DNA from: Candidatus Foliamicus sp.
GTDB taxonomy: Bacteria > Pseudomonadota > Gammaproteobacteria > Steroidobacterales > Foliamicaceae
Assembly (NCBI GenBank): GCA_965206955.1
Contig: OZ242252.1
Location: 1,795,771-1,859,770 of the forward strand
DNA length: 64,000 bases
Reading direction: 5' to 3'
Shown: piece by piece, positions 1-64,000 of the stretch
Numbering within the stretch: the stretch's first letter is position 1
How the letters are laid out: each line of letters begins with the position of its first letter
Program-made: the position numbers and the translations under genes
Notes under the pieces: generated by a model
The model's database searches: none
Told to the model about the DNA's origin: nothing
Seen by the model: the letters and a program-made list of their open reading frames with translations, nothing else

Positions 1-1
1 G

Positions 2-442
2 GGATTCGCGGCCGACACCGAGCGCGGATTGCTGGTTCCGGTGATCCGCAACGCCGACAAGCTGGACGTCACGGAACTGGCGCGCGCCTTTCAGGAGCTT
101 TCCGCCAAGGCCCGCGAAGGCAAGCTGAAGCCCGACGAAATGCAGGGCGGGTCGTTCACGATTTCCAGCCTGGGCGGAATCGGCGGCACCGCGTTTACGC
201 CCATCATCAACGCGCCGGAAGTGGCGATTCTGGGCGTTTCACGGGCCCGAATGGCGCCCGTTTACAGTGACGGCGAGTTCAAGCCCCGACTGATGGCGCC
301 GATGTCGCTGTCCTACGATCACCGCGTAATCGACGGAGCTACGGCCGTGCGTTTCACGACGCGCTTGTGCGCCTTGCTGGCGGATGCGGAGCAGCTTCTC
401 GCGCCGGTCGGCGACCCAGACGATACGGGGAGCGAAGAGTGA
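2..442 (+). CDS. aceF: 2-oxoacid dehydrogenase E2 (dihydrolipoamide acetyltransferase), C-terminal catalytic domain; 5' end lies outside the window
   Basis: The frame is open from nt 2. The translation [20 protein letters not shown]...[33 protein letters not shown]...[12 protein letters not shown] contains the acyltransferase DHRxxDG active-site motif. It sits directly upstream of lpdA. Confidence 0.85.
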
Positions 443-1854
443 AGACCCGACTGGCCGTGCTCGGCTCCGGCCCCGGCGGCTACACGGCGGCCTTCCGCGC
501 CGCTGATCTCGGCCTTGAAGTCACCCTTGTAGAGCGGTATCCCACTTTGGGCGGCGTGTGCCTGAACGTCGGCTGTATTCCCTCCAAGGCCCTGCTGCAC
601 CTGGCGCGGGTGATGGGCGAGGCCGAACATCTGAAAGAAGCCGGGATCGAGTATCCAGCCCCGCGGGTGGATCCCTCGGCTTCACGTGCCTGGGTGGAGC
701 GCGTGGTCGGGCGGCTGACCGGCGGATTGGCGGGCATGGCTTCAAAGCGCAAGGTAACGGTGCTTGAAGGGACCGGACGGTTTGCAGGGCCGAAAGAGCT
801 GGCGGTGGAAACCGCCGAAGGCACGGAAAGCCTCGCATTCGAGCAGTGCATCATCGCCGCCGGCTCCCAGAGTCGCGCCCTGCCGAACCTGCCTGACGAC
901 CCGCGCATCATGGATTCGACCGGCGCACTGCTGCTGGACGACATTCCCGCGCGGTTGCTGGTCATAGGCGGCGGCATCATCGGTCTGGAAATGGCCACGG
1001 TCTATCAAGCGCTGGGCAGCGAAATCACCGTGGTGGAAGCGCTGGACCGTCTAATGCCGGGACCGGACGCGGACCTGCTCAAGCCTCTGGAACGGCGTAT
1101 CCGCAAGAGCTACGCGGCCATTCATACCGGCGTCATGGTGGCGTCCGCAAAGTCCACGAGCAAAGGAATCAAAGTGTCTTTCGAAGGCGAGAAGGCCCCT
1201 GAAGCTGAAACCTTCGACGGCGTCCTGGTATCCGTGGGGCGAGTTCCGAACGGCGACAAGATCGACGCGGACAAGGCCGGCGTTACGGTCGACGAGCACG
1301 GTTTCATCCCCGTGGACAAGCAACTCCGCACCAACCAGCCGCATATCTTCGCCATTGGCGACATCGTTGGCCACCCCATGCTGGCCCACAAGGCCACCCA
1401 CGAAGGCAAGGTCGCGGCCGAGGCCGCCGCCGGCATGAAAGTCGCCTTCGACGCCCGCGTGGTGCCGTCGGTGGCCTACACCGACCCCGAAATCGCCTGG
1501 GTGGGCCTGACCGAAGCCGAAGCCCGTGAACAGGGCGTGGACTACGGCAAGGGCGTGTTCCCCTGGGCCGCCAGCGGCAGGGCCATCTCCATGCAACGCT
1601 CCGAAGGCATGACCAAGCTGTTGTTCGACGCCGAAGACGGCCGCATCATTGGTGGCGGCATCGTGGGCGTTAACGCCGGCGACCTCATTTCCGAGGTCGC
1701 CCACGCCATCGAAATGGGCGCCGAAGCCGAAGACCTGGCGCTCACCATCCACCCGCACCCGACCCTGTCCGAGTCCGTAGGCATGGCCGCCGAAGCCTAC
1801 CTGGGCGTAATCACCGACCTCTACCTCCCACGCCGCGCTCCGAACAAGGCATAA
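439..1854 (+). CDS. lpdA: Dihydrolipoyl dehydrogenase (E3)
   Basis: FAD-binding motif GSGPGGY and redox-active disulfide motif [13 protein letters not shown] are present, along with a C-terminal dimerisation region with HPHPTLSE. The GTG at 439 overlaps the aceF stop (GTGA). The longer ORF starting at 367 was rejected. Confidence 0.93.
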
Positions 1855-1865
1855 CCGCCAAGTGC

Positions 1866-1895
1866 CCCCTGGGAACGAGGGCGTCTCGCCCTCGT
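1866..1895. repeat. REP-like hairpin unit (CCTGGGAAC-GAGGGCG-TCT-CGCCCTC)
   Basis: Single copy of the window-wide repeat family, immediately 3' of lpdA. Confidence 0.8.
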
Positions 1896-2116
1896 CACTG
1901 GCGGGAAGCCCTTGTCCGGGATCAGAAACAAATGGGACTGGGATTGGGGGACTTTAGCACCTTTGTCCCGAAGGGAGCGTAGCGAACCAATCACACACCC
2001 GGCTCAGCCTTTGTGGATGGCTCTGAGTGAACCGGTATAGGCCCATAAGGGCTTGATTTGACTGGTGATTCGTGCTATAGTTCCAATCACGTCAACGGAC
2101 TGAACGGAGCCTCGAA

Positions 2117-3718
2117 ATGGACCTTCACCGCACTTCCTCCCGCGCCCCTGTTTGCGACGCTGAGCGTCCTCCGAGTGGCGCTTTTGAGTTGCCGGCAGCC
2201 AGCGCTGCACAGTTTGCCCACCCGGATGCTGACGTCCGGATGGCTGCTGGGGCTCGCGAAGAGGGCCCCCTCAATACCCTGGAAGCACAGATCACCCGAT
2301 TGTGGGGGAACATCAACGCGGCCACGGCGCAGTTTCTGGCCCTGCTGGCGGAGTTCGACCGCAAGGAAGGCTGGGCCCAGCACGGCATGGCGAGTTGCGC
2401 TCATTGGCTGAGCTGGCAATGCGGCATCGGCCCGGTGGCGGCGCGCGAGAAGATGCGCACGGCGCGGGCCCTGGAATCGCTGCCGAAGATCGCGGAAGCC
2501 TTCGGCGAGGGCCGGCTGTCGTATTCGAAGGTGCGCGCGCTCACGCGGGTGGCGACAGCGGCGACGGAGGACACCTTGCTGCACATTGCCTTGAACGGCA
2601 CGGCGGAGCATGTGGAGCGCACGGTGCGGGGGTTTCGGCGGGTGCAGCGCGAGAATGAGCGCAACGAGGCCGAAGCCATGCACGAGCGGCGCTACCTGGA
2701 TTGCCGGCGGGAAAGCGACGGCAGCGTCAGGCTTGAGGCCCGTCTGGCTCCGGAGGTGGGCGAGATGCTGCTCAAGGCGCTGGAAGCTGCGGAAGCGCAA
2801 CTTGAGGAGCCGGGCGCGGATACCGAGGGAACCGGGGCGCGAAGCAATGGCAAGCCCGGGGGCATCGAGCGCGCCGAAGCGGCCGAGTCTGCGCATTCGG
2901 TATGCGGAAGTGTTTCCGCGGAAACACCCGGCCCTCGACCGGTGCTGCGGCAATGGCGAGGTGCGGCGCCGGGCGGCGCTTCCGCGGAAACACCTCCTCG
3001 GAGCGCCAGTCAGCGGCGTGCGGACGCGCTGAAGCACATGGTCGAGCGGTTTCTGGCCGGGAAGTGTTCGGGTTCGGCGGCCAGTGCTCACGAACTGGTG
3101 GTGCACATTGCGCACGATGCGCTGCGTGACGTGCCGGAGAGCACCGGCGCGTCGTTTGAACACGGCGGCCGGGTGGCGGTGGAGACGGCGCGGCGGCTGG
3201 GTTGCGACGGGGCCTTGCTGGGAGTGGTCAAAGGCGCGCAGGGCGAGCCGCTGGCGGTCGGGCGCCGGACCCGGGCGGTACCGCCGGCCATCCGTCGCGC
3301 GCTGCGCGTTCGCGACGGCGGCTGCCGCTTCCCGGGCTGCGATCGCGCCCGCCATGTGCACGCCCATCACATCCGGCATTGGGCCGATGGCGGCGAGACC
3401 GCCCTGGGCAATCTGGTCACTTTGTGTTCGTTTCATCACCGGCAGGTGCACGAGGGGGGTTATGGCGTTCGCGTGCGCCAGGGTGCGATCGAATTCACGC
3501 GTCCGGACGGCCGGGTGATCCCGCCGGCGGGCCTGCCGCATGGCGGGTGTTTCCGCGGAAACACCTCCGCAGCCGACGGCGCGCAGAGGCTGGCGGCGTT
3601 TGATGCGGCGCGCGGCCTGGCCATCAACGCCCGCACCGCCCGCTGCGGCTGGGGTGGCGAGCGCATGGACTACAACATCGCAATCGACGCACTGTGCCGG
3701 GAGGCGGGCCATACCTGA
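2117..3718 (+). CDS. HNH endonuclease with N-terminal DUF222-type domain (13E12-repeat-like family)
   Basis: The N-terminal region (...FLALLAEFDRKEGW...SCAHWLSWQCG...AREKMRTARALESLPKIAEAFGEGRLSYSKVRALTRVA) is typical of DUF222. The C-terminal HNH motif is CRFPGCDRARHVHAHHIRHWADGGETALGNLVTLCSFHHRQVHEG. Confidence 0.8.
   Translation: MDLHRTSSRAPVCDAERPPSGAFELPAASAAQFAHPDADVRMAAGAREEGPLNTLEAQITRLWGNINAATAQFLALLAEFDRKEGWAQHGMASCAHWLSWQCGIGPVAAREKMRTARALESLPKIAEAFGEGRLSYSKVRALTRVATAATEDTLLHIALNGTAEHVERTVRGFRRVQRENERNEAEAMHERRYLDCRRESDGSVRLEARLAPEVGEMLLKALEAAEAQLEEPGADTEGTGARSNGKPGGIERAEAAESAHSVCGSVSAETPGPRPVLRQWRGAAPGGASAETPPRSASQRRADALKHMVERFLAGKCSGSAASAHELVVHIAHDALRDVPESTGASFEHGGRVAVETARRLGCDGALLGVVKGAQGEPLAVGRRTRAVPPAIRRALRVRDGGCRFPGCDRARHVHAHHIRHWADGGETALGNLVTLCSFHHRQVHEGGYGVRVRQGAIEFTRPDGRVIPPAGLPHGGCFRGNTSAADGAQRLAAFDAARGLAINARTARCGWGGERMDYNIAIDALCREAGHT
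2910..2927. repeat. 18-bp perfect palindrome GTGTTTCCGCGGAAACAC (copy 1)
   Basis: Read directly from the sequence, inside the HNH/DUF222 CDS. Confidence 0.9.
2978..2994. repeat. Palindrome-family copy 2 (GCTTCCGCGGAAACACC)
   Basis: Shares the core TTCCGCGGAAACACC with copies 1 and 3. Confidence 0.85.
3547..3565. repeat. Palindrome-family copy 3 (GTGTTTCCGCGGAAACACC)
   Basis: Same core as copies 1 and 2, but translated in a different frame (CFRGNTS rather than VSAETP). Confidence 0.9.
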
Positions 3719-3819
3719 ACGGCCGCCTGAACTGTGGATGAGCCACCTATGGTTCCAGCACAGTCCCGGATGGAGTGAGCTCGTACAGCCCTTTGCGCGC
3801 CAAGGGCGCATAGAATGAA

Positions 3820-6800
3820 TTGGCTGTGAATCGACTCTCGGGAGCATGCTTAAAGAGGCTCTGGCCTCTTGCCTGCATCGCATCCGTAGGCCTGTTGCAG
3901 GCGTGCTCCCAAATCACCCCGGCGGCGCAAGCGGATTGCGCAGACTGGAACACCAGGAATTTCTTCGACAGCGCGAACGCTGACAGAATTCGTGCATGTC
4001 TGGCTGCTGGAGCGGACCCCAATGCCAGGGGCAATAACGGCTACACGCCCCTGCATCGGGCAGCGGCTTCCCAGGAGAAAACGCCCGCGATATTTGGCAT
4101 GCTGATCGATTCCGGCGCCAACGTAAACGCAGTAAATAACGAAGGCGGCACGCCGCTGCATATGGTGGTGTGGTACGCGGGTGCTTCTCCTGTGGTGGCG
4201 ATGCTGATTGCCGCCGGCGCGGACCCGAACATTAGAGACGAATTAGGCCGAATGCCCCTGCACTGGGTGGCGGCGTCCAATGCCGAGATCGCGATTGCCG
4301 ATATGCTCATAGATGCAGGCGCCGAGACGAGTGCGAGGGACGGATTCGGAAGTACGCCACTGCATCGGGCAGTTCGGGACGGAAGGGTTGTAGGGATGGC
4401 GGTTGCATTGATTCAGGCCGGCGCAGACCTGAATGCGGCCAACCAAAGGGGCGTGACGCCTTTACATCGGGCGGTGGAGAGGCACGAGCCGGAATTTGTT
4501 GCGGCTTTGATCGATGCCGGTGCCCACCTGAATGGCGCGGATCGGGAAGGGGCTACTCCTCTTCACTGGGCGGCGCGATTGGTTGACAAGCTGGCGGTGA
4601 TTGAGGCGCTAATTGCGGCGGGGGCTGACGTAAGGGCTCGGGACAGGTTGGGCGCCACGCCGCTGCACACTGCTGCAAGAAATCTCGGGACCGGCCCGGC
4701 GACGCTCGCGCTGCTGATGGAGGCAGGCGTTGATCCCATGGCCAGGGACGAACAGGGACGAACCGTACTCCATTCCGCCGCGAGCGAGAACAACCGCGAG
4801 GTGCTGGCATTGCTGATCGATTCCGGCGTCGGCCTCGATGTTCGGGACAGCTTCGGGAATACACCGCTGCATGCGGCAGCGCAAAGCAATGGCATTTCGG
4901 TGGTGCAGGCTCTGCTTGCGGCTGGTGCGGACCTTCGTGCCCGGAATGAAAATGGCGAAACGCCCATTCTTGTGGCGGCTGAACACAATGACAATCCGGC
5001 TGTGATCGAGGCTCTCATTGACGCTGGCGCGGACCCTGGCTCGCGAAATGAGTACGGCAAAACGCTTCTCCACCGTGCAGTGATTAACAGCGGAAACCGG
5101 GACATTGTTGAATTGCTGATTCGAAGAGGCGCGGACCCCAACGCACGGGACAATGAAGGCGGCACGCCCCTGCACACGGAGGCCCGGCTCGGCGACAAAC
5201 CTGAAGAGATTACCATCTTGCTGGAAGCCGGCGCGGATCCTATGGCACGGGATAGTGAAGGTGCGACGCCGCTTCATAGCGCCGGGTGGGGAGGGCATTT
5301 TCCGAGGAATGTCGCCAGGCTGATAGAAGAGGGGGCCGATCCCAACGCTTCGGACATTTATTCCAGAACGCCACTTCATGCCGCGGCCACCTATGGCTCC
5401 GCTACTTTTGTATTGAAGTTGCTGGAGTTGGGTGCAGACCCAGGCGCACGCGACCTCCAGGGTGAGATTCCCTTGCACTATGCGGCAAATTGGAACGACG
5501 AACCTGCCGTGATCTCCGTATTGGTTCAAGCCGGCAGCGATCCGAACGCCCGTGACAGGAAAGGCGCCACACCATTGGACATGGCCGTTCGGGAGAACGG
5601 CAATCCCGACGTGGCGGCAGAGTTACGTGCAGCCGGCGCCGAAATGACCGCGCGGGAGAAGGACGGTAAGGCATCCCGGAACGACCAGCAGGACGAACTC
5701 AGCGCGAAAGAGTCTGGCGCCTCGGAGTCCGACCGTTCGGATCGGCAGGGAACAGGATCGACTGCCGGCGAATCAGCAGAAGCCGTAACTGACATGGCGG
5801 CTGCGGCGGCATGCACGAACTGGAATACGCCCCAGTTCTTTCACAAGGCGCAGGCAGCACAGGTTCGCGAATGTCTGGACGCCGGCGCGGACCCCATGGC
5901 GCGCGCCGATCGCGGTATTACTCCCCTGCATCTTGCGGCCTCGGTCAGTCAGGATCCTGCGGTATTCGACGCGCTGCTTAGTGCCGGCGCCGACATTCAC
6001 GCACGTGGCGATTTCGGCTATACGCCACTGCATTTTGCGGTATGGGGCAAGGTCCGATCGATGGCGGTTGCAGTGCTATTGGATGCCGGCGCTGATCCGA
6101 AGGTCCGGACCGATGACCGCGCGAGCCCTTTGCATTGGGTGGCGGCGACCCACGGTGATGTCGGCATTGCGACCGCACTGCTGAATGCCGGCGCCGATCC
6201 GAACGCACGGGACCGAAAGCAGTCCACTCCCCTGCATCAGTCGGCGAAGAATGGCAAGAATGCGGACCTTGCCATCGCTCTGATAAAAGCCGGTGCTGAG
6301 CCGATGGCACGGGACCAAGGCGGCTCCACCCCCCTGCATGAGGCGGCAGCGAATGGCAATCTCGCAATAATGACCGCGCTCATTGAAGCCGGCGCTGATC
6401 CGGTCGCAGAGAACCTGGGGCGCGATACGCCTCTCCATCGGGCTGCTGGCGGGGCCGCCGACCCCGCCGCTCTGGACGCGTTGATTGCAGCGGGTGCAGA
6501 TCTTCATGCTCGCAACGAAACTGGCTACACGCCTCTGCACAATGCAGCTGCGACCAATGAGAACCCGGCTATCGCGGCCGCTCTGATAGACGAGGGCCTC
6601 TCACCCATGGACCGGGATGAGTGGGAGCGCACGCCCTTGCATCTTGCAGCTGCCTACAATACGGCAGCCGTAGCGGCGATACTCATAAAAGCAGGCGCCG
6701 ATCCGAACCGGCGGAATAACCGAGGCGCCACACCGCTTCATGAGGCGGCGATGCGCGATTCACGGGCCAGCGCAGTAGTTCGGGACGCCGATCCGGAAAC

Positions 6801-7884
6801 GGTGGCCACGCGCTACGCTGTGATTCGCCAGCTTCTCGAAATGGGCGCAGACCCTGGGGCCAGGGACGAAAGAGGCGACACGCCGGTGCACAATGCGGCG
6901 GAGTACACGGACGACGGTGCGCTTATTTCTGCACTGATTGATGCCGGCGGCGAGCCTGGCGCCCGCAACGACCGGGGCCATCGACCGCTTGACCTGGCCG
7001 CCCGGCACAGTGGAAACCATACGTTGGTCGCCGCGCTGCTGGAAAGTGGCGCCGACCCCAATGCTCGCGGGCATGGCGAGTCCAGCCCCCTGCATAACGC
7101 GGCCGAGGGCGACGGAGATCTGGAAAATGTGCTGTTGCTGCTTGATGCGGGCGCTGACCCGATGGCCAGGGACCAACGCGGCAAGACACCGCTGCATCGG
7201 CTGAAGCGCGCGAACAGCCCCGAGGTTGTTACTGTTCTCATAGGCCGGGGCGCCGACCTCAACGCGCGCGATCAAGGAGGCGAAACACCTCTGCACAGTA
7301 TCGCCAGGTCCAACGGCAATCTCTCCGTCTTCGCCGCCCTGATCGATGCAGGGGCTGATCCCAAGGCCCTGAGCGACTTCAAGACTACAGTCCTGCACAG
7401 CGCCGCTACGAATAGAAATTCCCAGGTGGTCAGCTTCCTACTCACGGCCGGCGCAGATGCGTCCGCGCGGGACCACTGGGAAGGTACGCCGTTGCACATA
7501 GCTGCGGCTTACAACCCGGACCCTGCCGCAATCAGGATTCTGATCGATGCAGGGGCTGATCCCAACGCCCGGGAAGAAAGGGGCATTACGCCGCTGCACA
7601 AAGCGGTTATCCACGACAACGATCCTGCTGTGATCGCGGCACTGGTTGAAGCCGGGGCTGATCCCAACGGCTCGGGAGAGGAAGGTTCCTTGCCTTTGCA
7701 TATCGCTGCAAGGACAGGGCGCGATCCTGCCGTGATCACCGCGCTGCTGGAGGGCGGGGCCGATCCGAAATTGCGGGACAGCAACGGCGCACTTGCGTAC
7801 GAGTTAGCGCAAGAGAATGAGCAGCTTGCAGGTACCGACGTGCTGGAGGCGCTGAGAGTGGTCTCTGAACTCCCAGACCGCTAG
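3820..7884 (+). CDS. Giant secreted ankyrin-repeat protein (1354 aa), probable lipoprotein; two fused ANK units
   Basis: Near-continuous 33-aa ANK repeats (G-x-TPLH-x-A...LL-x-AGADPNARD). The N-terminus is hydrophobic with a lipobox-like LLQAC. Cys-motif modules occur at 3937 and 5812. The start codon is uncertain (TTG 3820 or GTG 3826). Confidence 0.88.
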   Translation: MAVNRLSGACLKRLWPLACIASVGLLQACSQITPAAQADCADWNTRNFFDSANADRIRACLAAGADPNARGNNGYTPLHRAAASQEKTPAIFGMLIDSGANVNAVNNEGGTPLHMVVWYAGASPVVAMLIAAGADPNIRDELGRMPLHWVAASNAEIAIADMLIDAGAETSARDGFGSTPLHRAVRDGRVVGMAVALIQAGADLNAANQRGVTPLHRAVERHEPEFVAALIDAGAHLNGADREGATPLHWAARLVDKLAVIEALIAAGADVRARDRLGATPLHTAARNLGTGPATLALLMEAGVDPMARDEQGRTVLHSAASENNREVLALLIDSGVGLDVRDSFGNTPLHAAAQSNGISVVQALLAAGADLRARNENGETPILVAAEHNDNPAVIEALIDAGADPGSRNEYGKTLLHRAVINSGNRDIVELLIRRGADPNARDNEGGTPLHTEARLGDKPEEITILLEAGADPMARDSEGATPLHSAGWGGHFPRNVARLIEEGADPNASDIYSRTPLHAAATYGSATFVLKLLELGADPGARDLQGEIPLHYAANWNDEPAVISVLVQAGSDPNARDRKGATPLDMAVRENGNPDVAAELRAAGAEMTAREKDGKASRNDQQDELSAKESGASESDRSDRQGTGSTAGESAEAVTDMAAAAACTNWNTPQFFHKAQAAQVRECLDAGADPMARADRGITPLHLAASVSQDPAVFDALLSAGADIHARGDFGYTPLHFAVWGKVRSMAVAVLLDAGADPKVRTDDRASPLHWVAATHGDVGIATALLNAGADPNARDRKQSTPLHQSAKNGKNADLAIALIKAGAEPMARDQGGSTPLHEAAANGNLAIMTALIEAGADPVAENLGRDTPLHRAAGGAADPAALDALIAAGADLHARNETGYTPLHNAAATNENPAIAAALIDEGLSPMDRDEWERTPLHLAAAYNTAAVAAILIKAGADPNRRNNRGATPLHEAAMRDSRASAVVRDADPETVATRYAVIRQLLEMGADPGARDERGDTPVHNAAEYTDDGALISALIDAGGEPGARNDRGHRPLDLAARHSGNHTLVAALLESGADPNARGHGESSPLHNAAEGDGDLENVLLLLDAGADPMARDQRGKTPLHRLKRANSPEVVTVLIGRGADLNARDQGGETPLHSIARSNGNLSVFAALIDAGADPKALSDFKTTVLHSAATNRNSQVVSFLLTAGADASARDHWEGTPLHIAAAYNPDPAAIRILIDAGADPNAREERGITPLHKAVIHDNDPAVIAALVEAGADPNGSGEEGSLPLHIAARTGRDPAVITALLEGGADPKLRDSNGALAYELAQENEQLAGTDVLEALRVVSELPDR

Positions 7885-7949
7885 CGCAAACCGAAATTGC
7901 GCATACCGCGTGCCTTCCTGATTTGCGTAACGTTTACAATCGGTTTGCT

Positions 7950-10316
7950 ATGAAACTCCTGCTCGACGGGTTGCGTTGCTTTCCGGCGATCGCCGTTCCA
8001 ATCGTTGCCGGCGTCCTGTTGATCCTGTCGCCGGGTTCGGTGCATGCCGCCGATGAGGAGTGTGCGGGTTGGAACACCAGGGAATTCTTCGAGAACGCTA
8101 CACGATCGCAAGTCGCGGAATGTCTCGAGTCGGGCGCGGAAAGCGACTCGCAGAACCGGGAAGGCGCGACGCCGTTGCACCTGGCGTCGGCGCATGGCGG
8201 CGACCCGGCAGTCATCGCTCTCCTGATCGAAGCTGGGGCAGACCCGAACGCGCGCGGTGATTTTGGCGATACGCCCCTACATGGCGCAACGCGCCACAAC
8301 GACAATGCTGACATAGTCGCCGCCGTGCTTGCCGCCGGCGCCGATCTGCACGCGCGCGACGATTTCGGTGAAACCCCACTGCATGACGCAGCCAGAAGAA
8401 ACGAGAATCCTGCGGTGATCCAGGCGCTGCTGGCTGCTGGCGCTGATCCCAAGGCGCGCGATGAGTTCGGCGAGACTCCGTTGCACAGGGCAGCCAGGAA
8501 CAGCAATCCTTCCATAACGCAAATCCTGATGGACGCCGGCGCTGATGTCGGCGCCAAGACCAATATGGGCGCAACGCCCCTGCATTGGGCGGCAAAGGTC
8601 AACGGGAATCCTGACATCGCCCGCATGCTGCTGGAGGCCGGCGCCGACCCCAATGCCCGCGACGAGAGCGGGGAAACCCCTCTTATCCGGGCTGTTCGCA
8701 AGAACACACGGGAGATGCTTTCCGTACTGCTTCAGGCCGGCGCCGACCCCCACGCACAATCCTGGTCGAGAGAAACCCCGTTGCATACTGCGGCGCGCCG
8801 CGGAAGTGTTGATATGGTCGCCGAACTACTCGAGGTTGGCGCCGATCCGCGAGCGCAAACGGCGAGCGGCGAAACGCCACTTCATTGGGCGGCGGAATTC
8901 AATGGTGATTCTGCCATGATTGGCCTTCTGCTGGATGCGGGCGCCGATCTTCACTCGCTTGATGAGTATGCCAACACGCCCTTGCACAGTGCGATGCGGA
9001 ACAGGAATCCGGCTGTCGCGCGAGAGCTTCTCAATGCCGGCGCCGATCCGAAAGCCAGCAATCAGGGGAATACAACTCCCCTTCAGGCAGCAGCCGACCG
9101 GGAAGACCCAAGCTTTGCATCCATGCTCCTGGCTGTTGGCGCCGATCCTTCCAGTTTGTCTGTCTGGAACCGGACCCCTCTGCGTTGGGCGGCTCGCTCG
9201 AACTCCAATCCTGTCGTTCTGACCCGGCTGCTGGAGGCTGTGACCGAACTCAAGGCTCGCAAGGAGCTTGCAACAAAGCTCTTGTACTCGGCTGCGCATA
9301 ACCCCAACCCTGCGGTGGCGCGCGTGCTTCTGGATGCCGGGGCGGATCCGAGCGGGTCAAAGGAATTCACTGGAACTGCATTACACGTCGCTGCGAGAAG
9401 TGACAACGCCGGAGTCGTGGCCATGCTCCTGGATGCCGGCGCCGATGTGAGTGCAAGAGACAGAGGTGACGGAACAGCATTGCACGCGGCCGCGGATTCA
9501 ATTGGCGATAGTGCAATTGTCGGAATGTTGCTGGATGCCGGGGTGGACCCGAATGCGCGCGATGATTTGAGCAATACTGCCCTGCACTTGGCAGCCAGAA
9601 GTTCTACCCCCTCTGTGGTGGCTACCCTGATTGACCGGGGCGCCGATCCGAACCTGCGCAACTTTGAGGGCGCAACGCCCTTGCACAAGATTGATTCGGA
9701 CCATGGCGCCGCGATGGCCACGGTCCTGCTGGAACGAGGCGCGGATCCGAATGCCCGGGACGATTCCGGAAAGACACCTCTTCATCGCGCTTCTCACAAG
9801 GGATCGGTCATTAACGGCGGTCGGATTCCGGACCGACGCGTGTTTCCCGTGGCGAATGTGCTGCTTCGTTTTGGCGCTGATCCGCTGGCTAAGGACAATT
9901 CCGGAGCAACACCCCGTTTTCGGGTCGTGAACGAAAGTGATCCGCCGATGGCCGCTTTACTGTTGAACCATGGCGCCAATCCGAACGTGCGCGATGAGAA
10001 CGGTCGAACGGTCCTTCACCAAGCCGCATTGAGCCGGGAACCTGCGTTCATTACGGCACTGTTGCGCGCCGGCGCCGACCCGAATCTACGCGATGATCGC
10101 CAACGTACTGCGCTTCACCTGGCGGCGATGGACAACGACCATCCGAGTGTGATTACCATGCTGATCGATGCAGGGGCCGATCCCGGAGCGAAGGATTCCA
10201 GCGGCAGGACTTCGTTGCACTACGTGCGGCGAAACCCTTGGCTGAATGCGACTGAAGTTGTGCGGCATTTGCAGCCGGCAGCGGAGCCAACCCAGGGCGG
10301 GCAAGGAGGCTCATGA
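7950..10316 (+). CDS. Secreted ankyrin-repeat protein (~788 aa)
   Basis: ATG at 7950 (MKLLLDGLRCFPAIAVPIVAGVLLILSPGSVHA, signal-peptide-like). This is followed by ECAGWNTREFFENATRSQVAECL and then ANK repeats along the whole length. Confidence 0.88.
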   Translation: MKLLLDGLRCFPAIAVPIVAGVLLILSPGSVHAADEECAGWNTREFFENATRSQVAECLESGAESDSQNREGATPLHLASAHGGDPAVIALLIEAGADPNARGDFGDTPLHGATRHNDNADIVAAVLAAGADLHARDDFGETPLHDAARRNENPAVIQALLAAGADPKARDEFGETPLHRAARNSNPSITQILMDAGADVGAKTNMGATPLHWAAKVNGNPDIARMLLEAGADPNARDESGETPLIRAVRKNTREMLSVLLQAGADPHAQSWSRETPLHTAARRGSVDMVAELLEVGADPRAQTASGETPLHWAAEFNGDSAMIGLLLDAGADLHSLDEYANTPLHSAMRNRNPAVARELLNAGADPKASNQGNTTPLQAAADREDPSFASMLLAVGADPSSLSVWNRTPLRWAARSNSNPVVLTRLLEAVTELKARKELATKLLYSAAHNPNPAVARVLLDAGADPSGSKEFTGTALHVAARSDNAGVVAMLLDAGADVSARDRGDGTALHAAADSIGDSAIVGMLLDAGVDPNARDDLSNTALHLAARSSTPSVVATLIDRGADPNLRNFEGATPLHKIDSDHGAAMATVLLERGADPNARDDSGKTPLHRASHKGSVINGGRIPDRRVFPVANVLLRFGADPLAKDNSGATPRFRVVNESDPPMAALLLNHGANPNVRDENGRTVLHQAALSREPAFITALLRAGADPNLRDDRQRTALHLAAMDNDHPSVITMLIDAGADPGAKDSSGRTSLHYVRRNPWLNATEVVRHLQPAAEPTQGGQGGS

Positions 10317-12625
10317 ATGACTCCAGTGCATAGAGCGCGCGCATTTGTCTTTCTGTTCTTGCCGCTGGCCGGCTCCGCGTCGGGCACGCCGCTCGACTGC
10401 GCATACTGGAACACCAGGGGGTTTTTTGAGCGCGCGGACGCCGCTCTGGTGCGTGAATGCCTTGCCGCCGGCTACGATCCCAATCAAACTGCCTATCGGG
10501 GCAGAACTGCCTTCGCTACGGCGGCGGCGGACCTGGCAGATCCCGCGGCATTGCAATCGCTGATCGACGCAGGAGCGGATGTCAATGCCCGGGACCAGGA
10601 CGGCGAAGCTCCCATCCATAGTGCGGCCCGTTTCAATTCCAACCCCGCCGTTATCGCCGTTCTCCTTCGAGCTGGAGCCGACCCGAACGAACGCGACGGG
10701 TCCGGCAGTACTCCACTCCATTTCGCCGCGCGCAATGAAAACCCTTCGATAGCCAGGGCACTCCTGCAGGCCGGCGCCGATCCGAAAGCGCATGAAGACT
10801 ACGGCATAACCCCGTTGCATGAGGCGGCGGAAAACAATATTCCCGAAATGACGCTCATGCTGCTTGCCGCCGGCGCCGATCCGAATGCCCGGGGCCATCT
10901 GGGCCAAACCCCATTGCACGACGCGGCCGAAGATAACCCCGATTCCGATGTGGTCCAGGCTCTCCTCAATGCCGGCGCCGACCCGAACGCACGTGACGAG
11001 AGAGGCGCTACTCCTCTTATGAGGGCAGCAGGCAAGAAGACTCACGAGGTGATTGCAATGTTGCTGGATGCCGGCGCCAACCCGGATATCCGGAACGATG
11101 AAGGCGAGACCGCGTTGCACCATGCGGCGACACAAAACGAATTTGCGGAAGTTTCCGCGACGCTTCTGGAGGCCGGCGCCGATCTGAATGCCCGGGATTC
11201 ACGCCCCTGCACGGTGCGGCCGAAAGCAACAAGAACGTGGCCGTGCTCGCCGTGCTCCTTGAGGCCGGCGCCGATCCGAATTCGCAGAATCCCGACGGAG
11301 ATACCGCCCTGCACGCGGCGGCGCGCGGCGACGGGAATGCTGCCGTAATTGTCGAACTGCTGGATACCGGCGCCGATCTGAGCCTGGTGAACGATCAGGG
11401 CAATACACCCTTGCATGAGGCCGCAAAGGCGGACAACCACTCGGGGGTGCGCACGCTATTGTCTGCAGGCGCCGACCCGAACCTGCGCAACGACACCGGA
11501 AATACGCCCCTGCATTGGGCGGTAAGGGAGCGCGGGGGAAGCTCTGTTACTGCCCTGCTTTTTTTCGGCGCTGATCCGAACAGTGCCGATTTCCAGGGTG
11601 TCAGGCCCTTGCATCTCGCGGCCAGGAACAGAGATTCGCCAGCTTCTGTGCGTGTTCTGCTGGATGCGGGCGCTGAGCTTGAGGCGCGGGACAACTTCGG
11701 TGACACCGCCTTGCACTACGCGATTCCTCGCGGCGAAATCTCCCGACCAGATCTTGCGCTCCTGAAAGCCGGCGCCGACCCGAACGCGCGCAACGATAGC
11801 GGCGCTACTCCATTGCATAGGGCGGTGACCCAGAACAATCTAAAGGTGGCTCGAGCGCTGCTGAATGCGGGCGCTGACCCGAATCTCACGGACACGTCCG
11901 GTGAAACCGCTTTGCACAAGGCCGCAGGAAATGTTCGTGGTGTTGATTCGCTCCTCTCGCCAAATATTCTTGAACTTGAAATGATCGAAACGCTTGTGGA
12001 TGCTGGAGCAGACATTCACGCCCGCGATGACTATGGCGGCACGCCCTTGCATTTGGCGGTGAGGCACAGCAATTGGACTGTGGCTGCTTCATTGCTGAAT
12101 CGCGGCGCCGACGTCAATGCCCGGGACGAATTCGGAGAAACGCCGCTGTTCAGGGCCGCATACGACCAGTACCACTTTGCGCCAGTGCCCGCGGTACCCC
12201 TGGACACCATCGGAAATTTGAAGGAAAGACGTGAAGACGGGCCGTCCGTCCCGCGCAAGGCTGCAGCTCATTTGCATCCTGCCGTAATCGAATTGTTGCT
12301 GGATTCCGGTGCAGATTTCAATGCGTGGCATGGCTGGGCGACGCTGCTTTACCTCGCCGCGGAGAGCAATCCTTATCCGGCCGTTATATCAGTTTTGGTC
12401 AATGCGGGTGCCGACCCGAATGCCCGGGGACATAGGAAATTTACTCCATTACATATGGCGGTGAGGAGCAACCCTAACACTGCCGTTATTACTGCGCTGC
12501 TGGATGCAGGCGCTGATCCCAAAGCGCGGGATCAACTCGGCAAGATTCCCTGGGACTACGCGCAGACTAACGGCTTCATTCAGGGAAGCGATGCCTGGAA
12601 TCGGCTGAAAGCTGCCAGCGAATAA
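10317..12625 (+). pseudogene. Ankyrin-repeat gene split by a frameshift (ORFs 10317-11348 and about 11198-12625)
   Basis: The first ORF has a signal peptide and the CAYWNTRGFFERADAALVREC module. ANK periodicity continues in another frame from about 11198 (FTPLHGAAESNKNVAVLAVLLEAGADPN). At 11196-11210 a repeat is truncated (NARD directly followed by TPLH). Confidence 0.7.
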
Positions 12626-12647
12626 GGGCACTCAGAACAGGTTTGTC

Positions 12648-15600
12648 GTGAATCCCACCAAGTCCAGGCATGACTGCATTGATCGAATCGCCGGCGTTGC
12701 CGTCTTCGCGTTGCTGATCCTTGCGAGTTCCGGCGCCGCTCTCGCCGAAAAAGCGGATTGCCACAAATGGAGCACCCGGGAATTTTTTGCAGAGGCGGAC
12801 GCGACCAAAGTCCGTGAGTGCCTGGCCGCCGGCGCGGACCCCAATGCGCGAGACGAGCGCGGTACTACGCCCCTGCATCACGTGATGGCGACCAGCGAGG
12901 ACCTGGCCGTAGGTCGGGCACTGATTGACGCCGGCGCCGAAATTAGTGCAAGAAATAACGACGGCCACGCGCCGCTGCATTATGCGGCTTCTCGTGCGGC
13001 TGAAACTTCTGCGGTCTCATTCCTCTTAGGTGCCGGCGCCGACCCAAACGCACCTAACGACTCTGGCGATAGGCCCCTGCACTGGGCGGTGCGATTCGAC
13101 AGTGATCTTGCGGTTTCCGCCATACTACTGGATGCCGGGGCGGACCCCAATGCAAGGAATAAATTGGGTGTAACACCCCTGCACGATGCCGTAAGGGGCG
13201 AAAATGCCGCCACCTTGTCCACCACGCTGATTTCCGCGGGTGCCGACCCGAACGCGCGCGATGAATTCGGCGACACGCCATTGCATTGGGCTACGGAAAA
13301 GGAAGAGTCGGGTCTGATCCAGTGGCTGATATCCACCGGCGCTGACCCGAACGCACGGGATCGGTGGGGCATCACCCCCTTGGCAGCGGCGGCTTACTAT
13401 GGAAATCCTGCTGCGACGGTGGCGCTGCTGGATGCCGGCGCTGATCCCGACGCGAAGGACATTCAAGGTGCTACTCCTCTGCATCAGGTTGCGAGGTATA
13501 GCCGGAACCCGGCCGTGATAGCCGCATTACTGGAGGCTGGCGCGGATGCTGCAGTGCGAGATGCGGATGCGTCTACACCCTTGCACAATGCAACGGCCGG
13601 CAATCATGGCGACATGTTCATCATGGGCACCGGCGCTCGCGGCGATCGCTACAGGAAAGACGGCAGGATCATCGATTACTGGGCGGACATCATGCATGCG
13701 ACCAAGCGGCACAGCCTGGATCCCGGCATGCTTGCCAGGCTATTGGACGCGGGCGCGAATCTTGAGGCTCGCGACGAGAATGGCCGTACTCCCCTTATCA
13801 GGGCGGCAGGTTGGAACCGCAATGCCACGGTTATCGTCACGTTGCTCGAAGCCGGCGCCGATCCTGGAGCGCGCGATGACCGGGGCAACGAGCCGCTGCA
13901 TGAAGCGGCGAGATACGGAAGCGAAGCTGTTGTGCTGACTCTGCTTGATGCCGGCGCCGATGCGAATGTCCGAAACGAGGACGGCGAGACCCCACTTCAC
14001 AAGGCGGCGTTCGACAGTGACAATCCGTCTGTTATTCGCGCGCTCGTTGATGCCGGCGCCGACCCGAATTCGCGAGACGATCATGGCGCAACGCCCCTGC
14101 ATGAAGCAATGATTCCTAGCGGGAACGGGGACATTGTTGACGCCCTATTGGGACACGGTGCGAACCCGAACGCTCGAGATAAGCGAGGCCGCACGCCGCT
14201 GCACATAGAGGCATGGGCTAGCGACGAGACTGAGGAGGTAGCCGTGCTGCTGGACGCCGGCGCTGATCCGCACGCGCGCGACGATGAGGGCTCGACGCCG
14301 CTGCATGGAGCCGCGTGGGGAGGACGCAATCTCAAGACCATCGCCAGACTGATAGAAGAGGGCGCAGACCCCAACGCTCAAAACAAGCATCTGACAACGC
14401 CCCTGCACGCGGCGGCAAGCAACAGTATTCCTTCAGTCGTAGCCAAGCTCCTGGAATCCGGCGCCGATCCGAACGCCCGGGACAACCAGGGGGCCGTTCC
14501 TCTGCACAACGCCGCAAAGCGCAACAAGAATCCTGGTGTAATTCCGCTGCTGATTGAAGCCGGCGCCGACCCGAACGCGCGTGATCGGCATGGCGCTACG
14601 CCTTTGGATATTTCTTTGCGTGAAAACGGCAATCCCGCAGTAGCGACAGCCCTGCGTGAAGCCGGCGGAGACCTCAGCGCCAAAGAAGAGAATGGCACTT
14701 TAGCGGGAGACAACAATCAGGGTCAGGTCAGCAACGGAGACTCCGATCAAAGTGGGCAGGCGCAATCAACTCCACCCAAAGGGAAATCAAGTCTGCGCGC
14801 AACGGATGGAGCGGACACCAACCTGGACGCTTTGGCGGCCTGCGCTGACTGGAACACGCCCGAGTTCTTCCTCAGAGCTGAGGTTGTACAGGTTCACGAT
14901 TGTCTGGACTCCGGCGCGGACCCTATGGCGCGTGCCGAGCGCGAAATCACTCCTTTGCATTACGCGGCCTCTGTCAGCGAGGATGCCGGGGTATTCGACG
15001 CGTTGCTGAATGCCGGAGCCGACCTTCACGGACGCAGTCAGTACGGCTACACACCGTTGCATTTCGCGGTATGGGGAAAGGTCCGACCAGTGGCCGTCGC
15101 CGTGCTTCTGGATGCCGGCGCCAATCCCAAGGCCGAGACTGAGTTTGGAGCAACCCCATTGCATTGGGTGGCGCAGACTCACGGTGATGTCGGTATTGCC
15201 TCCGCGCTGCTGGAAGCTGGCGCTGATCCGAACGCGCAAGACCGGGAGGGATCTGCGCCCCTCCATCAGTTGGTCGAGAAAGGCGAGAATCCTGCCTTGG
15301 CAGTTGCGTTAATTGAGGCTGGCGCGGACCCCAACGCCAAAGAACAGACATTTGGGGATACGCCCCTGCATAAAGCGGCAGCGAAGAGCAGCATCGCCAT
15401 GATCAACGCTCTCTTGGATGCCGGCGCGGACCCGAACGCACGCAATGCGAGACGCAAAACACCCATGCATCGCGCCGCGGGCGGGGCCGGCGACCCGGCC
15501 GTGCTGGCCACTCTGATAGCCGCCGGGGCAGTAGTGGGAGTTCGCGACGAGAACGATATGACCCCACTGCACAGTGCGGCATTGGGCAATAGGAACCCGG

Positions 15601-16964
15601 AAGTCGCGGCTGCGCTTATCGACGCCGGTCTTTCCCCTGAAGAACGTGACCACTCGGGCTATACGCCGCTACATCTGGCAGCCGCCTGGAATAGCGCGGC
15701 CGTTACGGCATTTCTGATTGAGGCGGGCGCCGATCCCGATGCGATAGATGATTACGGGCATACCCCCTTGCACTCTTTGGCCGACAACAACTTCGAGCCT
15801 GACATGCTCGCTACGATTGACGTGCTGCACAAAGTGGGCGCCGATCCAAATACACACGAAGAAATATTCGGATCGACGCCGCTTCATGACGCGGTGAGCC
15901 GGGATTCACGTCCAAGAGGGTTACCTCGCGACGCTGATCCCACAACGATTGAAGCGGAGCGAGCGAAGAACGTGGCATTGCGCCTGGCCCTGGTCGGCGC
16001 GCTCCTCGACATCGGTGCCGATCCCGGCGCCCGGGACGATGCAGGCAATATGCCGCTGCACAAGGCCGCCGAGAAAACGAACGATGAAGCGGTGATTTCA
16101 TCGCTGATTGAAGCTGGCGCTGATATTCAAGTGCTCAACAACCAGGACCAGAGGCCACTCGATCTGGCCGCTGGCGGCAGCGGCAACTCTGCCGTTGTCG
16201 CCGCGCTGCTGGAACGCGGCGCCGACGTGAATGCCGTTGGTCCGGCTGGATCAACCCCGCTGCATCACGCTCTTTCGGGCTCTGCGGACCTTGCGAATGT
16301 TCTCGCGCTTCTGGATGCGGGCGCCGATCCGATGGCCAGGGACCGCATCGGCAATACGCCGCTGCATCGCCTGGTACGCGCCAACAGCCCCGATGTGGTC
16401 TCGGCACTTGTGGACCGTGGCGCCGACCCGAACGCGCGCAATCAGCGTGGCTCCACGCCTCTGCACGGAGTAGCCTCATTGAATAACAATGCTTCCGTTG
16501 TCTCCGCCTTGATCGAAGCGGGCGCGGACCCCCATGTGCGCAATGACTTCAAGTCAACACCTCTGCACTCCGCCGCTCCCAACGTGAATTCCGCCGTAAT
16601 CCGTGTGCTCCTGGATGCCGGCGCCGAGCCGAACGCACTTGAGATTTCCGGCGATGCACCCTTGCACAACGCAGCGTCCCACAACCCGGATCCCGCCGTA
16701 ATCAGCGCACTGATTGCCGCCGGCGCCGATCCCAACGTGTGGGGAAGGGAGAACACTGCACCGCTGCACATTGCGGCCCGATGGGGGCGCTATCCAGCTG
16801 TGATTGGCGCACTGCTGGACGGCGGCGCTGATCCGATGGCGCTCGACGGTGAAGGTGAACTTCCCTATGAGAAGGCCCTGGAGAACGAGCGCCTCGAAGG
16901 AACCGAGGCGCTGCAGCGACTGAAATCCGCCACGTACCCAAAGAGCGCCAGCTCAACCCGATAG
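12648..16964 (+). CDS. Giant secreted ankyrin-repeat protein (1438 aa); two fused ANK units; collinear paralogue of 3820-7884
   Basis: GTG start, hydrophobic N-terminus (GVAVFALLILASSGAALA), Cys-motif modules at 12759 and 14841, and ANK repeats throughout. Confidence 0.88.
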   Translation: MNPTKSRHDCIDRIAGVAVFALLILASSGAALAEKADCHKWSTREFFAEADATKVRECLAAGADPNARDERGTTPLHHVMATSEDLAVGRALIDAGAEISARNNDGHAPLHYAASRAAETSAVSFLLGAGADPNAPNDSGDRPLHWAVRFDSDLAVSAILLDAGADPNARNKLGVTPLHDAVRGENAATLSTTLISAGADPNARDEFGDTPLHWATEKEESGLIQWLISTGADPNARDRWGITPLAAAAYYGNPAATVALLDAGADPDAKDIQGATPLHQVARYSRNPAVIAALLEAGADAAVRDADASTPLHNATAGNHGDMFIMGTGARGDRYRKDGRIIDYWADIMHATKRHSLDPGMLARLLDAGANLEARDENGRTPLIRAAGWNRNATVIVTLLEAGADPGARDDRGNEPLHEAARYGSEAVVLTLLDAGADANVRNEDGETPLHKAAFDSDNPSVIRALVDAGADPNSRDDHGATPLHEAMIPSGNGDIVDALLGHGANPNARDKRGRTPLHIEAWASDETEEVAVLLDAGADPHARDDEGSTPLHGAAWGGRNLKTIARLIEEGADPNAQNKHLTTPLHAAASNSIPSVVAKLLESGADPNARDNQGAVPLHNAAKRNKNPGVIPLLIEAGADPNARDRHGATPLDISLRENGNPAVATALREAGGDLSAKEENGTLAGDNNQGQVSNGDSDQSGQAQSTPPKGKSSLRATDGADTNLDALAACADWNTPEFFLRAEVVQVHDCLDSGADPMARAEREITPLHYAASVSEDAGVFDALLNAGADLHGRSQYGYTPLHFAVWGKVRPVAVAVLLDAGANPKAETEFGATPLHWVAQTHGDVGIASALLEAGADPNAQDREGSAPLHQLVEKGENPALAVALIEAGADPNAKEQTFGDTPLHKAAAKSSIAMINALLDAGADPNARNARRKTPMHRAAGGAGDPAVLATLIAAGAVVGVRDENDMTPLHSAALGNRNPEVAAALIDAGLSPEERDHSGYTPLHLAAAWNSAAVTAFLIEAGADPDAIDDYGHTPLHSLADNNFEPDMLATIDVLHKVGADPNTHEEIFGSTPLHDAVSRDSRPRGLPRDADPTTIEAERAKNVALRLALVGALLDIGADPGARDDAGNMPLHKAAEKTNDEAVISSLIEAGADIQVLNNQDQRPLDLAAGGSGNSAVVAALLERGADVNAVGPAGSTPLHHALSGSADLANVLALLDAGADPMARDRIGNTPLHRLVRANSPDVVSALVDRGADPNARNQRGSTPLHGVASLNNNASVVSALIEAGADPHVRNDFKSTPLHSAAPNVNSAVIRVLLDAGAEPNALEISGDAPLHNAASHNPDPAVISALIAAGADPNVWGRENTAPLHIAARWGRYPAVIGALLDGGADPMALDGEGELPYEKALENERLEGTEALQRLKSATYPKSASSTR

Positions 16965-17083
16965 CGCAAATCACGAATTGCCTTCGTGATCCAGGTAAAC
17001 CCGGCAGGAACAAGAAAGCGGTAGATCATCGATGGAATGGCGCCCCACTATTGCACCGAAATGAGGCTTAGAATCACCCCTTC

Positions 17084-19192
17084 ATGACGCAACCAAACTT
17101 GAATCCGCGTTCAGCTCAGAGGCGACCGCCATGGGCGCTTTCTTCTGCCTTGATTCTGCTGTCTTGTGGTAGCGCGCTCGGGTGGGCTGCCGACTGCGAG
17201 CAATGGAACACCCAGGAATTCTTCGAGCAGGCGGACGCGGAGCAAGTGCGTGAGTGCCTGGATTCCGGCGCCGACGCCAGTGCCGCGAACGAGAACGGCG
17301 CCACGCCGCTACATTGGGTGGTGGCCCATAGCTCGGATGCCGCCGTTGTGGACATGCTGATTGCGGCTGGGGCGGACCCGGGCGCGGCTGATCGAGGGCA
17401 CATGACACCCCTTCACTTGTGGGCATCGGCTAACGGTGATCCTGTCGTGGTGTCGTCGCTGATCGAAGCCGGGGCCGATCCGGACGCAGCGAATCGCCTT
17501 GGCGACACCCCACTGCATTGGGCGGTTGCTGGAGACGTCGATCCTGCCGCTATTGTTGGGCTACTTGATGCCGGTGCTGACGTGCATGCATTGGGTTGGC
17601 GGGGCCTCACGCCATTGCAAAGGGCGGCGAGTTCCAGCAGCAACCTTGAGGTTTTCGCAGCCCTGCTCGAGGCGGGCGCCGATGTGAGCGATCAGGGTGC
17701 AGATGGATTGACGCCGCTACATCTGGCGGCGCAGGACATCGATAGCCCTTCGGTATTGGCTTTGTTGATTGAAGCCGGGGGCGATCCGAACGTGAAGGAC
17801 AGGTATGGACGGACACCCCTGCACTTTGCCGCACAGTCAAACAGCAATCCCGCCATCACCGCCGCGCTCATTGCCGCGGGGTCAGATACAGGGGCTCGTA
17901 ATGAAAGCGGCTCCACGCCGCTGCATGCTTCATCGCAGAATGAGAATCCTAAAGTGGCCGTGGAGTTGCTGGCCGCTGGAGCGGATCCGAATACTCGGGA
18001 CGAGCGGGGAAACACCCCCCTTCACTTTGCGGCGCGGGGAAATGTAGAGGCCATTTCAGCATTATTGGATGCCGGCGCTATCGTTGACGCGCGCAACGAA
18101 TTCGGCGATACGCCTCTGCATAACGCCGCAAGCCGGCAACAGCCGGCCGTGGCTGCAGCGCTGCTTGAGGCGGGGGCTGATCCCGATGCGCGCAATGAAC
18201 GCGATGATACGCCGTTGCACCTGGCCTTTCGGCGAGCTGAAGACGCTGCCATTGCTCGAATACTGTTAGATGCCGGTGCTGACCTTCATGCGCGGGATCG
18301 TCAGGGCAGATCGCCCTTGCATGCGGCAGCGATTGGCAGTCAGGTCCCAGCCGTAATCAATTTGCTGCTTGAATTGGGCGCCGAGATTGGTGATCGGGAT
18401 AATAATGGCAGAACACCCTTGCACGCTGCGGCCGCGCGAAATGAGAATACCGACATTCTTGCTGCCCTGCTGGATGCTGGCGCCGATCCCAAGGCGCTGG
18501 ACGAATCCGGCCAGATTCCCGTGCATGCAGCGGCAACGAATAACGGCAATCCGGATGTAGTCGCGATGCTCTTGGATGCCGGCGCCGATCCGGACGTCAG
18601 GACCGCCAGCGGGGAGACGCCCCTGCACCTGGCCAGTCAGAGAAACAGAAATGTTGCCGTCGTCGAGACCTTGCTGGATGCCGGCGCCGATGTGCTGGCT
18701 TCGAATGACTATGGAGAGACACCCCTGCATGCGGCCGTTTACAACAGCCCGTCCGTCGCTTCGTCGCTGATTGCCGCAGGCGCTGACCTGCAGGCCCGCG
18801 ACAATTCGGACGACACGCCTTTACACAGACTTGCCCACGTCCGCGAACCCGCGGCTGCGCCTGTGTTTCTTGCAGCGGATGTTGATCTTGATGCTCGGAA
18901 CCACCACGGCGACACGCCCCTGCATCTGGCGGCATATAACAACCTCCATGTCGCCGTAAAGCTGTTGGACGCCGGCGCCGATCCAAATGTCAGGAACGAC
19001 ACCAATACGACACCCCTTCACCGTGCGGCGAAGAATAGTTCTGAACCGGCCCTGGTTGCCGTGCTGCTTGATGCCGGAGCGGACCCTGCCGCGCAGGACA
19101 ACGAGGGGAATACTCCCTGGGATAGCGCCCAGGGAAACGAGTTCATTCGGGGGACCGACGCCTGGCAGCGGCTCAAGGCCGCAAGTGAATGA
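17084..19192 (+). CDS. Secreted ankyrin-repeat protein (702 aa)
   Basis: ATG start and signal-like WALSSALILLSCGSALGWA, then CEQWNTQEFFEQADAEQVREC. ANK repeats follow. C-terminal cap is GNTPWDSAQGNEFIRGTDAWQRLKAASE. Confidence 0.9.
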   Translation: MTQPNLNPRSAQRRPPWALSSALILLSCGSALGWAADCEQWNTQEFFEQADAEQVRECLDSGADASAANENGATPLHWVVAHSSDAAVVDMLIAAGADPGAADRGHMTPLHLWASANGDPVVVSSLIEAGADPDAANRLGDTPLHWAVAGDVDPAAIVGLLDAGADVHALGWRGLTPLQRAASSSSNLEVFAALLEAGADVSDQGADGLTPLHLAAQDIDSPSVLALLIEAGGDPNVKDRYGRTPLHFAAQSNSNPAITAALIAAGSDTGARNESGSTPLHASSQNENPKVAVELLAAGADPNTRDERGNTPLHFAARGNVEAISALLDAGAIVDARNEFGDTPLHNAASRQQPAVAAALLEAGADPDARNERDDTPLHLAFRRAEDAAIARILLDAGADLHARDRQGRSPLHAAAIGSQVPAVINLLLELGAEIGDRDNNGRTPLHAAAARNENTDILAALLDAGADPKALDESGQIPVHAAATNNGNPDVVAMLLDAGADPDVRTASGETPLHLASQRNRNVAVVETLLDAGADVLASNDYGETPLHAAVYNSPSVASSLIAAGADLQARDNSDDTPLHRLAHVREPAAAPVFLAADVDLDARNHHGDTPLHLAAYNNLHVAVKLLDAGADPNVRNDTNTTPLHRAAKNSSEPALVAVLLDAGADPAAQDNEGNTPWDSAQGNEFIRGTDAWQRLKAASE

Positions 19193-19221
19193 ATGAGCCT
19201 GGTGAGTGCCAGGCGGCCTGC

Positions 19222-19602
19222 TCAATCTGCCAGCCAGCGGAGCAGGGGCAGGATAACGATGGCCAGTGTGGCTGCCGCCAGGAAAGTCATGGAACGCACG
19301 GCGGAACGGAGGTAATCGGCAGCCAGGTCCGTTGCTTCACCCAGCCAGGCGGGTAGTGCGTCCATCACGCTCATATCTATGCCGCCAATGGCGGCGCTGA
19401 TTTCCCACAGGGCCGGTGCGGCGAGAATGGCCGCGATCAGGCCGCAGCCGCCCAAAACCAGCCACCGGATACGTTCCTGCCGGCGGATGCGCTTCATAAC
19501 GCCTCTCACAAACTGGTCGTCTTGCTCCGGAGCCGCAACTGTCGCGGTGAGCAGTTGCGCCAACTCGCGATCCCTTTCCTGTTCGTTGTCAGACCCGTGC
19601 AT
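19222..19602 (-). CDS. Putative anti-sigma factor / membrane protein cotranscribed with the ECF sigma factor
   Basis: 126 aa, overlapping the sigma gene's stop by 14 nt. It has one or two hydrophobic segments (WLVLGGCGLIAAILAAPALW and FLAAATLAIVILPLL). No zinc-binding anti-sigma motif was seen. The call rests on position. Confidence 0.55.
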   Translation of the reverse strand: MHGSDNEQERDRELAQLLTATVAAPEQDDQFVRGVMKRIRRQERIRWLVLGGCGLIAAILAAPALWEISAAIGGIDMSVMDALPAWLGEATDLAADYLRSAVRSMTFLAAATLAIVILPLLRWLAD

Positions 19603-20125
19603 CGAACTGCTCCCGCACCTTTTGGCTGCCGCGGTGGATCAGTGACTTGACCGTACCCAGCGGTAGGCCGGTCAATTCGCTGACCTCGCCATGAGAATAT
19701 CCGTAAGCATAATTCAGGACCACCACTGCCCGCTCACGCTCGGAAAGAACGGCAAGAACCCGCTGTAGCTCAAGGGCTTTGTACGGCCTTTCCGACTCGT
19801 CATTGGATGTGAGTATTTCCTGTTCCGTTGCGTGCCGGTCCATCAAACGCTCGCGTCGGAGCGAAGTGCGCCGTTTTTGCAGGAACTCGCTATACGCAAT
19901 CTTCATGAGCCAAGGGGCGAAGCGAGTCGTGTCCTTAAGGTCTACGATGCGGTTCCAGGCACGAACGAAGGCGTCCTGAGCCAGGTCATCCGCCTCGGCA
20001 TGCTCTCCGCAGAGTTGGCGCAGCCAGCCGCGCACTCGTCCCTGGTGGCGCGCAACGAGTTCCCCGTACGCTTCACGGTCGCCGAACCGAGCGCGCAGCA
20101 CGAGCTGCGGGTCGCTTTCGCGCAC
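19589..20125 (-). CDS. ECF-type RNA polymerase sigma factor (sigma-70 family, group 4)
   Basis: The region 2 sequence (AEADDLAQDAFVRAWNRIVDL...WLMKIAYSEFLQKRR) and region 4 HTH (LSERERAVVVLNYAYGYSHGEVSELTGLPLGTVKSLIHRG) are typical of ECF sigma factors. Confidence 0.9.
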   Translation of the reverse strand: MRESDPQLVLRARFGDREAYGELVARHQGRVRGWLRQLCGEHAEADDLAQDAFVRAWNRIVDLKDTTRFAPWLMKIAYSEFLQKRRTSLRRERLMDRHATEQEILTSNDESERPYKALELQRVLAVLSERERAVVVLNYAYGYSHGEVSELTGLPLGTVKSLIHRGSQKVREQFDARV

Positions 20126-20144
20126 GACGCGCTCCGTAGCGTTC

Positions 20145-20540
20145 CTACTGGTCGTGGCGCGACCGCAATACCCACAAGAGAGTCAGCCCCAATCCGATCA
20201 GCAACGGAATGGACCCGATGCCCATCATGGGTCCGAATGCGTCCTCCTCTCCAATAAGGTAGCCGAATGCGCCAATGCCAAGGCCCACCGCAATAAGGAC
20301 GACGCCGCGGCGCAGGTCCTGGTCCTTCTTGGGTTCGGGTTTCTTGGGTTGGCTGATGGCCTCCAGAGCTTCCATTGGAAGTTCCTGGCCCTTCTCGATT
20401 GCGGCCCGGATGGTAGCTTGCAAGGCCTGGTTTCTTCGATAGCGAAAGTACTGTATGACAGCCACAATGCCGAAGGTTGTGAGCAACGCCGTAATGGGAA
20501 CTAGCCTATCCGCCAACATACCAAATTCATGCACGCCCAT
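20145..20540 (-). CDS. Small integral membrane protein (first gene of the ECF operon)
   Basis: ATG at 20540 is preceded by GGAGA. The protein has three predicted TM segments and a central charged helix. The upstream part of ORF 20145-20876 is antisense to an ANK gene and was rejected. Confidence 0.6.
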   Translation of the reverse strand: MGVHEFGMLADRLVPITALLTTFGIVAVIQYFRYRRNQALQATIRAAIEKGQELPMEALEAISQPKKPEPKKDQDLRRGVVLIAVGLGIGAFGYLIGEEDAFGPMMGIGSIPLLIGLGLTLLWVLRSRHDQ

Positions 20541-20575
20541 AGAAATCTCCAGATTCAATTTGCCTTTACATACTA

Positions 20576-20597
20576 ACGATGCTCTCCAAGCTTCGTT
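20576..20597 (-). promoter_or_regulatory. Possible ECF-type promoter (AAC-N16-CGT on the minus strand) upstream of the sigma operon
   Basis: The minus strand reads AAC-gaagcttggagagcat-CGT, 36-57 nt upstream of the ATG at 20540. It matches only the minimal ECF core spacing, so the call is speculative. Confidence 0.25.
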
Positions 20598-20651
20598 TGG
20601 ATGCATTTGCGTGCGTCTGAAACGCATGTGCAAGCGGACTGAAGGATAAAC

Positions 20652-28817: not shown

Positions 28818-29696
28818 CTACAGCACGTATACGAAAAGGAACAGGCACACCCACACCACGTCAACGAAGTGCCAGTACCAGGACACGGCCTGGAAACCGA
28901 AGTGTTCGTTGGGGGTGAAATGCCCGCGCAGAATCCGGAACCAGGTCACGGTCAGCATGATCGCGCCCAGGGTCACATGCGCACCGTGGAAACCGGTCAG
29001 CATGAAGAAAGTGGAGCCGTAAATTCCGGTGCTGAGGCGCAGGTCGAGATCCTGGTAGGCCTGTAGGTATTCTTCAACCTGGAAGAATATGAAGGCGCCG
29101 CCCAGGAGGACTGTCAGCAGGGTGCCGATATTGAGCAGTCTCCGGTTGTTGTTCTTCAGCGCGTGGTGGGCAATGGTGATCGTTACGCTGGATGTGAGCA
29201 GCAGGGCGGTATTCAGAAGCGGTACGCCGCCCCAGCCCATGGGCTGGAAATTGCCTTCCACATCGCCGCCCCACGGTCCGGGGCCGTTGGTGGGCCAATC
29301 GGACTCGTATCCCGGCCACAGCAGGCTGTTGGTGGCTTCTCCGATGCCGTCGCCGCCCAGCCAGGGCACCGCCAGCGTCCGGGCGTAGAACAGCGCCCCG
29401 AAGAAGCAGACAAAAAACATGACTTCGGAAAAGATGAACCAGGCCATCCCCTGGCGGAACGAACGGTCAACCCAGCCGCTGTAGAGGCCGGCAATGTTCT
29501 CCCGGATCACGGTTCCCAGCCAGCCGAACATCATCACCGTCAGCCCGGCCAGGCCCAGGAACAGCACCGGCCTGCCCGGCGCCGCTCCGTTCAGCCATAG
29601 GGCGCCACCCAAAGCCATGGTGAACATGGACACTGAGGCCACGATCGGCCAGGGGCTGCCGTGCGGTAAGTAGTATTCCGCCTTGGTCTTGGCCAT
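28818..29696 (-). CDS. coxC: Cytochrome c oxidase subunit III
   Basis: 292 aa with seven TM segments and a family-typical C-terminus (...HFGFQAVSWYWHFVDVVWVCLF). Part of the cox operon. Confidence 0.9.
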   Translation of the reverse strand: MAKTKAEYYLPHGSPWPIVASVSMFTMALGGALWLNGAAPGRPVLFLGLAGLTVMMFGWLGTVIRENIAGLYSGWVDRSFRQGMAWFIFSEVMFFVCFFGALFYARTLAVPWLGGDGIGEATNSLLWPGYESDWPTNGPGPWGGDVEGNFQPMGWGGVPLLNTALLLTSSVTITIAHHALKNNNRRLLNIGTLLTVLLGGAFIFFQVEEYLQAYQDLDLRLSTGIYGSTFFMLTGFHGAHVTLGAIMLTVTWFRILRGHFTPNEHFGFQAVSWYWHFVDVVWVCLFLFVYVL

Positions 29697-29706
29697 TAAT
29701 TCCTCC

Positions 29707-30246
29707 TTAACCGGGCTCCGCGGTAAACAGGGTGTATGCCAGCGTCACGGTGTCGATGTGCGCCGGCAATTCAGGATCAATCGTGAAACGAAGCGGCAGT
29801 TCGCGTTCCTCATTGGCCGCGAACGGCTGCGCTTCGAAACAGAAGCAGACCTGCTTGCTGACGTGGCTCACGGCTTCCATCGGCCGCACGCTGGGGAGAG
29901 TCACCGAGACGACGTCCAGAGCAAGCAGGTTGCGGGCCACGAAGTGGGTCTGCGCGGTGCGCCCGGGCGTAACCTCAATACGCAATTCGCCGGGCTCGAA
30001 TTCCCAGGCCGCCTCATTTGGCGTGGTGGCGACGAATTCCACTTTCACCACCCGGTCTTCGTCTATCACTGAAGCGTGGGCAACGCCGCCCGGCTCGGTG
30101 GCCCGGCTGAGACGCTCCGAATCCAGTCCGGTTAGTTCGCAGAACACCTCATACAGGGGCACCAGTAAGAAGGCGAAGGCGAACATGCACGCCACCGCCC
30201 CGCCCAGGGTCAGCACCAGGCGCGGGTTGCCGCCGGCCCGCTTCAT
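29707..30246 (-). CDS. ctaG: Cytochrome c oxidase assembly protein CtaG/Cox11
   Basis: N-terminal TM segment and the Cox11 copper motif CFCFEAQ. ATG at 30246 overlaps the upstream small-ORF stop (ATGA). Confidence 0.88.
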   Translation of the reverse strand: MKRAGGNPRLVLTLGGAVACMFAFAFLLVPLYEVFCELTGLDSERLSRATEPGGVAHASVIDEDRVVKVEFVATTPNEAAWEFEPGELRIEVTPGRTAQTHFVARNLLALDVVSVTLPSVRPMEAVSHVSKQVCFCFEAQPFAANEERELPLRFTIDPELPAHIDTVTLAYTLFTAEPG

Positions 30247-30350
30247 GCCCCGCTCCTCAGCCACTGGGCCAGGATGAAGCCGCCGTAGAACATTGCTGCC
30301 AGCAACACCAGCAGGACGGCGTGGACGCGTTTGCGGGCTGTGGGATGCAT
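30243..30350 (-). CDS. Small single-TM protein (35 aa) between coxA and ctaG
   Basis: MHPTARKRVHAVLLVLLAAMFYGGFILAQWLRSGA. It has an ATGA overlap with ctaG. Only the last 35 codons of the otherwise spurious ORF 30243-31883 are used. Confidence 0.5.
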   Translation of the reverse strand: MHPTARKRVHAVLLVLLAAMFYGGFILAQWLRSGA

Positions 30351-30370
30351 ATGTCTTCTAAACGATCCGG

Positions 30371-31945
30371 TTAGACCTTGGGCGCTGTCTCGAAAGTGTG
30401 GTACGGCGCCGGCGAGGGAACCGTCCATTCCAGCCCCTGCGGATTGTCCCAGACCTCGGTGGTGGCCTTTTGGCCGCCGCGCACGCACTTGACGATCATT
30501 ATCACAAGCAGCAGTTGCGAAAGGCCGAACCCGAAAGCGCCGATCGTCGAGATCATGTTGAACTCGGTAAATTGCACGGCGTAGTCCGGAATGCGCCGCG
30601 GCATGCTGGCCAGCCCCAGGAAATGCTGCGGGAAGAACAATACGTTCACGAACACGGCCGATAGCCAGAAGTGCCACTTGCCCAGGGTCTCGTTGTACAT
30701 GTAGCCCGTCCACTTGGGCAGCCAGTAGTAGACCCCGGAAATCACCCCGAAAATGGCGCCCGGGACCAGTACGTAGTGGAAATGCGCCACCACGAAATAG
30801 GTGTCGTGGTACTCGATGTCGGCCGGGACCAGGGCCAGCATCAGGCCGGAGAACCCGCCGATGGTAAAGAGGATTACGAAGGCCAGGGCGAACAGCATCG
30901 GCGTCTCGAAACTGATTGATCCGCGCCATAGCGTCGCCACCCAGTTGAAGATCTTCACTCCGGTGGGCACCGCGATGAACATGGTGGAGATCATGAAGAA
31001 CAGCAGGCCCGCCTGCGGCATGCCCACGGTAAACATGTGGTGCGCCCAGACGATGTAGGAAAGAAACGCAATCGCCGAAGTCGCGATCACCATGGAGGTA
31101 TAGCCGAACAGCGGCTTGCGCGCAAAGGTGGGAATGACCTGCGAAATGATGCCGAACGCCGGAAGGATGAGGATGTACACCTCCGGATGGCCGAAGAACC
31201 AGAAGATGTGCTGGAACATCACCGGGTCGCCGCCGCCCGCCGCCAGGAAGAAACTGGTGTCGAAATAGCGGTCCGTCAGCAGCATGGTGATGGCGCCGGC
31301 CAGCACCGGCATGGCGCCGATCAGCAGGTAGGCGGTAATCAGCCAGGTCCACACGAACAGCGGCATCTTCATAAAGCCCATGCCGGGCGCGCGCATATTG
31401 GTGATGGTCACGATGATGTTGATCGCACCCAGGATCGAGGACGCGCCCAGCATGTGGAGCGAAAACACCACGAAGGGGAAGGCGTCTCCCGTCTGCAGGA
31501 CCAGCGGCGGATACAGCGTCCAGCCGCCCGCCGGACCGCCCCCCGGCATGAACAGCGTCGACAGCAGCAGCAGGAAAGCCGGCGGCAGGATCCAGAAGCT
31601 CCAGTTGTTCATGCGTGGCAGCGCCATGTCGGGCGCACCCACCATCAGCGGGATCTGCCAGTTGGCCAGCCCCACGAAGGCCGGCATCAGGGCGCCGAAA
31701 ATCATCACCAGCGCGTGCATGGTAGTCATCTGGTTGAAGAAATGCGGGTCCACCAGCTGCAGGCCCGGCTGGAACAGCTCCGTGCGGATGATCAGCGCCA
31801 TGGCGCCGCCCACCAGGAACATGATCAGGCTGAATACCAGGTACAGCGTGCCGATGTCCTTGTGATTGGTGGTGGTCAGCCACCGCCAGATTCCCGAGGC
31901 GTGCGGGCCGTCGTGATGTTCTTGTGCGTGGGTTGTATCGCTCAT
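30371..31945 (-). CDS. coxA: Cytochrome c oxidase subunit I (aa3-type)
   Basis: 524 aa with canonical haem-copper oxidase sequence ([15 protein letters not shown]...[14 protein letters not shown]...HHMFTVGM...). Confidence 0.95.
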
Positions 31946-31962
31946 TTTCAGTAATACCCCGG

Positions 31963-32832
31963 TTATCGGGCGGTTGCGCCGCTGCCGGCAGGCAAAGCGG
32001 CCTGGCTCATGATTGCTTCAGGTTGTTCCTCGTCGGATTGCGCGGCCACCCATGCGGCAAACTCTTCTTCCGGCAGGGCTTCCACCACGATCGGCATGAA
32101 TCCGTGTCCGCGCCCGCAAAGTTCCGCGCACTGTCCGCGATATACACCCGGTTCCCTGATCCTGAACCAGGTCTCGTTGATCGTGCCGGGGACCGCATCG
32201 CGCTTGACGTAAAGCTCCGGCACCCACCAGCCGTGAATGACGTCGTTGGAAGTCAGCTGCAGCTTCACCTTGCGGTTGACCGGCACCACCATCCGCTTGT
32301 CCACGTTGCGCAGGTAGTGCTCGGTTTCATGCACGCTACGGTCCGAGTGCAATATCGCCGCTGCCTTGCTCGCCTCGTCGATGTTGCTGAAAAAGTCGAT
32401 GCCGTGATCCAGATACTCGTAGCGCCATTTCCATTGATAGCCGGTTACCAGGATTCTCAAGTCGGCTGATTGGGTGTCCTCCATTTCTATCAGCACCCGC
32501 GCGGTTGGAATCGCCAGGCCGACCAGGATCAGGACGGGAATCACGGTCCAGATGATTTCCGCCTTGGTGCTGTGGCTGAACTTGGCCGCCTGCGCGCCCT
32601 GCGACTTGCGGAACTTCACCAGCGAGTAGCCGATCGCCCCGAACACGATCACGCCCATAACGACGCAAACGATCAGGGCCATGTGGTGCAGGCCGCGTAC
32701 CTTGTCTCCGAGTTCCGTGGCGCTGGCCGGAAAATCCAGAGCCCAATCCGCGGCTGCCGGACCGGCCGCTACCAGCGCGGCGCCCGCCATTGCCAGGATC
32801 AGCCAGCCCCTGTGTGCCTTGCTGCGTTTCAT
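31963..32832 (-). CDS. coxB: Cytochrome c oxidase subunit II
   Basis: Signal/TM N-terminus from the ATG at 32832 and CuA motif [12 protein letters not shown]. Confidence 0.9.
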
Positions 32833-33326
32833 CAAACAGTCGCTCCTTGTTTTTTCGGGGGTACCGGGTCGCGGGTCAGTTCGCGCAAACGCCGGCACAA
32901 CGATTGCCTTTCTTCCTCCGTCAGGCAGGCAGCCAGCTCGCAAGACGAGCCGCCTGCGCCTAAAAAAAGGCGTCCTGGCAAGGCAGGACGCGGGCCGGGT
33001 TCAATCCAGGCTCGAGTCCGGGGCCGGGGAAATTCTACATGCTCTTGACGACCGGCATAACCCCGCCGGACTCTCACGAAGCGTGTGCCGAAACCAATGA
33101 CTTCACGGTAGCCGCCCCGATGCACGGTAATCGCCAGGGCGATGCCCAAAACCACCAGTTCCAGGCCCGCAAACGGCAGGATCAGCCAGTAGCCTCGCAG
33201 CGCCCAGGCGACCGCCACTGGGAGCACCGGAAGCGTCATTGCGAGGAAAAGCAATACCGCGCCACGACCGGTGAAATTGCAGTTGGGGCGGATGACGATG
33301 CGGGGGGCAGGCTTGCCGATTTTCAT
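32832..33326 (-). CDS. DUF2244-like integral membrane protein associated with cytochrome oxidase operons
   Basis: Two TM segments (AVLLFLAMTLPVLPVAVAWAL and YWLILPFAGLELVVLGIALAI). It sits directly upstream of coxB, and its stop abuts the coxB start. Confidence 0.6.
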   Translation of the reverse strand: MKIGKPAPRIVIRPNCNFTGRGAVLLFLAMTLPVLPVAVAWALRGYWLILPFAGLELVVLGIALAITVHRGGYREVIGFGTRFVRVRRGYAGRQEHVEFPRPRTRAWIEPGPRPALPGRLFLGAGGSSCELAACLTEEERQSLCRRLRELTRDPVPPKKQGATV

Positions 33327-33372
33327 CGCCTTGCAATTCTACCGGGATTGTCCTCTCTGCGGGAACGCGAGA

Positions 33373-33742
33373 CCCTGGGAAGGAGGGCGCCCTGGGAGGG
33401 AGGGCGCCCTGGGAGGGAGGGCTTCCAGCCCTCCACGAGGGCGAGACGCCCTAGGTCCCAGGCGGTTGCTCCCAGGCCCTCGCGCCCTGGGAGGGAGGGC
33501 TTCCAGCCCTCCACGAGGGCAGGATGCCCTCGGTCCCAGGCGGTTGCTCCTATGGCCTCGCTCGCTGGGAGGGAGGGCTTCCAGCCCTCCACGAGGGCAG
33601 GATGCCCTCGGTCCCAGGCCCTCGGTCCCAGGCCCTCGGTCCCAGGCCCTCGGTCCCAGGCGGTTGCTCCTATGGCCTCGCTCGCTGGGAGGGAGGGCTT
33701 CCAGCCCTCCACGAGGGCAGGATGCCCTCGGTCCCAGGGAGG
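33373..33742. repeat. Large REP-like array (about 370 bp) with a 78-nt internal duplication and 3x 14-nt tandem CCCTCGGTCCCAGG
   Basis: Read directly from the sequence. Contains the hairpin types GAGGGCTTCCAGCCCTC, GAGGGCAGGATGCCCTC and GAGGGCGAGACGCCCT. Confidence 0.9.
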
Positions 33743-33814
33743 GGGCGCACCTGGCGTGGCGCAGGGTCCTTTGAATGCTCTATCCTTGCGGCCCCCACGT
33801 CACCTTTCCTGACT

Positions 33815-35848
33815 ATGAAACTACGTATTGCCGCCGCCTTGCTTTTTATTGCCGCGGGCCTTCAGGCCGCCCAGCCGAATTTCTCTCCGCAAGACGTGTT
33901 CGCACTGGCCTATGCCAGCGATCCCCAGGTGAGTCCCGACGGCTCTTTCGTGGTCTATACGCACAACTTCATGGACATCATGGAGGACCGCCGCCGCTCC
34001 AATTTGTGGCGCATGGATATCGACGGCGAAAATGCGCGCCCACTGACCACCGGCGCGGTGAACGATCGCGGCGCGCGCATCGCGCCGGACAACCAGCGGG
34101 TGGCGTACCTGTCCAGCGACGGTCGGGGCGTGCAGATTTTCGTGCGCTGGATCGACAGCGGCGAAACGCTGCAGCTTACCCGCCTGGATCGGGCGCCGCG
34201 CAGCCTCGCCTGGTCGCCCGACGGCAAGTGGCTGGCGTTTGCGCTGCTGGTACCTTCCAAGCCCCCGGTGATGGGCAAGCTGCCCGAAAAGCCCAGGGGA
34301 GCGAACTGGGCCGAGCCGCCGGTGGTTGTGGAGCGCGCAGTGTTTCGCATCGACGGGGCAGGGGTCTTGCCGCACGGACATACCCACGTATTCGTGGTCT
34401 CGGCACAGGGCGGTGCGCCTCGCCAACTCACGTCCGGTGACTACAATCAAGGTGGCTCTATTGCCTGGTCGTCGGATAGCCAGAGCATTTATTTCACCGG
34501 CAACCGCCACGAGGATGCTGAACTCAAACCCTCCAATACGGAAATCTATCGCGTAGGCATGGACGGCGGTGAGATCGTTGCCCTGACGGATCGCGAAGGA
34601 CCGGACAATCTCGTGTCCGTATCGCCCCACGGCGGGATGCTGGCCTGGACCGGCTATGACGACCGGATGCGCAGCTATCAGATTACCCGCATGTACACGA
34701 TGAACAGCGACGGCAGCGAGCGGCGGGAATTGCTGCCGGAGCTGGACCGGGACGTATCCAGGCCCCGCTGGTCGGCCGACGGCAAGGGCTTGTACTTTGC
34801 CTACGACGACCAGGGACTGACCAAACTGGCGTATGCGGACTTGCGCGGCAATCTCACGGAAATCAGCAGCGAATTGGGCGGTCTGGCGCTGACGCGGCCC
34901 TACACGGGCGCGCAATTCTCGGTGGGTGGCGGCAATGCCTACGCGATTACCCGGGGCGATGCGCTGTCGCCTGCCGATATCGCAGCCGGCCGGGGGCTGG
35001 CCGCGCCGAAACGCCTGACCCGGCTCAACGCCAATCTTCTTGACTACCGTGAACTCGGGAAAGTCGAGGAGTTCCGGTTCAAGTCGAAATTCGACGGCCA
35101 AGAGATTCATACCTGGGTGGTGTGGCCTCCCGGCTTCGACGCCTCAAGGAAATATCCGTTGCTGCTGGAGATTCACGGCGGCCCGCATGCCGCTTACGGG
35201 CCGCATTTCTCCGTGGAAGTGCAGCTGTACGCCGCCGCCGGTTACGTGGTCGTATATGCCAACCCCAGGGGCAGCACCAGCTACGGCGATGAATTCGGCA
35301 GCTATATCCACCACAACTATCCCAGCGAAGACTACGACGACCTGATGTCGGTGGTGGATGCGGTGATCGACCGCGGTGTCATCGACAGCGATCAGCTCTA
35401 CGTGACCGGCGGTAGCGGCGGCGGGGTGCTGACCGCCTGGATTGTCGGCAAGACCGACCGTTTCCGGGCGGCGGTGGTGGCCAAGCCGGTGATCAACTGG
35501 ATCAGCTTCGCCTTGAGCGCGGACCTGGCGCTGATGTTCTCGCAATACTGGTTTCCCGCCATGCCCTGGGAGGATCCCATGGGCTATTGGAAGCGTTCGC
35601 CGCTGTCGCTGGCCGGCAATGTCACTACGCCCACCATGCTGCTGACGGGCGAACAGGACTGGCGAACCCCCATGTGGGAGTCGGAGCAGTACTACCAGGC
35701 GCTCAAGCTGCAAGGCGTGGAAACCGCGCTGGTGCGGATTCCGGGCGCTTCGCACAGCATCGCCGCGCGGCCCAGCCAGTTGGCGGCCAAGGTCAGCGCG
35801 GTGCTGGAATGGTTCGACCGGCACAGTGGCAAGGAAAACGAGGAATAG
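33815..35848 (+). CDS. S9 family serine peptidase (prolyl oligopeptidase / acylaminoacyl-peptidase-like) with N-terminal beta-propeller
   Basis: ATG at 33815 with signal peptide MKLRIAAALLFIAAGLQAA, nucleophile elbow GGSGGG, and a C-terminal alpha/beta-hydrolase region. The REP-spanning 5' extension from 33524 was rejected. Confidence 0.85.
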   Translation: MKLRIAAALLFIAAGLQAAQPNFSPQDVFALAYASDPQVSPDGSFVVYTHNFMDIMEDRRRSNLWRMDIDGENARPLTTGAVNDRGARIAPDNQRVAYLSSDGRGVQIFVRWIDSGETLQLTRLDRAPRSLAWSPDGKWLAFALLVPSKPPVMGKLPEKPRGANWAEPPVVVERAVFRIDGAGVLPHGHTHVFVVSAQGGAPRQLTSGDYNQGGSIAWSSDSQSIYFTGNRHEDAELKPSNTEIYRVGMDGGEIVALTDREGPDNLVSVSPHGGMLAWTGYDDRMRSYQITRMYTMNSDGSERRELLPELDRDVSRPRWSADGKGLYFAYDDQGLTKLAYADLRGNLTEISSELGGLALTRPYTGAQFSVGGGNAYAITRGDALSPADIAAGRGLAAPKRLTRLNANLLDYRELGKVEEFRFKSKFDGQEIHTWVVWPPGFDASRKYPLLLEIHGGPHAAYGPHFSVEVQLYAAAGYVVVYANPRGSTSYGDEFGSYIHHNYPSEDYDDLMSVVDAVIDRGVIDSDQLYVTGGSGGGVLTAWIVGKTDRFRAAVVAKPVINWISFALSADLALMFSQYWFPAMPWEDPMGYWKRSPLSLAGNVTTPTMLLTGEQDWRTPMWESEQYYQALKLQGVETALVRIPGASHSIAARPSQLAAKVSAVLEWFDRHSGKENEE

Positions 35849-35955
35849 GCAGCGTTACACCGCCTTTTTGTTGAAGCTGACACCTTTGCACAGCGCGCCG
35901 CATTTGGTACAGTTCGCGCCTGTCGCTGAAAGTGGCGGGAATCAAGTTTCGAACC

Positions 35956-36612
35956 ATGAAAAGAGTCTTAGTGCTGTGCCTTTTGGCGTGGACCGCCCCG
36001 CTGCAATCTTTCGGGGCCGAGCCGGACCTTGAGCGCGGCAAGCAGTTGTATTTCTTCTGTGGCACCTGCCACGGTCAGGAAGGCGAGGGCAACTCCCTCT
36101 TGAATACGCCTGCCGCCGGCAAGCAGGACTCCTGGTATGTCGAGCGGCAGCTTCAAAATTACCGAGCCAACCTGCGCGGGTATTTGAGCCCGGCTGAAGA
36201 CATTTACGGTTTCCAGATGAAAAACATGGCGATCGCGCAGGTTCCGGATGAACAGTCGATTATCGATATGGCGGCCTATATGCAGTCCATGGCGCCGCCC
36301 GAGTCGCTGCCCACTACGGTGAATGGCGATCCGGAAGAAGGACGCAAGGTCTATGAGGCCACTTGCATTGCCTGCCATGGCGAGAATGGCGAAGGCTCGA
36401 CCGTCCTGGGTGCGCCGCGGCTCTCCAACCAGCACGACTGGTATCTGCTGCGGCAGTTGAAGGACTTCTTGAGCGGCGCCCGCGGCTGGGAGCGCGACGA
36501 CATTTTCGGCACCCAGATGCGCTACATGGCTCAGTTGCTGGATACCGAGCAGAAGCAAAAGGACGTGATCGCGTACATCGCCACGTTCAAATTCACCGAG
36601 CAGCGCGACTAA
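35956..36612 (+). CDS. Di-haem c-type cytochrome
   Basis: Signal peptide MKRVLVLCLLAWTAPLQSFG and two CxxCH motifs (CGTCH, CIACH). Confidence 0.8.
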   Translation: MKRVLVLCLLAWTAPLQSFGAEPDLERGKQLYFFCGTCHGQEGEGNSLLNTPAAGKQDSWYVERQLQNYRANLRGYLSPAEDIYGFQMKNMAIAQVPDEQSIIDMAAYMQSMAPPESLPTTVNGDPEEGRKVYEATCIACHGENGEGSTVLGAPRLSNQHDWYLLRQLKDFLSGARGWERDDIFGTQMRYMAQLLDTEQKQKDVIAYIATFKFTEQRD

Positions 36613-36613
36613 C

Positions 36614-36736
36614 CCCCGGGAGCGAGCGCATCCTCCTGGGAGCGAGGGCATCTTCCTGGGAAGGAGGGCATCTTGCCCTCCAGCGAGGGCTGGAAGCCCT
36701 CGCCCCCAGGGGAGGGCAGGATGCCCTCTTTCCCAG
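36614..36736. repeat. REP-like array
   Basis: Contains GAGGGCTGGAAGCCCTC and GAGGGCAGGATGCCCTC units plus degenerate copies. It lies between convergent genes. Confidence 0.85.
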
Positions 36737-36751
36737 CGTCCTTCTCAGCAG

Positions 36752-37699
36752 CTACCTGAGCGCTTCGTAGACGAATTGCGCCGCCGCCAGGTCCTGGGCG
36801 GTGTTGCCCAGGCTCACGTAGAGCGTGATTTCGCGTTCATCACGCCGTCCGTCGATCCGTCCGTCGATCACGGCGCCGATTTCACCGCAGAGGTCGTTTT
36901 CCGACATCCGTCCTTCCTCTATTGCGAGCAGGATGTCGCCGGCTTCCTGCATGGCGAAGCTGGTTATCTCGGTGAACACCCGCGCACGGCCCAGCGTCTC
37001 CCCGTTCGCTTCGCGTGTCTTGGGAGTATGCGAGCCAACCAGGTTGACGTGACAGCCCGGCGCCAGCCAACGGCCTTCGATAATGGGCTCCGTGGCGCTG
37101 CTCACGGCACAGACGATATCCGCGCCGCGTAGCGCTTCACGGGCCGTATCAACGGCGACAACGGTCAGCTGGTTGCCCGCATGGCGGCCGGCAAAGCGCC
37201 TGGCTGTTTCAATACTCGGCCCCCACACGCGCACTTCACACACGGGCCGCACGCAACACATCGCCTCAAGGTGGGTCTCGGCCTGCACGCCGTAGCCCAG
37301 CAGCGCCAGGACCCGGGAATCCGGGCGGGCCAGCTCGCGGGTGGCGGCTCCGCTGGCGGCGGCGGTGCGTATGGCAGTGATTGAAGCGCCATCGATCACG
37401 GCGCCCGGCGTACCTGTATCCCGGTCGAACAGCACGATGCAGCCTTGTATTGCCGGCAGGTCGCGGCTTGGATTGTCGGGGTACAGGCTTATCAGTTTGG
37501 CGCCGAAGGCGGACGGAATTTCGCCGGGCATCAGACCCAGGGCGCCCCGGCCGTCGGCAACCGGCACAAAGGACCGCAACGGCAGTGTTATCTCGCCGCG
37601 CGAAATCGCACTCTGCGTATCCCCCATCAAGTCAATGCACGCGTCCATGCCAAGAACGCGGCGCACAGTCGGCGCGTCGATGAAGGGTATGCCGCTCAA
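36752..37699 (-). CDS. Ornithine cyclodeaminase / mu-crystallin family protein
   Basis: 315 aa with family-typical sequence (...ITAIRTAAASGAATRELARPDS..LALLGYGVQA..HLEA...) and a Rossmann fold. Confidence 0.85.
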   Translation of the reverse strand: MSGIPFIDAPTVRRVLGMDACIDLMGDTQSAISRGEITLPLRSFVPVADGRGALGLMPGEIPSAFGAKLISLYPDNPSRDLPAIQGCIVLFDRDTGTPGAVIDGASITAIRTAAASGAATRELARPDSRVLALLGYGVQAETHLEAMCCVRPVCEVRVWGPSIETARRFAGRHAGNQLTVVAVDTAREALRGADIVCAVSSATEPIIEGRWLAPGCHVNLVGSHTPKTREANGETLGRARVFTEITSFAMQEAGDILLAIEEGRMSENDLCGEIGAVIDGRIDGRRDEREITLYVSLGNTAQDLAAAQFVYEALR

Positions 37700-38103
37700 C
37701 CGACCGGGCTGTCCGGCGCTTTGCCCAGGTATAGCGAGGGTCCGTAGCTGTGCGCGCCGTCAACGTCCAGACGAACGCGGTAGCGGCCCGGCTCCGGAAA
37801 GGTCACGTCTTCCAGCGGCAAATTGAGTTGCGTTCGGGGCGGGGCTGCGGATCCCGGCGTTTCTTCCACTTCGCTGAATCCCTGGACGGTAAAGATCACC
37901 TTGTCGCCGGGATCCAGCAGTTCAATGAGAAACGGCACGCGCCCGCGTTCGCCCTCATTCCAGCTCAGCAGGCCGGAGAGGCGCATGCGCGGCTGGCGCG
38001 CCGGAAACGAAGGTGCGCGCAGTTCGTCGAATATGCCGCCGATTTCGAGTTGGCCGGACTTATCGGAACCGGCCCGGTGGCAGAAAAAAAGTGTGCTCTC
38101 CAT
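37696..38103 (-). CDS. Hypothetical protein (135 aa)
   Basis: ATG at 38103. Its stop overlaps the start of the OCD-family gene. No family was recognised. Confidence 0.5.
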   Translation of the reverse strand: MESTLFFCHRAGSDKSGQLEIGGIFDELRAPSFPARQPRMRLSGLLSWNEGERGRVPFLIELLDPGDKVIFTVQGFSEVEETPGSAAPPRTQLNLPLEDVTFPEPGRYRVRLDVDGAHSYGPSLYLGKAPDSPVG

Positions 38104-38280
38104 ATGCGCAGTGTACCCAGTGTGCTGTCGCTCAAATACCCTCGTTAATCTGCGGGTAATTTGCGGGCAGCACACTACGAAACCGCATAAAATAGGCAGG
38201 TCGATAGCGTGCGACTCTTGTGTCGGCCAGTGGAAACAGATACCGTTCGCGCCGGTTTGCCAGTGAAGTAGAGGAACAGA

Positions 38281-39051
38281 ATGAAGCGTATTGGCTATTT
38301 AGTAATCAGTGCCGCCGCCATGGTCGCGGCGGGAACCGCCCAGGCCGCCGGTGACGCCACCCGCGGACAGGCCGAATTTGAAGTATGCACCGTGTGCCAC
38401 GGTGAGAACGGCGAGGGCTTCGAGAAGTACGGCGCCCCCAGCATCGGCGGCCAGGAAGACTGGTACGTGATCACCACATTGAAGAATTTCCGCGCTGGCC
38501 TGCGCGCCAAGGACAACTGCGGCGTGGCCGATGTGGCCGGAACCCTGGAAAGGGCCAAGGCGCAGTCTCCCTCGTATGCCGACATCGAGAGTGAATTGGC
38601 AAGCCATTTCGACGGCACGCTGCCCGCCGGTGGCGACTGCAGCCAGCCTTCGGCCGACGTTTACGGGCCGTTAATGCGGGCCATCTCCCTGACGCTGGCC
38701 GACGATCAGGCCGTTGAAGACCTGGCCGCCTACGTAAGCTCCCTGTCACCGCCGATGCCGGCCGCGACTATCGAAGGCGACGTCACTGCCGGCACCACCG
38801 GCTACGCCACTTGCATTGCCTGCCACGGAGTGAACGGCGAGGGCAACCAGTTGCTCAACGCGCCGGCCGTAGCAGGGCAGCATGACTGGTACACCGTGCG
38901 GCAGTTGGAGAACTACATCTCGGGAATTCGCGGCAGCAATCCGGCCAATATCTTTGACACACAGATGCGGCCCATGGCTATGGTTCTGCCCACGCCGGCA
39001 GCAATCACCAACGTAACCGCCTACATCAACACCCTTACCCCGGCCCCATAG
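38281..39051 (+). CDS. Di-haem c-type cytochrome
   Basis: Signal peptide and two CxxCH motifs (CTVCH, CIACH). Confidence 0.8.
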   Translation: MKRIGYLVISAAAMVAAGTAQAAGDATRGQAEFEVCTVCHGENGEGFEKYGAPSIGGQEDWYVITTLKNFRAGLRAKDNCGVADVAGTLERAKAQSPSYADIESELASHFDGTLPAGGDCSQPSADVYGPLMRAISLTLADDQAVEDLAAYVSSLSPPMPAATIEGDVTAGTTGYATCIACHGVNGEGNQLLNAPAVAGQHDWYTVRQLENYISGIRGSNPANIFDTQMRPMAMVLPTPAAITNVTAYINTLTPAP

Positions 39052-39242
39052 GCCAGCCCGCTTCGGCGGGTCCGGGTCGCAACAGGTTTGCTGCTGTCAG
39101 CGTGCTTGTAGTACGTATTAAGTATTCGCGTTATCCTCCTGTAAAAGAAGGTTTTTAATCTTCCTGAAACGCGCAGCCTGAGCCCATCCAGGCACAGGAA
39201 GTATGATCACGAGTCCAGCTTATTTCTTTAGGAGAAGGACTT

Positions 39243-39515
39243 ATGGAAAGTGCGGCAATCTTCAACCTGGTCATCGCCGTAGTTGTGGCGCTGGTGATGT
39301 CGAAGGCGCTCAAGGTGGTGACGCGTGAAGGCGATATCTGGACATTGCTTGCCCGGATCGCCCTTTGCTATGCCGGAGCCGTCTGCGGCGGCCAAATGCT
39401 CGGGCTAGAGTTGGTCTCGTTTATGGGCGTCAATGTGGTGTCCTCCGTGCTCGGCGCCGCGGGCTTGTATCTCATCGTGGTCGAAGGGATCAAGAGCATC
39501 CGGGGCGATTCGTAA
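39243..39515 (+). CDS. Small membrane protein (90 aa)
   Basis: Three hydrophobic segments, with GGAGAAGG 5 nt upstream of the ATG. Confidence 0.55.
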   Translation: MESAAIFNLVIAVVVALVMSKALKVVTREGDIWTLLARIALCYAGAVCGGQMLGLELVSFMGVNVVSSVLGAAGLYLIVVEGIKSIRGDS

Positions 39516-39554
39516 CGCTGGTAAGCCGTCAAGGCATTACTGAGTAACACCGGG

Positions 39555-39580
39555 GCGCCGGGGCCGCCCGGCGCTTTCTT
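39555..39580. terminator. Rho-independent terminator-like hairpin between convergent genes
   Basis: GCGCCGGG-GCCG-CCCGGCGC (8-bp stem) followed by TTTCTT. Confidence 0.6.
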
Positions 39581-39582
39581 CC

Positions 39583-40725
39583 CTAGCCCGCCTGCTTGAA
39601 GGGCGTGTGCTCGCCGGCGATTTCGGCGTAGCGCGCAACCTGTTTGCGTTCATCGGAGAGGAAGCCGGTCAGCGCGTCGGCGAATCCGGCGTGGCGTACC
39701 CAGTGCGTCGAGTATGACGTTTCAGGGCTGAATCCGCGCGCCAGTTTGTGTTCCCCCTGAACGCCGGGGTCGAAGACTTTTAGGCCTTCGCGGATGCAGT
39801 ACTCGATCCCCTGGTAGTAGCAGGTCTCGAAGTGCAGGCTGTGATAATACCCCGTGCTGCCCCAGTAGCGCCCGTACAAGGCGTTATCGCTGCGGAAGCA
39901 AATCGCCAGGGCGACCGCCTCACCTTCGAGACGCGCCAGGAAGATCACCAGCGACTCGGGCAGGTCGCGCGCCACGCGTTCGAAGAAATCGTGGTTCAGG
40001 TACGGGTACTGTCCTCGTTTCAGATAGCTTGCCGCATACAGGGGATAGAGGCTCTCCCAGAGTTCCGGCGTCAGGTCGCCGCCGTGGAGTGTTGCAAATC
40101 GAATTCCGGCTTCCCGCACCCGCCGCCGTTCGCGATTGACCTTTTTGCGCTTGGCTGAACTGAAGGTCGCCAGGAAATCCGAGAAGTCCTTGTAGCCATC
40201 GTCTTTCCAGTGAAACTGGCAATCCGTGCGCAGCATCATCCCCTTCTCCTCCATCCATTCGGCGTCTTGCGCGGAGGGGAACAGGCAATGCATCGAACTG
40301 GCTTCCAGGCGCTCGGCGAGTTCCACGGCGCCGGCCAGCAACATGGACCGTGTCTCTGCCAGATGCTCGGCAGAGCCCTTGCCAAGAAAGCGTGGTCCGG
40401 TCACCGGCGTGAAGGGCACCGCGTTGAGCAACTTGGGGTAGTAATCGTAGCCGGCCCGCTGGTAGGCGGCCGCCCACGCCCAGTCGAACACGAACTCGCC
40501 CCTTGAATGACTCTTGAGGTAAAGGGGCATGGCGCCGGTGGGCTTGTCCTTGCTGTTCAGCAACAAGAGATGGCAGGGTTGCCAACCGGTTTTCGGAGCG
40601 GCGCATCCTGAGGCCTCCAGAGCGTGGAGGAACTCGTGGCGCAGGAACGGGTGCCGGCCGCCGGCCAAGGCATTCCAATCGCCGGCCGAGACCTCTTCGA
40701 TCCTGTCAAGCACCCGTATCCGCAT
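39583..40725 (-). CDS. DUF482 / GNAT-fold (FemAB-like) N-acyltransferase family protein
   Basis: 380 aa with the typical N-terminus ...WNAL....PFLRHEFL.ALE.SG......GW.P.HL..... Confidence 0.75.
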   Translation of the reverse strand: MRIRVLDRIEEVSAGDWNALAGGRHPFLRHEFLHALEASGCAAPKTGWQPCHLLLLNSKDKPTGAMPLYLKSHSRGEFVFDWAWAAAYQRAGYDYYPKLLNAVPFTPVTGPRFLGKGSAEHLAETRSMLLAGAVELAERLEASSMHCLFPSAQDAEWMEEKGMMLRTDCQFHWKDDGYKDFSDFLATFSSAKRKKVNRERRRVREAGIRFATLHGGDLTPELWESLYPLYAASYLKRGQYPYLNHDFFERVARDLPESLVIFLARLEGEAVALAICFRSDNALYGRYWGSTGYYHSLHFETCYYQGIEYCIREGLKVFDPGVQGEHKLARGFSPETSYSTHWVRHAGFADALTGFLSDERKQVARYAEIAGEHTPFKQAG

Positions 40726-40760
40726 GGGCTAAAGAGTAGCGCCTAACTCGCGTCGAGAGA

Positions 40761-40938
40761 ACCCTGGGAACGAGGGCCTGGGAGGGAGAGCCTGGGAGGG
40801 AGAGCCTGGGAGGGAGAGCCTGGGAGGGAGAGCCTGGGAGGGAGGACATCCTGTCCTCCGAGGGCTGGAAGCCCTCTTTCCCAGGTTAGAGCGGGAAGCC
40901 CTCTCTCCCAGAGGAGGGCTGGAAGCCCTCTTTCCCAG
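40761..40938. repeat. REP-like array with 5x 14-nt tandem GCCTGGGAGGGAGA and hairpins GGAGGACATCCTGTCCTCC and GAGGGCTGGAAGCCCTC
   Basis: Read directly from the sequence. It abuts the trxB stop codon. Confidence 0.9.
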
Positions 40939-40939
40939 G

Positions 40940-41899
40940 TTAGAGCGGGTTGGCGTCGCAGAACTTCTCCGCGTCCAGCGCCGCCATGCAGCCCGTGCCC
41001 GCCGATGTGATGGCCTGGCGGTAGACTGAATCGGCAACGTCACCCGCAGCGAAGACGCCGGGCACGCTGGTGGCCGTGGCGCCCCCCGCGTCGCCGCCGC
41101 GCACGGTCAGATAGCCGCCATTGTGCTGCAGCGAGTCCACGAACAATTCCGTAGTGGGGTCATGGCCGATGGCGATGAACACGCCGTCCACCTTGATTTC
41201 CTCGAATACGCCGTCTTCCAGCGTGCTCTTGATCTTGAGGGCCGTTACCTGGTTGCCGTCGCCCAGGACTTCTTCCACCACCCGGTCCCATGCGATCGAG
41301 ATCAGCCCGTCCGGCCCGGCCCGTTCCATAAGCTGCTGCTGCATCATCTTTTCTGCGCGCAGCGCATCGCGCCTGTGCACCAGGGTAACGCTTGAGCAGA
41401 TATTGGACAGGTAGAGCGCCTCCTCGACGGCCGCGTTGCCGCCGCCGACCACCGCCACCGGCCGGCCCTTGAAGAAGAAGCCGTCGCAAGTGGCACACGC
41501 CGACACACCCTTGCCGCGGTAATGCTGTTCGCTGTCAAGGCCCAGGTAGCGCGCCGTGGCGCCGGTTGCGATGATCAGCGATTCGCTCCGATATTCGTCC
41601 AGCCCCCCTTTAAGCCTGAATGGCCGGCGGGACAGGTCCACCTCCTCGATATGGTCGTATATCACCTCGGTGCCCAGGCGTTCGGCGTGCTGACGCAACT
41701 CTTCCATGAGCTGCGGCCCCAGCAGCCCTTCCGCTCCCCCGGGCCAGTTGTCGACGTCGGTGGTGGTCATCAGCTGCCCGCCGGGCTCGCTGCCGGTGAT
41801 CAGCACCGGAGTCATGTTGGCGCGCGCCCCGTAAACCGCGGCGGAATAGCCGGCTGGCCCGGAACCCAGAATCAGGAGTCGGGAGATGGAATTCGACAT
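40940..41899 (-). CDS. trxB: Thioredoxin-disulfide reductase
   Basis: ATG at 41899 (MSNSISRLLILGSGPAGYSAAVY), redox motif CATCDG, and NADPH motif GGGNAAVEEALYL. The longer ORF to 42133 was rejected. Confidence 0.92.
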   Translation of the reverse strand: MSNSISRLLILGSGPAGYSAAVYGARANMTPVLITGSEPGGQLMTTTDVDNWPGGAEGLLGPQLMEELRQHAERLGTEVIYDHIEEVDLSRRPFRLKGGLDEYRSESLIIATGATARYLGLDSEQHYRGKGVSACATCDGFFFKGRPVAVVGGGNAAVEEALYLSNICSSVTLVHRRDALRAEKMMQQQLMERAGPDGLISIAWDRVVEEVLGDGNQVTALKIKSTLEDGVFEEIKVDGVFIAIGHDPTTELFVDSLQHNGGYLTVRGGDAGGATATSVPGVFAAGDVADSVYRQAITSAGTGCMAALDAEKFCDANPL

Positions 41900-44162
41900 G
41901 CGCGCAAGTTTATCCGGGTTTGTATTCGGCGGACACCCGAATAACATTAGGCGCGACGTGAAACGCAAGGAACGAACCTGGGTGGAGCGCGCGCTGCGCG
42001 AGGGTGGCCTGTGGCTTAGCCTGGGCCTGGGCCTGCTGATGTTCGCAGCCTTGCTCAGCAATGTGCCGGAAGCCGCGTCAGCCGGACTTCCAGGCGGCAA
42101 CCTGGTTGGCTCGGCCGGCACTTGGTTTGCCAACTTCGCGTTCGACCTGGCCGGGCAGGCGTCCTATCTCTTTCCGGCGGCCATAATCGGTTTCAGCGCC
42201 TGGTACCTGGCCCCTGCAAGGGCTCGCGAAGATTGGTCCTGGCCCGACGCCGGGGTACGCGCCGGTGGCCTGGTGCTGGTGGTGGTTTGCGGCTGCGGCC
42301 TGCTGGAGTTGTCGGCCCGCGCGGATCTTGGCGGCGGCATCGTCGGAACCTGGCTCACGGACGCACTGAATCCTGTTCTGGACAGCATGGGCTCCGTCGT
42401 GGTCTTGCTGGCCCTTTGGATGACCGGCGTTACGCTGGTTACCAGCCTTTCCTGGGTGCGGCTGGCGGAAGTCACCGGGCGTTTGACCATGCGAGGCTTC
42501 GCGCTGTTGTGGCGGAGCCTGTGCGCGGGAATCAGAGCGCTGATGTCGCGGTTTGGCGCGGACGATTACCGCAGGCCAACCACTCGACGGCGCGCGAAAA
42601 TCACTCGGCCCGCCAGGAAGAGTCCCGCCGCCGGGCAGGCCCGGCGCGCGCGACAGGAACGCGAGAGCGCGGAGGTGGAACTTCCTTCCGGCGTTCGTCT
42701 GCCCTCGCTCAGCCTGCTTTCGGACCCCCCGCCCGACGCTTCGACGCAGTCGCAGGACTATCTGCGCGCCCAGGCCAAGCGGCTGGAGGAGAAACTCCAG
42801 GAGTTCGGCGTGGGTGTGACGGTAGTCGCAGTATCGCCCGGGCCCGTCGTGACGCTGTTTGAAGTGCAGCCGGCCGCGGGCATCCGCGCCAGCCGGATTA
42901 CCAGCCTTGCGCGAGATTTGTCGCGCTCACTGATGGCGCATAGCGTGCGGGTGGTCGAATCCATGCCGGGCAAGTCAACAGTCGGGCTTGAAATAGCCAA
43001 CAACGAGCGGATGCTGGTCACGCTGGGGGAGATTCTTCGGTCGCGTATCTATGCCAATGCCCAATCGATGCTGACGCTGGGCCTGGGCAAGGACATCGCC
43101 GGCGATCCGGTGGTGGCCGACCTGCTCAAGATGCCGCACCTGCTGGTGGCCGGCGCCACCGGCTCAGGCAAATCGGTGGCGATCAACGCGATGGTCTTGA
43201 GCCTGCTCTACAAGTCAACGCCCGAAACGGTGCGCCTGATCATGATCGATCCCAAGATGCTGGAGCTGTCTGTCTATGAGGGCATTCCACACCTTCTGTG
43301 CCCGGTGGTCACCGACGTTACCCAGGCCGCCAACGCTTTACGTTGGTGCGTAGCCGAGATGGACCGCCGCTACCGCTTGATGTCCTGGGTCAAGACGCGC
43401 AGCGTAGAGGGCTACAACAACCGCTTGCAGGTGGCCCGTGACGCCGGCGCGCCGTTATGCGGACCGCCGGAGAACGACGAGGACGAACAGGGGCCGGTGC
43501 TGGAGCCGCTGCCGCGCATCGTGGTGGTGATCGATGAGCTGGCCGACCTGATGATGGTGGTCGGCAAGAAGCTCGAACACCTGATCGCGCGCCTTACTCA
43601 GAAGGCACGGGCTGCGGGACTGCACCTGATCGTGGCCACCCAACGTCCCTCAGTGGACGTGATTACCGGCCTCATCAAGGCCAATATTCCGGCGCGGATC
43701 GCGTTTCGCGTTTCAGCGCAGGTCGATTCGCGCACCATCCTGGACCAGATGGGCGCCGAAACTCTGCTCGGCAAGGGGGACATGCTCTACCTGGCGTCGG
43801 GTTCCAGTAACCTGACCCGGGTCCACGGCGCATTCGTGGACGACGGGGAAGTGCTGAAAGTGGTCGCCGCCCTGAAACGCACCGGCGGTCCCAGCTACGA
43901 CGAACAAGTCACCCTCGGCCCCGTGGAAACAGACGAGGCCGACGGCGCCGCCGCAGACGGCGGCGAGGTAGACGAACTCTACTCCCAGGCCCGGGAAATC
44001 GTCACCGAAACCGGCCGGGCATCAATCTCCTACGTACAGCGGCGCCTCCGCGTAGGCTACAACCGCGCCGCCCGCCTAATCGAAGAACTCGAACGCGCCG
44101 GCGTAGTCTCCGAACCAGACGGCCGCGGCGAACGCCGCGTCACAATCGGCGGCCCAGAATAA
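41886..44162 (+). CDS. ftsK: DNA translocase FtsK
   Basis: N-terminal TM domain, basic and proline/alanine-rich linker, motor domain with Walker A GATGSGKS, and a C-terminal gamma winged-helix (ISYVQRRLRVGYNRAARLIEELE). The exact start is uncertain (41886-41960). Confidence 0.9.
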   Translation: MEFDMRASLSGFVFGGHPNNIRRDVKRKERTWVERALREGGLWLSLGLGLLMFAALLSNVPEAASAGLPGGNLVGSAGTWFANFAFDLAGQASYLFPAAIIGFSAWYLAPARAREDWSWPDAGVRAGGLVLVVVCGCGLLELSARADLGGGIVGTWLTDALNPVLDSMGSVVVLLALWMTGVTLVTSLSWVRLAEVTGRLTMRGFALLWRSLCAGIRALMSRFGADDYRRPTTRRRAKITRPARKSPAAGQARRARQERESAEVELPSGVRLPSLSLLSDPPPDASTQSQDYLRAQAKRLEEKLQEFGVGVTVVAVSPGPVVTLFEVQPAAGIRASRITSLARDLSRSLMAHSVRVVESMPGKSTVGLEIANNERMLVTLGEILRSRIYANAQSMLTLGLGKDIAGDPVVADLLKMPHLLVAGATGSGKSVAINAMVLSLLYKSTPETVRLIMIDPKMLELSVYEGIPHLLCPVVTDVTQAANALRWCVAEMDRRYRLMSWVKTRSVEGYNNRLQVARDAGAPLCGPPENDEDEQGPVLEPLPRIVVVIDELADLMMVVGKKLEHLIARLTQKARAAGLHLIVATQRPSVDVITGLIKANIPARIAFRVSAQVDSRTILDQMGAETLLGKGDMLYLASGSSNLTRVHGAFVDDGEVLKVVAALKRTGGPSYDEQVTLGPVETDEADGAAADGGEVDELYSQAREIVTETGRASISYVQRRLRVGYNRAARLIEELERAGVVSEPDGRGERRVTIGGPE

Positions 44163-44189
44163 TGCACCCCTCCACACGGCTCCCACCCT

Positions 44190-44343
44190 CCCTGGGAAAG
44201 AGGACTTCCAGCCCTCACCAATACCCACCCCCCCTGGGAAAGAAGGCTTCCAGCCCTCACCAACACCCACCCCCCCTGGGAAAGAGGACTTCCAGCCCTC
44301 ACCAATGCCCACCCCCCCTGGGAACGAGGGCTTCCAGCCCTCG
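44190..44343. repeat. REP-like array, 4 units of about 45 nt (CCCTGGGAAAGAGGACTTCCAGCCCTCACCAA...)
   Basis: Read directly from the sequence; lies between ftsK and lolA. Confidence 0.9.
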
Positions 44344-44365
44344 AACCCCAAAACCACCCCACACC

Positions 44366-45016
44366 CGAAAATGGCTAGCACTAGCCTTCCTGCTCCCCAC
44401 AACCCTAACCCTGGCACAGAACCCCCCACCCGACACTTCCCCCACCGCGCAACAACCCGACGCCAGCACCCTTCTGCAACAATTCTTCTTCGAGATCCAG
44501 CACCTGCAAGCCGACTTCACGCAACTCGAATTCGATGTAGAAGGAGGGTTTCGCCGCCAGAGCACCGGGCGCCTCTACCTCTCCCGCCCCGGCCGCTTTC
44601 GCATCGACTACCTCGAGCCGGACGAAGTGATGATCTGGGCGGACGGAGAAAGCCTTTCGATGTTCGACCCGGAACTGGAACAGGTCACCGTGTGGAAACA
44701 ATCCACTCGGCTCAGAGAATCAGCTGCCGCGCTGTTGGCCGGAGACGCCTCGGTCCTGGAGAACTACCGGGTAAACGTGGCCGAATTCGAGGACGGCCTG
44801 CAATGGTTTGACCTGGCCACCACGACTGCGGAGGAGGGGGACCTGCGCCTGGCTTTGCGGGACAAAGCGCCCGCGATCATCGAGTATTCCGACGAGCTTG
44901 GCAGCCGTGTGCAAATGCAGCTTTTTCGCCTGGACCTCAAGAGCAAGCTCGACGACAAGCTGTTCGATCCCGAGATACCACCCGGCGTAGATATATTCGA
45001 GGCCGTGGAATCGTGA
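44366..45016 (+). CDS. lolA: Outer-membrane lipoprotein carrier protein LolA (start codon unresolved)
   Basis: LolA-like sequence (signal-like [15 protein letters not shown], ...FTQ....G....[37 protein letters not shown]). There is no ATG, GTG or TTG between the REP array and the signal peptide. The only upstream start (44162) reads through the REP array. Confidence 0.75.
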
Positions 45017-46284
45017 TCGATCCCAAGTTATTGCGCGAGCAGCCCGAGGCCGTGGCGAGCGGTCTGACCCGGCGAGGGGCGCCCTTCGATGTGGCTGCCT
45101 ACCGGGAACTGGACGCGAAGCGCAAGACGCTTCAAGTACATTCGGAAAAACTGCGCGCGGAACGCAACCGTCTTTCCAAGCAGATCGGCGCCGCCGCACG
45201 GCAGGGCGCGGACGTCCAGCCGCTCAAGAACCAGGTAGCCGAAGCTGCGCAAGGACTGCCCCAGGCCGAAAACGAACTCAAGACGGTCCAGGAGGACTTG
45301 CGGGAGATTGAACTGGGCCTGCCCAATCTGCTCGACGAGGCCGTCCCAGACGGCGCCGACGAAAGCGCCAATCACGAGATTAAGGCCTGGGGCAAACCGC
45401 GTGCAGCGGGCGATGCTGTTCTTGATCATGTGGCCCTCGGCGAAGCGCTGGGGCAGATGGACTTCGCCGCCGCCGCACGCGTAGCCGGCGCCCGCTACAC
45501 CGTACTGCTGGGCGATCTGGCGCGGCTGCATCGCGCCCTGATCCAGTTCATGCTGGATATGCACCTCAACGAGCACGGCTACACCGAGGCCTACGTGCCT
45601 TACATCGTCAACGCCAAGTCGCTGGTAGGCACCGGCCAACTCCCCAAGTTCGAGGAAGACCTGTTCGCCGTTCAGTCCGAACGGCCGTCCTACCTCGTGC
45701 CCACAGCCGAAGTTCCACTGACCAACCTGGTGGCCGGTCAAATCGTGGACATAGCCAAATTGCCGCTGAAATTCACCGCACACACACCTTGTTTCCGCTC
45801 CGAAGCCGGCTCCTACGGCAAAGACACGCGCGGAATGTTGCGCCAGCACCAGTTCGAAAAGGTGGAACTGGTGCAAATCACCCATCCCGACCAATCAGCC
45901 GCAGCGCTTGAGGAACTTACCGGGCACGCCGAAGCCGTGCTGGAGCGGCTGGAGTTGCCCTATCGCAGGGTCGTCCTTTGCGCCGGCGATACCGGCTTCG
46001 CATCCGCCATGACCTACGATCTCGAAGTCTGGCTGCCCGGACAGAACCGCTACCGCGAAATCTCCTCCTGCAGCAACTGCAGGGACTTCCAGGCCCGGCG
46101 CATGAGCGCCCGCTGGCGCGGCAAGGACTCACGCGGCTTCCTACACACGCTGAACGGCTCCGGCGTAGCCGCCGGCCGCGCCCTGATCGCCGTGCTCGAA
46201 AACTACCAGCAGCCCGACGGCAGCATCGTCATTCCCGAAGCCCTACGCCCCTGGATGGGCGGCGCGGATAGAATCTCAGCCTGA
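45013..46284 (+). CDS. serS: Seryl-tRNA synthetase
   Basis: 423 aa with an N-terminal coiled-coil arm and class II motifs ([25 protein letters not shown] and [21 protein letters not shown]). The GTG start overlaps the lolA stop. Confidence 0.95.
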
Positions 46285-46302
46285 TCTGATCCCTCAATCA
46301 TC

Positions 46303-46389
46303 GGAGAGGTGGCAGAGTGGTCGAATGCGGAGGTCTTGAAAACCTCTGACGGTTTACGCCGTCCGTGGGTTCGAATCCCACCCTCTCCG
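46303..46389 (+). tRNA. tRNA-Ser (anticodon UGA), copy 1
   Basis: Folded by hand. Acceptor stem GGAGAGG/CCTCTCC, anticodon arm GAGGT-CTTGAAA-ACCTC, long variable arm GACGG/CCGTC, and T arm GTGGG-TTCGAAT-CCCAC. Confidence 0.9.
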
Positions 46390-46694
46390 TAATAGGCGTT
46401 CCTAATTTTGGGGCAAAAATGGCGATTCTTCAGCGATCGGTAAGAGAGTGAAGAGAAAGGAATTCAGAGACACTGCTGCCAATAGCGTGCCTGTGCAGCA
46501 AAACAATGAGGTAGAGAATGAAACTCGGGCCTGGTGATTGTGACGGTCTACCCACATCAAGGGTGGCTCGGGTCGAGGGGAACGGTCAGGTGGGCACACA
46601 CTACGAGAAAGCGTCTCCCAACCAAGTACGGAAAATCCATACTTACGCAACGGACTGCAATTGGTCCGACCTTGACTAATGAGAAACCAACCTA

Positions 46695-48056
46695 ATGAAG
46701 ACTAGCGTACTAGAGAAAAGAGAAGCAGGCTTGTGGCCATCATTAATCATTGCCATTGCCTGCTTGACGTTCTCCGATGGGTGTCTGGCTGATGGCCGAT
46801 CGGACGACCTGTCCTGGCTTGAAGATGAGCCGAGTTTGCTTAAAGAACAGCAACACTTGGTTTTCGAACCAAAGTTGGTTTGGCAGTTGCTCAAAGAATG
46901 GCAGAAGCCAAGCATGCAAGAAGCGATGAAAGAACACTGGAATAATCCAAAGCTGAGCGAATATCTGAGTAAGGTCGACTTACACGCAGAGCCTTTGTCA
47001 ACTCAAGTCCAAGCGGTCATGGACGGTTTGCCTTTAGTTCCTCCAGAAGTGAGGGACGTCATGCCATTAACAGGTGTGCTTTATAGCCTTCTCTACGAAG
47101 ATTACGCTCCTTGGCTCTTGAAGCATCGCTCTTCACCGCGAATCCAAGATGAATTTCGCAAAATGCTTGGCGAGAAATATCCCCTGTTGCCACCGGAAAC
47201 ACGCAGTTTGCTGCAAGATAACATCAGAATTGCTGGATTTTCTCTCTCCAATGGCAAGTTCGTCGCGGATAACTCAGTTGAGACTAGACCAAATGATCGT
47301 TATTCCGAATGGGAAGTACTCGGGGCTCTGGAACCTGAGGAGCAACTAGCTTTGGCGGATCGGGTGCATTTGCTTGGAAAGCCTTACGCGCTGGCTAGAA
47401 GCATGCACACTGCGGCACCAGAAACAAAGGCTGCAATTGCCACGTTTCTCATTGAGGCGTTACGTGATCATCAAGAAGTCGTGTTTTTTGAAGAAGACCG
47501 GAAGAGTCACGAGGAGGCTAAGTTGCGTGGGTATTTCACCGATTCCAGGCCAACTCCGGAAGTGATTGAACTATTGGGAATAGCGCAAGACCTTATGCGC
47601 AACATAGAAGCAACGGATCATTACGCAGATACTGAGCGAGGTGGCATGGTATCGATTAAAGAGCCGGGGGTATTTCTGCTGGAAGAATTTGAGCGTGATT
47701 ACCCAACCCAAATGCAGAAACTGAGGCCAGTTCCGAATTATGCGGTCTTACGCCATTCTCGCAACTACGTGTTTCCCGGTTCAAGGAGCACCTTCCGTAT
47801 TTTCTCTGAATCATCTTTTGGCGGCGCATTACTTGTAGAAGAAAGTGCAGTTTCAAAAGTGTATCAACTTGGGCCTAATCTAGAAATAGCTGGACATCCG
47901 GCGTCAGTGTCGGTTGTAAGCTACACGGGAGATGTTTGGAGTACCGTTATTACCGCATACGATGGAGACAAGGCGTACAAGATTGAGGTTAGCGCCAGAT
48001 TGGAGGGAGAAGACAGGGACCGTTTTGTTGGATTTGCACGTGATCTGATTGAATGA
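46695..48056 (+). CDS. Hypothetical exported/lipoprotein-like protein (453 aa) in an AT-richer island
   Basis: Long clean ORF with hydrophobic N-terminus LWPSLIIAIACLTFSDGC. No family was recognised. Confidence 0.6.
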   Translation: MKTSVLEKREAGLWPSLIIAIACLTFSDGCLADGRSDDLSWLEDEPSLLKEQQHLVFEPKLVWQLLKEWQKPSMQEAMKEHWNNPKLSEYLSKVDLHAEPLSTQVQAVMDGLPLVPPEVRDVMPLTGVLYSLLYEDYAPWLLKHRSSPRIQDEFRKMLGEKYPLLPPETRSLLQDNIRIAGFSLSNGKFVADNSVETRPNDRYSEWEVLGALEPEEQLALADRVHLLGKPYALARSMHTAAPETKAAIATFLIEALRDHQEVVFFEEDRKSHEEAKLRGYFTDSRPTPEVIELLGIAQDLMRNIEATDHYADTERGGMVSIKEPGVFLLEEFERDYPTQMQKLRPVPNYAVLRHSRNYVFPGSRSTFRIFSESSFGGALLVEESAVSKVYQLGPNLEIAGHPASVSVVSYTGDVWSTVITAYDGDKAYKIEVSARLEGEDRDRFVGFARDLIE

Positions 48057-48682
48057 AATTGATCTAGCCGCTTACTTTTTTGCTGCAGGATCAACCCTAA
48101 CTATTTGATATGCTGGTAACAACTGACTCAAGTAAGATGGCGAAAGGAAAACCTCCGGCCCCCTTCTCATATTCCCTCAACACTGCGCCTACGTTGGGCT
48201 AATAGTTGGGGGTTTAGACGCCCGGGCCCATGATCCCGCCGAGTGTATTGCGCATTCCGTTGGCACGGGATTCAACGTAGTCCATTAAGCTGGGAATGCC
48301 GGAAAGATAGCCCTCAGCAGCGTCACCCCAGATGTATCCCAGCTGAACCAGGCGGGTCAGAGATTCAGTGCTGTTAGGCTCTCCGCCAACAGCGTGGGGG
48401 CCGGAGTGAATCGACCCGGGTTTATCGGAGGCTCCGGATATTGAGAGGATTGGAGCATGAACCAAGCGAAGCGTTATTCCCCGGAGGTTGTCACCGGCGC
48501 TGGTAAAAGTCCTCTAATCGGCTTTCTCTTCCCGAAATTGCTGACTTTCTTGCTGTCCCAGCAATGAAGGACACCGTGTGCCCAAATAAAGCCCGGCCAG
48601 CGAGATTGATACTACTCGCGTCCCGCCGAGGCCTCGGCACAAGTCTTTGTTGTCGCGCTCATGATCTTATTTGGCGTATATA

Positions 48683-48988
48683 TCAGTGCAACAAATCTTC
48701 TAGCGCGTCTCGTTGTTCTGCATGTTTTTTGGGATTGTGTTTCTTCAGCCTTTCCAGATTGAGCAGCTTCCACCGGACCGCTGGAAGATCCAACTGGTAT
48801 TTTTCGTGGTTAATGCGAGCGTTCGGCGCGAGCAGCTCATGCATTGGTCGGCCTGAGCTTGCCACATAGACCATGAACACGCGGAACAGTTCGTCGGGCA
48901 GACCTTCGTTCTCATACAGAAGTTTGACATCGAAGTGGCGATATCCGGCAGGACGCTCAGCAGCAGCCGAACCTGATCGACATAGCGC

Positions 48989-48996
<8 letters not shown>
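48683..48996 (-). pseudogene. AbiEii/AbiGii-family nucleotidyltransferase toxin remnant (N-terminal 22 aa joined out of frame to a C-terminal piece)
   Basis: MDKRYVDQVRLLLSVLPDIAT matches the AbiEii N-terminus. The frame then breaks, and a C-terminal-like segment follows in ORF 48683-48880. Confidence 0.5.
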
Positions 48997-50802
<1,806 letters not shown>

Positions 50803-50874
50803 CTAGTTTTTGGGGGGCAAGTCCAGGTCAAGCCACGGGTAGACTGGGATTGAATTGGATTTAGGGTGCACGGA

Positions 50875-51435
50875 ATGGAACACGGAAACCACGCTCCAAT
50901 AGGAGCGAAGCTGGCTGCCTTGTTAGCTGGCGTCATCGCCATAAACGGATGCGAAAGTATGGGCAATGTAGGTATGGGCAATGTACTGGTGGGCGCAGCA
51001 GCGGGTGCGGCCTTAGGGGCAGCAGTCGCAGCCAACCGCGATGAGCCAGCGGTCCAAGTGGCGGCCGGACTAAACCTCAGCACGCAACAGCGGGTCCTCA
51101 TCAATATAGGTAGCGAAGACAGAATGGTGGAGTCCGTGGTGGCCGGAGCTGCTATCGGAGCATTGGTCGGCATGTTGTTCGGCAAAGACGCGACCGACGC
51201 GATGGGTGGTCAAGCGCGAGAGGTGCCCACAGCAGCCGAAACAAGGCGTTCTGCGACGCTCAATAGGGACGCAGAGGAACGCGAAGCACTACAGCGATTG
51301 ACCCAGATTCTTCAGCGAGCGCGCGATGAGCAGGCTGTTCAAGAGGCCAGCGAGGCACAAGCGGCTCAAGCCCTAGAGGAGCGCAAGGCAAGGGACGCTG
51401 CTGAGATCGCGGCCAGCGTGTCAGCGAATTTCTGA
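50875..51435 (+). CDS. Putative lipoprotein with glycine-zipper segments and a charged C-terminal helix
   Basis: Lipobox LAGVIAINGC, glycine-zipper-like VGAAAGAALGAAVA and VVAGAAIGALVGMLFG, and a C-terminal E/A/Q-rich helix. Confidence 0.5.
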   Translation: MEHGNHAPIGAKLAALLAGVIAINGCESMGNVGMGNVLVGAAAGAALGAAVAANRDEPAVQVAAGLNLSTQQRVLINIGSEDRMVESVVAGAAIGALVGMLFGKDATDAMGGQAREVPTAAETRRSATLNRDAEEREALQRLTQILQRARDEQAVQEASEAQAAQALEERKARDAAEIAASVSANF

Positions 51436-51440
51436 CCCTG

Positions 51441-52416
51441 CTAAGCGCCTGATCCTTTCGTAGCACCACCAAGGGAGGGACAGCTGGTATCGCGCGCCGG
51501 CAATTCACCCTCAGCTTCTCGGATGAGGTATACACAGCGAACTCTATCCTGCCGCAGCCGATACTTGGCGCGGTCCTCGTCACTGGCAAGCTTCGCCCGC
51601 ATCGCCTCTACCCAAGGATTGTGGGTCTTGGCTTTCTGCTTCGGCGCCAGCGGCGGACGAAAGTCGTAGCGCCGACGGCGATCCTCAGCCCCCACCGACA
51701 CCAGTACCTCCAGGCGCCGGCCCCGCAACCTCTTGACCCTCCAGGGTCCTCACCTGCTTCTCATTCGCATACCCGTTGTCCGCCACCACCGTCTGCGGTG
51801 AACCCAACGCGGCCGGGATCGACTCCGTATCGGGAACCAACTCGTTGTGGTCACTGGCGCAACGGCTCACCCGACTCCCCACAATCAACTGACTGCCCAT
51901 GGCATCCACCACGCATTGCGCGTTATAACTCTGGTGATACGCCGAATGCTTGTTCTTGCGCGTCAAAGCACTGTCCGGATCCGTTAAATTGGTCTGCTCC
52001 TTGCCCCCCGGAGTCTCCTTCGGCGGCTGGATGTTCTTGCCCTTACGCCGCCCACTGCGCGCCTCACGCGCCGCCACCTTGCGCTCATACGACGCACGCT
52101 CCCGCTTGGCACGCGCTTTGGCCTGCGATTCCAGCCGATATCACGCCGCGTCCAAATGCGCTTTGAGCTTCTCGCGGCGCGCTAACGCCTCCGGCAGCGA
52201 CTGACGATCCACACCGCCCTTGGCAATGGCCTGCTCAGCCTCCTTAAGCAAATCGGCAATGTCCCCTTCCAACCGCTTGACCAAAGCCTTGGCCCGGTCA
52301 TAACGCACGCTGCGCCGCTTGCTCGCGTTGGCGTCCACCTTGGTCCTGTCCACACTCACCAAGCCCACCGGCAGTAGCAAAGGCTGCCGGGGATCCGATG
52401 CAATAAAATTCTCCAT
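51441..52416 (-). pseudogene. Degraded DDE transposase (IS1182/IS5-like), several frameshifts
   Basis: Fragments: ...VDRTKVDANASKRRSVRYDRAKAL... (52141-52416), ...NLTDPDSALTRKNKHSAYHQSYNAQCVVDAMGSQLIVG...NE (51685-52077), and a C-terminal piece (51441-51728). Confidence 0.55.
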
Positions 52417-52426
52417 GGCCTACAAA

Positions 52427-53020
52427 CTAACAGACTTGAACAACAAAGTCCGACAGACTGCTAGCCCAACGTCCGCACGGGAAGATCGCCTTTTTCCAGT
52501 ACGTAGTCCATCCTTGGTTGCGTACTTTTGCAGTTGACGGAATTTGCGCCAATACCACGCCGGCGCCAAACAAGTCGCCACATGCCGCCGCCGCGTTGAA
52601 GATGGATACAAACGCAAGCCAGCCAGAACTTGACTGCACGATGATCGCCAACAGAAGAGGTGCGCCACTGATCACCAGCGTGGGCAGAAGCAAGATGGCA
52701 AGAAACCGATTTCGGCTCAATTCACCCGTATAGTGAGCATAGAATGCCAACCTGGAGGGCCAGCATCCGAGGACGGTGAACGGCTCGGCGCCGGACAGGC
52801 GCGGGATCACCCGGTTCTTGGCGATGGCGGCCAGATCGGCGAGCAGCGTTGGGAAGCTGTGGACGGGCAGGGAGCGTTCGACGTCGAAGGCTTCCTCGCG
52901 CCTGACGAGGGATTCGTTCTTCAGCAGCCGGCGCAGGTTCTCGATTTTCTCAGGCGGCCATTTGGAGAGGTTGGCCAGGGTGCGCTTTTTGACTTTTCCG
53001 CCTTCGCGCCAGCCTTCGCG
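52427..53020 (-). pseudogene. Mosaic of gene fragments: DUF3267-like membrane protein C-terminus and IS1634-like transposase N-terminus
   Basis: ...REGGKVKKRTLANLSKWPPEKIENLRRLLKNESLV... resembles IS1634 transposase N-termini. ...LAILLLPTLVISGAPLLLAIIV...NAAAACGDLFG... resembles a DUF3267 C-terminus. Confidence 0.4.
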
Positions 53021-53230
53021 CAAAAGGATGGCCGGCGGCGCCCGTTGCGTGATACAAATAGCGGAGAAAGGGGCCAATACCCAGCGCCGGGCGAAACCCC
53101 AATCGACTGCGCCTTGTGACACTGTGCAAATGTGGGCTCCACTTCTAGTTTCTGCTTTGGGTTGGCATAACCACAAGACAAAATGGAAGGTGGACGTTGT
53201 ACGTACTCCATAAATCGTTATAATTTCCGA

Positions 53231-53509
53231 GTGATCCACAGCTTCCTGGACCGCGATACCCGCCGCCTGTTCGAGGGGCGCCGTGTTTCAGCCTTCCAGC
53301 AGTTTGCTGATCAGGCCAGACGCCGCCTTTTCATCCTTCATATGGCAACGTCGCTTAATGATCTTGCAGGTTTGCGCGGCAATCGGCTGAAGGTGATGAG
53401 AGGAGACAGAACCGGTCAACATAGCATCAGGATCAATGCGCAATGGCGAATCTGTTTTCGCTGGGAACAAGATGGACCACACGATGTTGAAATCGTTGAT
53501 TACCACTAA
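53231..53509 (+). CDS. higB: HigB-like (RelE/ParE superfamily) toxin
   Basis: GTG at 53231. VIHSFLDRDTRRLFEGRRVSAFQ...LNDLAGLRGNRLKVMRGDRTGQHSIRINAQWRICFRWEQDGPHDVEIVDYH fits the HigB plasmid-killer pattern. Confidence 0.8.
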   Translation: MIHSFLDRDTRRLFEGRRVSAFQQFADQARRRLFILHMATSLNDLAGLRGNRLKVMRGDRTGQHSIRINAQWRICFRWEQDGPHDVEIVDYH

Positions 53510-53521
53510 GAGGGCAAAGTT

Positions 53522-53827
53522 ATGAACGTGAGGAATGGTATGCGTCCCATACATCCAGGCGAGATTCTCAAGGACGAACTGGAAGAGCGCGGCCTGTCGG
53601 CCAACGCGCTATCGAAAGCGCTGGGGGTCCCGGCAAACCGTATCACGGCAATTTTGCGCGGGCAGCGGAGCGTGACGGCCGACACGGCTCTGCGGCTCGC
53701 GCGAGTGTTCGGCACCACTCCGCAATTCTGGCTGAACATGCAGCAATCTTACGAACTTCGGCGAGCCGAAATTGAGGCCGGCCGCGAAATCGCCAAATCC
53801 GTAAGACCGTTGCAAACCGCCGCTTAG
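53522..53827 (+). CDS. higA: HigA-family antitoxin (XRE-type HTH)
   Basis: IHPGEILKDELEERGLSANALSKALGVPANRITAILRGQRSVTADTALRLARVFGTTPQFWLNMQ is the canonical HigA HTH. It lies 12 nt downstream of higB. Confidence 0.88.
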   Translation: MNVRNGMRPIHPGEILKDELEERGLSANALSKALGVPANRITAILRGQRSVTADTALRLARVFGTTPQFWLNMQQSYELRRAEIEAGREIAKSVRPLQTAA

Positions 53828-53890
53828 ACTGCACCCGCCAGGATTACCTCGGCAGCTTGAACCGCGCTCCGCGGCACCAGCTTCCTGGCT

Positions 53891-54703
53891 CAAGGACAGA
53901 AATTACAACGGCTGCGCGAACGGTATGCGCATACGGATGGAGACCTGACGGCGGACGTTCCGTTCAGGGAGGCGCTAAAGCAGTTCGCCGGTAGCGATCT
54001 GCACCGGAAGAAGCCTTACGGCGATCCGCCGACGCTGCTGGACCGGCAAGGCGCTGGCCGCGCTCGGCTTTCCCGCAGCGACGCTTTCCTGAACCTGGGG
54101 ACGGAAATGCCCAGCCCGGGGATTCTGGCGCCCACGCCCCCAAGAAAGGCGACGGTCATTCACGCCCGCACGGAATATGAAGACATCGCGAACTTCCAGC
54201 CAACCGATATCGCCATCGCCGGCGGCGTCCGGGAAATCACCACGGCCCTGATCGACGCCATCGAAGGAATGGCAACGTCGGAGCGGCTTGCCAAGCTGCG
54301 CGAGCCGAGAATGGCGGCCGCCGAAGAGGACTTCGCGAGGCGCCTTGCCGATCAGCGCAAGGCGGCTGAAGAAGACTGGGACGCGGCGCCTATGAGCTGG
54401 GCGCGTATGGCCCGGGAATTGGATCAACACCTGGCCGAGGACGCGATTGTCGTTTCCGAACTGGACAACCGCCTGCCGTATCACTGGATGGATTTCGCTG
54501 CAGTCTCCAGGGCTTTCGGCGTGGACGCGGAAACGGTGGTCGAACCGGGCGGGATGGCAGGCGCTCTTGAGCGGGCCCGGCGGGCCAATCGTGACGGCGG
54601 CGCCTACCTGATCGACGCCAGAATCATCCAGCAGGGCCACGGCGCCAATTCCACCTGGCACCCCGGCATCTCCATTGCCGGGAACCGCAAGCGGCAGATC
54701 TAG
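53891..54703 (+). pseudogene. Thiamine-pyrophosphate enzyme (acetolactate-synthase-like) C-terminal remnant, truncated by IS630
   Basis: ...DFAAVSRAFGVDAETVVEPGGMAGALERARRANRDGGAYLIDARI matches the C-terminal end of ALS-like enzymes. The GDG...NN TPP motif is missing and the N-terminal domains are absent. Confidence 0.45.
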
Positions 54704-55852
54704 TGTAATGTCCCATAAATACATTATATAATAGGGAGCATCTTCACTGACCGGAGTACGCTCATGCCCCGCGGCCGAACCCTCGCCCCCCTCGCCCTCG
54801 GCGAAAACGACAAAGGCCAGTTGCTGACCCTCGCCCATTCCCGCTCCCTCCCCCACGGCATCGTCCGCCGCGCGCAGATCGTTCTGGCCTGCGCCGAAGG
54901 CGAGACGAACGCCTCCATCGCGAAGCGCCTTCGGCTGAGTCAATTCACCGTCGGCAAATGGCGCCGGCGCTTCCTTACGCAGGGCCTTGAAGGATTGCAC
55001 GACGAACTGCGCCCGGGACGTCCCCGCACCCACGAAGACGAACGCGTGGCCGAGGTCATCAACGCGGCGCTGCAATCGCCCCCGGCCAATGCGACCCACT
55101 GGACGGTCCGTTCCATGTCCGAGCACTGCGGCGTCTCCAAAAGCACCGTGGCGCGCTGGTTCGAGTTGTTCGGCGTGCAGCCGCACCGGCAGCGGACCTT
55201 CAAACTGTCCAACGACCCGTTCTTCATCGAGAAAGTGCGCGACATCGTCGGACTGTATCTGAATCCGCCGGATCACGCCGTGGTGCTGTGCGTCGACGAA
55301 AAAAGCCAGATCCAGGCGCTTGAGCGCACCCAGCCGATGCTGCCGATGGGACTGGGCTATGTCGAAGGCGTCACCCACGACTATGTCCGGCATGGAACCA
55401 CCACCTTGTTCGCGGCCCTCGACGTGGCCACCGGTGAAGTGCTCAGCCAATGCAAACCGCGCCACCGGCATCAGGAGTTTCTGGCGTTCCTACGCCACAT
55501 CGACCGCAACGTCCCCAAGACGCTGGACGTGCATCTGGTGGTGGACAACTACGCCACCCACAAACACGCCAAGGTGAAAGCCTGGCTGGCGAGGCGGCCC
55601 CGATACCACATTCATTACACGCCGACCTATGCGTCCTGGCTCAATCAGGTCGAGCGCTGGTTCGGCATCATCACCCAGCGAGCCATCCGCCGCGGCACTT
55701 TTTCCTCGGTCAAACAACTCACCCGCAAGATTGACCGCTTCGTCAACGATTACAACTCCACGAACCGCCCGTTCGTCTGGACCGCCACCGCCGATTCCAT
55801 CCTCGCCAAAGTGGAACGACTAAGTAAACTTATTTGCGGGACAGCACACTAG
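54701..55852 (+). mobile_element. IS630-family insertion sequence flanked by TA
   Basis: Inverted repeats: left GTGTAATGTCCCATAAATA, and reverse complement of the right end GTGTGCTGTCCCGCAAATA. TA is present at both ends. Confidence 0.85.
54764..55852 (+). CDS. IS630-family transposase (362 aa, apparently intact)
   Basis: N-terminal HTH domains plus a DDE region (...[14 protein letters not shown]...[12 protein letters not shown]...[17 protein letters not shown]). Confidence 0.9.
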
Positions 55853-56423
55853 CAGCGGTACATCTCTAAGGTGCAGGCCGGTTGTGCTGGCGCATTTTCG
55901 CGATAGACAAACGGCATCGTCGAAGGAGGCAACGATTTCGCTCATGTTCTTAATCTGTTCGGAGTAGACGCGAAAATAGAAGTCTTCCGGTGACACCTCG
56001 GCATCGCTGAGGGTCGTTGAGTAAATGTCCGGTTCGAACCGGCAGTAGTGGAGCAGCATCCCGAGCAGTTGCCGAAAATCAAGCTGGCCGCCTTGGCGAG
56101 GCTGAACCTGCTCGGACTTGAGGCGCCCTCCGAGTCTTTCGTCGATGCGTCTAGCAAGCACGGCCGTTGTTAGGACGTAGCTTTGGATCTTCTGCATGCG
56201 GAAGTCGGGGAGTTGATCGAGTTCCCGCGCCAAATGTTTGCGGAATAGGTTCAGCCTCATGTGGATTGGGGACTGCGTCTTGCTGTGGGTTGGCGTTCGG
56301 CAGAGGCGCGGCATATCCCTATAGAACAGGTTGATCGCTGTGCCACCCTTAAGCGCAAACGCGTCCTCCGTGGCGATATCCGGCAGGACGCTCAGCAGCA
56401 GCCGAACCTGATCGACATAGCGC

Positions 56424-56431
<8 letters not shown>
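55853..56431 (-). pseudogene. AbiEii N-terminal fragment fused to unrelated sequence, truncated by IS630
   Basis: MDKRYVDQVRLLLSVLPDIATEDAFALKGGTAINLFYRDMPRL matches the AbiEii N-terminus. Similarity is then lost. Confidence 0.5.
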
Positions 56432-56937
<506 letters not shown>

Positions 56938-57364
56938 TGAAATTGCTCGGTCTCGAAGATGCGGTATTCATCCAACGAATTGGCCCTTGCGCTGGCGAGC
57001 CTGCCGCCGCTTCACGGAACTCCGTGTACACGTCCTCTCCCAATCGCAAGGTAACGGACTTCGCCATTTTCGCTTCTCCTGTCGCTGAACTGCGCGGTGC
57101 GGGACTGCCGGTTACCGGTCGCCGTCACCCAATCGGCCTCAGCGATCACAGCGGCCCCTGACATCGAAACACCGGCAGATTTGCACGTACGCCGGATATT
57201 TTAGCGGGTCTCTGCGCGTAGCGCCCCGCTCAAAGGAATCTGCCGCCATAGATGGGTGGCGCGGATACAATTCACGTCTGACGGCCTGATCAGCGGACAA
57301 GCGCTGTCGTTCGGACGATCCCCCGTGCAGGCCAATGCTCCCGCGCGGTCGCCCGGACATCATC

Positions 57365-57451
57365 GGAGAGGTGGCAGAGTGGTCGAATGCGGAGGTCTTG
57401 AAAACCTCTGACGGTTTACGCCGTCCGTGGGTTCGAATCCCACCCTCTCCG
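57365..57451 (+). tRNA. tRNA-Ser (anticodon UGA), copy 2
   Basis: Sequence identical by eye to copy 1 over all 87 nt. The downstream ~40 nt also resemble those after copy 1. Confidence 0.88.
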
Positions 57452-57516
57452 TTTTATAGGCGTTCCGCTTTTTTGGGCAATTGGCAGCAGCTAGAACTTA
57501 AGTGTTGGAGAATCTT

Positions 57517-57951
57517 ATGTTATCCAAAAAAGCAACGATCCTGATTGTCATTGGCTTGTTCTTGATGGCACCAGCGGGGATTTCTTCAATTGACTTTGAG
57601 ACACAGCAATTCATAGATGATTTCCATGGGTATATTTTGCTAGGTATTCAGGAAGAGCAAATTGACGGCGATTGGGAGGGCTGCGAATATGGGGAGTCAG
57701 TTAAATTTCGTTCCGGTGATAGTGTTGTATGCAAGAGTTACGGATACGCCTATGCATACAGCCCTAGTGCTTCAATAATCATGGGAGCAACCTTTTTTCA
57801 GGGCGTGATTCTCTACAAATGCAATTTAATTGTGAACTCCGATTCCTACGATGTAGGTTGCGGAATCAAGGCGCGACAAGCATACGAGCAATGGGCCAAA
57901 CTGCATCTTGGGGAAGGGGGAAAAATTCCTTCTCCTCCCCTGCCTTACTAG
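57517..57951 (+). CDS. Hypothetical small exported protein (AT-rich island)
   Basis: ATG at 57517 with signal-like ATILIVIGLFLMAPAGISS and several Cys. No family was recognised. Confidence 0.5.
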   Translation: MLSKKATILIVIGLFLMAPAGISSIDFETQQFIDDFHGYILLGIQEEQIDGDWEGCEYGESVKFRSGDSVVCKSYGYAYAYSPSASIIMGATFFQGVILYKCNLIVNSDSYDVGCGIKARQAYEQWAKLHLGEGGKIPSPPLPY

Positions 57952-58099
57952 ATATTGAATTGTTCGCAATTACTCAGAAGCGCCAATTTGGTCCGTAACA
58001 ACTCGTTTCTTGTTCATCAATTCTCCTCGTGGCACGGAACGGCAACATCTACCAATAGTGAATAACGAAGTAACCATCGTTCATTCACAGCTATTCTCC

Positions 58100-59185
58100 T
58101 CAGTCCACGAGTGTTAGTTTTGGGTGGCTGGAGCCGATAATCCCACGTGAACGAATGCCGTATGTGACGTCTACTCCAAACGTCAACGACTCCAGATCCG
58201 CTCTGCTGATGCATAGGTCTTTGGCGATGTGGCTCTTTGTTAGTCCCTCGGATCGAAGTATGGCAAACATCTTGGCCAGTACTTGGGATGCTTCATGCCT
58301 CATCGGCTCGGGTTCTTTGCGCCGATATGGTGACATTTCGATGCACATTGAGCGGTATTGCCAATCCGAAAGAACCTTAAGCTTATGAAGTCGATAAGCG
58401 AGGGCCGCAACCGAAACCCCCCAATTCTTTTTTAGGAGAATTAGGCGCGAAAGGGTCACCACTTGACGCACGGCGCTGAGAACGCTTGGAGCAGGCATCA
58501 AGAAGGCTGCAGCAAAGGCGTTTGCTTGCGTTTCTGCGTCTTGCCCAATAGGACCACCATGCTTGTGAAGTACAAGGTGGCCGAGTTCGTGAGCCGCGTC
58601 AAATCGAATTCGCTCGGCAGACTTGCTTTGATCTAGAAACACGAAGGGAGTGTCGTTTCTCCAAAACGAAAACGCATCCACGTTTCGTGTATCACGTGTT
58701 AAGGAATATACACGTACGCCTTTGAGTTCAAGCAGGTGAATTAGGTTCGGAATAGGCTGGTATCCGAACCCCCATTCGGAGCGAACTACCTGCGCAGCCG
58801 CCTCAGGCTCTTCGGGTTGCAACTCAGGAATATCCGGCTTGGGGAGGACGAACTTGCAATCTAGCCAATCATTGAGAGAAAGTGCCAAGGCTCCCGCTCC
58901 CAGCGCGGCGTCCCGCTCGCCTGCCGTCATGCGCGAGAGCGCGCGAAAGCTTACTGAGCGTCTGCTGGGCAAATCCAGGGTTGGGCCGAAAAAGAAGCTA
59001 ACCGGAAAGCGCAATTGTCTTGACAATTTCCGTAGCGTGTCGCCCGAAGGTTCAAACTCGCCCTTTTCGTACGCAGAAACTGTGCGGGGCTGGATGCCTA
59101 CTTGCATAGCAAGCTTTGTCATTGTCATGCCGCGTCGTCGGCGAGCCAACGTCAATCGTTGTGGGTTTACTGCGTCCGAGGTCAT
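58100..59185 (-). CDS. Fused XRE-type HTH / ImmA-IrrE (COG2856) metallopeptidase regulator
   Basis: N-terminal HTH (LTLARRRRGMTMTKLAMQVGIQPRTVSAYEKGEFEPS) and zinc-peptidase motif HELGHLVLH in the central domain. Confidence 0.85.
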   Translation of the reverse strand: MTSDAVNPQRLTLARRRRGMTMTKLAMQVGIQPRTVSAYEKGEFEPSGDTLRKLSRQLRFPVSFFFGPTLDLPSRRSVSFRALSRMTAGERDAALGAGALALSLNDWLDCKFVLPKPDIPELQPEEPEAAAQVVRSEWGFGYQPIPNLIHLLELKGVRVYSLTRDTRNVDAFSFWRNDTPFVFLDQSKSAERIRFDAAHELGHLVLHKHGGPIGQDAETQANAFAAAFLMPAPSVLSAVRQVVTLSRLILLKKNWGVSVAALAYRLHKLKVLSDWQYRSMCIEMSPYRRKEPEPMRHEASQVLAKMFAILRSEGLTKSHIAKDLCISRADLESLTFGVDVTYGIRSRGIIGSSHPKLTLVD

Positions 59186-59835
59186 GCCTTTCTGCGTACA
59201 GGGATATCAATGGGCTGTTTGCGTTCCCCTGGCTGAAATGATGCAAGCTGTTCAATGTCAATAGGTGGAAGGAGTAGCCGTTCCTTCCAACCACTCACTC
59301 GCAAGTTGTTATCGAAGCCTAGTGGGTGCGAAAGTTCCGCTCGTAACTCTTTATTGCTGCGATGAATCAAGAGTAGCCAAGTTGCGCGTTCCCCAAACGT
59401 CGCTGGATCGAGCAGTGGTGGTGTATTCCCGTCAGGAAACCTAAATTCGAATCCCAACTGCCTGTTGTTGGCGGCAAGTGCGTCCATTGTGCGTGGACCC
59501 TTGCTGGATTGTGTCGTCGGAAAGCCCTGGGCAATTCCGGTTCCTTCGTCACCAGTTGCCACAGCGATTGCGATGCGTCCGTCAGGCGAGATAGTAATAC
59601 TGTAGTTTGCCTCATTCTTCGCCTGCCATTTCTCAGGCACCAAACCTAAGCGCAGATGACGTACAGCGACCGCCCATATTGTTAATCCGCGGTACATGCT
59701 TGGATCGAAATCGGTGCAGTTAGACCACGCTTGGTATGCGGCTATAACAGCATTTGTTAGGATTTCTTGGGTAAGCCCTAATTCCCCCAGCCGTCTTGTA
59801 ACTGCTGACTCATCTGAGTGAACTATGGTATCCAT
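59182..59835 (-). CDS. Hypothetical protein (217 aa), cotranscribed upstream of the HTH-ImmA gene
   Basis: Clean ORF with a 4-nt overlap onto the downstream gene. No family was recognised. Confidence 0.6.
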   Translation of the reverse strand: MDTIVHSDESAVTRRLGELGLTQEILTNAVIAAYQAWSNCTDFDPSMYRGLTIWAVAVRHLRLGLVPEKWQAKNEANYSITISPDGRIAIAVATGDEGTGIAQGFPTTQSSKGPRTMDALAANNRQLGFEFRFPDGNTPPLLDPATFGERATWLLLIHRSNKELRAELSHPLGFDNNLRVSGWKERLLLPPIDIEQLASFQPGERKQPIDIPVRRKA

Positions 59836-60181
59836 TCTCGCTCCATGTTGGGAATAGTCGGACTTCCGGTTTTTTTACCACAAATGAGGGCGAAAATCCA
59901 CCTGTGGCTGCTGCCCTCTGGACACACCTCGACGAGATTATCCCGTTCGGACTACGGGGGAGGGGCCAAGTCGGCGAGGCCGATCGCGCCGTTGGCGCGT
60001 GGGCCGTTTGAGTCTAGTCAAATGGGAATCTTGGTCCGGTAGCAATAGCATGGCGGGACAAGAGGACAGTCTTAAGCGAAGATACTAAATGCGGGTGCAC
60101 CTGCGGGTAGGCGTGTAAAATAATGGGCTGAACGGCGGGAAGCCCCATTGAGGAACGGCGACGACTAGGGATTCGGAAAAA

Positions 60182-61039
60182 GTGCCTGTATTCATTAGCT
60201 ACAGTCATGCGGACAAGATCTTGGCGGAAAGCCTCGCTCTGAATCTGGTGCAAGCGAAACAGAATGTTTGGATCGATAGGTGGGAACTTAGCGCTGGAGA
60301 CTCGCTGATTGAAAAGATCGAGGGCGCACTTGGTGGCGCTGATGCGATACTGGTCCTACTCTCGGAGAGTTCGGTTAAATCGGAATGGTGCAGGAAGGAA
60401 CTGCGGACGGGATTGCTTCGAGAGCTTGAGGAGCGAGCGGTCTTGGTGATACCGATTGTGATTGATAACTGTGATATTCCACTATTCTTACGGGAGAAGA
60501 TGTACATCGACTTCCGAGGGGATCGGGACGAGGCGCTGGCATTTCTGTTGAAATCCCTTGCTGGAATCTCTAATCCCGCGCAGGCACGCACTGAGACACC
60601 GAGGTCTCTCGTTGACTGGTCAGTAAGCGGGATCAGCAACGAAGAATTAGATGCAGTTCAATGGACATTTGTCGACCACGATCACGAGCAACAATACGTG
60701 GTTCTGACGGAGGTGCGACTGGTTCCCACTGGTCGTGCGCAGATGGCGTTTGGTCGGGTGCGTAAAATCGAGGAGAGATACGTCTTCGTGGCCAAGTACA
60801 TGGAAAGTCTTCTGCAGTCGGGACGGGATTTGCGCATTCTTATTTCTGATGCCGAGCCTATCGTCAAGTCGTTCACCGTGCCCGATGTCGAATATGACGG
60901 GTGCGCAGAAGTCGTTGTTATCGTGCGGCGGATGGGGCATGACGCTGGAATGGACACGCTTTTGGATATCGAAAGACACTTGCAGGCTGCGGTTAAACAC
61001 ACCTCTCAGACTCTAAGAACAGGGACTCCATGCCCATAG
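60182..61039 (+). CDS. TIR-domain protein with an uncharacterised C-terminal domain
   Basis: N-terminus VFISYSHADK...WIDRWELSAGDSL...ADAILVLLSESSVKSEWCRKEL is a bacterial TIR signature. The C-terminal ~145 aa were not recognised. Confidence 0.8.
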   Translation: MPVFISYSHADKILAESLALNLVQAKQNVWIDRWELSAGDSLIEKIEGALGGADAILVLLSESSVKSEWCRKELRTGLLRELEERAVLVIPIVIDNCDIPLFLREKMYIDFRGDRDEALAFLLKSLAGISNPAQARTETPRSLVDWSVSGISNEELDAVQWTFVDHDHEQQYVVLTEVRLVPTGRAQMAFGRVRKIEERYVFVAKYMESLLQSGRDLRILISDAEPIVKSFTVPDVEYDGCAEVVVIVRRMGHDAGMDTLLDIERHLQAAVKHTSQTLRTGTPCP

Positions 61040-61360
61040 ATGGCAACCTGAGCGCTGTCGGTCGGCTGCCATGTATTGGCCATGCGATTACTTCCATCAA
61101 GCACCTGTTTGTCCTTGACTCTTGGGTCAATTTCTGGAGTCACTATTGCCGTCAATTTCGCCTTCCGCATGGCAACCGAGATTTGCGTGCCATTTTTTCC
61201 CTTATGGCTTGAGAAGGGTCACGGTTGTATCCGGCTGCGAGGGGATTGGTATGTCAAGTTCACCGAGGGCGCAGGAGAGCTGGTCCCGGTCTTTAAGACA
61301 GAGAGATAAGTGTAGGCTTTGCCCTAAGGCGGGGGGACCGCCAAATGGAGCGAAGAAAGA

Positions 61361-61663
61361 GTGAGGAGACCGAGAAGGAACCACAGGCCCCAGTTCAAGG
61401 CGCGAGTGGCGCTGGCGGCAGTGAAGGGCGAGAAGACACTGGCGGAGTTGTCGTCGCAGTTCGACGTGCACCCGAACCAGATCACGCAATGGAAGAGTCA
61501 GCTCCTGGAGCAAGCGGCGTCGGTATTCAACGGCGGGAGATCTCGGACCGAGGAGCCGGTGGATCTGAAGGCTTTGCACGCGAAGATCGGGGAGTTGGCG
61601 CTGGAGAACGATTTTTTAGAAAGCGCGCTCATCAAGGCGGGCATGCTGGGCGCAAAGCGATGA
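61361..61663 (+). CDS. IS3-family transposase OrfA (HTH)
   Basis: [46 protein letters not shown] followed by a leucine-zipper-like end. Confidence 0.85.
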
Positions 61664-62487
61664 TCGATCCGTGTCACAAGCTATCAATCAGCCGACAGGC
61701 GAAGATCCTCGAGATCTCGCGTTCGTCGGTTTACTACACGCCCCGGCCCGTGTCGCCGGCGGACTTAGAACTGATGAAGGCGATCGACCGGCTGCATCTG
61801 GAGGCACCCTATGCCGGGAGCCGGATGAGGAAGAAACTCCTTCGCGCTGAAGGCTTCAAGGTCGGGCGCCGCCATGTCAGGACGCTGATGCGGACGATGG
61901 GCGTCGAGGCCTTGTATCGCAAGAAGAACACGTCGCGCCGACATCCGGGCCACGAAGTCTTTCCGTATCTGCTTAGAGGTCGAACGATCACCGAGGCCAA
62001 TCAAGTCTGGGCGCTCGATATCACGTACATCCCGATGGCCCGCGGCTTCGTCTATTTCGTCGGCGTCATGGACTGGGCGACCCGGAGAATCTTGTCCTGG
62101 CGGCTCTCGACGACGCTGACGACGGACTTTTGTGTCGAGGCGCTGGAAGACGCGATTAGCCGTTATGGGAAGCCTGAGGTCGTCAACACCGACCAGGGCA
62201 GCCAGTTCACGAGTGCGGCGTTCGTCGAACTCGTGCACGGCCACGGAATCTCTCTCAGCATGGACGGCAAGGGGGCTTGGAAGGACAACGTCTTCATCGA
62301 GCGATTTTGGCGGACGCTGAAATACGAGGAAGTCTATTTGCGAGCCTATGAGAGCGTGTTGGCAGCGAGACAATCAATTACCCGGTATCTCGCGTTCTAC
62401 AATGGCCGTCGTCCGCATACCGCGAATGACGACTTAACGCCGGATGCGGCGTACTTTGGCGTGCTGTCGATTAACCAGGTAGCATAA
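61660..62487 (+). CDS. IS3-family transposase OrfB (DDE integrase core)
   Basis: ATG at 61660 overlaps the orfA stop (ATGA), in the -1 frame. Sequence includes ...[31 protein letters not shown]...[11 protein letters not shown]...[14 protein letters not shown]. Confidence 0.85.
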
Positions 62488-62525
62488 TCATGAAACCGCA
62501 AGGCCCATCACTTATCGACGACTGA

Positions 62526-63167
<642 letters not shown>

Positions 63168-63179
63168 TCCTCGATCATC

Positions 63180-63267
63180 GGAGAGGTGGCAGAGTGGTCG
63201 AATGCGGAGGTCTTGAAAACCTCTGACGGTTTACGCCGTCCGTGGGTTCGAATCCCACCCCCCTTCC
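63180..63267 (+). tRNA. tRNA-Ser(UGA)-like copy 3 with an altered 3' acceptor strand (possible pseudo-tRNA / att scar)
   Basis: Identical to copies 1 and 2 through the T arm. It then reads CCCCTTCCG instead of CCTCTCCG, which cannot fully pair with the 5' GGAGAGG. Confidence 0.6.
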
Positions 63268-63327
63268 GCCCAATAGCCGGTTTGAGTTTTTTTCCATTTT
63301 CCAGGACAAGGGTTGAGTTGGATATAG

Positions 63328-64000: not shown

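Follow-up and report, generated by a model that had tools for sequence, protein, structure and literature searches.

The window (the whole 64,000-nt stretch of DNA that was analysed) carries a compact gene cassette on its minus strand, surrounded by genes for ANK-repeat proteins on the plus strand. An ORF scan placed the three cassette genes at 20145–20540, 19589–20125 and 19222–19602. The first gene encodes a DUF6249 membrane protein, the second an ECF sigma factor of 178 aa with a GTG start, and the third a 126-aa protein with two TM segments, which is a putative anti-sigma factor. The stop codon of the DUF6249 gene and the GTG start of the sigma gene are separated by 19 nt, and the sigma gene and the gene for the 126-aa protein overlap by 14 nt, an arrangement of translational coupling. 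All coordinates that the original prediction had given for a minus-strand three-gene operon hold, including the 14-nt overlap, and its gene calls (an ECF sigma factor, a co-translated small membrane protein as putative anti-sigma factor, and a small 3-TM protein) were right. The operon had also been described as the only non-ANK content of the array, and the other large plus-strand ORFs from 3820 to 23919 were all found to encode ANK proteins. The intergenic region between the cassette and the divergent ANK gene (20541–20651), which had been noted as an AT-richer gap of 111 bp, has 44% GC versus 61% for the window; it holds the cassette promoter and, on the plus strand, a weak quasi-palindromic shadow of it (20567–20598). 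Downstream of position 19222 a consensus scan found no terminator, and the local hairpin was no better than those of shuffled sequences (z −0.46).

The sigma factor (19589–20125, −) matched Sigma70_r2 with 51 bits and Sigma70_r4_2 with 54.5 bits in Pfam. It scored 82.7 against the ECF superfamily model TIGR02937 (cut-off 42.9), the sole NCBIfam model that it passed. With sigma-2 and sigma-4 domains only, a small size and a score above the superfamily cut-off, it belongs to the ECF (group 4) sigma factors. None of the NCBIfam equivalog models reached its own cut-off: the best was PRK12518, with 106 bits versus 208, and the SigY model (PRK09638) was second-best with 101 bits, far under its cut-off of 194. 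The number of homologues at E ≤ 1e-10 was 533.

The 126-aa protein (19222–19602, −) has a cytoplasmic N-terminus of ~45 aa before TM1, a second hydrophobic segment, a conserved C-terminus (PLLRWLAD) and a sole Cys, which lies inside TM1. A search of the protein against Pfam, NCBIfam and PDB profiles gave nothing above threshold; the same was true of a Pfam search with its 18 orthologues and of a Pfam and NCBIfam search with 42 distant relatives, in which no anti-sigma model was matched. No recognisable N-terminal ASD of ~80–90 aa was found, so that the protein does not fall among the class I, zf-HC2 or RskA-type anti-sigma factors. Only 45 representatives of the family were found among 1.84 billion, all of 94–133 aa. 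Collinear sub-threshold matches to DUF5056 (PF16479) were observed in 8 of the 42 members, at 15–20 bits against a cut-off of 28; the best had an E-value of 1.5e-5, and the matches were restricted to the N-terminal half of the profile. The window's own protein gave no DUF5056 match and so falls outside that family at its 28-bit cut-off. Remote homology of the 126-aa family to DUF5056 is therefore possible. The AF2 model was all-helical and of low confidence (pLDDT 60), too poor for a fold search. On its sequence features, the protein is best described as a putative anti-sigma factor that belongs to no known family and is weakly DUF5056-like. CnrY of the CnrYXH system is an example of a minimal, class II-like membrane anti-sigma factor, and the 126-aa protein, as a putative anti-sigma factor, would resemble it in its very short (~45 aa) cytoplasmic segment before a TM helix and in lacking a zinc-binding HxxxCxxC motif. 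It differs from CnrY in having two TM helices, not one, and it has no CnrX-like periplasmic sensor partner.

The DUF6249 protein (20145–20540, −) consists of 131 aa with three hydrophobic segments in the TM scan. PF19762 matched residues 15–125 with 69.9 bits (cut-off 33, E 2e-19), covering profile positions 4–102 of 104, and it was found in 120 of 120 among the matches listed, of 131 DUF6249 homologues. The best-conserved part of the protein is a cytoplasmic loop of ~45 residues, spanning 32–77 (RAAIEKGQELP...KDQDLRRG). In the AF2 model (pLDDT 86), helices span residues 3–49, 56–63, 74–96 and 99–130; a Foldseek search against the PDB gave no fold match, only generic helical-hairpin matches at E ≥ 1. 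In the cassettes examined the DUF6249 gene always lies directly 5′ of the sigma gene, and we propose that its product may act as an accessory membrane partner of the sigma factor.

The triad was found in the same order, with the same overlap between the sigma gene and the gene for the 126-aa protein, in six strain variants and in 18 species-level orthologues. It also occurs in distant cassettes, which lie beside rpsO-pnp/truB-infB, beside TamAB or near a TonB receptor, and the cultured Lentisalinibacter sediminis carries such a distant cassette in an unrelated neighbourhood; these other surroundings of the cassette family contain no ANK genes. The triad is thus a single conserved unit, preceded in every cassette examined by a conserved putative promoter of ECF type, GCATCC-N16-GCATC, which in the window is located at 20578–20604 (−). 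Its −35-like block is GCATCCAAAC and its −10-like block is GCATCGT, and the latter ends 37 nt before the ATG of the DUF6249 gene. In an alignment of 20 orthologous sequences (A1), GCATCC(A) and GCATC do not vary. A full match to the motif was present exactly once per orthologous locus (the scans in relatives covered ±10 kb around each orthologue) and once in the 64-kb window, where the promoter scored 48.6 bits in the PWM against a null maximum of 18.2. The motif is kept in distant cassettes whose sigma factors are 48–59% identical (L023, L024 and L031–L034), and one-base variants were found in two cassettes, L035 and L036, that were reached through DUF6249 homologues (40–43% identity).

The original prediction had placed a minimal ECF-like element, AAC-N16-CGT, upstream of the operon. 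This element is present (20576–20597, −) and marks the promoter correctly, but the bases that carry information are GCATCC and GCATC; AAC-N16-CGT alone is uninformative, with 35 copies in the window versus 24.8 ± 5 expected, and, AACG...CGTT being self-complementary, the plus strand matches there as well. Three further motif-like sites were rejected. Two with a 15-nt spacer lie on the minus strand, at 13545–13570, antisense within an ANK gene, and at 27980–28005, inside an HhH-GPD gene, the latter being conserved only in near-identical strains and in L010. The third, on the plus strand at 20562–20604, scored 17.9 bits with the 43-nt PWM and 14.6 bits with the two-block model, and is a quasi-palindromic shadow within the null range. 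Among unrelated metagenomes, 121 exact matches were found, of which 24 sit 0–530 nt upstream of DUF6249–sigma cassettes. The high-scoring matches away from cassettes precede unrelated genes (hemolysin-III-like, clpX and others) in unrelated organisms and thus give no regulon signal.

Since both blocks contain the pentamer GCATC, 22 bp or two helical turns apart from start to start, the direct repeat could suit a tandem-binding regulator and might be the operator of some other DNA-binding protein, not the sigma factor's own promoter. We regard this as very improbable: the 16-nt gap between the blocks and their position ~30–40 nt before the start codon match the −35/−10 geometry of ECF promoters, and the motif accompanies the cassette in unrelated genomes and gene surroundings whose sole constant DNA-binding protein is this sigma factor.

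Synteny was mapped by tblastn. The cassette occupies the same slot, between DoxX or endoV and lpdA, in ~17 MAGs of related Gammaproteobacteria that are associated with sponges (‘Ca. Foliamicus’ and kin), most of them without ANK genes nearby. In the window these ancestral neighbours are a convergent lpdA-like dihydrolipoyl dehydrogenase gene (367–1854, +) and, upstream on the same strand as the cassette, endoV (23953–24633, −) and DoxX (24773–25588, −), all supported by Pfam. At ten loci (L012–L016 and L018–L022) the cassette stands between DoxX (or endoV) and lpdA and the 10 kb around it are free of ANK genes, and in the ANK-free relatives lpdA lies ~20–350 bp past the gene for the 126-aa protein. 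ANK genes border only the downstream side at L007, L008, L010 and L011 and only the upstream side at L009; the window's strains have them on each side. The ANK-linked loci fall mainly in one clade of the sigma tree. Because ANK arrays flank the cassette only in the closest relatives, the ANK genes accreted around an older cassette, whose ancestral slot is that between DoxX/endoV and lpdA. The arrays later entered the two flanking gaps and expanded there. Other genes that came in, depending on the relative, encode an IS630-like transposase, a PIN toxin and an HNH/DUF222 protein; the transposase and the toxin are found at L009, and the DUF222/HNH gene at 2117–3718 of the window. One ANK array (3820–19192, +; Pfam Ank) occupies what was originally the interval from lpdA to the 3′ end of the cassette. 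The ancestral gap between endoV and the promoter is filled by an ANK gene (21921–23919, +; Pfam Ank) in which a poly-C run near 23435 carries a +1 frameshift that splits it in two, and intact orthologues of it, of 744 and 764 aa, occur in L001 and L009. Arrays of eukaryote-like ANK-repeat proteins are a feature of sponge symbionts, and the genes flanking the cassette likewise encode ANK proteins with signal peptides in sponge-associated MAGs. Here they are context only; the window gave no sign of regulation by the cassette.

The ANK gene that directly abuts the intergenic region (20652–21863, +) matched PF00023 with 234 bits over 10 stretches and is an Ank-repeat gene. It had been singled out as the only member lacking both the signal peptide and the Cys module. 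Both are indeed absent, the module being D-C-x-x-W-N; apart from this gene, the only ORFs without them are 11237–12625 and 23485–23919, each the downstream half of a gene broken by a frameshift. A 10-bp deletion lies near 11200. The TTG start at 20652 does not mark a genuine N-terminus: in sister strains, the stretch of its first ~18 codons belongs to the 5′ UTR. There, alleles of 476–600 aa start with MRIVMKSDR..., carry a signal peptide and a DCENWN module, and share the same C-terminus. The sister-strain DNA is collinear with the window up to 20705, and the window's strain lost 374 bp between two GCCGCG microhomologies (deletion junction ~20697–20705). The gene is thus a 5′-truncated allele, produced by a strain-specific deletion. 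A consensus scan found no sigma-70-type promoter for it in the intergenic region. ANK gene length also varies among strains with identical sigma factors, even among contigs of a single metagenome assembly.

These observations bear on two readings that had been offered for the embedding of the cassette. According to the first, the regulator operon was a later insertion that landed in an ANK gene and truncated it. Its appeal lies only in the appearance of the window, in which a signal-less ANK gene abuts the cassette, and practically no credence can be given to it: ANK-free relatives hold the cassette in the same syntenic slot, full-length ANK genes are present in sister strains with an identical sigma factor and 97–99.5% identity over the cassette and intergenic DNA, the lesion is the private deletion between the GCCGCG sites with the intergenic region otherwise intact, and the GC content of the cassette (60.3%) equals that of its surroundings. 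In the second reading, the sigma factor is dedicated to controlling the ANK genes on its flanks, which would encode secreted host-interaction effectors, so that the embedding would be functional and would couple envelope sensing to effector expression. ANK arrays do lie beside the cassette, both in the window's strains and in the 5–6 closest species, and the cassette diverges from ANK gene 20652 across the shared 111-bp region, toward which gene the 14.6-bit shadow site points. That site is within the null range, however, with ~0.9 sites of at least 14 bits expected per 64 kb, and the half of it that derives from the spacer lacks conservation in other species. The original prediction had proposed a motif search upstream of all ANK genes; it gave none in the window or in the five ANK-bearing relatives tested, and at the level of at least 16 bits no site lay within 400 nt upstream of the ANK genes of the window, L002 and L007–L011. 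Likewise, 0 of the 121 metagenome matches precede an ANK gene. The six ANK ORFs at 3820–19192 are spaced by 0–119 nt, with one pair overlapping at a frameshift, and look like one transcription unit, which starts far from the cassette. Conservation of the cassette together with its promoter extends to ~10 orthologous loci that have no ANK genes and to ~30 unrelated cassettes. A role as dedicated regulator is therefore not supported in the window, and we consider it very unlikely. Sigma operons never linked to ANK genes in related genomes had been named as an outcome that would speak against this role; linkage does exist, but it is confined to the nearest clade. A single hint in favour of the role comes from one relative, L017 (JAPYNE01), which has a second, near-perfect copy of the motif (GCGCATCCAAAC-N-GCATT). 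This copy scored 27.0 bits, with 22.1 as the null maximum, and precedes by ~190 nt an ANK gene that is on its strand and encodes a signal peptide. This strong second site makes a functional link between the sigma factor and ANK genes in some lineages a minority possibility. There is a small chance that in some sponge symbionts the sigma factor has been recruited to drive genes for secreted ANK effectors, its promoter having been acquired or duplicated in front of an ANK gene, as seen in L017; if so, the repeated accretion of ANK genes would be the footprint of regulatory capture, linking envelope state in the host to host-manipulating proteins.

Three-component ECF systems with an anti-sigma factor and a small accessory membrane protein are known, as in SigM-YhdL-YhdK. 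The SigY-YxlC-YxlD system of B. subtilis (ECF31) is similar to the cassette in combining an ECF sigma gene with genes for two small membrane proteins, a likeness of gene content; the gene order of the SigY and SigM systems differs, the accessory gene being first in the window's cassette. In Bacteroides, genes for DUF5056, DUF6249 and a sigma factor are neighbours (bioRxiv 10.1101/2025.05.12.653583), and in P. gingivalis the locus tags of the DUF6249 gene PG1662 and the ECF sigma gene PG1660 are two apart (PMC12094164; PMC9862357). A PG1660 mutant showed phenotypes in oxidative stress and gingipain activity (PMC9862357). These neighbourhoods share with the cassette a DUF6249 gene beside an ECF-type sigma gene and, in Bacteroides, a third small protein (DUF5056) nearby. 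They belong to another phylum, however, and the window's 126-aa protein has no DUF5056 match; the likeness is one of neighbourhood content.

Taken together, the cassette is older than the ANK genes around it and is probably a self-contained, autoregulated ECF sigma module of a widespread type, a stress-response switch of ordinary make-up. The sigma factor would recognise the conserved motif and drive its own operon. The 126-aa protein may serve as a minimal anti-sigma factor outside class I, whose cytoplasmic N-terminus of ~45 residues keeps the sigma factor at the membrane, and the DUF6249 protein, almost wholly membrane-embedded with a conserved cytoplasmic loop, may modulate sigma release. 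Very little of either membrane protein would reach into the periplasm, so a perturbation of the membrane itself is a likelier signal than a soluble ligand. The window's ANK genes would be neighbours of the module, not its targets.

The roles of the two membrane proteins might also be reversed or shared, with the DUF6249 loop as the sigma-binding anti-sigma element and the 126-aa protein as accessory or sensor, or with both jointly required; this would resemble SigM-YhdL-YhdK or SigY-YxlC-YxlD of B. subtilis. The DUF6249 protein is as strictly linked to the sigma factor as the 126-aa protein is, its cytoplasmic loop is its best-conserved part, the 126-aa protein matches no known anti-sigma domain, and in ECF31 both YxlC and YxlD are probably needed for SigY control (PMC7826278). 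The 14-nt coupling, however, is with the gene for the 126-aa protein, the usual position and stoichiometric arrangement for an anti-sigma factor, and a cytoplasmic N-terminus followed by a TM helix is the pattern of membrane anti-sigma factors. We therefore consider a reversal or sharing of roles rather unlikely, and assign the putative anti-sigma function to the 126-aa protein.

For annotation, a tempting story of insertion into an effector array is removed, and the order of events becomes the cassette first and the ANK genes later. For ECF biology, a compact and widespread triad is defined, consisting of DUF6249, a sigma factor and a two-TM protein of ~110–130 aa. As its promoter is sharply conserved, the triad is directly testable as an orthogonal sigma/promoter pair, and the cultured carrier L. 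sediminis is a possible host for genetics. The second site in L017 is one candidate for a sigma-dependent ANK promoter. In sponge symbionts, the two gaps beside this conserved cassette are hot spots of ANK gene gain, expansion and decay.

The three minus-strand genes within the ankyrin-repeat (ANK) array, including the 14-nt overlap between the second and the third, were recovered at exactly the coordinates of the original prediction. The first gene (20145-20540) encodes a DUF6249 protein of 131 aa (PF19762, 69.9 bits against a cut-off of 33) with the three hydrophobic segments expected of it. The second (19589-20125, GTG start) encodes a 178-aa ECF sigma factor; this call was borne out by the Sigma70_r2 and Sigma70_r4_2 domains and by a score above the cut-off of the ECF superfamily model TIGR02937, and none of the NCBIfam equivalog models was passed. 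The third (19222-19602) encodes a 126-aa protein with two hydrophobic segments, which matched no family in Pfam or NCBIfam. The 111-bp gap to the ANK gene at 20652-21863 was indeed AT-richer (44% GC vs 61% overall), and the other large plus-strand ORFs at 3820-23919 were all found to encode ANK proteins, leaving the cassette as the only non-ANK genes of the array. The cassette is a genuine ECF sigma operon and belongs to a widespread DUF6249-linked triad.

An identical sigma protein was encoded by several ENA metagenome contigs with the same locus (L001-L006), and a scan in which each species was represented by one genome yielded 18 orthologous loci (L007-L024), all from gammaproteobacterial MAGs, several of them labelled Candidatus Foliamicus (order Ca. 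Foliamicales). In our reading, the isolate names RHO1, CAR4, COS2 and SB0673 suggest sponge metagenome bins. When the window proteins were placed on the relatives' loci by tblastn, a fixed backbone was observed: HvfC, DoxX, (endoV), the DUF6249-sigma-126-aa cassette and a convergent lpdA. In L012-L016 and L018-L022, the cassette was preceded by DoxX or endoV and followed by lpdA within a few hundred bases, and no ANK-like sequence was found within 10 kb of it. Because the same slot is occupied in these ANK-free relatives, the comparison places the cassette as ancestral at the locus between DoxX/endoV and lpdA, and the proposal that the regulator had inserted into the array or into an ANK gene is refuted.

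The ANK genes were confined to the cassette-lpdA gap in L007, L008, L010 and L011 and to the endoV-cassette gap in L009 (a single intact gene of 764 aa), while both gaps hold ANK genes in the window's strain group. Linkage of the sigma operon to ANK genes was seen in L007-L011 and not in the ANK-free loci; in the sigma tree, one clade contained most ANK-linked loci, with L011 apart. The two intergenic gaps beside the cassette are plastic, and ANK genes and mobile genes have inserted and expanded in them; the cassette came to lie inside the array because ANK genes accreted around it and not because a regulator inserted there. In L009, the stretch that separates the ANK gene from the cassette (7333-9137) holds, as judged by eye, a PIN-domain toxin and an IS630-like transposase made up of two overlapping ORFs. 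The window has a DUF222/HNH endonuclease gene (2117-3718, plus strand) separating lpdA from the first ANK gene; a longer opposite-strand ORF over it (2087-3883) matched no family and is probably spurious.

Under one of the two original readings, the ANK gene divergent from the cassette had been truncated by the regulator. In sister strains, this gene encodes 476-600 aa, starting MRIVMKSDR, with a signal peptide and the DCENWN module, and the 403-aa ORF of the window (20652-21863) shares its C-terminus. Window and sister DNA were collinear at 19000-20705 (97-99.5% identity) up to just before the sister ATG, and beyond 20705 the window sequence picks up at sister codon ∼123. The 374 bases missing between two GCCGCG sites had carried the start codon, signal peptide, Cys module and first repeats, and the first ∼18 codons of the window ORF are former 5′ UTR; the cassette and its promoter were left intact. 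This deletion, rather than the regulator, caused the truncation, which the sister alleles identify as a strain-private lesion. Relative to the same strains, the ANK gene at 10317-12625 was split by a 10-bp deletion (AGACGGGGCT, near 11200), and that at 21921-23919 by an additional C within the poly-C stretch near 23435, possibly through slippage or as a sequencing artefact. ANK lengths in the window (3820-23919) and L001-L006 varied among strains with identical sigma protein (504/600/476/340+161, 744/672/642, 702/735/736, 1438/1406/1340 and 728/772 aa), and a single metagenome assembly (ERZ28763718) supplied three of the length-variant contigs. Such variation indicates that closely related strains, which may co-exist, differ in repeat number.

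To define the cassette promoter, ∼195 nt upstream of DUF6249 were aligned from 20 loci. Two blocks, GCATCC(A) and GCATC, were invariant, and the remaining sequence was unalignable. The resulting motif, GCATCC-N16-GCATC (20578-20604, minus strand; its -10-like block ends 37 nt before the DUF6249 ATG), occurred once per orthologous locus, always upstream of DUF6249. It was kept in the distant cassettes L023, L024 and L031-L034 at 48-59% sigma identity, and one-base variants were seen in cultured Lentisalinibacter sediminis and another distant cassette. A metagenome scan with the pattern GCATCCAAA-N13-GCATY-NN-TA gave at least 121 matches. Among the 121 listed, 24 lay 0-530 nt upstream of a DUF6249 and sigma cassette, in most of which the sigma gene was followed by a 126-aa family member, and none of the 121 had an ANK gene downstream. 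Since a pattern of 15-16 bases returns mostly chance matches in so large a collection, 24 cassette matches represent a very strong association. From the sequence, we infer that the motif would be the sigma factor's own autoregulatory promoter. The AAC-N16-CGT element originally predicted at 20576-20597 is present but uninformative: the window holds 35 copies where 24.8 ± 5 would be expected, and both strands match at that position.

The -35-like and -10-like blocks have the pentamer GCATC in common, and the promoter (20562-20610) is quasi-palindromic, with 26 of 39 positions equal to their own reverse complement, giving a weak plus-strand shadow site towards the ANK gene. A 31-34-aa ORF lies between motif and DUF6249 in L031 (5430-5534) and L034 (5366-5461), and a metagenome cassette (L057, 7908-8402) carries the motif twice, 464 nt apart.

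With a 43-nt weight matrix, the cassette promoter scored 48.6 bits in the window and the next site, overlapping it on the opposite strand, 17.9 bits (null maxima: mean 8.6, highest 18.2 bits). With a two-block matrix (15-17-nt spacers), no site of at least 16 bits was found within 400 nt upstream of the ANK genes of the window, L002 and L007-L011. Minus-strand sites of 13-14 bits at 13541-13571, 18043-18073 and 6056-6087 were dismissed as meaningless; they lie in antisense ANK coding DNA, which is enriched in the -35-like hexamer GCATCC because the reverse complement of this hexamer, GGATGC, encodes the L-D-A of the consensus LLDAGAD. The six ANK ORFs at 3820-19192 are 0-119 nt apart, one pair overlapping at a frameshift, and probably form one transcription unit reading towards the cassette 3′ end. 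The window's ANK genes do not appear to be under sigma control; nothing in its sequence points to it, and the suggestion of a dedicated regulator of the ANK locus finds no support there.

A single relative, L017, gave a different picture. Its 8-kb island between cassette and lpdA (10925-18713) contains a second, near-perfect copy of the cassette promoter (14607-14638, GCGCATCCAAACCGGCGGCATCCGGCATTCTTAG), ∼190 nt upstream of a signal-peptide ANK gene (14828-15766) on the same strand. The site scored 27.0 bits, compared with a maximum of 22.1 bits across ten simulations with matched total sequence length, and only 17.5 bits with the over-fitted 43-nt matrix; the resemblance to the native L017 promoter extends over only ∼47 nt. 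This is suggestive of a sigma-driven ANK promoter, as a single possible case and not proof. The ANK genes of the island (14828-15766, apparently frameshifted, and 18019-18348) are both small with a signal peptide, and a 928-aa island protein has, by eye, a helicase-like N-terminus and a 2OG-oxygenase-like C-terminus.

The 126-aa protein and its overlap with the sigma gene were kept in all orthologues. It consists of a ∼45-residue cytoplasmic N-terminus (L..LF...P..D..FV..V...IRRRER.RW), two TM helices, a periplasmic loop of ∼38 residues and a near-invariant C-terminal PLLRWLAD. When 1.84 billion representatives were searched with a profile, only 45 relatives emerged, all of 94-133 aa and alike mostly in the N-terminus and TM1. 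The triad resembles a Bacteroides neighbourhood in which DUF5056 was reported beside DUF6249 and a sigma factor (bioRxiv 10.1101/2025.05.12.653583), although the DUF5056 matches here, collinear in 8 of 42 relatives, were sub-threshold. The DUF6249 model was confident and all-helical (pLDDT 86), its long TM1 running on into a cytoplasmic helix, and no structural relative was found among solved structures. Position, coupling and topology make the 126-aa protein the likely anti-sigma factor and DUF6249 an accessory. Reversed or joint roles are possible, the latter having a precedent in ECF31 SigY, for which YxlC and YxlD are both required (PMC7826278).

In the ancestral arrangement, the immediate upstream neighbours of the cassette are DoxX, HvfC (DUF2063/NGO1945_C) and MbnB/DUF692 (24773-27333, minus strand). 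In Neisseria and Caulobacter, this gene set is part of ECF sigma regulons; in the window, none of the three was found to be preceded by a motif of the cassette type. Elsewhere in the window, tRNA-Ser(TGA) (46302-46390) follows serS, with two further copies (57364-57452 and 63180-63267), a duplicated serS 3′ fragment (62580-63167), an ImmA/IrrE-HTH gene (58100-59185), a ThsB-like TIR-domain gene (60182-61039) and an IS3-type transposase (61345-62487). The intervals between the tRNA copies include lower-GC stretches (48-53%), and the region 45013-63267 resembles a tandem set of genomic islands that integrated at tRNA-Ser.

The interest of the locus lies in three points: the clean definition of the cassette promoter, the hint from L017, and the way ANK turnover concentrates at this locus.

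Follow-up and report, generated by a model that had tools for sequence, protein, structure and literature searches.

Three neighbouring genes in a genomic island of Candidatus Foliamicus sp. raise the question of whether they form a single defence module for which no name exists, or whether separate modules have come to lie side by side. The window that we analysed is a stretch of 64,000 nucleotides, in which two minus-strand genes, rmrA (58100–59185; 361 aa) and rmrT (59182–59835; 217 aa), lie divergent from a standalone plus-strand gene (60182–61039; 285 aa, GTG start) encoding a TIR domain followed by a C-terminal domain (CTD). An earlier note on this DNA had given the three open reading frames, their strands and the 4-nt overlap of the first two, and all three are present and intact exactly as described there. 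Each has hundreds of full-length homologues and, compared with its orthologue in a closely related locus (L163), a low dN/dS (0.08 for RmrA, 0.28 for RmrT and 0.22 for the TIR protein); on these grounds the three are real genes and not chance reading frames, and each is under purifying selection.

The setting is the tRNA-flanked, AT-rich island with Abi and IS debris that the earlier note had recognised. In particular, a tRNA-Ser(UGA) gene (57364–57452, plus strand; ARAGORN, and 61 bits against the Rfam tRNA model) marks the left boundary. ARAGORN places further tRNA-Ser copies at 46302 and 63180, and the first of these (46297–46390) is 100% identical to the boundary gene. On the TIR side the island is bounded by the plus-strand transposase genes of an IS3-family element (61361–62487; orfA, 61361–61663, and orfB, 61660–62487; Pfam HTH_Tnp_1, rve and rve_3). 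The GC content is 0.52 over 57–61 kb as against approximately 0.61 in the flanks, and fragments of AbiEii/AbiEi as well as IS630 and IS3 elements lie close to the three genes.

The rmrT–rmrA pair

The 217-aa protein, which had been considered unassignable, aligns from end to end with the PADLOC RmrT profile PDLC03935 (E=3e-56; aa 1–216 on profile positions 1–206 of 207). The product of the gene downstream of it matches 14 PADLOC RmrA profiles, among them PDLC03949 (E=2.4e-146; aa 6–341 on positions 2–339 of 363), together with phrog_2439 (E=1.9e-95). As had been read from the sequence, RmrA is a fusion of an XRE-type HTH (Pfam HTH_3, aa 14–63, E=2.3e-12; nt 58997–59146) and an M78/ImmA-IrrE Zn-peptidase (Peptidase_M78, aa 155–267, E=1.5e-21; nt 58385–58723) whose HExxH motif is intact as HELGH (aa 199–203; nt 58577–58591). 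The two reading frames overlap by 4 nt (ATGA), and in all 77 informative loci from a sample of 80 RmrT loci the gene immediately following rmrT on its strand is rmrA, the other three being at contig ends. Upstream of rmrT, a block at 59851–59902 on the minus strand (...CATTTGTGGTAAAAAAACCGGAAG...), a candidate rmrTA promoter/operator, is conserved in 8 RmrT loci, 5 of which have no TIR gene. A profile search returned 337 RmrT homologues, and the family is found on 31 plasmids. The full-length matches of both proteins, the ATGA overlap, the HELGH motif, the 77/77 pairing and the conserved upstream block thus identify rmrT–rmrA, by family membership, as a RosmerTA toxin–antitoxin defence system. 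(L171, the locus of one very close relative, has a broken rmrT reading frame.)

If the pair behaves as published Rosmer work would suggest, RmrA would neutralise RmrT and, by way of its HTH, would probably autorepress rmrTA; a phage cue or a stress signal would cause RmrA to be inactivated or consumed, and the freed RmrT would then arrest or kill the cell, as in abortive infection. The geometry of the operon, with its ATGA overlap, is one of translational coupling.

RmrT is predicted to be a soluble alpha/beta protein, modelled with confidence by AlphaFold (pLDDT 88, pTM 0.84). RmrT has no match in Pfam, NCBIfam or PHROG, the RmrT alignment, used as a profile against the PDB, had no match, a weak-match Pfam scan of all 52 RmrT members gave only scattered single matches, and Foldseek returned nothing significant for the model, with no match at E<0.009. 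There is no transmembrane segment (maximum KD19 of 0.86). With no Pfam match and no hydrophobic segment, assignment of RmrT as an Xre-RES, DarT or membrane toxin was rejected. Foldseek did report weak, non-significant resemblances to PD-(D/E)xK, Hjc, Cas4 and splicing-endonuclease folds (probability 0.1–0.6), and the conserved residues of RmrT map uncleanly onto the canonical PD-(D/E)xK motif; the resemblance of the model to PD-(D/E)xK/Hjc-type nucleases is at most a weak lead. Because the fold is confidently predicted and is without a significant structural match, this RmrT subfamily (the PDLC03935 type) may embody a toxin mechanism that is new to Rosmer.

The TIR gene and its C-terminal domain

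The N-terminal bacterial TIR domain proposed in the earlier note is borne out by Pfam (TIR_2, aa 3–121, E=2.3e-29; nt 60188–60544), and the GTG start is confirmed by the N-terminus that the family shares, MP[IV]FISY. All of 31 homologues have Glu at the position of E73, which aligns with the Glu of the AbTir motif WTNYEL; we take this position to be that of the catalytic Glu of TIR enzymes. The TIR domain is genuine and looks catalytically competent. A Foldseek search with the full-length model recovered the NADase TIRs AbTir, SPARTA and Cat1, and its matches were confined to the TIR domain.

The remainder of the protein is an alpha/beta domain of approximately 160 aa (about nt 60581–61012) with the motif RRxGxDxGxD, which had been called unrecognised and indeed has no Pfam match. 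Weak-match Pfam scans of 24 CTDs gave scattered single matches only, and neither profile searches nor Foldseek searches with the full model found a PDB chain that matches the CTD. Structure prediction, a check that the earlier note had proposed, yielded confident models for both this domain (pLDDT of approximately 90) and RmrT, and a significant structural relative for neither. An exhaustive HMMER search with the CTD recovered 44 representatives; the 10 shorter matches that were scanned against Pfam comprised 5 truncated TIR fragments and 5 proteins without a Pfam domain, and no alternative domain fusion was seen among them. The CTD is nearly exclusive to a family of TIR proteins of approximately 285 aa, which occurs in at least 198 species-level genomes. 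PADLOC, which the earlier note had suggested running, identifies the RosmerTA pair and gives only partial matches for the TIR protein; no PADLOC model covers the TIR–CTD family at full length. The claim that the three-gene combination could not be named failed for two of the genes, which are a RosmerTA pair; the TIR family has no assigned system.

The gene has no conserved neighbour, with any one neighbour family occurring in at most 5 of 80 TIR loci; the neighbours are a mixture of defence, mobile-element and housekeeping genes, and include Mokosh, PDC-S11, REases, PD-T4-6, integrases and transposases. On the model of SpbK and of the single-protein TIR systems of Wang et al. 2024, the CTD might sense a phage component or drive oligomerisation, upon which clustered TIR domains would hydrolyse NAD+, leading either to NAD+ depletion or to production of a signal. 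This analogy and the genomic context suggest a role for the family in defence. Possible, though somewhat less likely than not, is a reading in which the TIR–CTD family would be a single-gene anti-phage system that has so far gone unrecognised and the CTD a new phage-sensing or oligomerisation module, with the RmrT subfamily perhaps holding an undescribed toxin mechanism of its own.

An alternative that we consider unlikely casts the TIR protein as an orphan ThsB-like generator, whose cADPR-type or related nucleotide signal would act on an unlinked effector elsewhere rather than depleting NAD+. Bacterial TIRs can produce signals, the protein scores 27.4 bits against Pfam ThsB_TIR (just over the cutoff of 21.2, and for aa 4–91 only), and PADLOC ThsB profiles partially match the TIR domain; however, the ThsB matches span the generic TIR core alone (aa 3–98), no ThsA-like gene (SIR2/SLOG or Macro) lies in the island or within 10 kb, and the 80 TIR loci are without a conserved partner. 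It is similarly unlikely that neither module takes part in phage defence, in which case rmrTA would be an addiction module lending stability to the island, and the TIR protein would have a non-immune function, for example in NAD metabolism or host interaction. Type II toxin–antitoxin modules are often stabilisers, and the broken rmrT frame in L171 would fit this reading. In addition, the pneumococcal Rosmer pair RipAB feeds competence and not phage defence (PMC12795458), and most of the E. coli TIR candidates that were tested gave no defence, with only approximately 37% of them being protective (Wang et al. 2024, PMC11350192). Against this, RosmerTA systems have been validated as anti-phage (10.1101/2022.05.11.491447; PMC10440598), and members of both families recur in the company of defence and mobile genes.

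One module or two

If the three genes made up one system, they should be found together in other genomes, as the earlier note had itself reasoned in calling for a check of gene neighbourhoods. In samples of 80 loci for each family, examined over 10 kb to either side, neither RmrA nor RmrT was found near the gene in any of the 80 TIR-family loci, and the TIR gene was found in none of the 80 RmrT loci. TIR homologues at approximately 70% identity are without Rosmer, and RmrT homologues at approximately 65% identity are without TIR. Outside the window, the divergent trio was seen in just two loci, those of the very close relatives L171 (96% DNA identity) and L163 (90%). In L163 a different sequence flanks the TIR side, so that the three genes have stayed together or been transferred as a block on at least one occasion. 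A third locus, L170, contains the TIR gene and the 140 nt upstream of it at 90% DNA identity and has no homologue of this RmrTA pair.

The 346-nt intergenic region divides along the same line. DNA homology to L163 on the rmrT side reaches 59897, within the rmrT-proximal block, and the junction DNA that follows (59903–60041) is common to the window and L171 only, being absent from L170 and L163 and appearing as an alignment gap against the latter. The TIR-proximal region (60042–60181, plus strand; 140 nt), a candidate promoter of the TIR gene's own, travels with that gene and is approximately 90% identical in L170, whose homology begins at 60042; homology to L163 on this side begins at 60078 and ends at 61082, and that to L171 ends at 61087. 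(The insert at 59903–60077 was rejected as a small RNA or a repeat element, as it has no Rfam match and is unique in the window; a consensus promoter scan of the intergenic region gave nothing useful.)

Taken together, the failure of the two families to co-occur in either sample, the lack of any neighbour family present in over 5 of 80 TIR loci, the TIR gene of L170, the separate homologues and the contrast in plasmid carriage (31 plasmids for the RmrT family, none for the full-length TIR family) argue for independence. We consider it likely that the locus comprises two functionally independent defence-type modules, a RosmerTA pair and a single-gene TIR module (60042–61087, plus strand), which sit back to back in a tRNA-Ser hotspot through recent accretion of the island and do not form a three-gene system.

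The reading in which RmrA would be a CapH/CapP-like stress switch that also de-represses the TIR gene, giving one sensor with two effectors (TIR and RmrT), is highly improbable: the shared divergent intergenic region has the geometry expected of a CapH/CapP-type regulator, the trio is kept in the window, L171 and L163, and RmrA weakly resembles capP (E=1e-17) and capH (E=9e-6) at the level of its domains, but its RmrA profile score is approximately eight times its capP score, the upstream element of rmrTA is self-contained and present in loci without TIR, the middle of the intergenic region is unconserved even between trio-bearing loci, and neither L170 nor the co-occurrence samples show the association. 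Some cross-talk between the modules in this lineage is conceivable on the genomic data.

With the two modules read as independent, what appeared to be an unnamed three-gene system becomes a RosmerTA pair, which present defence-finder tools would call, and an independent TIR gene, and the case warns against over-reading adjacency inside defence islands. The modest leads that it leaves are a widespread family of TIR proteins with an unassigned domain and a Rosmer toxin subfamily of unassigned fold and target, either of which could add a new sensor domain or toxin activity to the defence catalogue.

Comparison with known systems

CapH and CapP, to which the earlier note had likened the regulator, are distinct proteins, both of them linked to the CBASS or other defence operon that they regulate. 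RmrA likewise has an HTH and an M78-type peptidase and is divergent beside a defence gene. However, HTH and peptidase are fused in one 361-aa protein, the RmrA profile gives 485 bits for the protein compared with 62 for capP and 25 for capH, and the family is unlinked to that of the TIR gene. RmrA is also always found with RmrT upstream (77/77), which makes it an antitoxin of its own operon and not a dedicated switch for TIR.

SPARTA (short pAgo with TIR-APAZ) can be set aside for the TIR gene, since the top Foldseek matches superpose the TIR domain only (TMq 0.37, rmsd of approximately 26 Å) and no Argonaute gene lies near it; PADLOC Aga_TIR matches cover aa 3–139 only. To ThsB of Thoeris the TIR protein has weak and partial similarity (Pfam ThsB_TIR and PADLOC ThsB), and the locus differs from Thoeris in having no ThsA effector (SIR2/SLOG or Macro/TM) in the island or within 10 kb on either side. 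[quoted passage not shown] 2024, PMC11350192) and SpbK of ICEBs1, which becomes active on directly recognising a phage protein, its TIR domains being clustered by that protein (PMC12847820). These are single polypeptides with a TIR NADase domain, with or without a non-TIR domain, that are borne on mobile elements and have no partner gene (PMC12847820, PMC11350192). The TIR gene of the window similarly retains the candidate catalytic Glu and stands alone in variable mobile and defence contexts. The order of the domains is the opposite of that in SpbK, in which the sensor is N-terminal whereas the non-TIR domain here is C-terminal. SpbK is absent from the matches of the TIR protein, and no sequence relationship outside the TIR core was detected among the PDB chains searched.

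The rmrTA pair can be set beside described Rosmer systems. In RipAB (Spr1630/Spr1629) of Streptococcus pneumoniae, which is of Rosmer type, the antitoxin has an XRE HTH and an ImmA-like domain, the toxin RipA targets DnaN, and control of the pair is ClpX-dependent (PMC12795458). RmrA matches the NCBIfam model antitox_spr1629 (E=7e-36), and because its 124 bits lie far under the equivalog cutoff of 335 it is not an orthologue. The RmrTA system of Gordonia phage Kita, which defends against phages, also places an ImmA-type protease antitoxin beside an unrelated toxin, as does the pair in the window, and RmrA proteins partner with many toxin families (Ernits et al. 2023, PMC10440598). In Kita the C-terminus of the toxin is directed to the membrane, which the toxin depolarises (PMC10440598), whereas RmrT of the window belongs to another family and is predicted to be soluble and without transmembrane helices, so that depolarisation of the Kita kind is unlikely. 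RosmerTA as originally described is an anti-phage operon of two genes, the toxin upstream and the antitoxin, with HTH and Zn-peptidase, downstream, in which deletion of rmrA was unobtainable, consistent with its role as antitoxin (Millman et al. 2022, bioRxiv 10.1101/2022.05.11.491447). The pair in the window differs in that its RmrT, of the PDLC03935-type subfamily, is without an assigned fold or activity, and it shares with the described system the order of its genes and, for both proteins, full-length matches to Rosmer profiles.

The three genes and the RosmerTA operon

ORF calling recovered all three genes at the positions given in the earlier note: rmrA (58100–59185, minus strand, 361 aa), rmrT (59182–59835, minus strand, 217 aa) and the TIR gene (60182–61039, plus strand, 285 aa, GTG start). 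The reported overlap of the two minus-strand genes is visible as ATGA, and Pfam bore out both the fused architecture of the 361-aa protein (HTH_3 at aa 14–63 and Peptidase_M78 at aa 155–267, with the HELGH motif at aa 199–203) and the N-terminal TIR domain of the 285-aa protein (TIR_2 at aa 3–121, E=2.3e-29), whose C-terminal domain, described as unrecognized, comprises ~160 aa with no Pfam match. Each of the three proteins has many full-length homologues, and dN/dS relative to the orthologues in L163, a retrieved locus, was 0.08 for RmrA, 0.28 for RmrT and 0.22 for the TIR protein; all three genes are under purifying selection.

The 217-aa protein had been considered unassignable, and the gene combination had been said to match no nameable system. 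The Pfam scan returned no match for the 217-aa protein, but the PADLOC run that the note had proposed called the operon RosmerTA, a toxin (RmrT)–antitoxin (RmrA) defense system, and matched the TIR protein over its TIR core alone. In particular, the 361-aa protein matched the RmrA profile PDLC03949 over essentially its full length (E=2.4e-146; 14 RmrA profiles matched), and the 217-aa protein matched the RmrT profile PDLC03935 (E=3e-56; aa 1–216 against profile positions 1–206/207). Judged by these profiles, the minus-strand operon belongs to the known RosmerTA family, described by Millman et al. 2022 (bioRxiv 10.1101/2022.05.11.491447). Many unrelated RmrT toxins partner RmrA-type ImmA-protease antitoxins, and a phage-encoded RmrTA pair has been validated (Ernits et al. 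2023, PMC10440598); in RipAB, the pneumococcal Rosmer pair, the toxin targets the sliding clamp (PMC12795458). RefSeq labels such plasmid pairs "hypothetical protein" and "XRE family transcriptional regulator".

Among 80 metagenomic loci with relatives of the window RmrT, 77 contained an RmrA homologue, in every case (77/77) on the same strand and immediately 3' of rmrT; in the other three the contig ends at or just past RmrT. Directly 5' of rmrT, a ~45-nt block (window about 59851–59902) is kept across relatives. Because this block is also present in five loci that lack a TIR gene, it is a candidate regulatory region belonging to the operon itself. In L171, a closely related locus whose rmrA and TIR genes are intact, the rmrT frame is disrupted near codon 180 (L171 7118–7775); this reflects either a decaying toxin gene or an indel introduced by the long-read assembly.

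Linkage of the TIR gene to the Rosmer pair

The earlier note proposed the three genes as one candidate defense module. The genes are indeed of defense type, and the same divergent trio is present in L171 (96% identity across window 57458–61087, the same island) and in L163 (about 90% identity). Nevertheless, a single system made up of rmrA, rmrT and the TIR gene is very improbable, given the outcome of a linkage test performed both ways: homologues of RmrA or RmrT were absent within 10 kb in all 80 TIR-family loci, and the TIR protein was absent from all 80 RmrT loci. Nor was linkage seen in any close homologue examined, whether of the TIR protein (about 70% identity) or of RmrT (about 65% identity). 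Moreover, L170, which matches window 60042–61042 (the TIR gene plus 140 nt upstream) at 90% identity in different surroundings, has no copy of the window RmrTA pair near its TIR gene; its nearest HTH-M78 gene lies 2 kb away, with 27% identity to RmrA. Finally, the middle of the intergenic region (59903–60041) is unconserved even between loci that carry the trio, and homology to L163 is confined to window 58107–59897 and 60078–61082. From the linkage test, the comparison of close relatives and this unconserved stretch, we conclude that the window probably holds two self-contained cassettes, recently joined in its lineage.

No other partner emerged for the TIR gene. When all ORFs within 4 kb were clustered, no neighbor family recurred in more than 5 of the 80 loci, and PADLOC and Pfam, applied to the four ORFs closest to it in 37 loci, found no repeat partner gene. 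The neighbors in these 37 loci were heterogeneous, including Mokosh, PDC-S11, PDC-S66, restriction enzymes, PD-T4-6, ThsB, a caspase, integrases and transposases, as well as a terminase and enzymes of housekeeping type.

Several further features of these loci were observed. The GC-rich divergent intergenic segment at 59903–60077 (about 175–190 nt) is present in L171 and missing from L163, and it has neither an Rfam family nor a second copy in the window. Upstream of the TIR gene in L170 (2595–7691), a 359-aa HTH and Peptidase_M78 gene sits between unassigned genes of 687 aa and 372 aa, possibly a Rosmer-like variant that uses another toxin. NADase-type genes lie beside the TIR gene in L163, where a SIR2_2 gene and then a HerA-like (DUF87) ATPase gene directly follow its 3' end (3550–6655), and in L171, which encodes a 1048-aa SIR2_2 protein 3.9 kb away (12879–16025); the window has an IS3 element on that side.

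The tRNA-Ser island and its flanks

The tRNA-flanked, AT-rich setting described previously was confirmed, with tRNA-Ser(UGA) at 57364–57452 and a GC content of 0.52 in the trio region vs about 0.61 in the flanks. Copies and fragments of serS/tRNA-Ser occur at 45013–46390, 49275–49669 (a serS fragment), 56710–56846, 57359–57452 and 62555–63267. Two of the three tRNA-Ser(UGA) copies are 100% identical and the third deviates at its 3' end. Intact serS precedes the first copy and a 3' serS fragment precedes each of the other two, an arrangement that suggests that several islands accreted in tandem at one serS/tRNA-Ser hotspot. In L171 the Rosmer/TIR island adjoins intact serS/tRNA-Ser, beginning about 1.5 kb past it, and ~11 kb corresponding to window 46.4–57.4 kb is absent.

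The Abi and IS debris noted near the trio is likewise present, as fragmented AbiEii/AbiEi genes near 53183–53827 and 55820–56641, interrupted by an IS630-family transposase (54764–55852). In the same region, a 108-aa ORF that is toxin-like by eye and has no family match precedes a 101-aa protein with an HTH_3 match, a possible HigB/HigA-type toxin–antitoxin pair. Between tRNA-Ser and rmrA, a 149-aa ORF (57502–57951) with a hydrophobic N-terminal segment, possibly a signal peptide, had no family match in Pfam, PADLOC or further profile scans; L171 retains it along with the island (98%), and the ~220 nt of L163 between rmrA and the contig end show no homology to it. A 42-nt tandem repeat (44182–44342; 3 or more copies, 92–95% identical) within a lolA-like ORF (44162–45016) accounts for a longer coding region in the window genome (284 aa vs 234 aa in L171). 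L161, the ENA copy of the window contig, is 145 nt longer in a repeat-rich stretch before tRNA-Ser (between about 55.85 and 57.5 kb), which may be an assembly difference between the two deposited versions. Beyond the end of the window, at a distance of about 4.9 kb from the TIR gene, L161 carries a Multi_ubiq and Prok-E2_E gene (14893–15570); these domains belong to ubiquitin-like conjugation of a type found in some defense systems.

The TIR protein

The TIR family is well conserved (about 281–290 aa), with 199 protein-database matches, and at least 198 loci were confirmed in GTDB species representatives; PADLOC has no full-length model for it. Within the motif SEWCxKEL, E73 does not vary among 31 homologues and aligns with the glutamate of AbTir "WTNYEL", a position that we take to be the catalytic site of TIR NADases. 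Structure prediction for the C-terminal domain, as the earlier note had suggested, yielded a confident alpha/beta fold (aa ~134–277; AlphaFold pLDDT about 90, 78 overall) but no PDB match: Foldseek with the full model found SPARTA TIR-APAZ, Cat1, AbTir, PdTIR and BtTir through the TIR domain only. This C-terminal domain, in which R136 and D145 are invariant and which carries the motif RRxGxDxGxD, has no sequence relative in Pfam or PDB. When 1.84 billion representatives were searched exhaustively, the domain turned up in full-length TIR fusions and in shorter ORFs; among 10 of the latter that were put through a Pfam scan, 5 were truncated TIR fragments and the other 5 had no Pfam domain. The remaining value of the locus lies in this domain and in the activity of RmrT, both without assignment.

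The TIR gene is independent and, as a single-protein TIR gene, an uncharacterized representative of a known class. Among the E. coli TIR candidates that were tested, defense was seen for only 37.5%, and TIR-II, -V, -VI and -IX are, like the window protein, single proteins (Wang et al. 2024, PMC11350192). SpbK switches on NADase activity through a non-TIR domain that docks on a phage portal protein and gathers the TIR domains into clusters (PMC12847820). By analogy, we infer that the single-protein TIR defense systems would offer the best functional parallel for the window protein.
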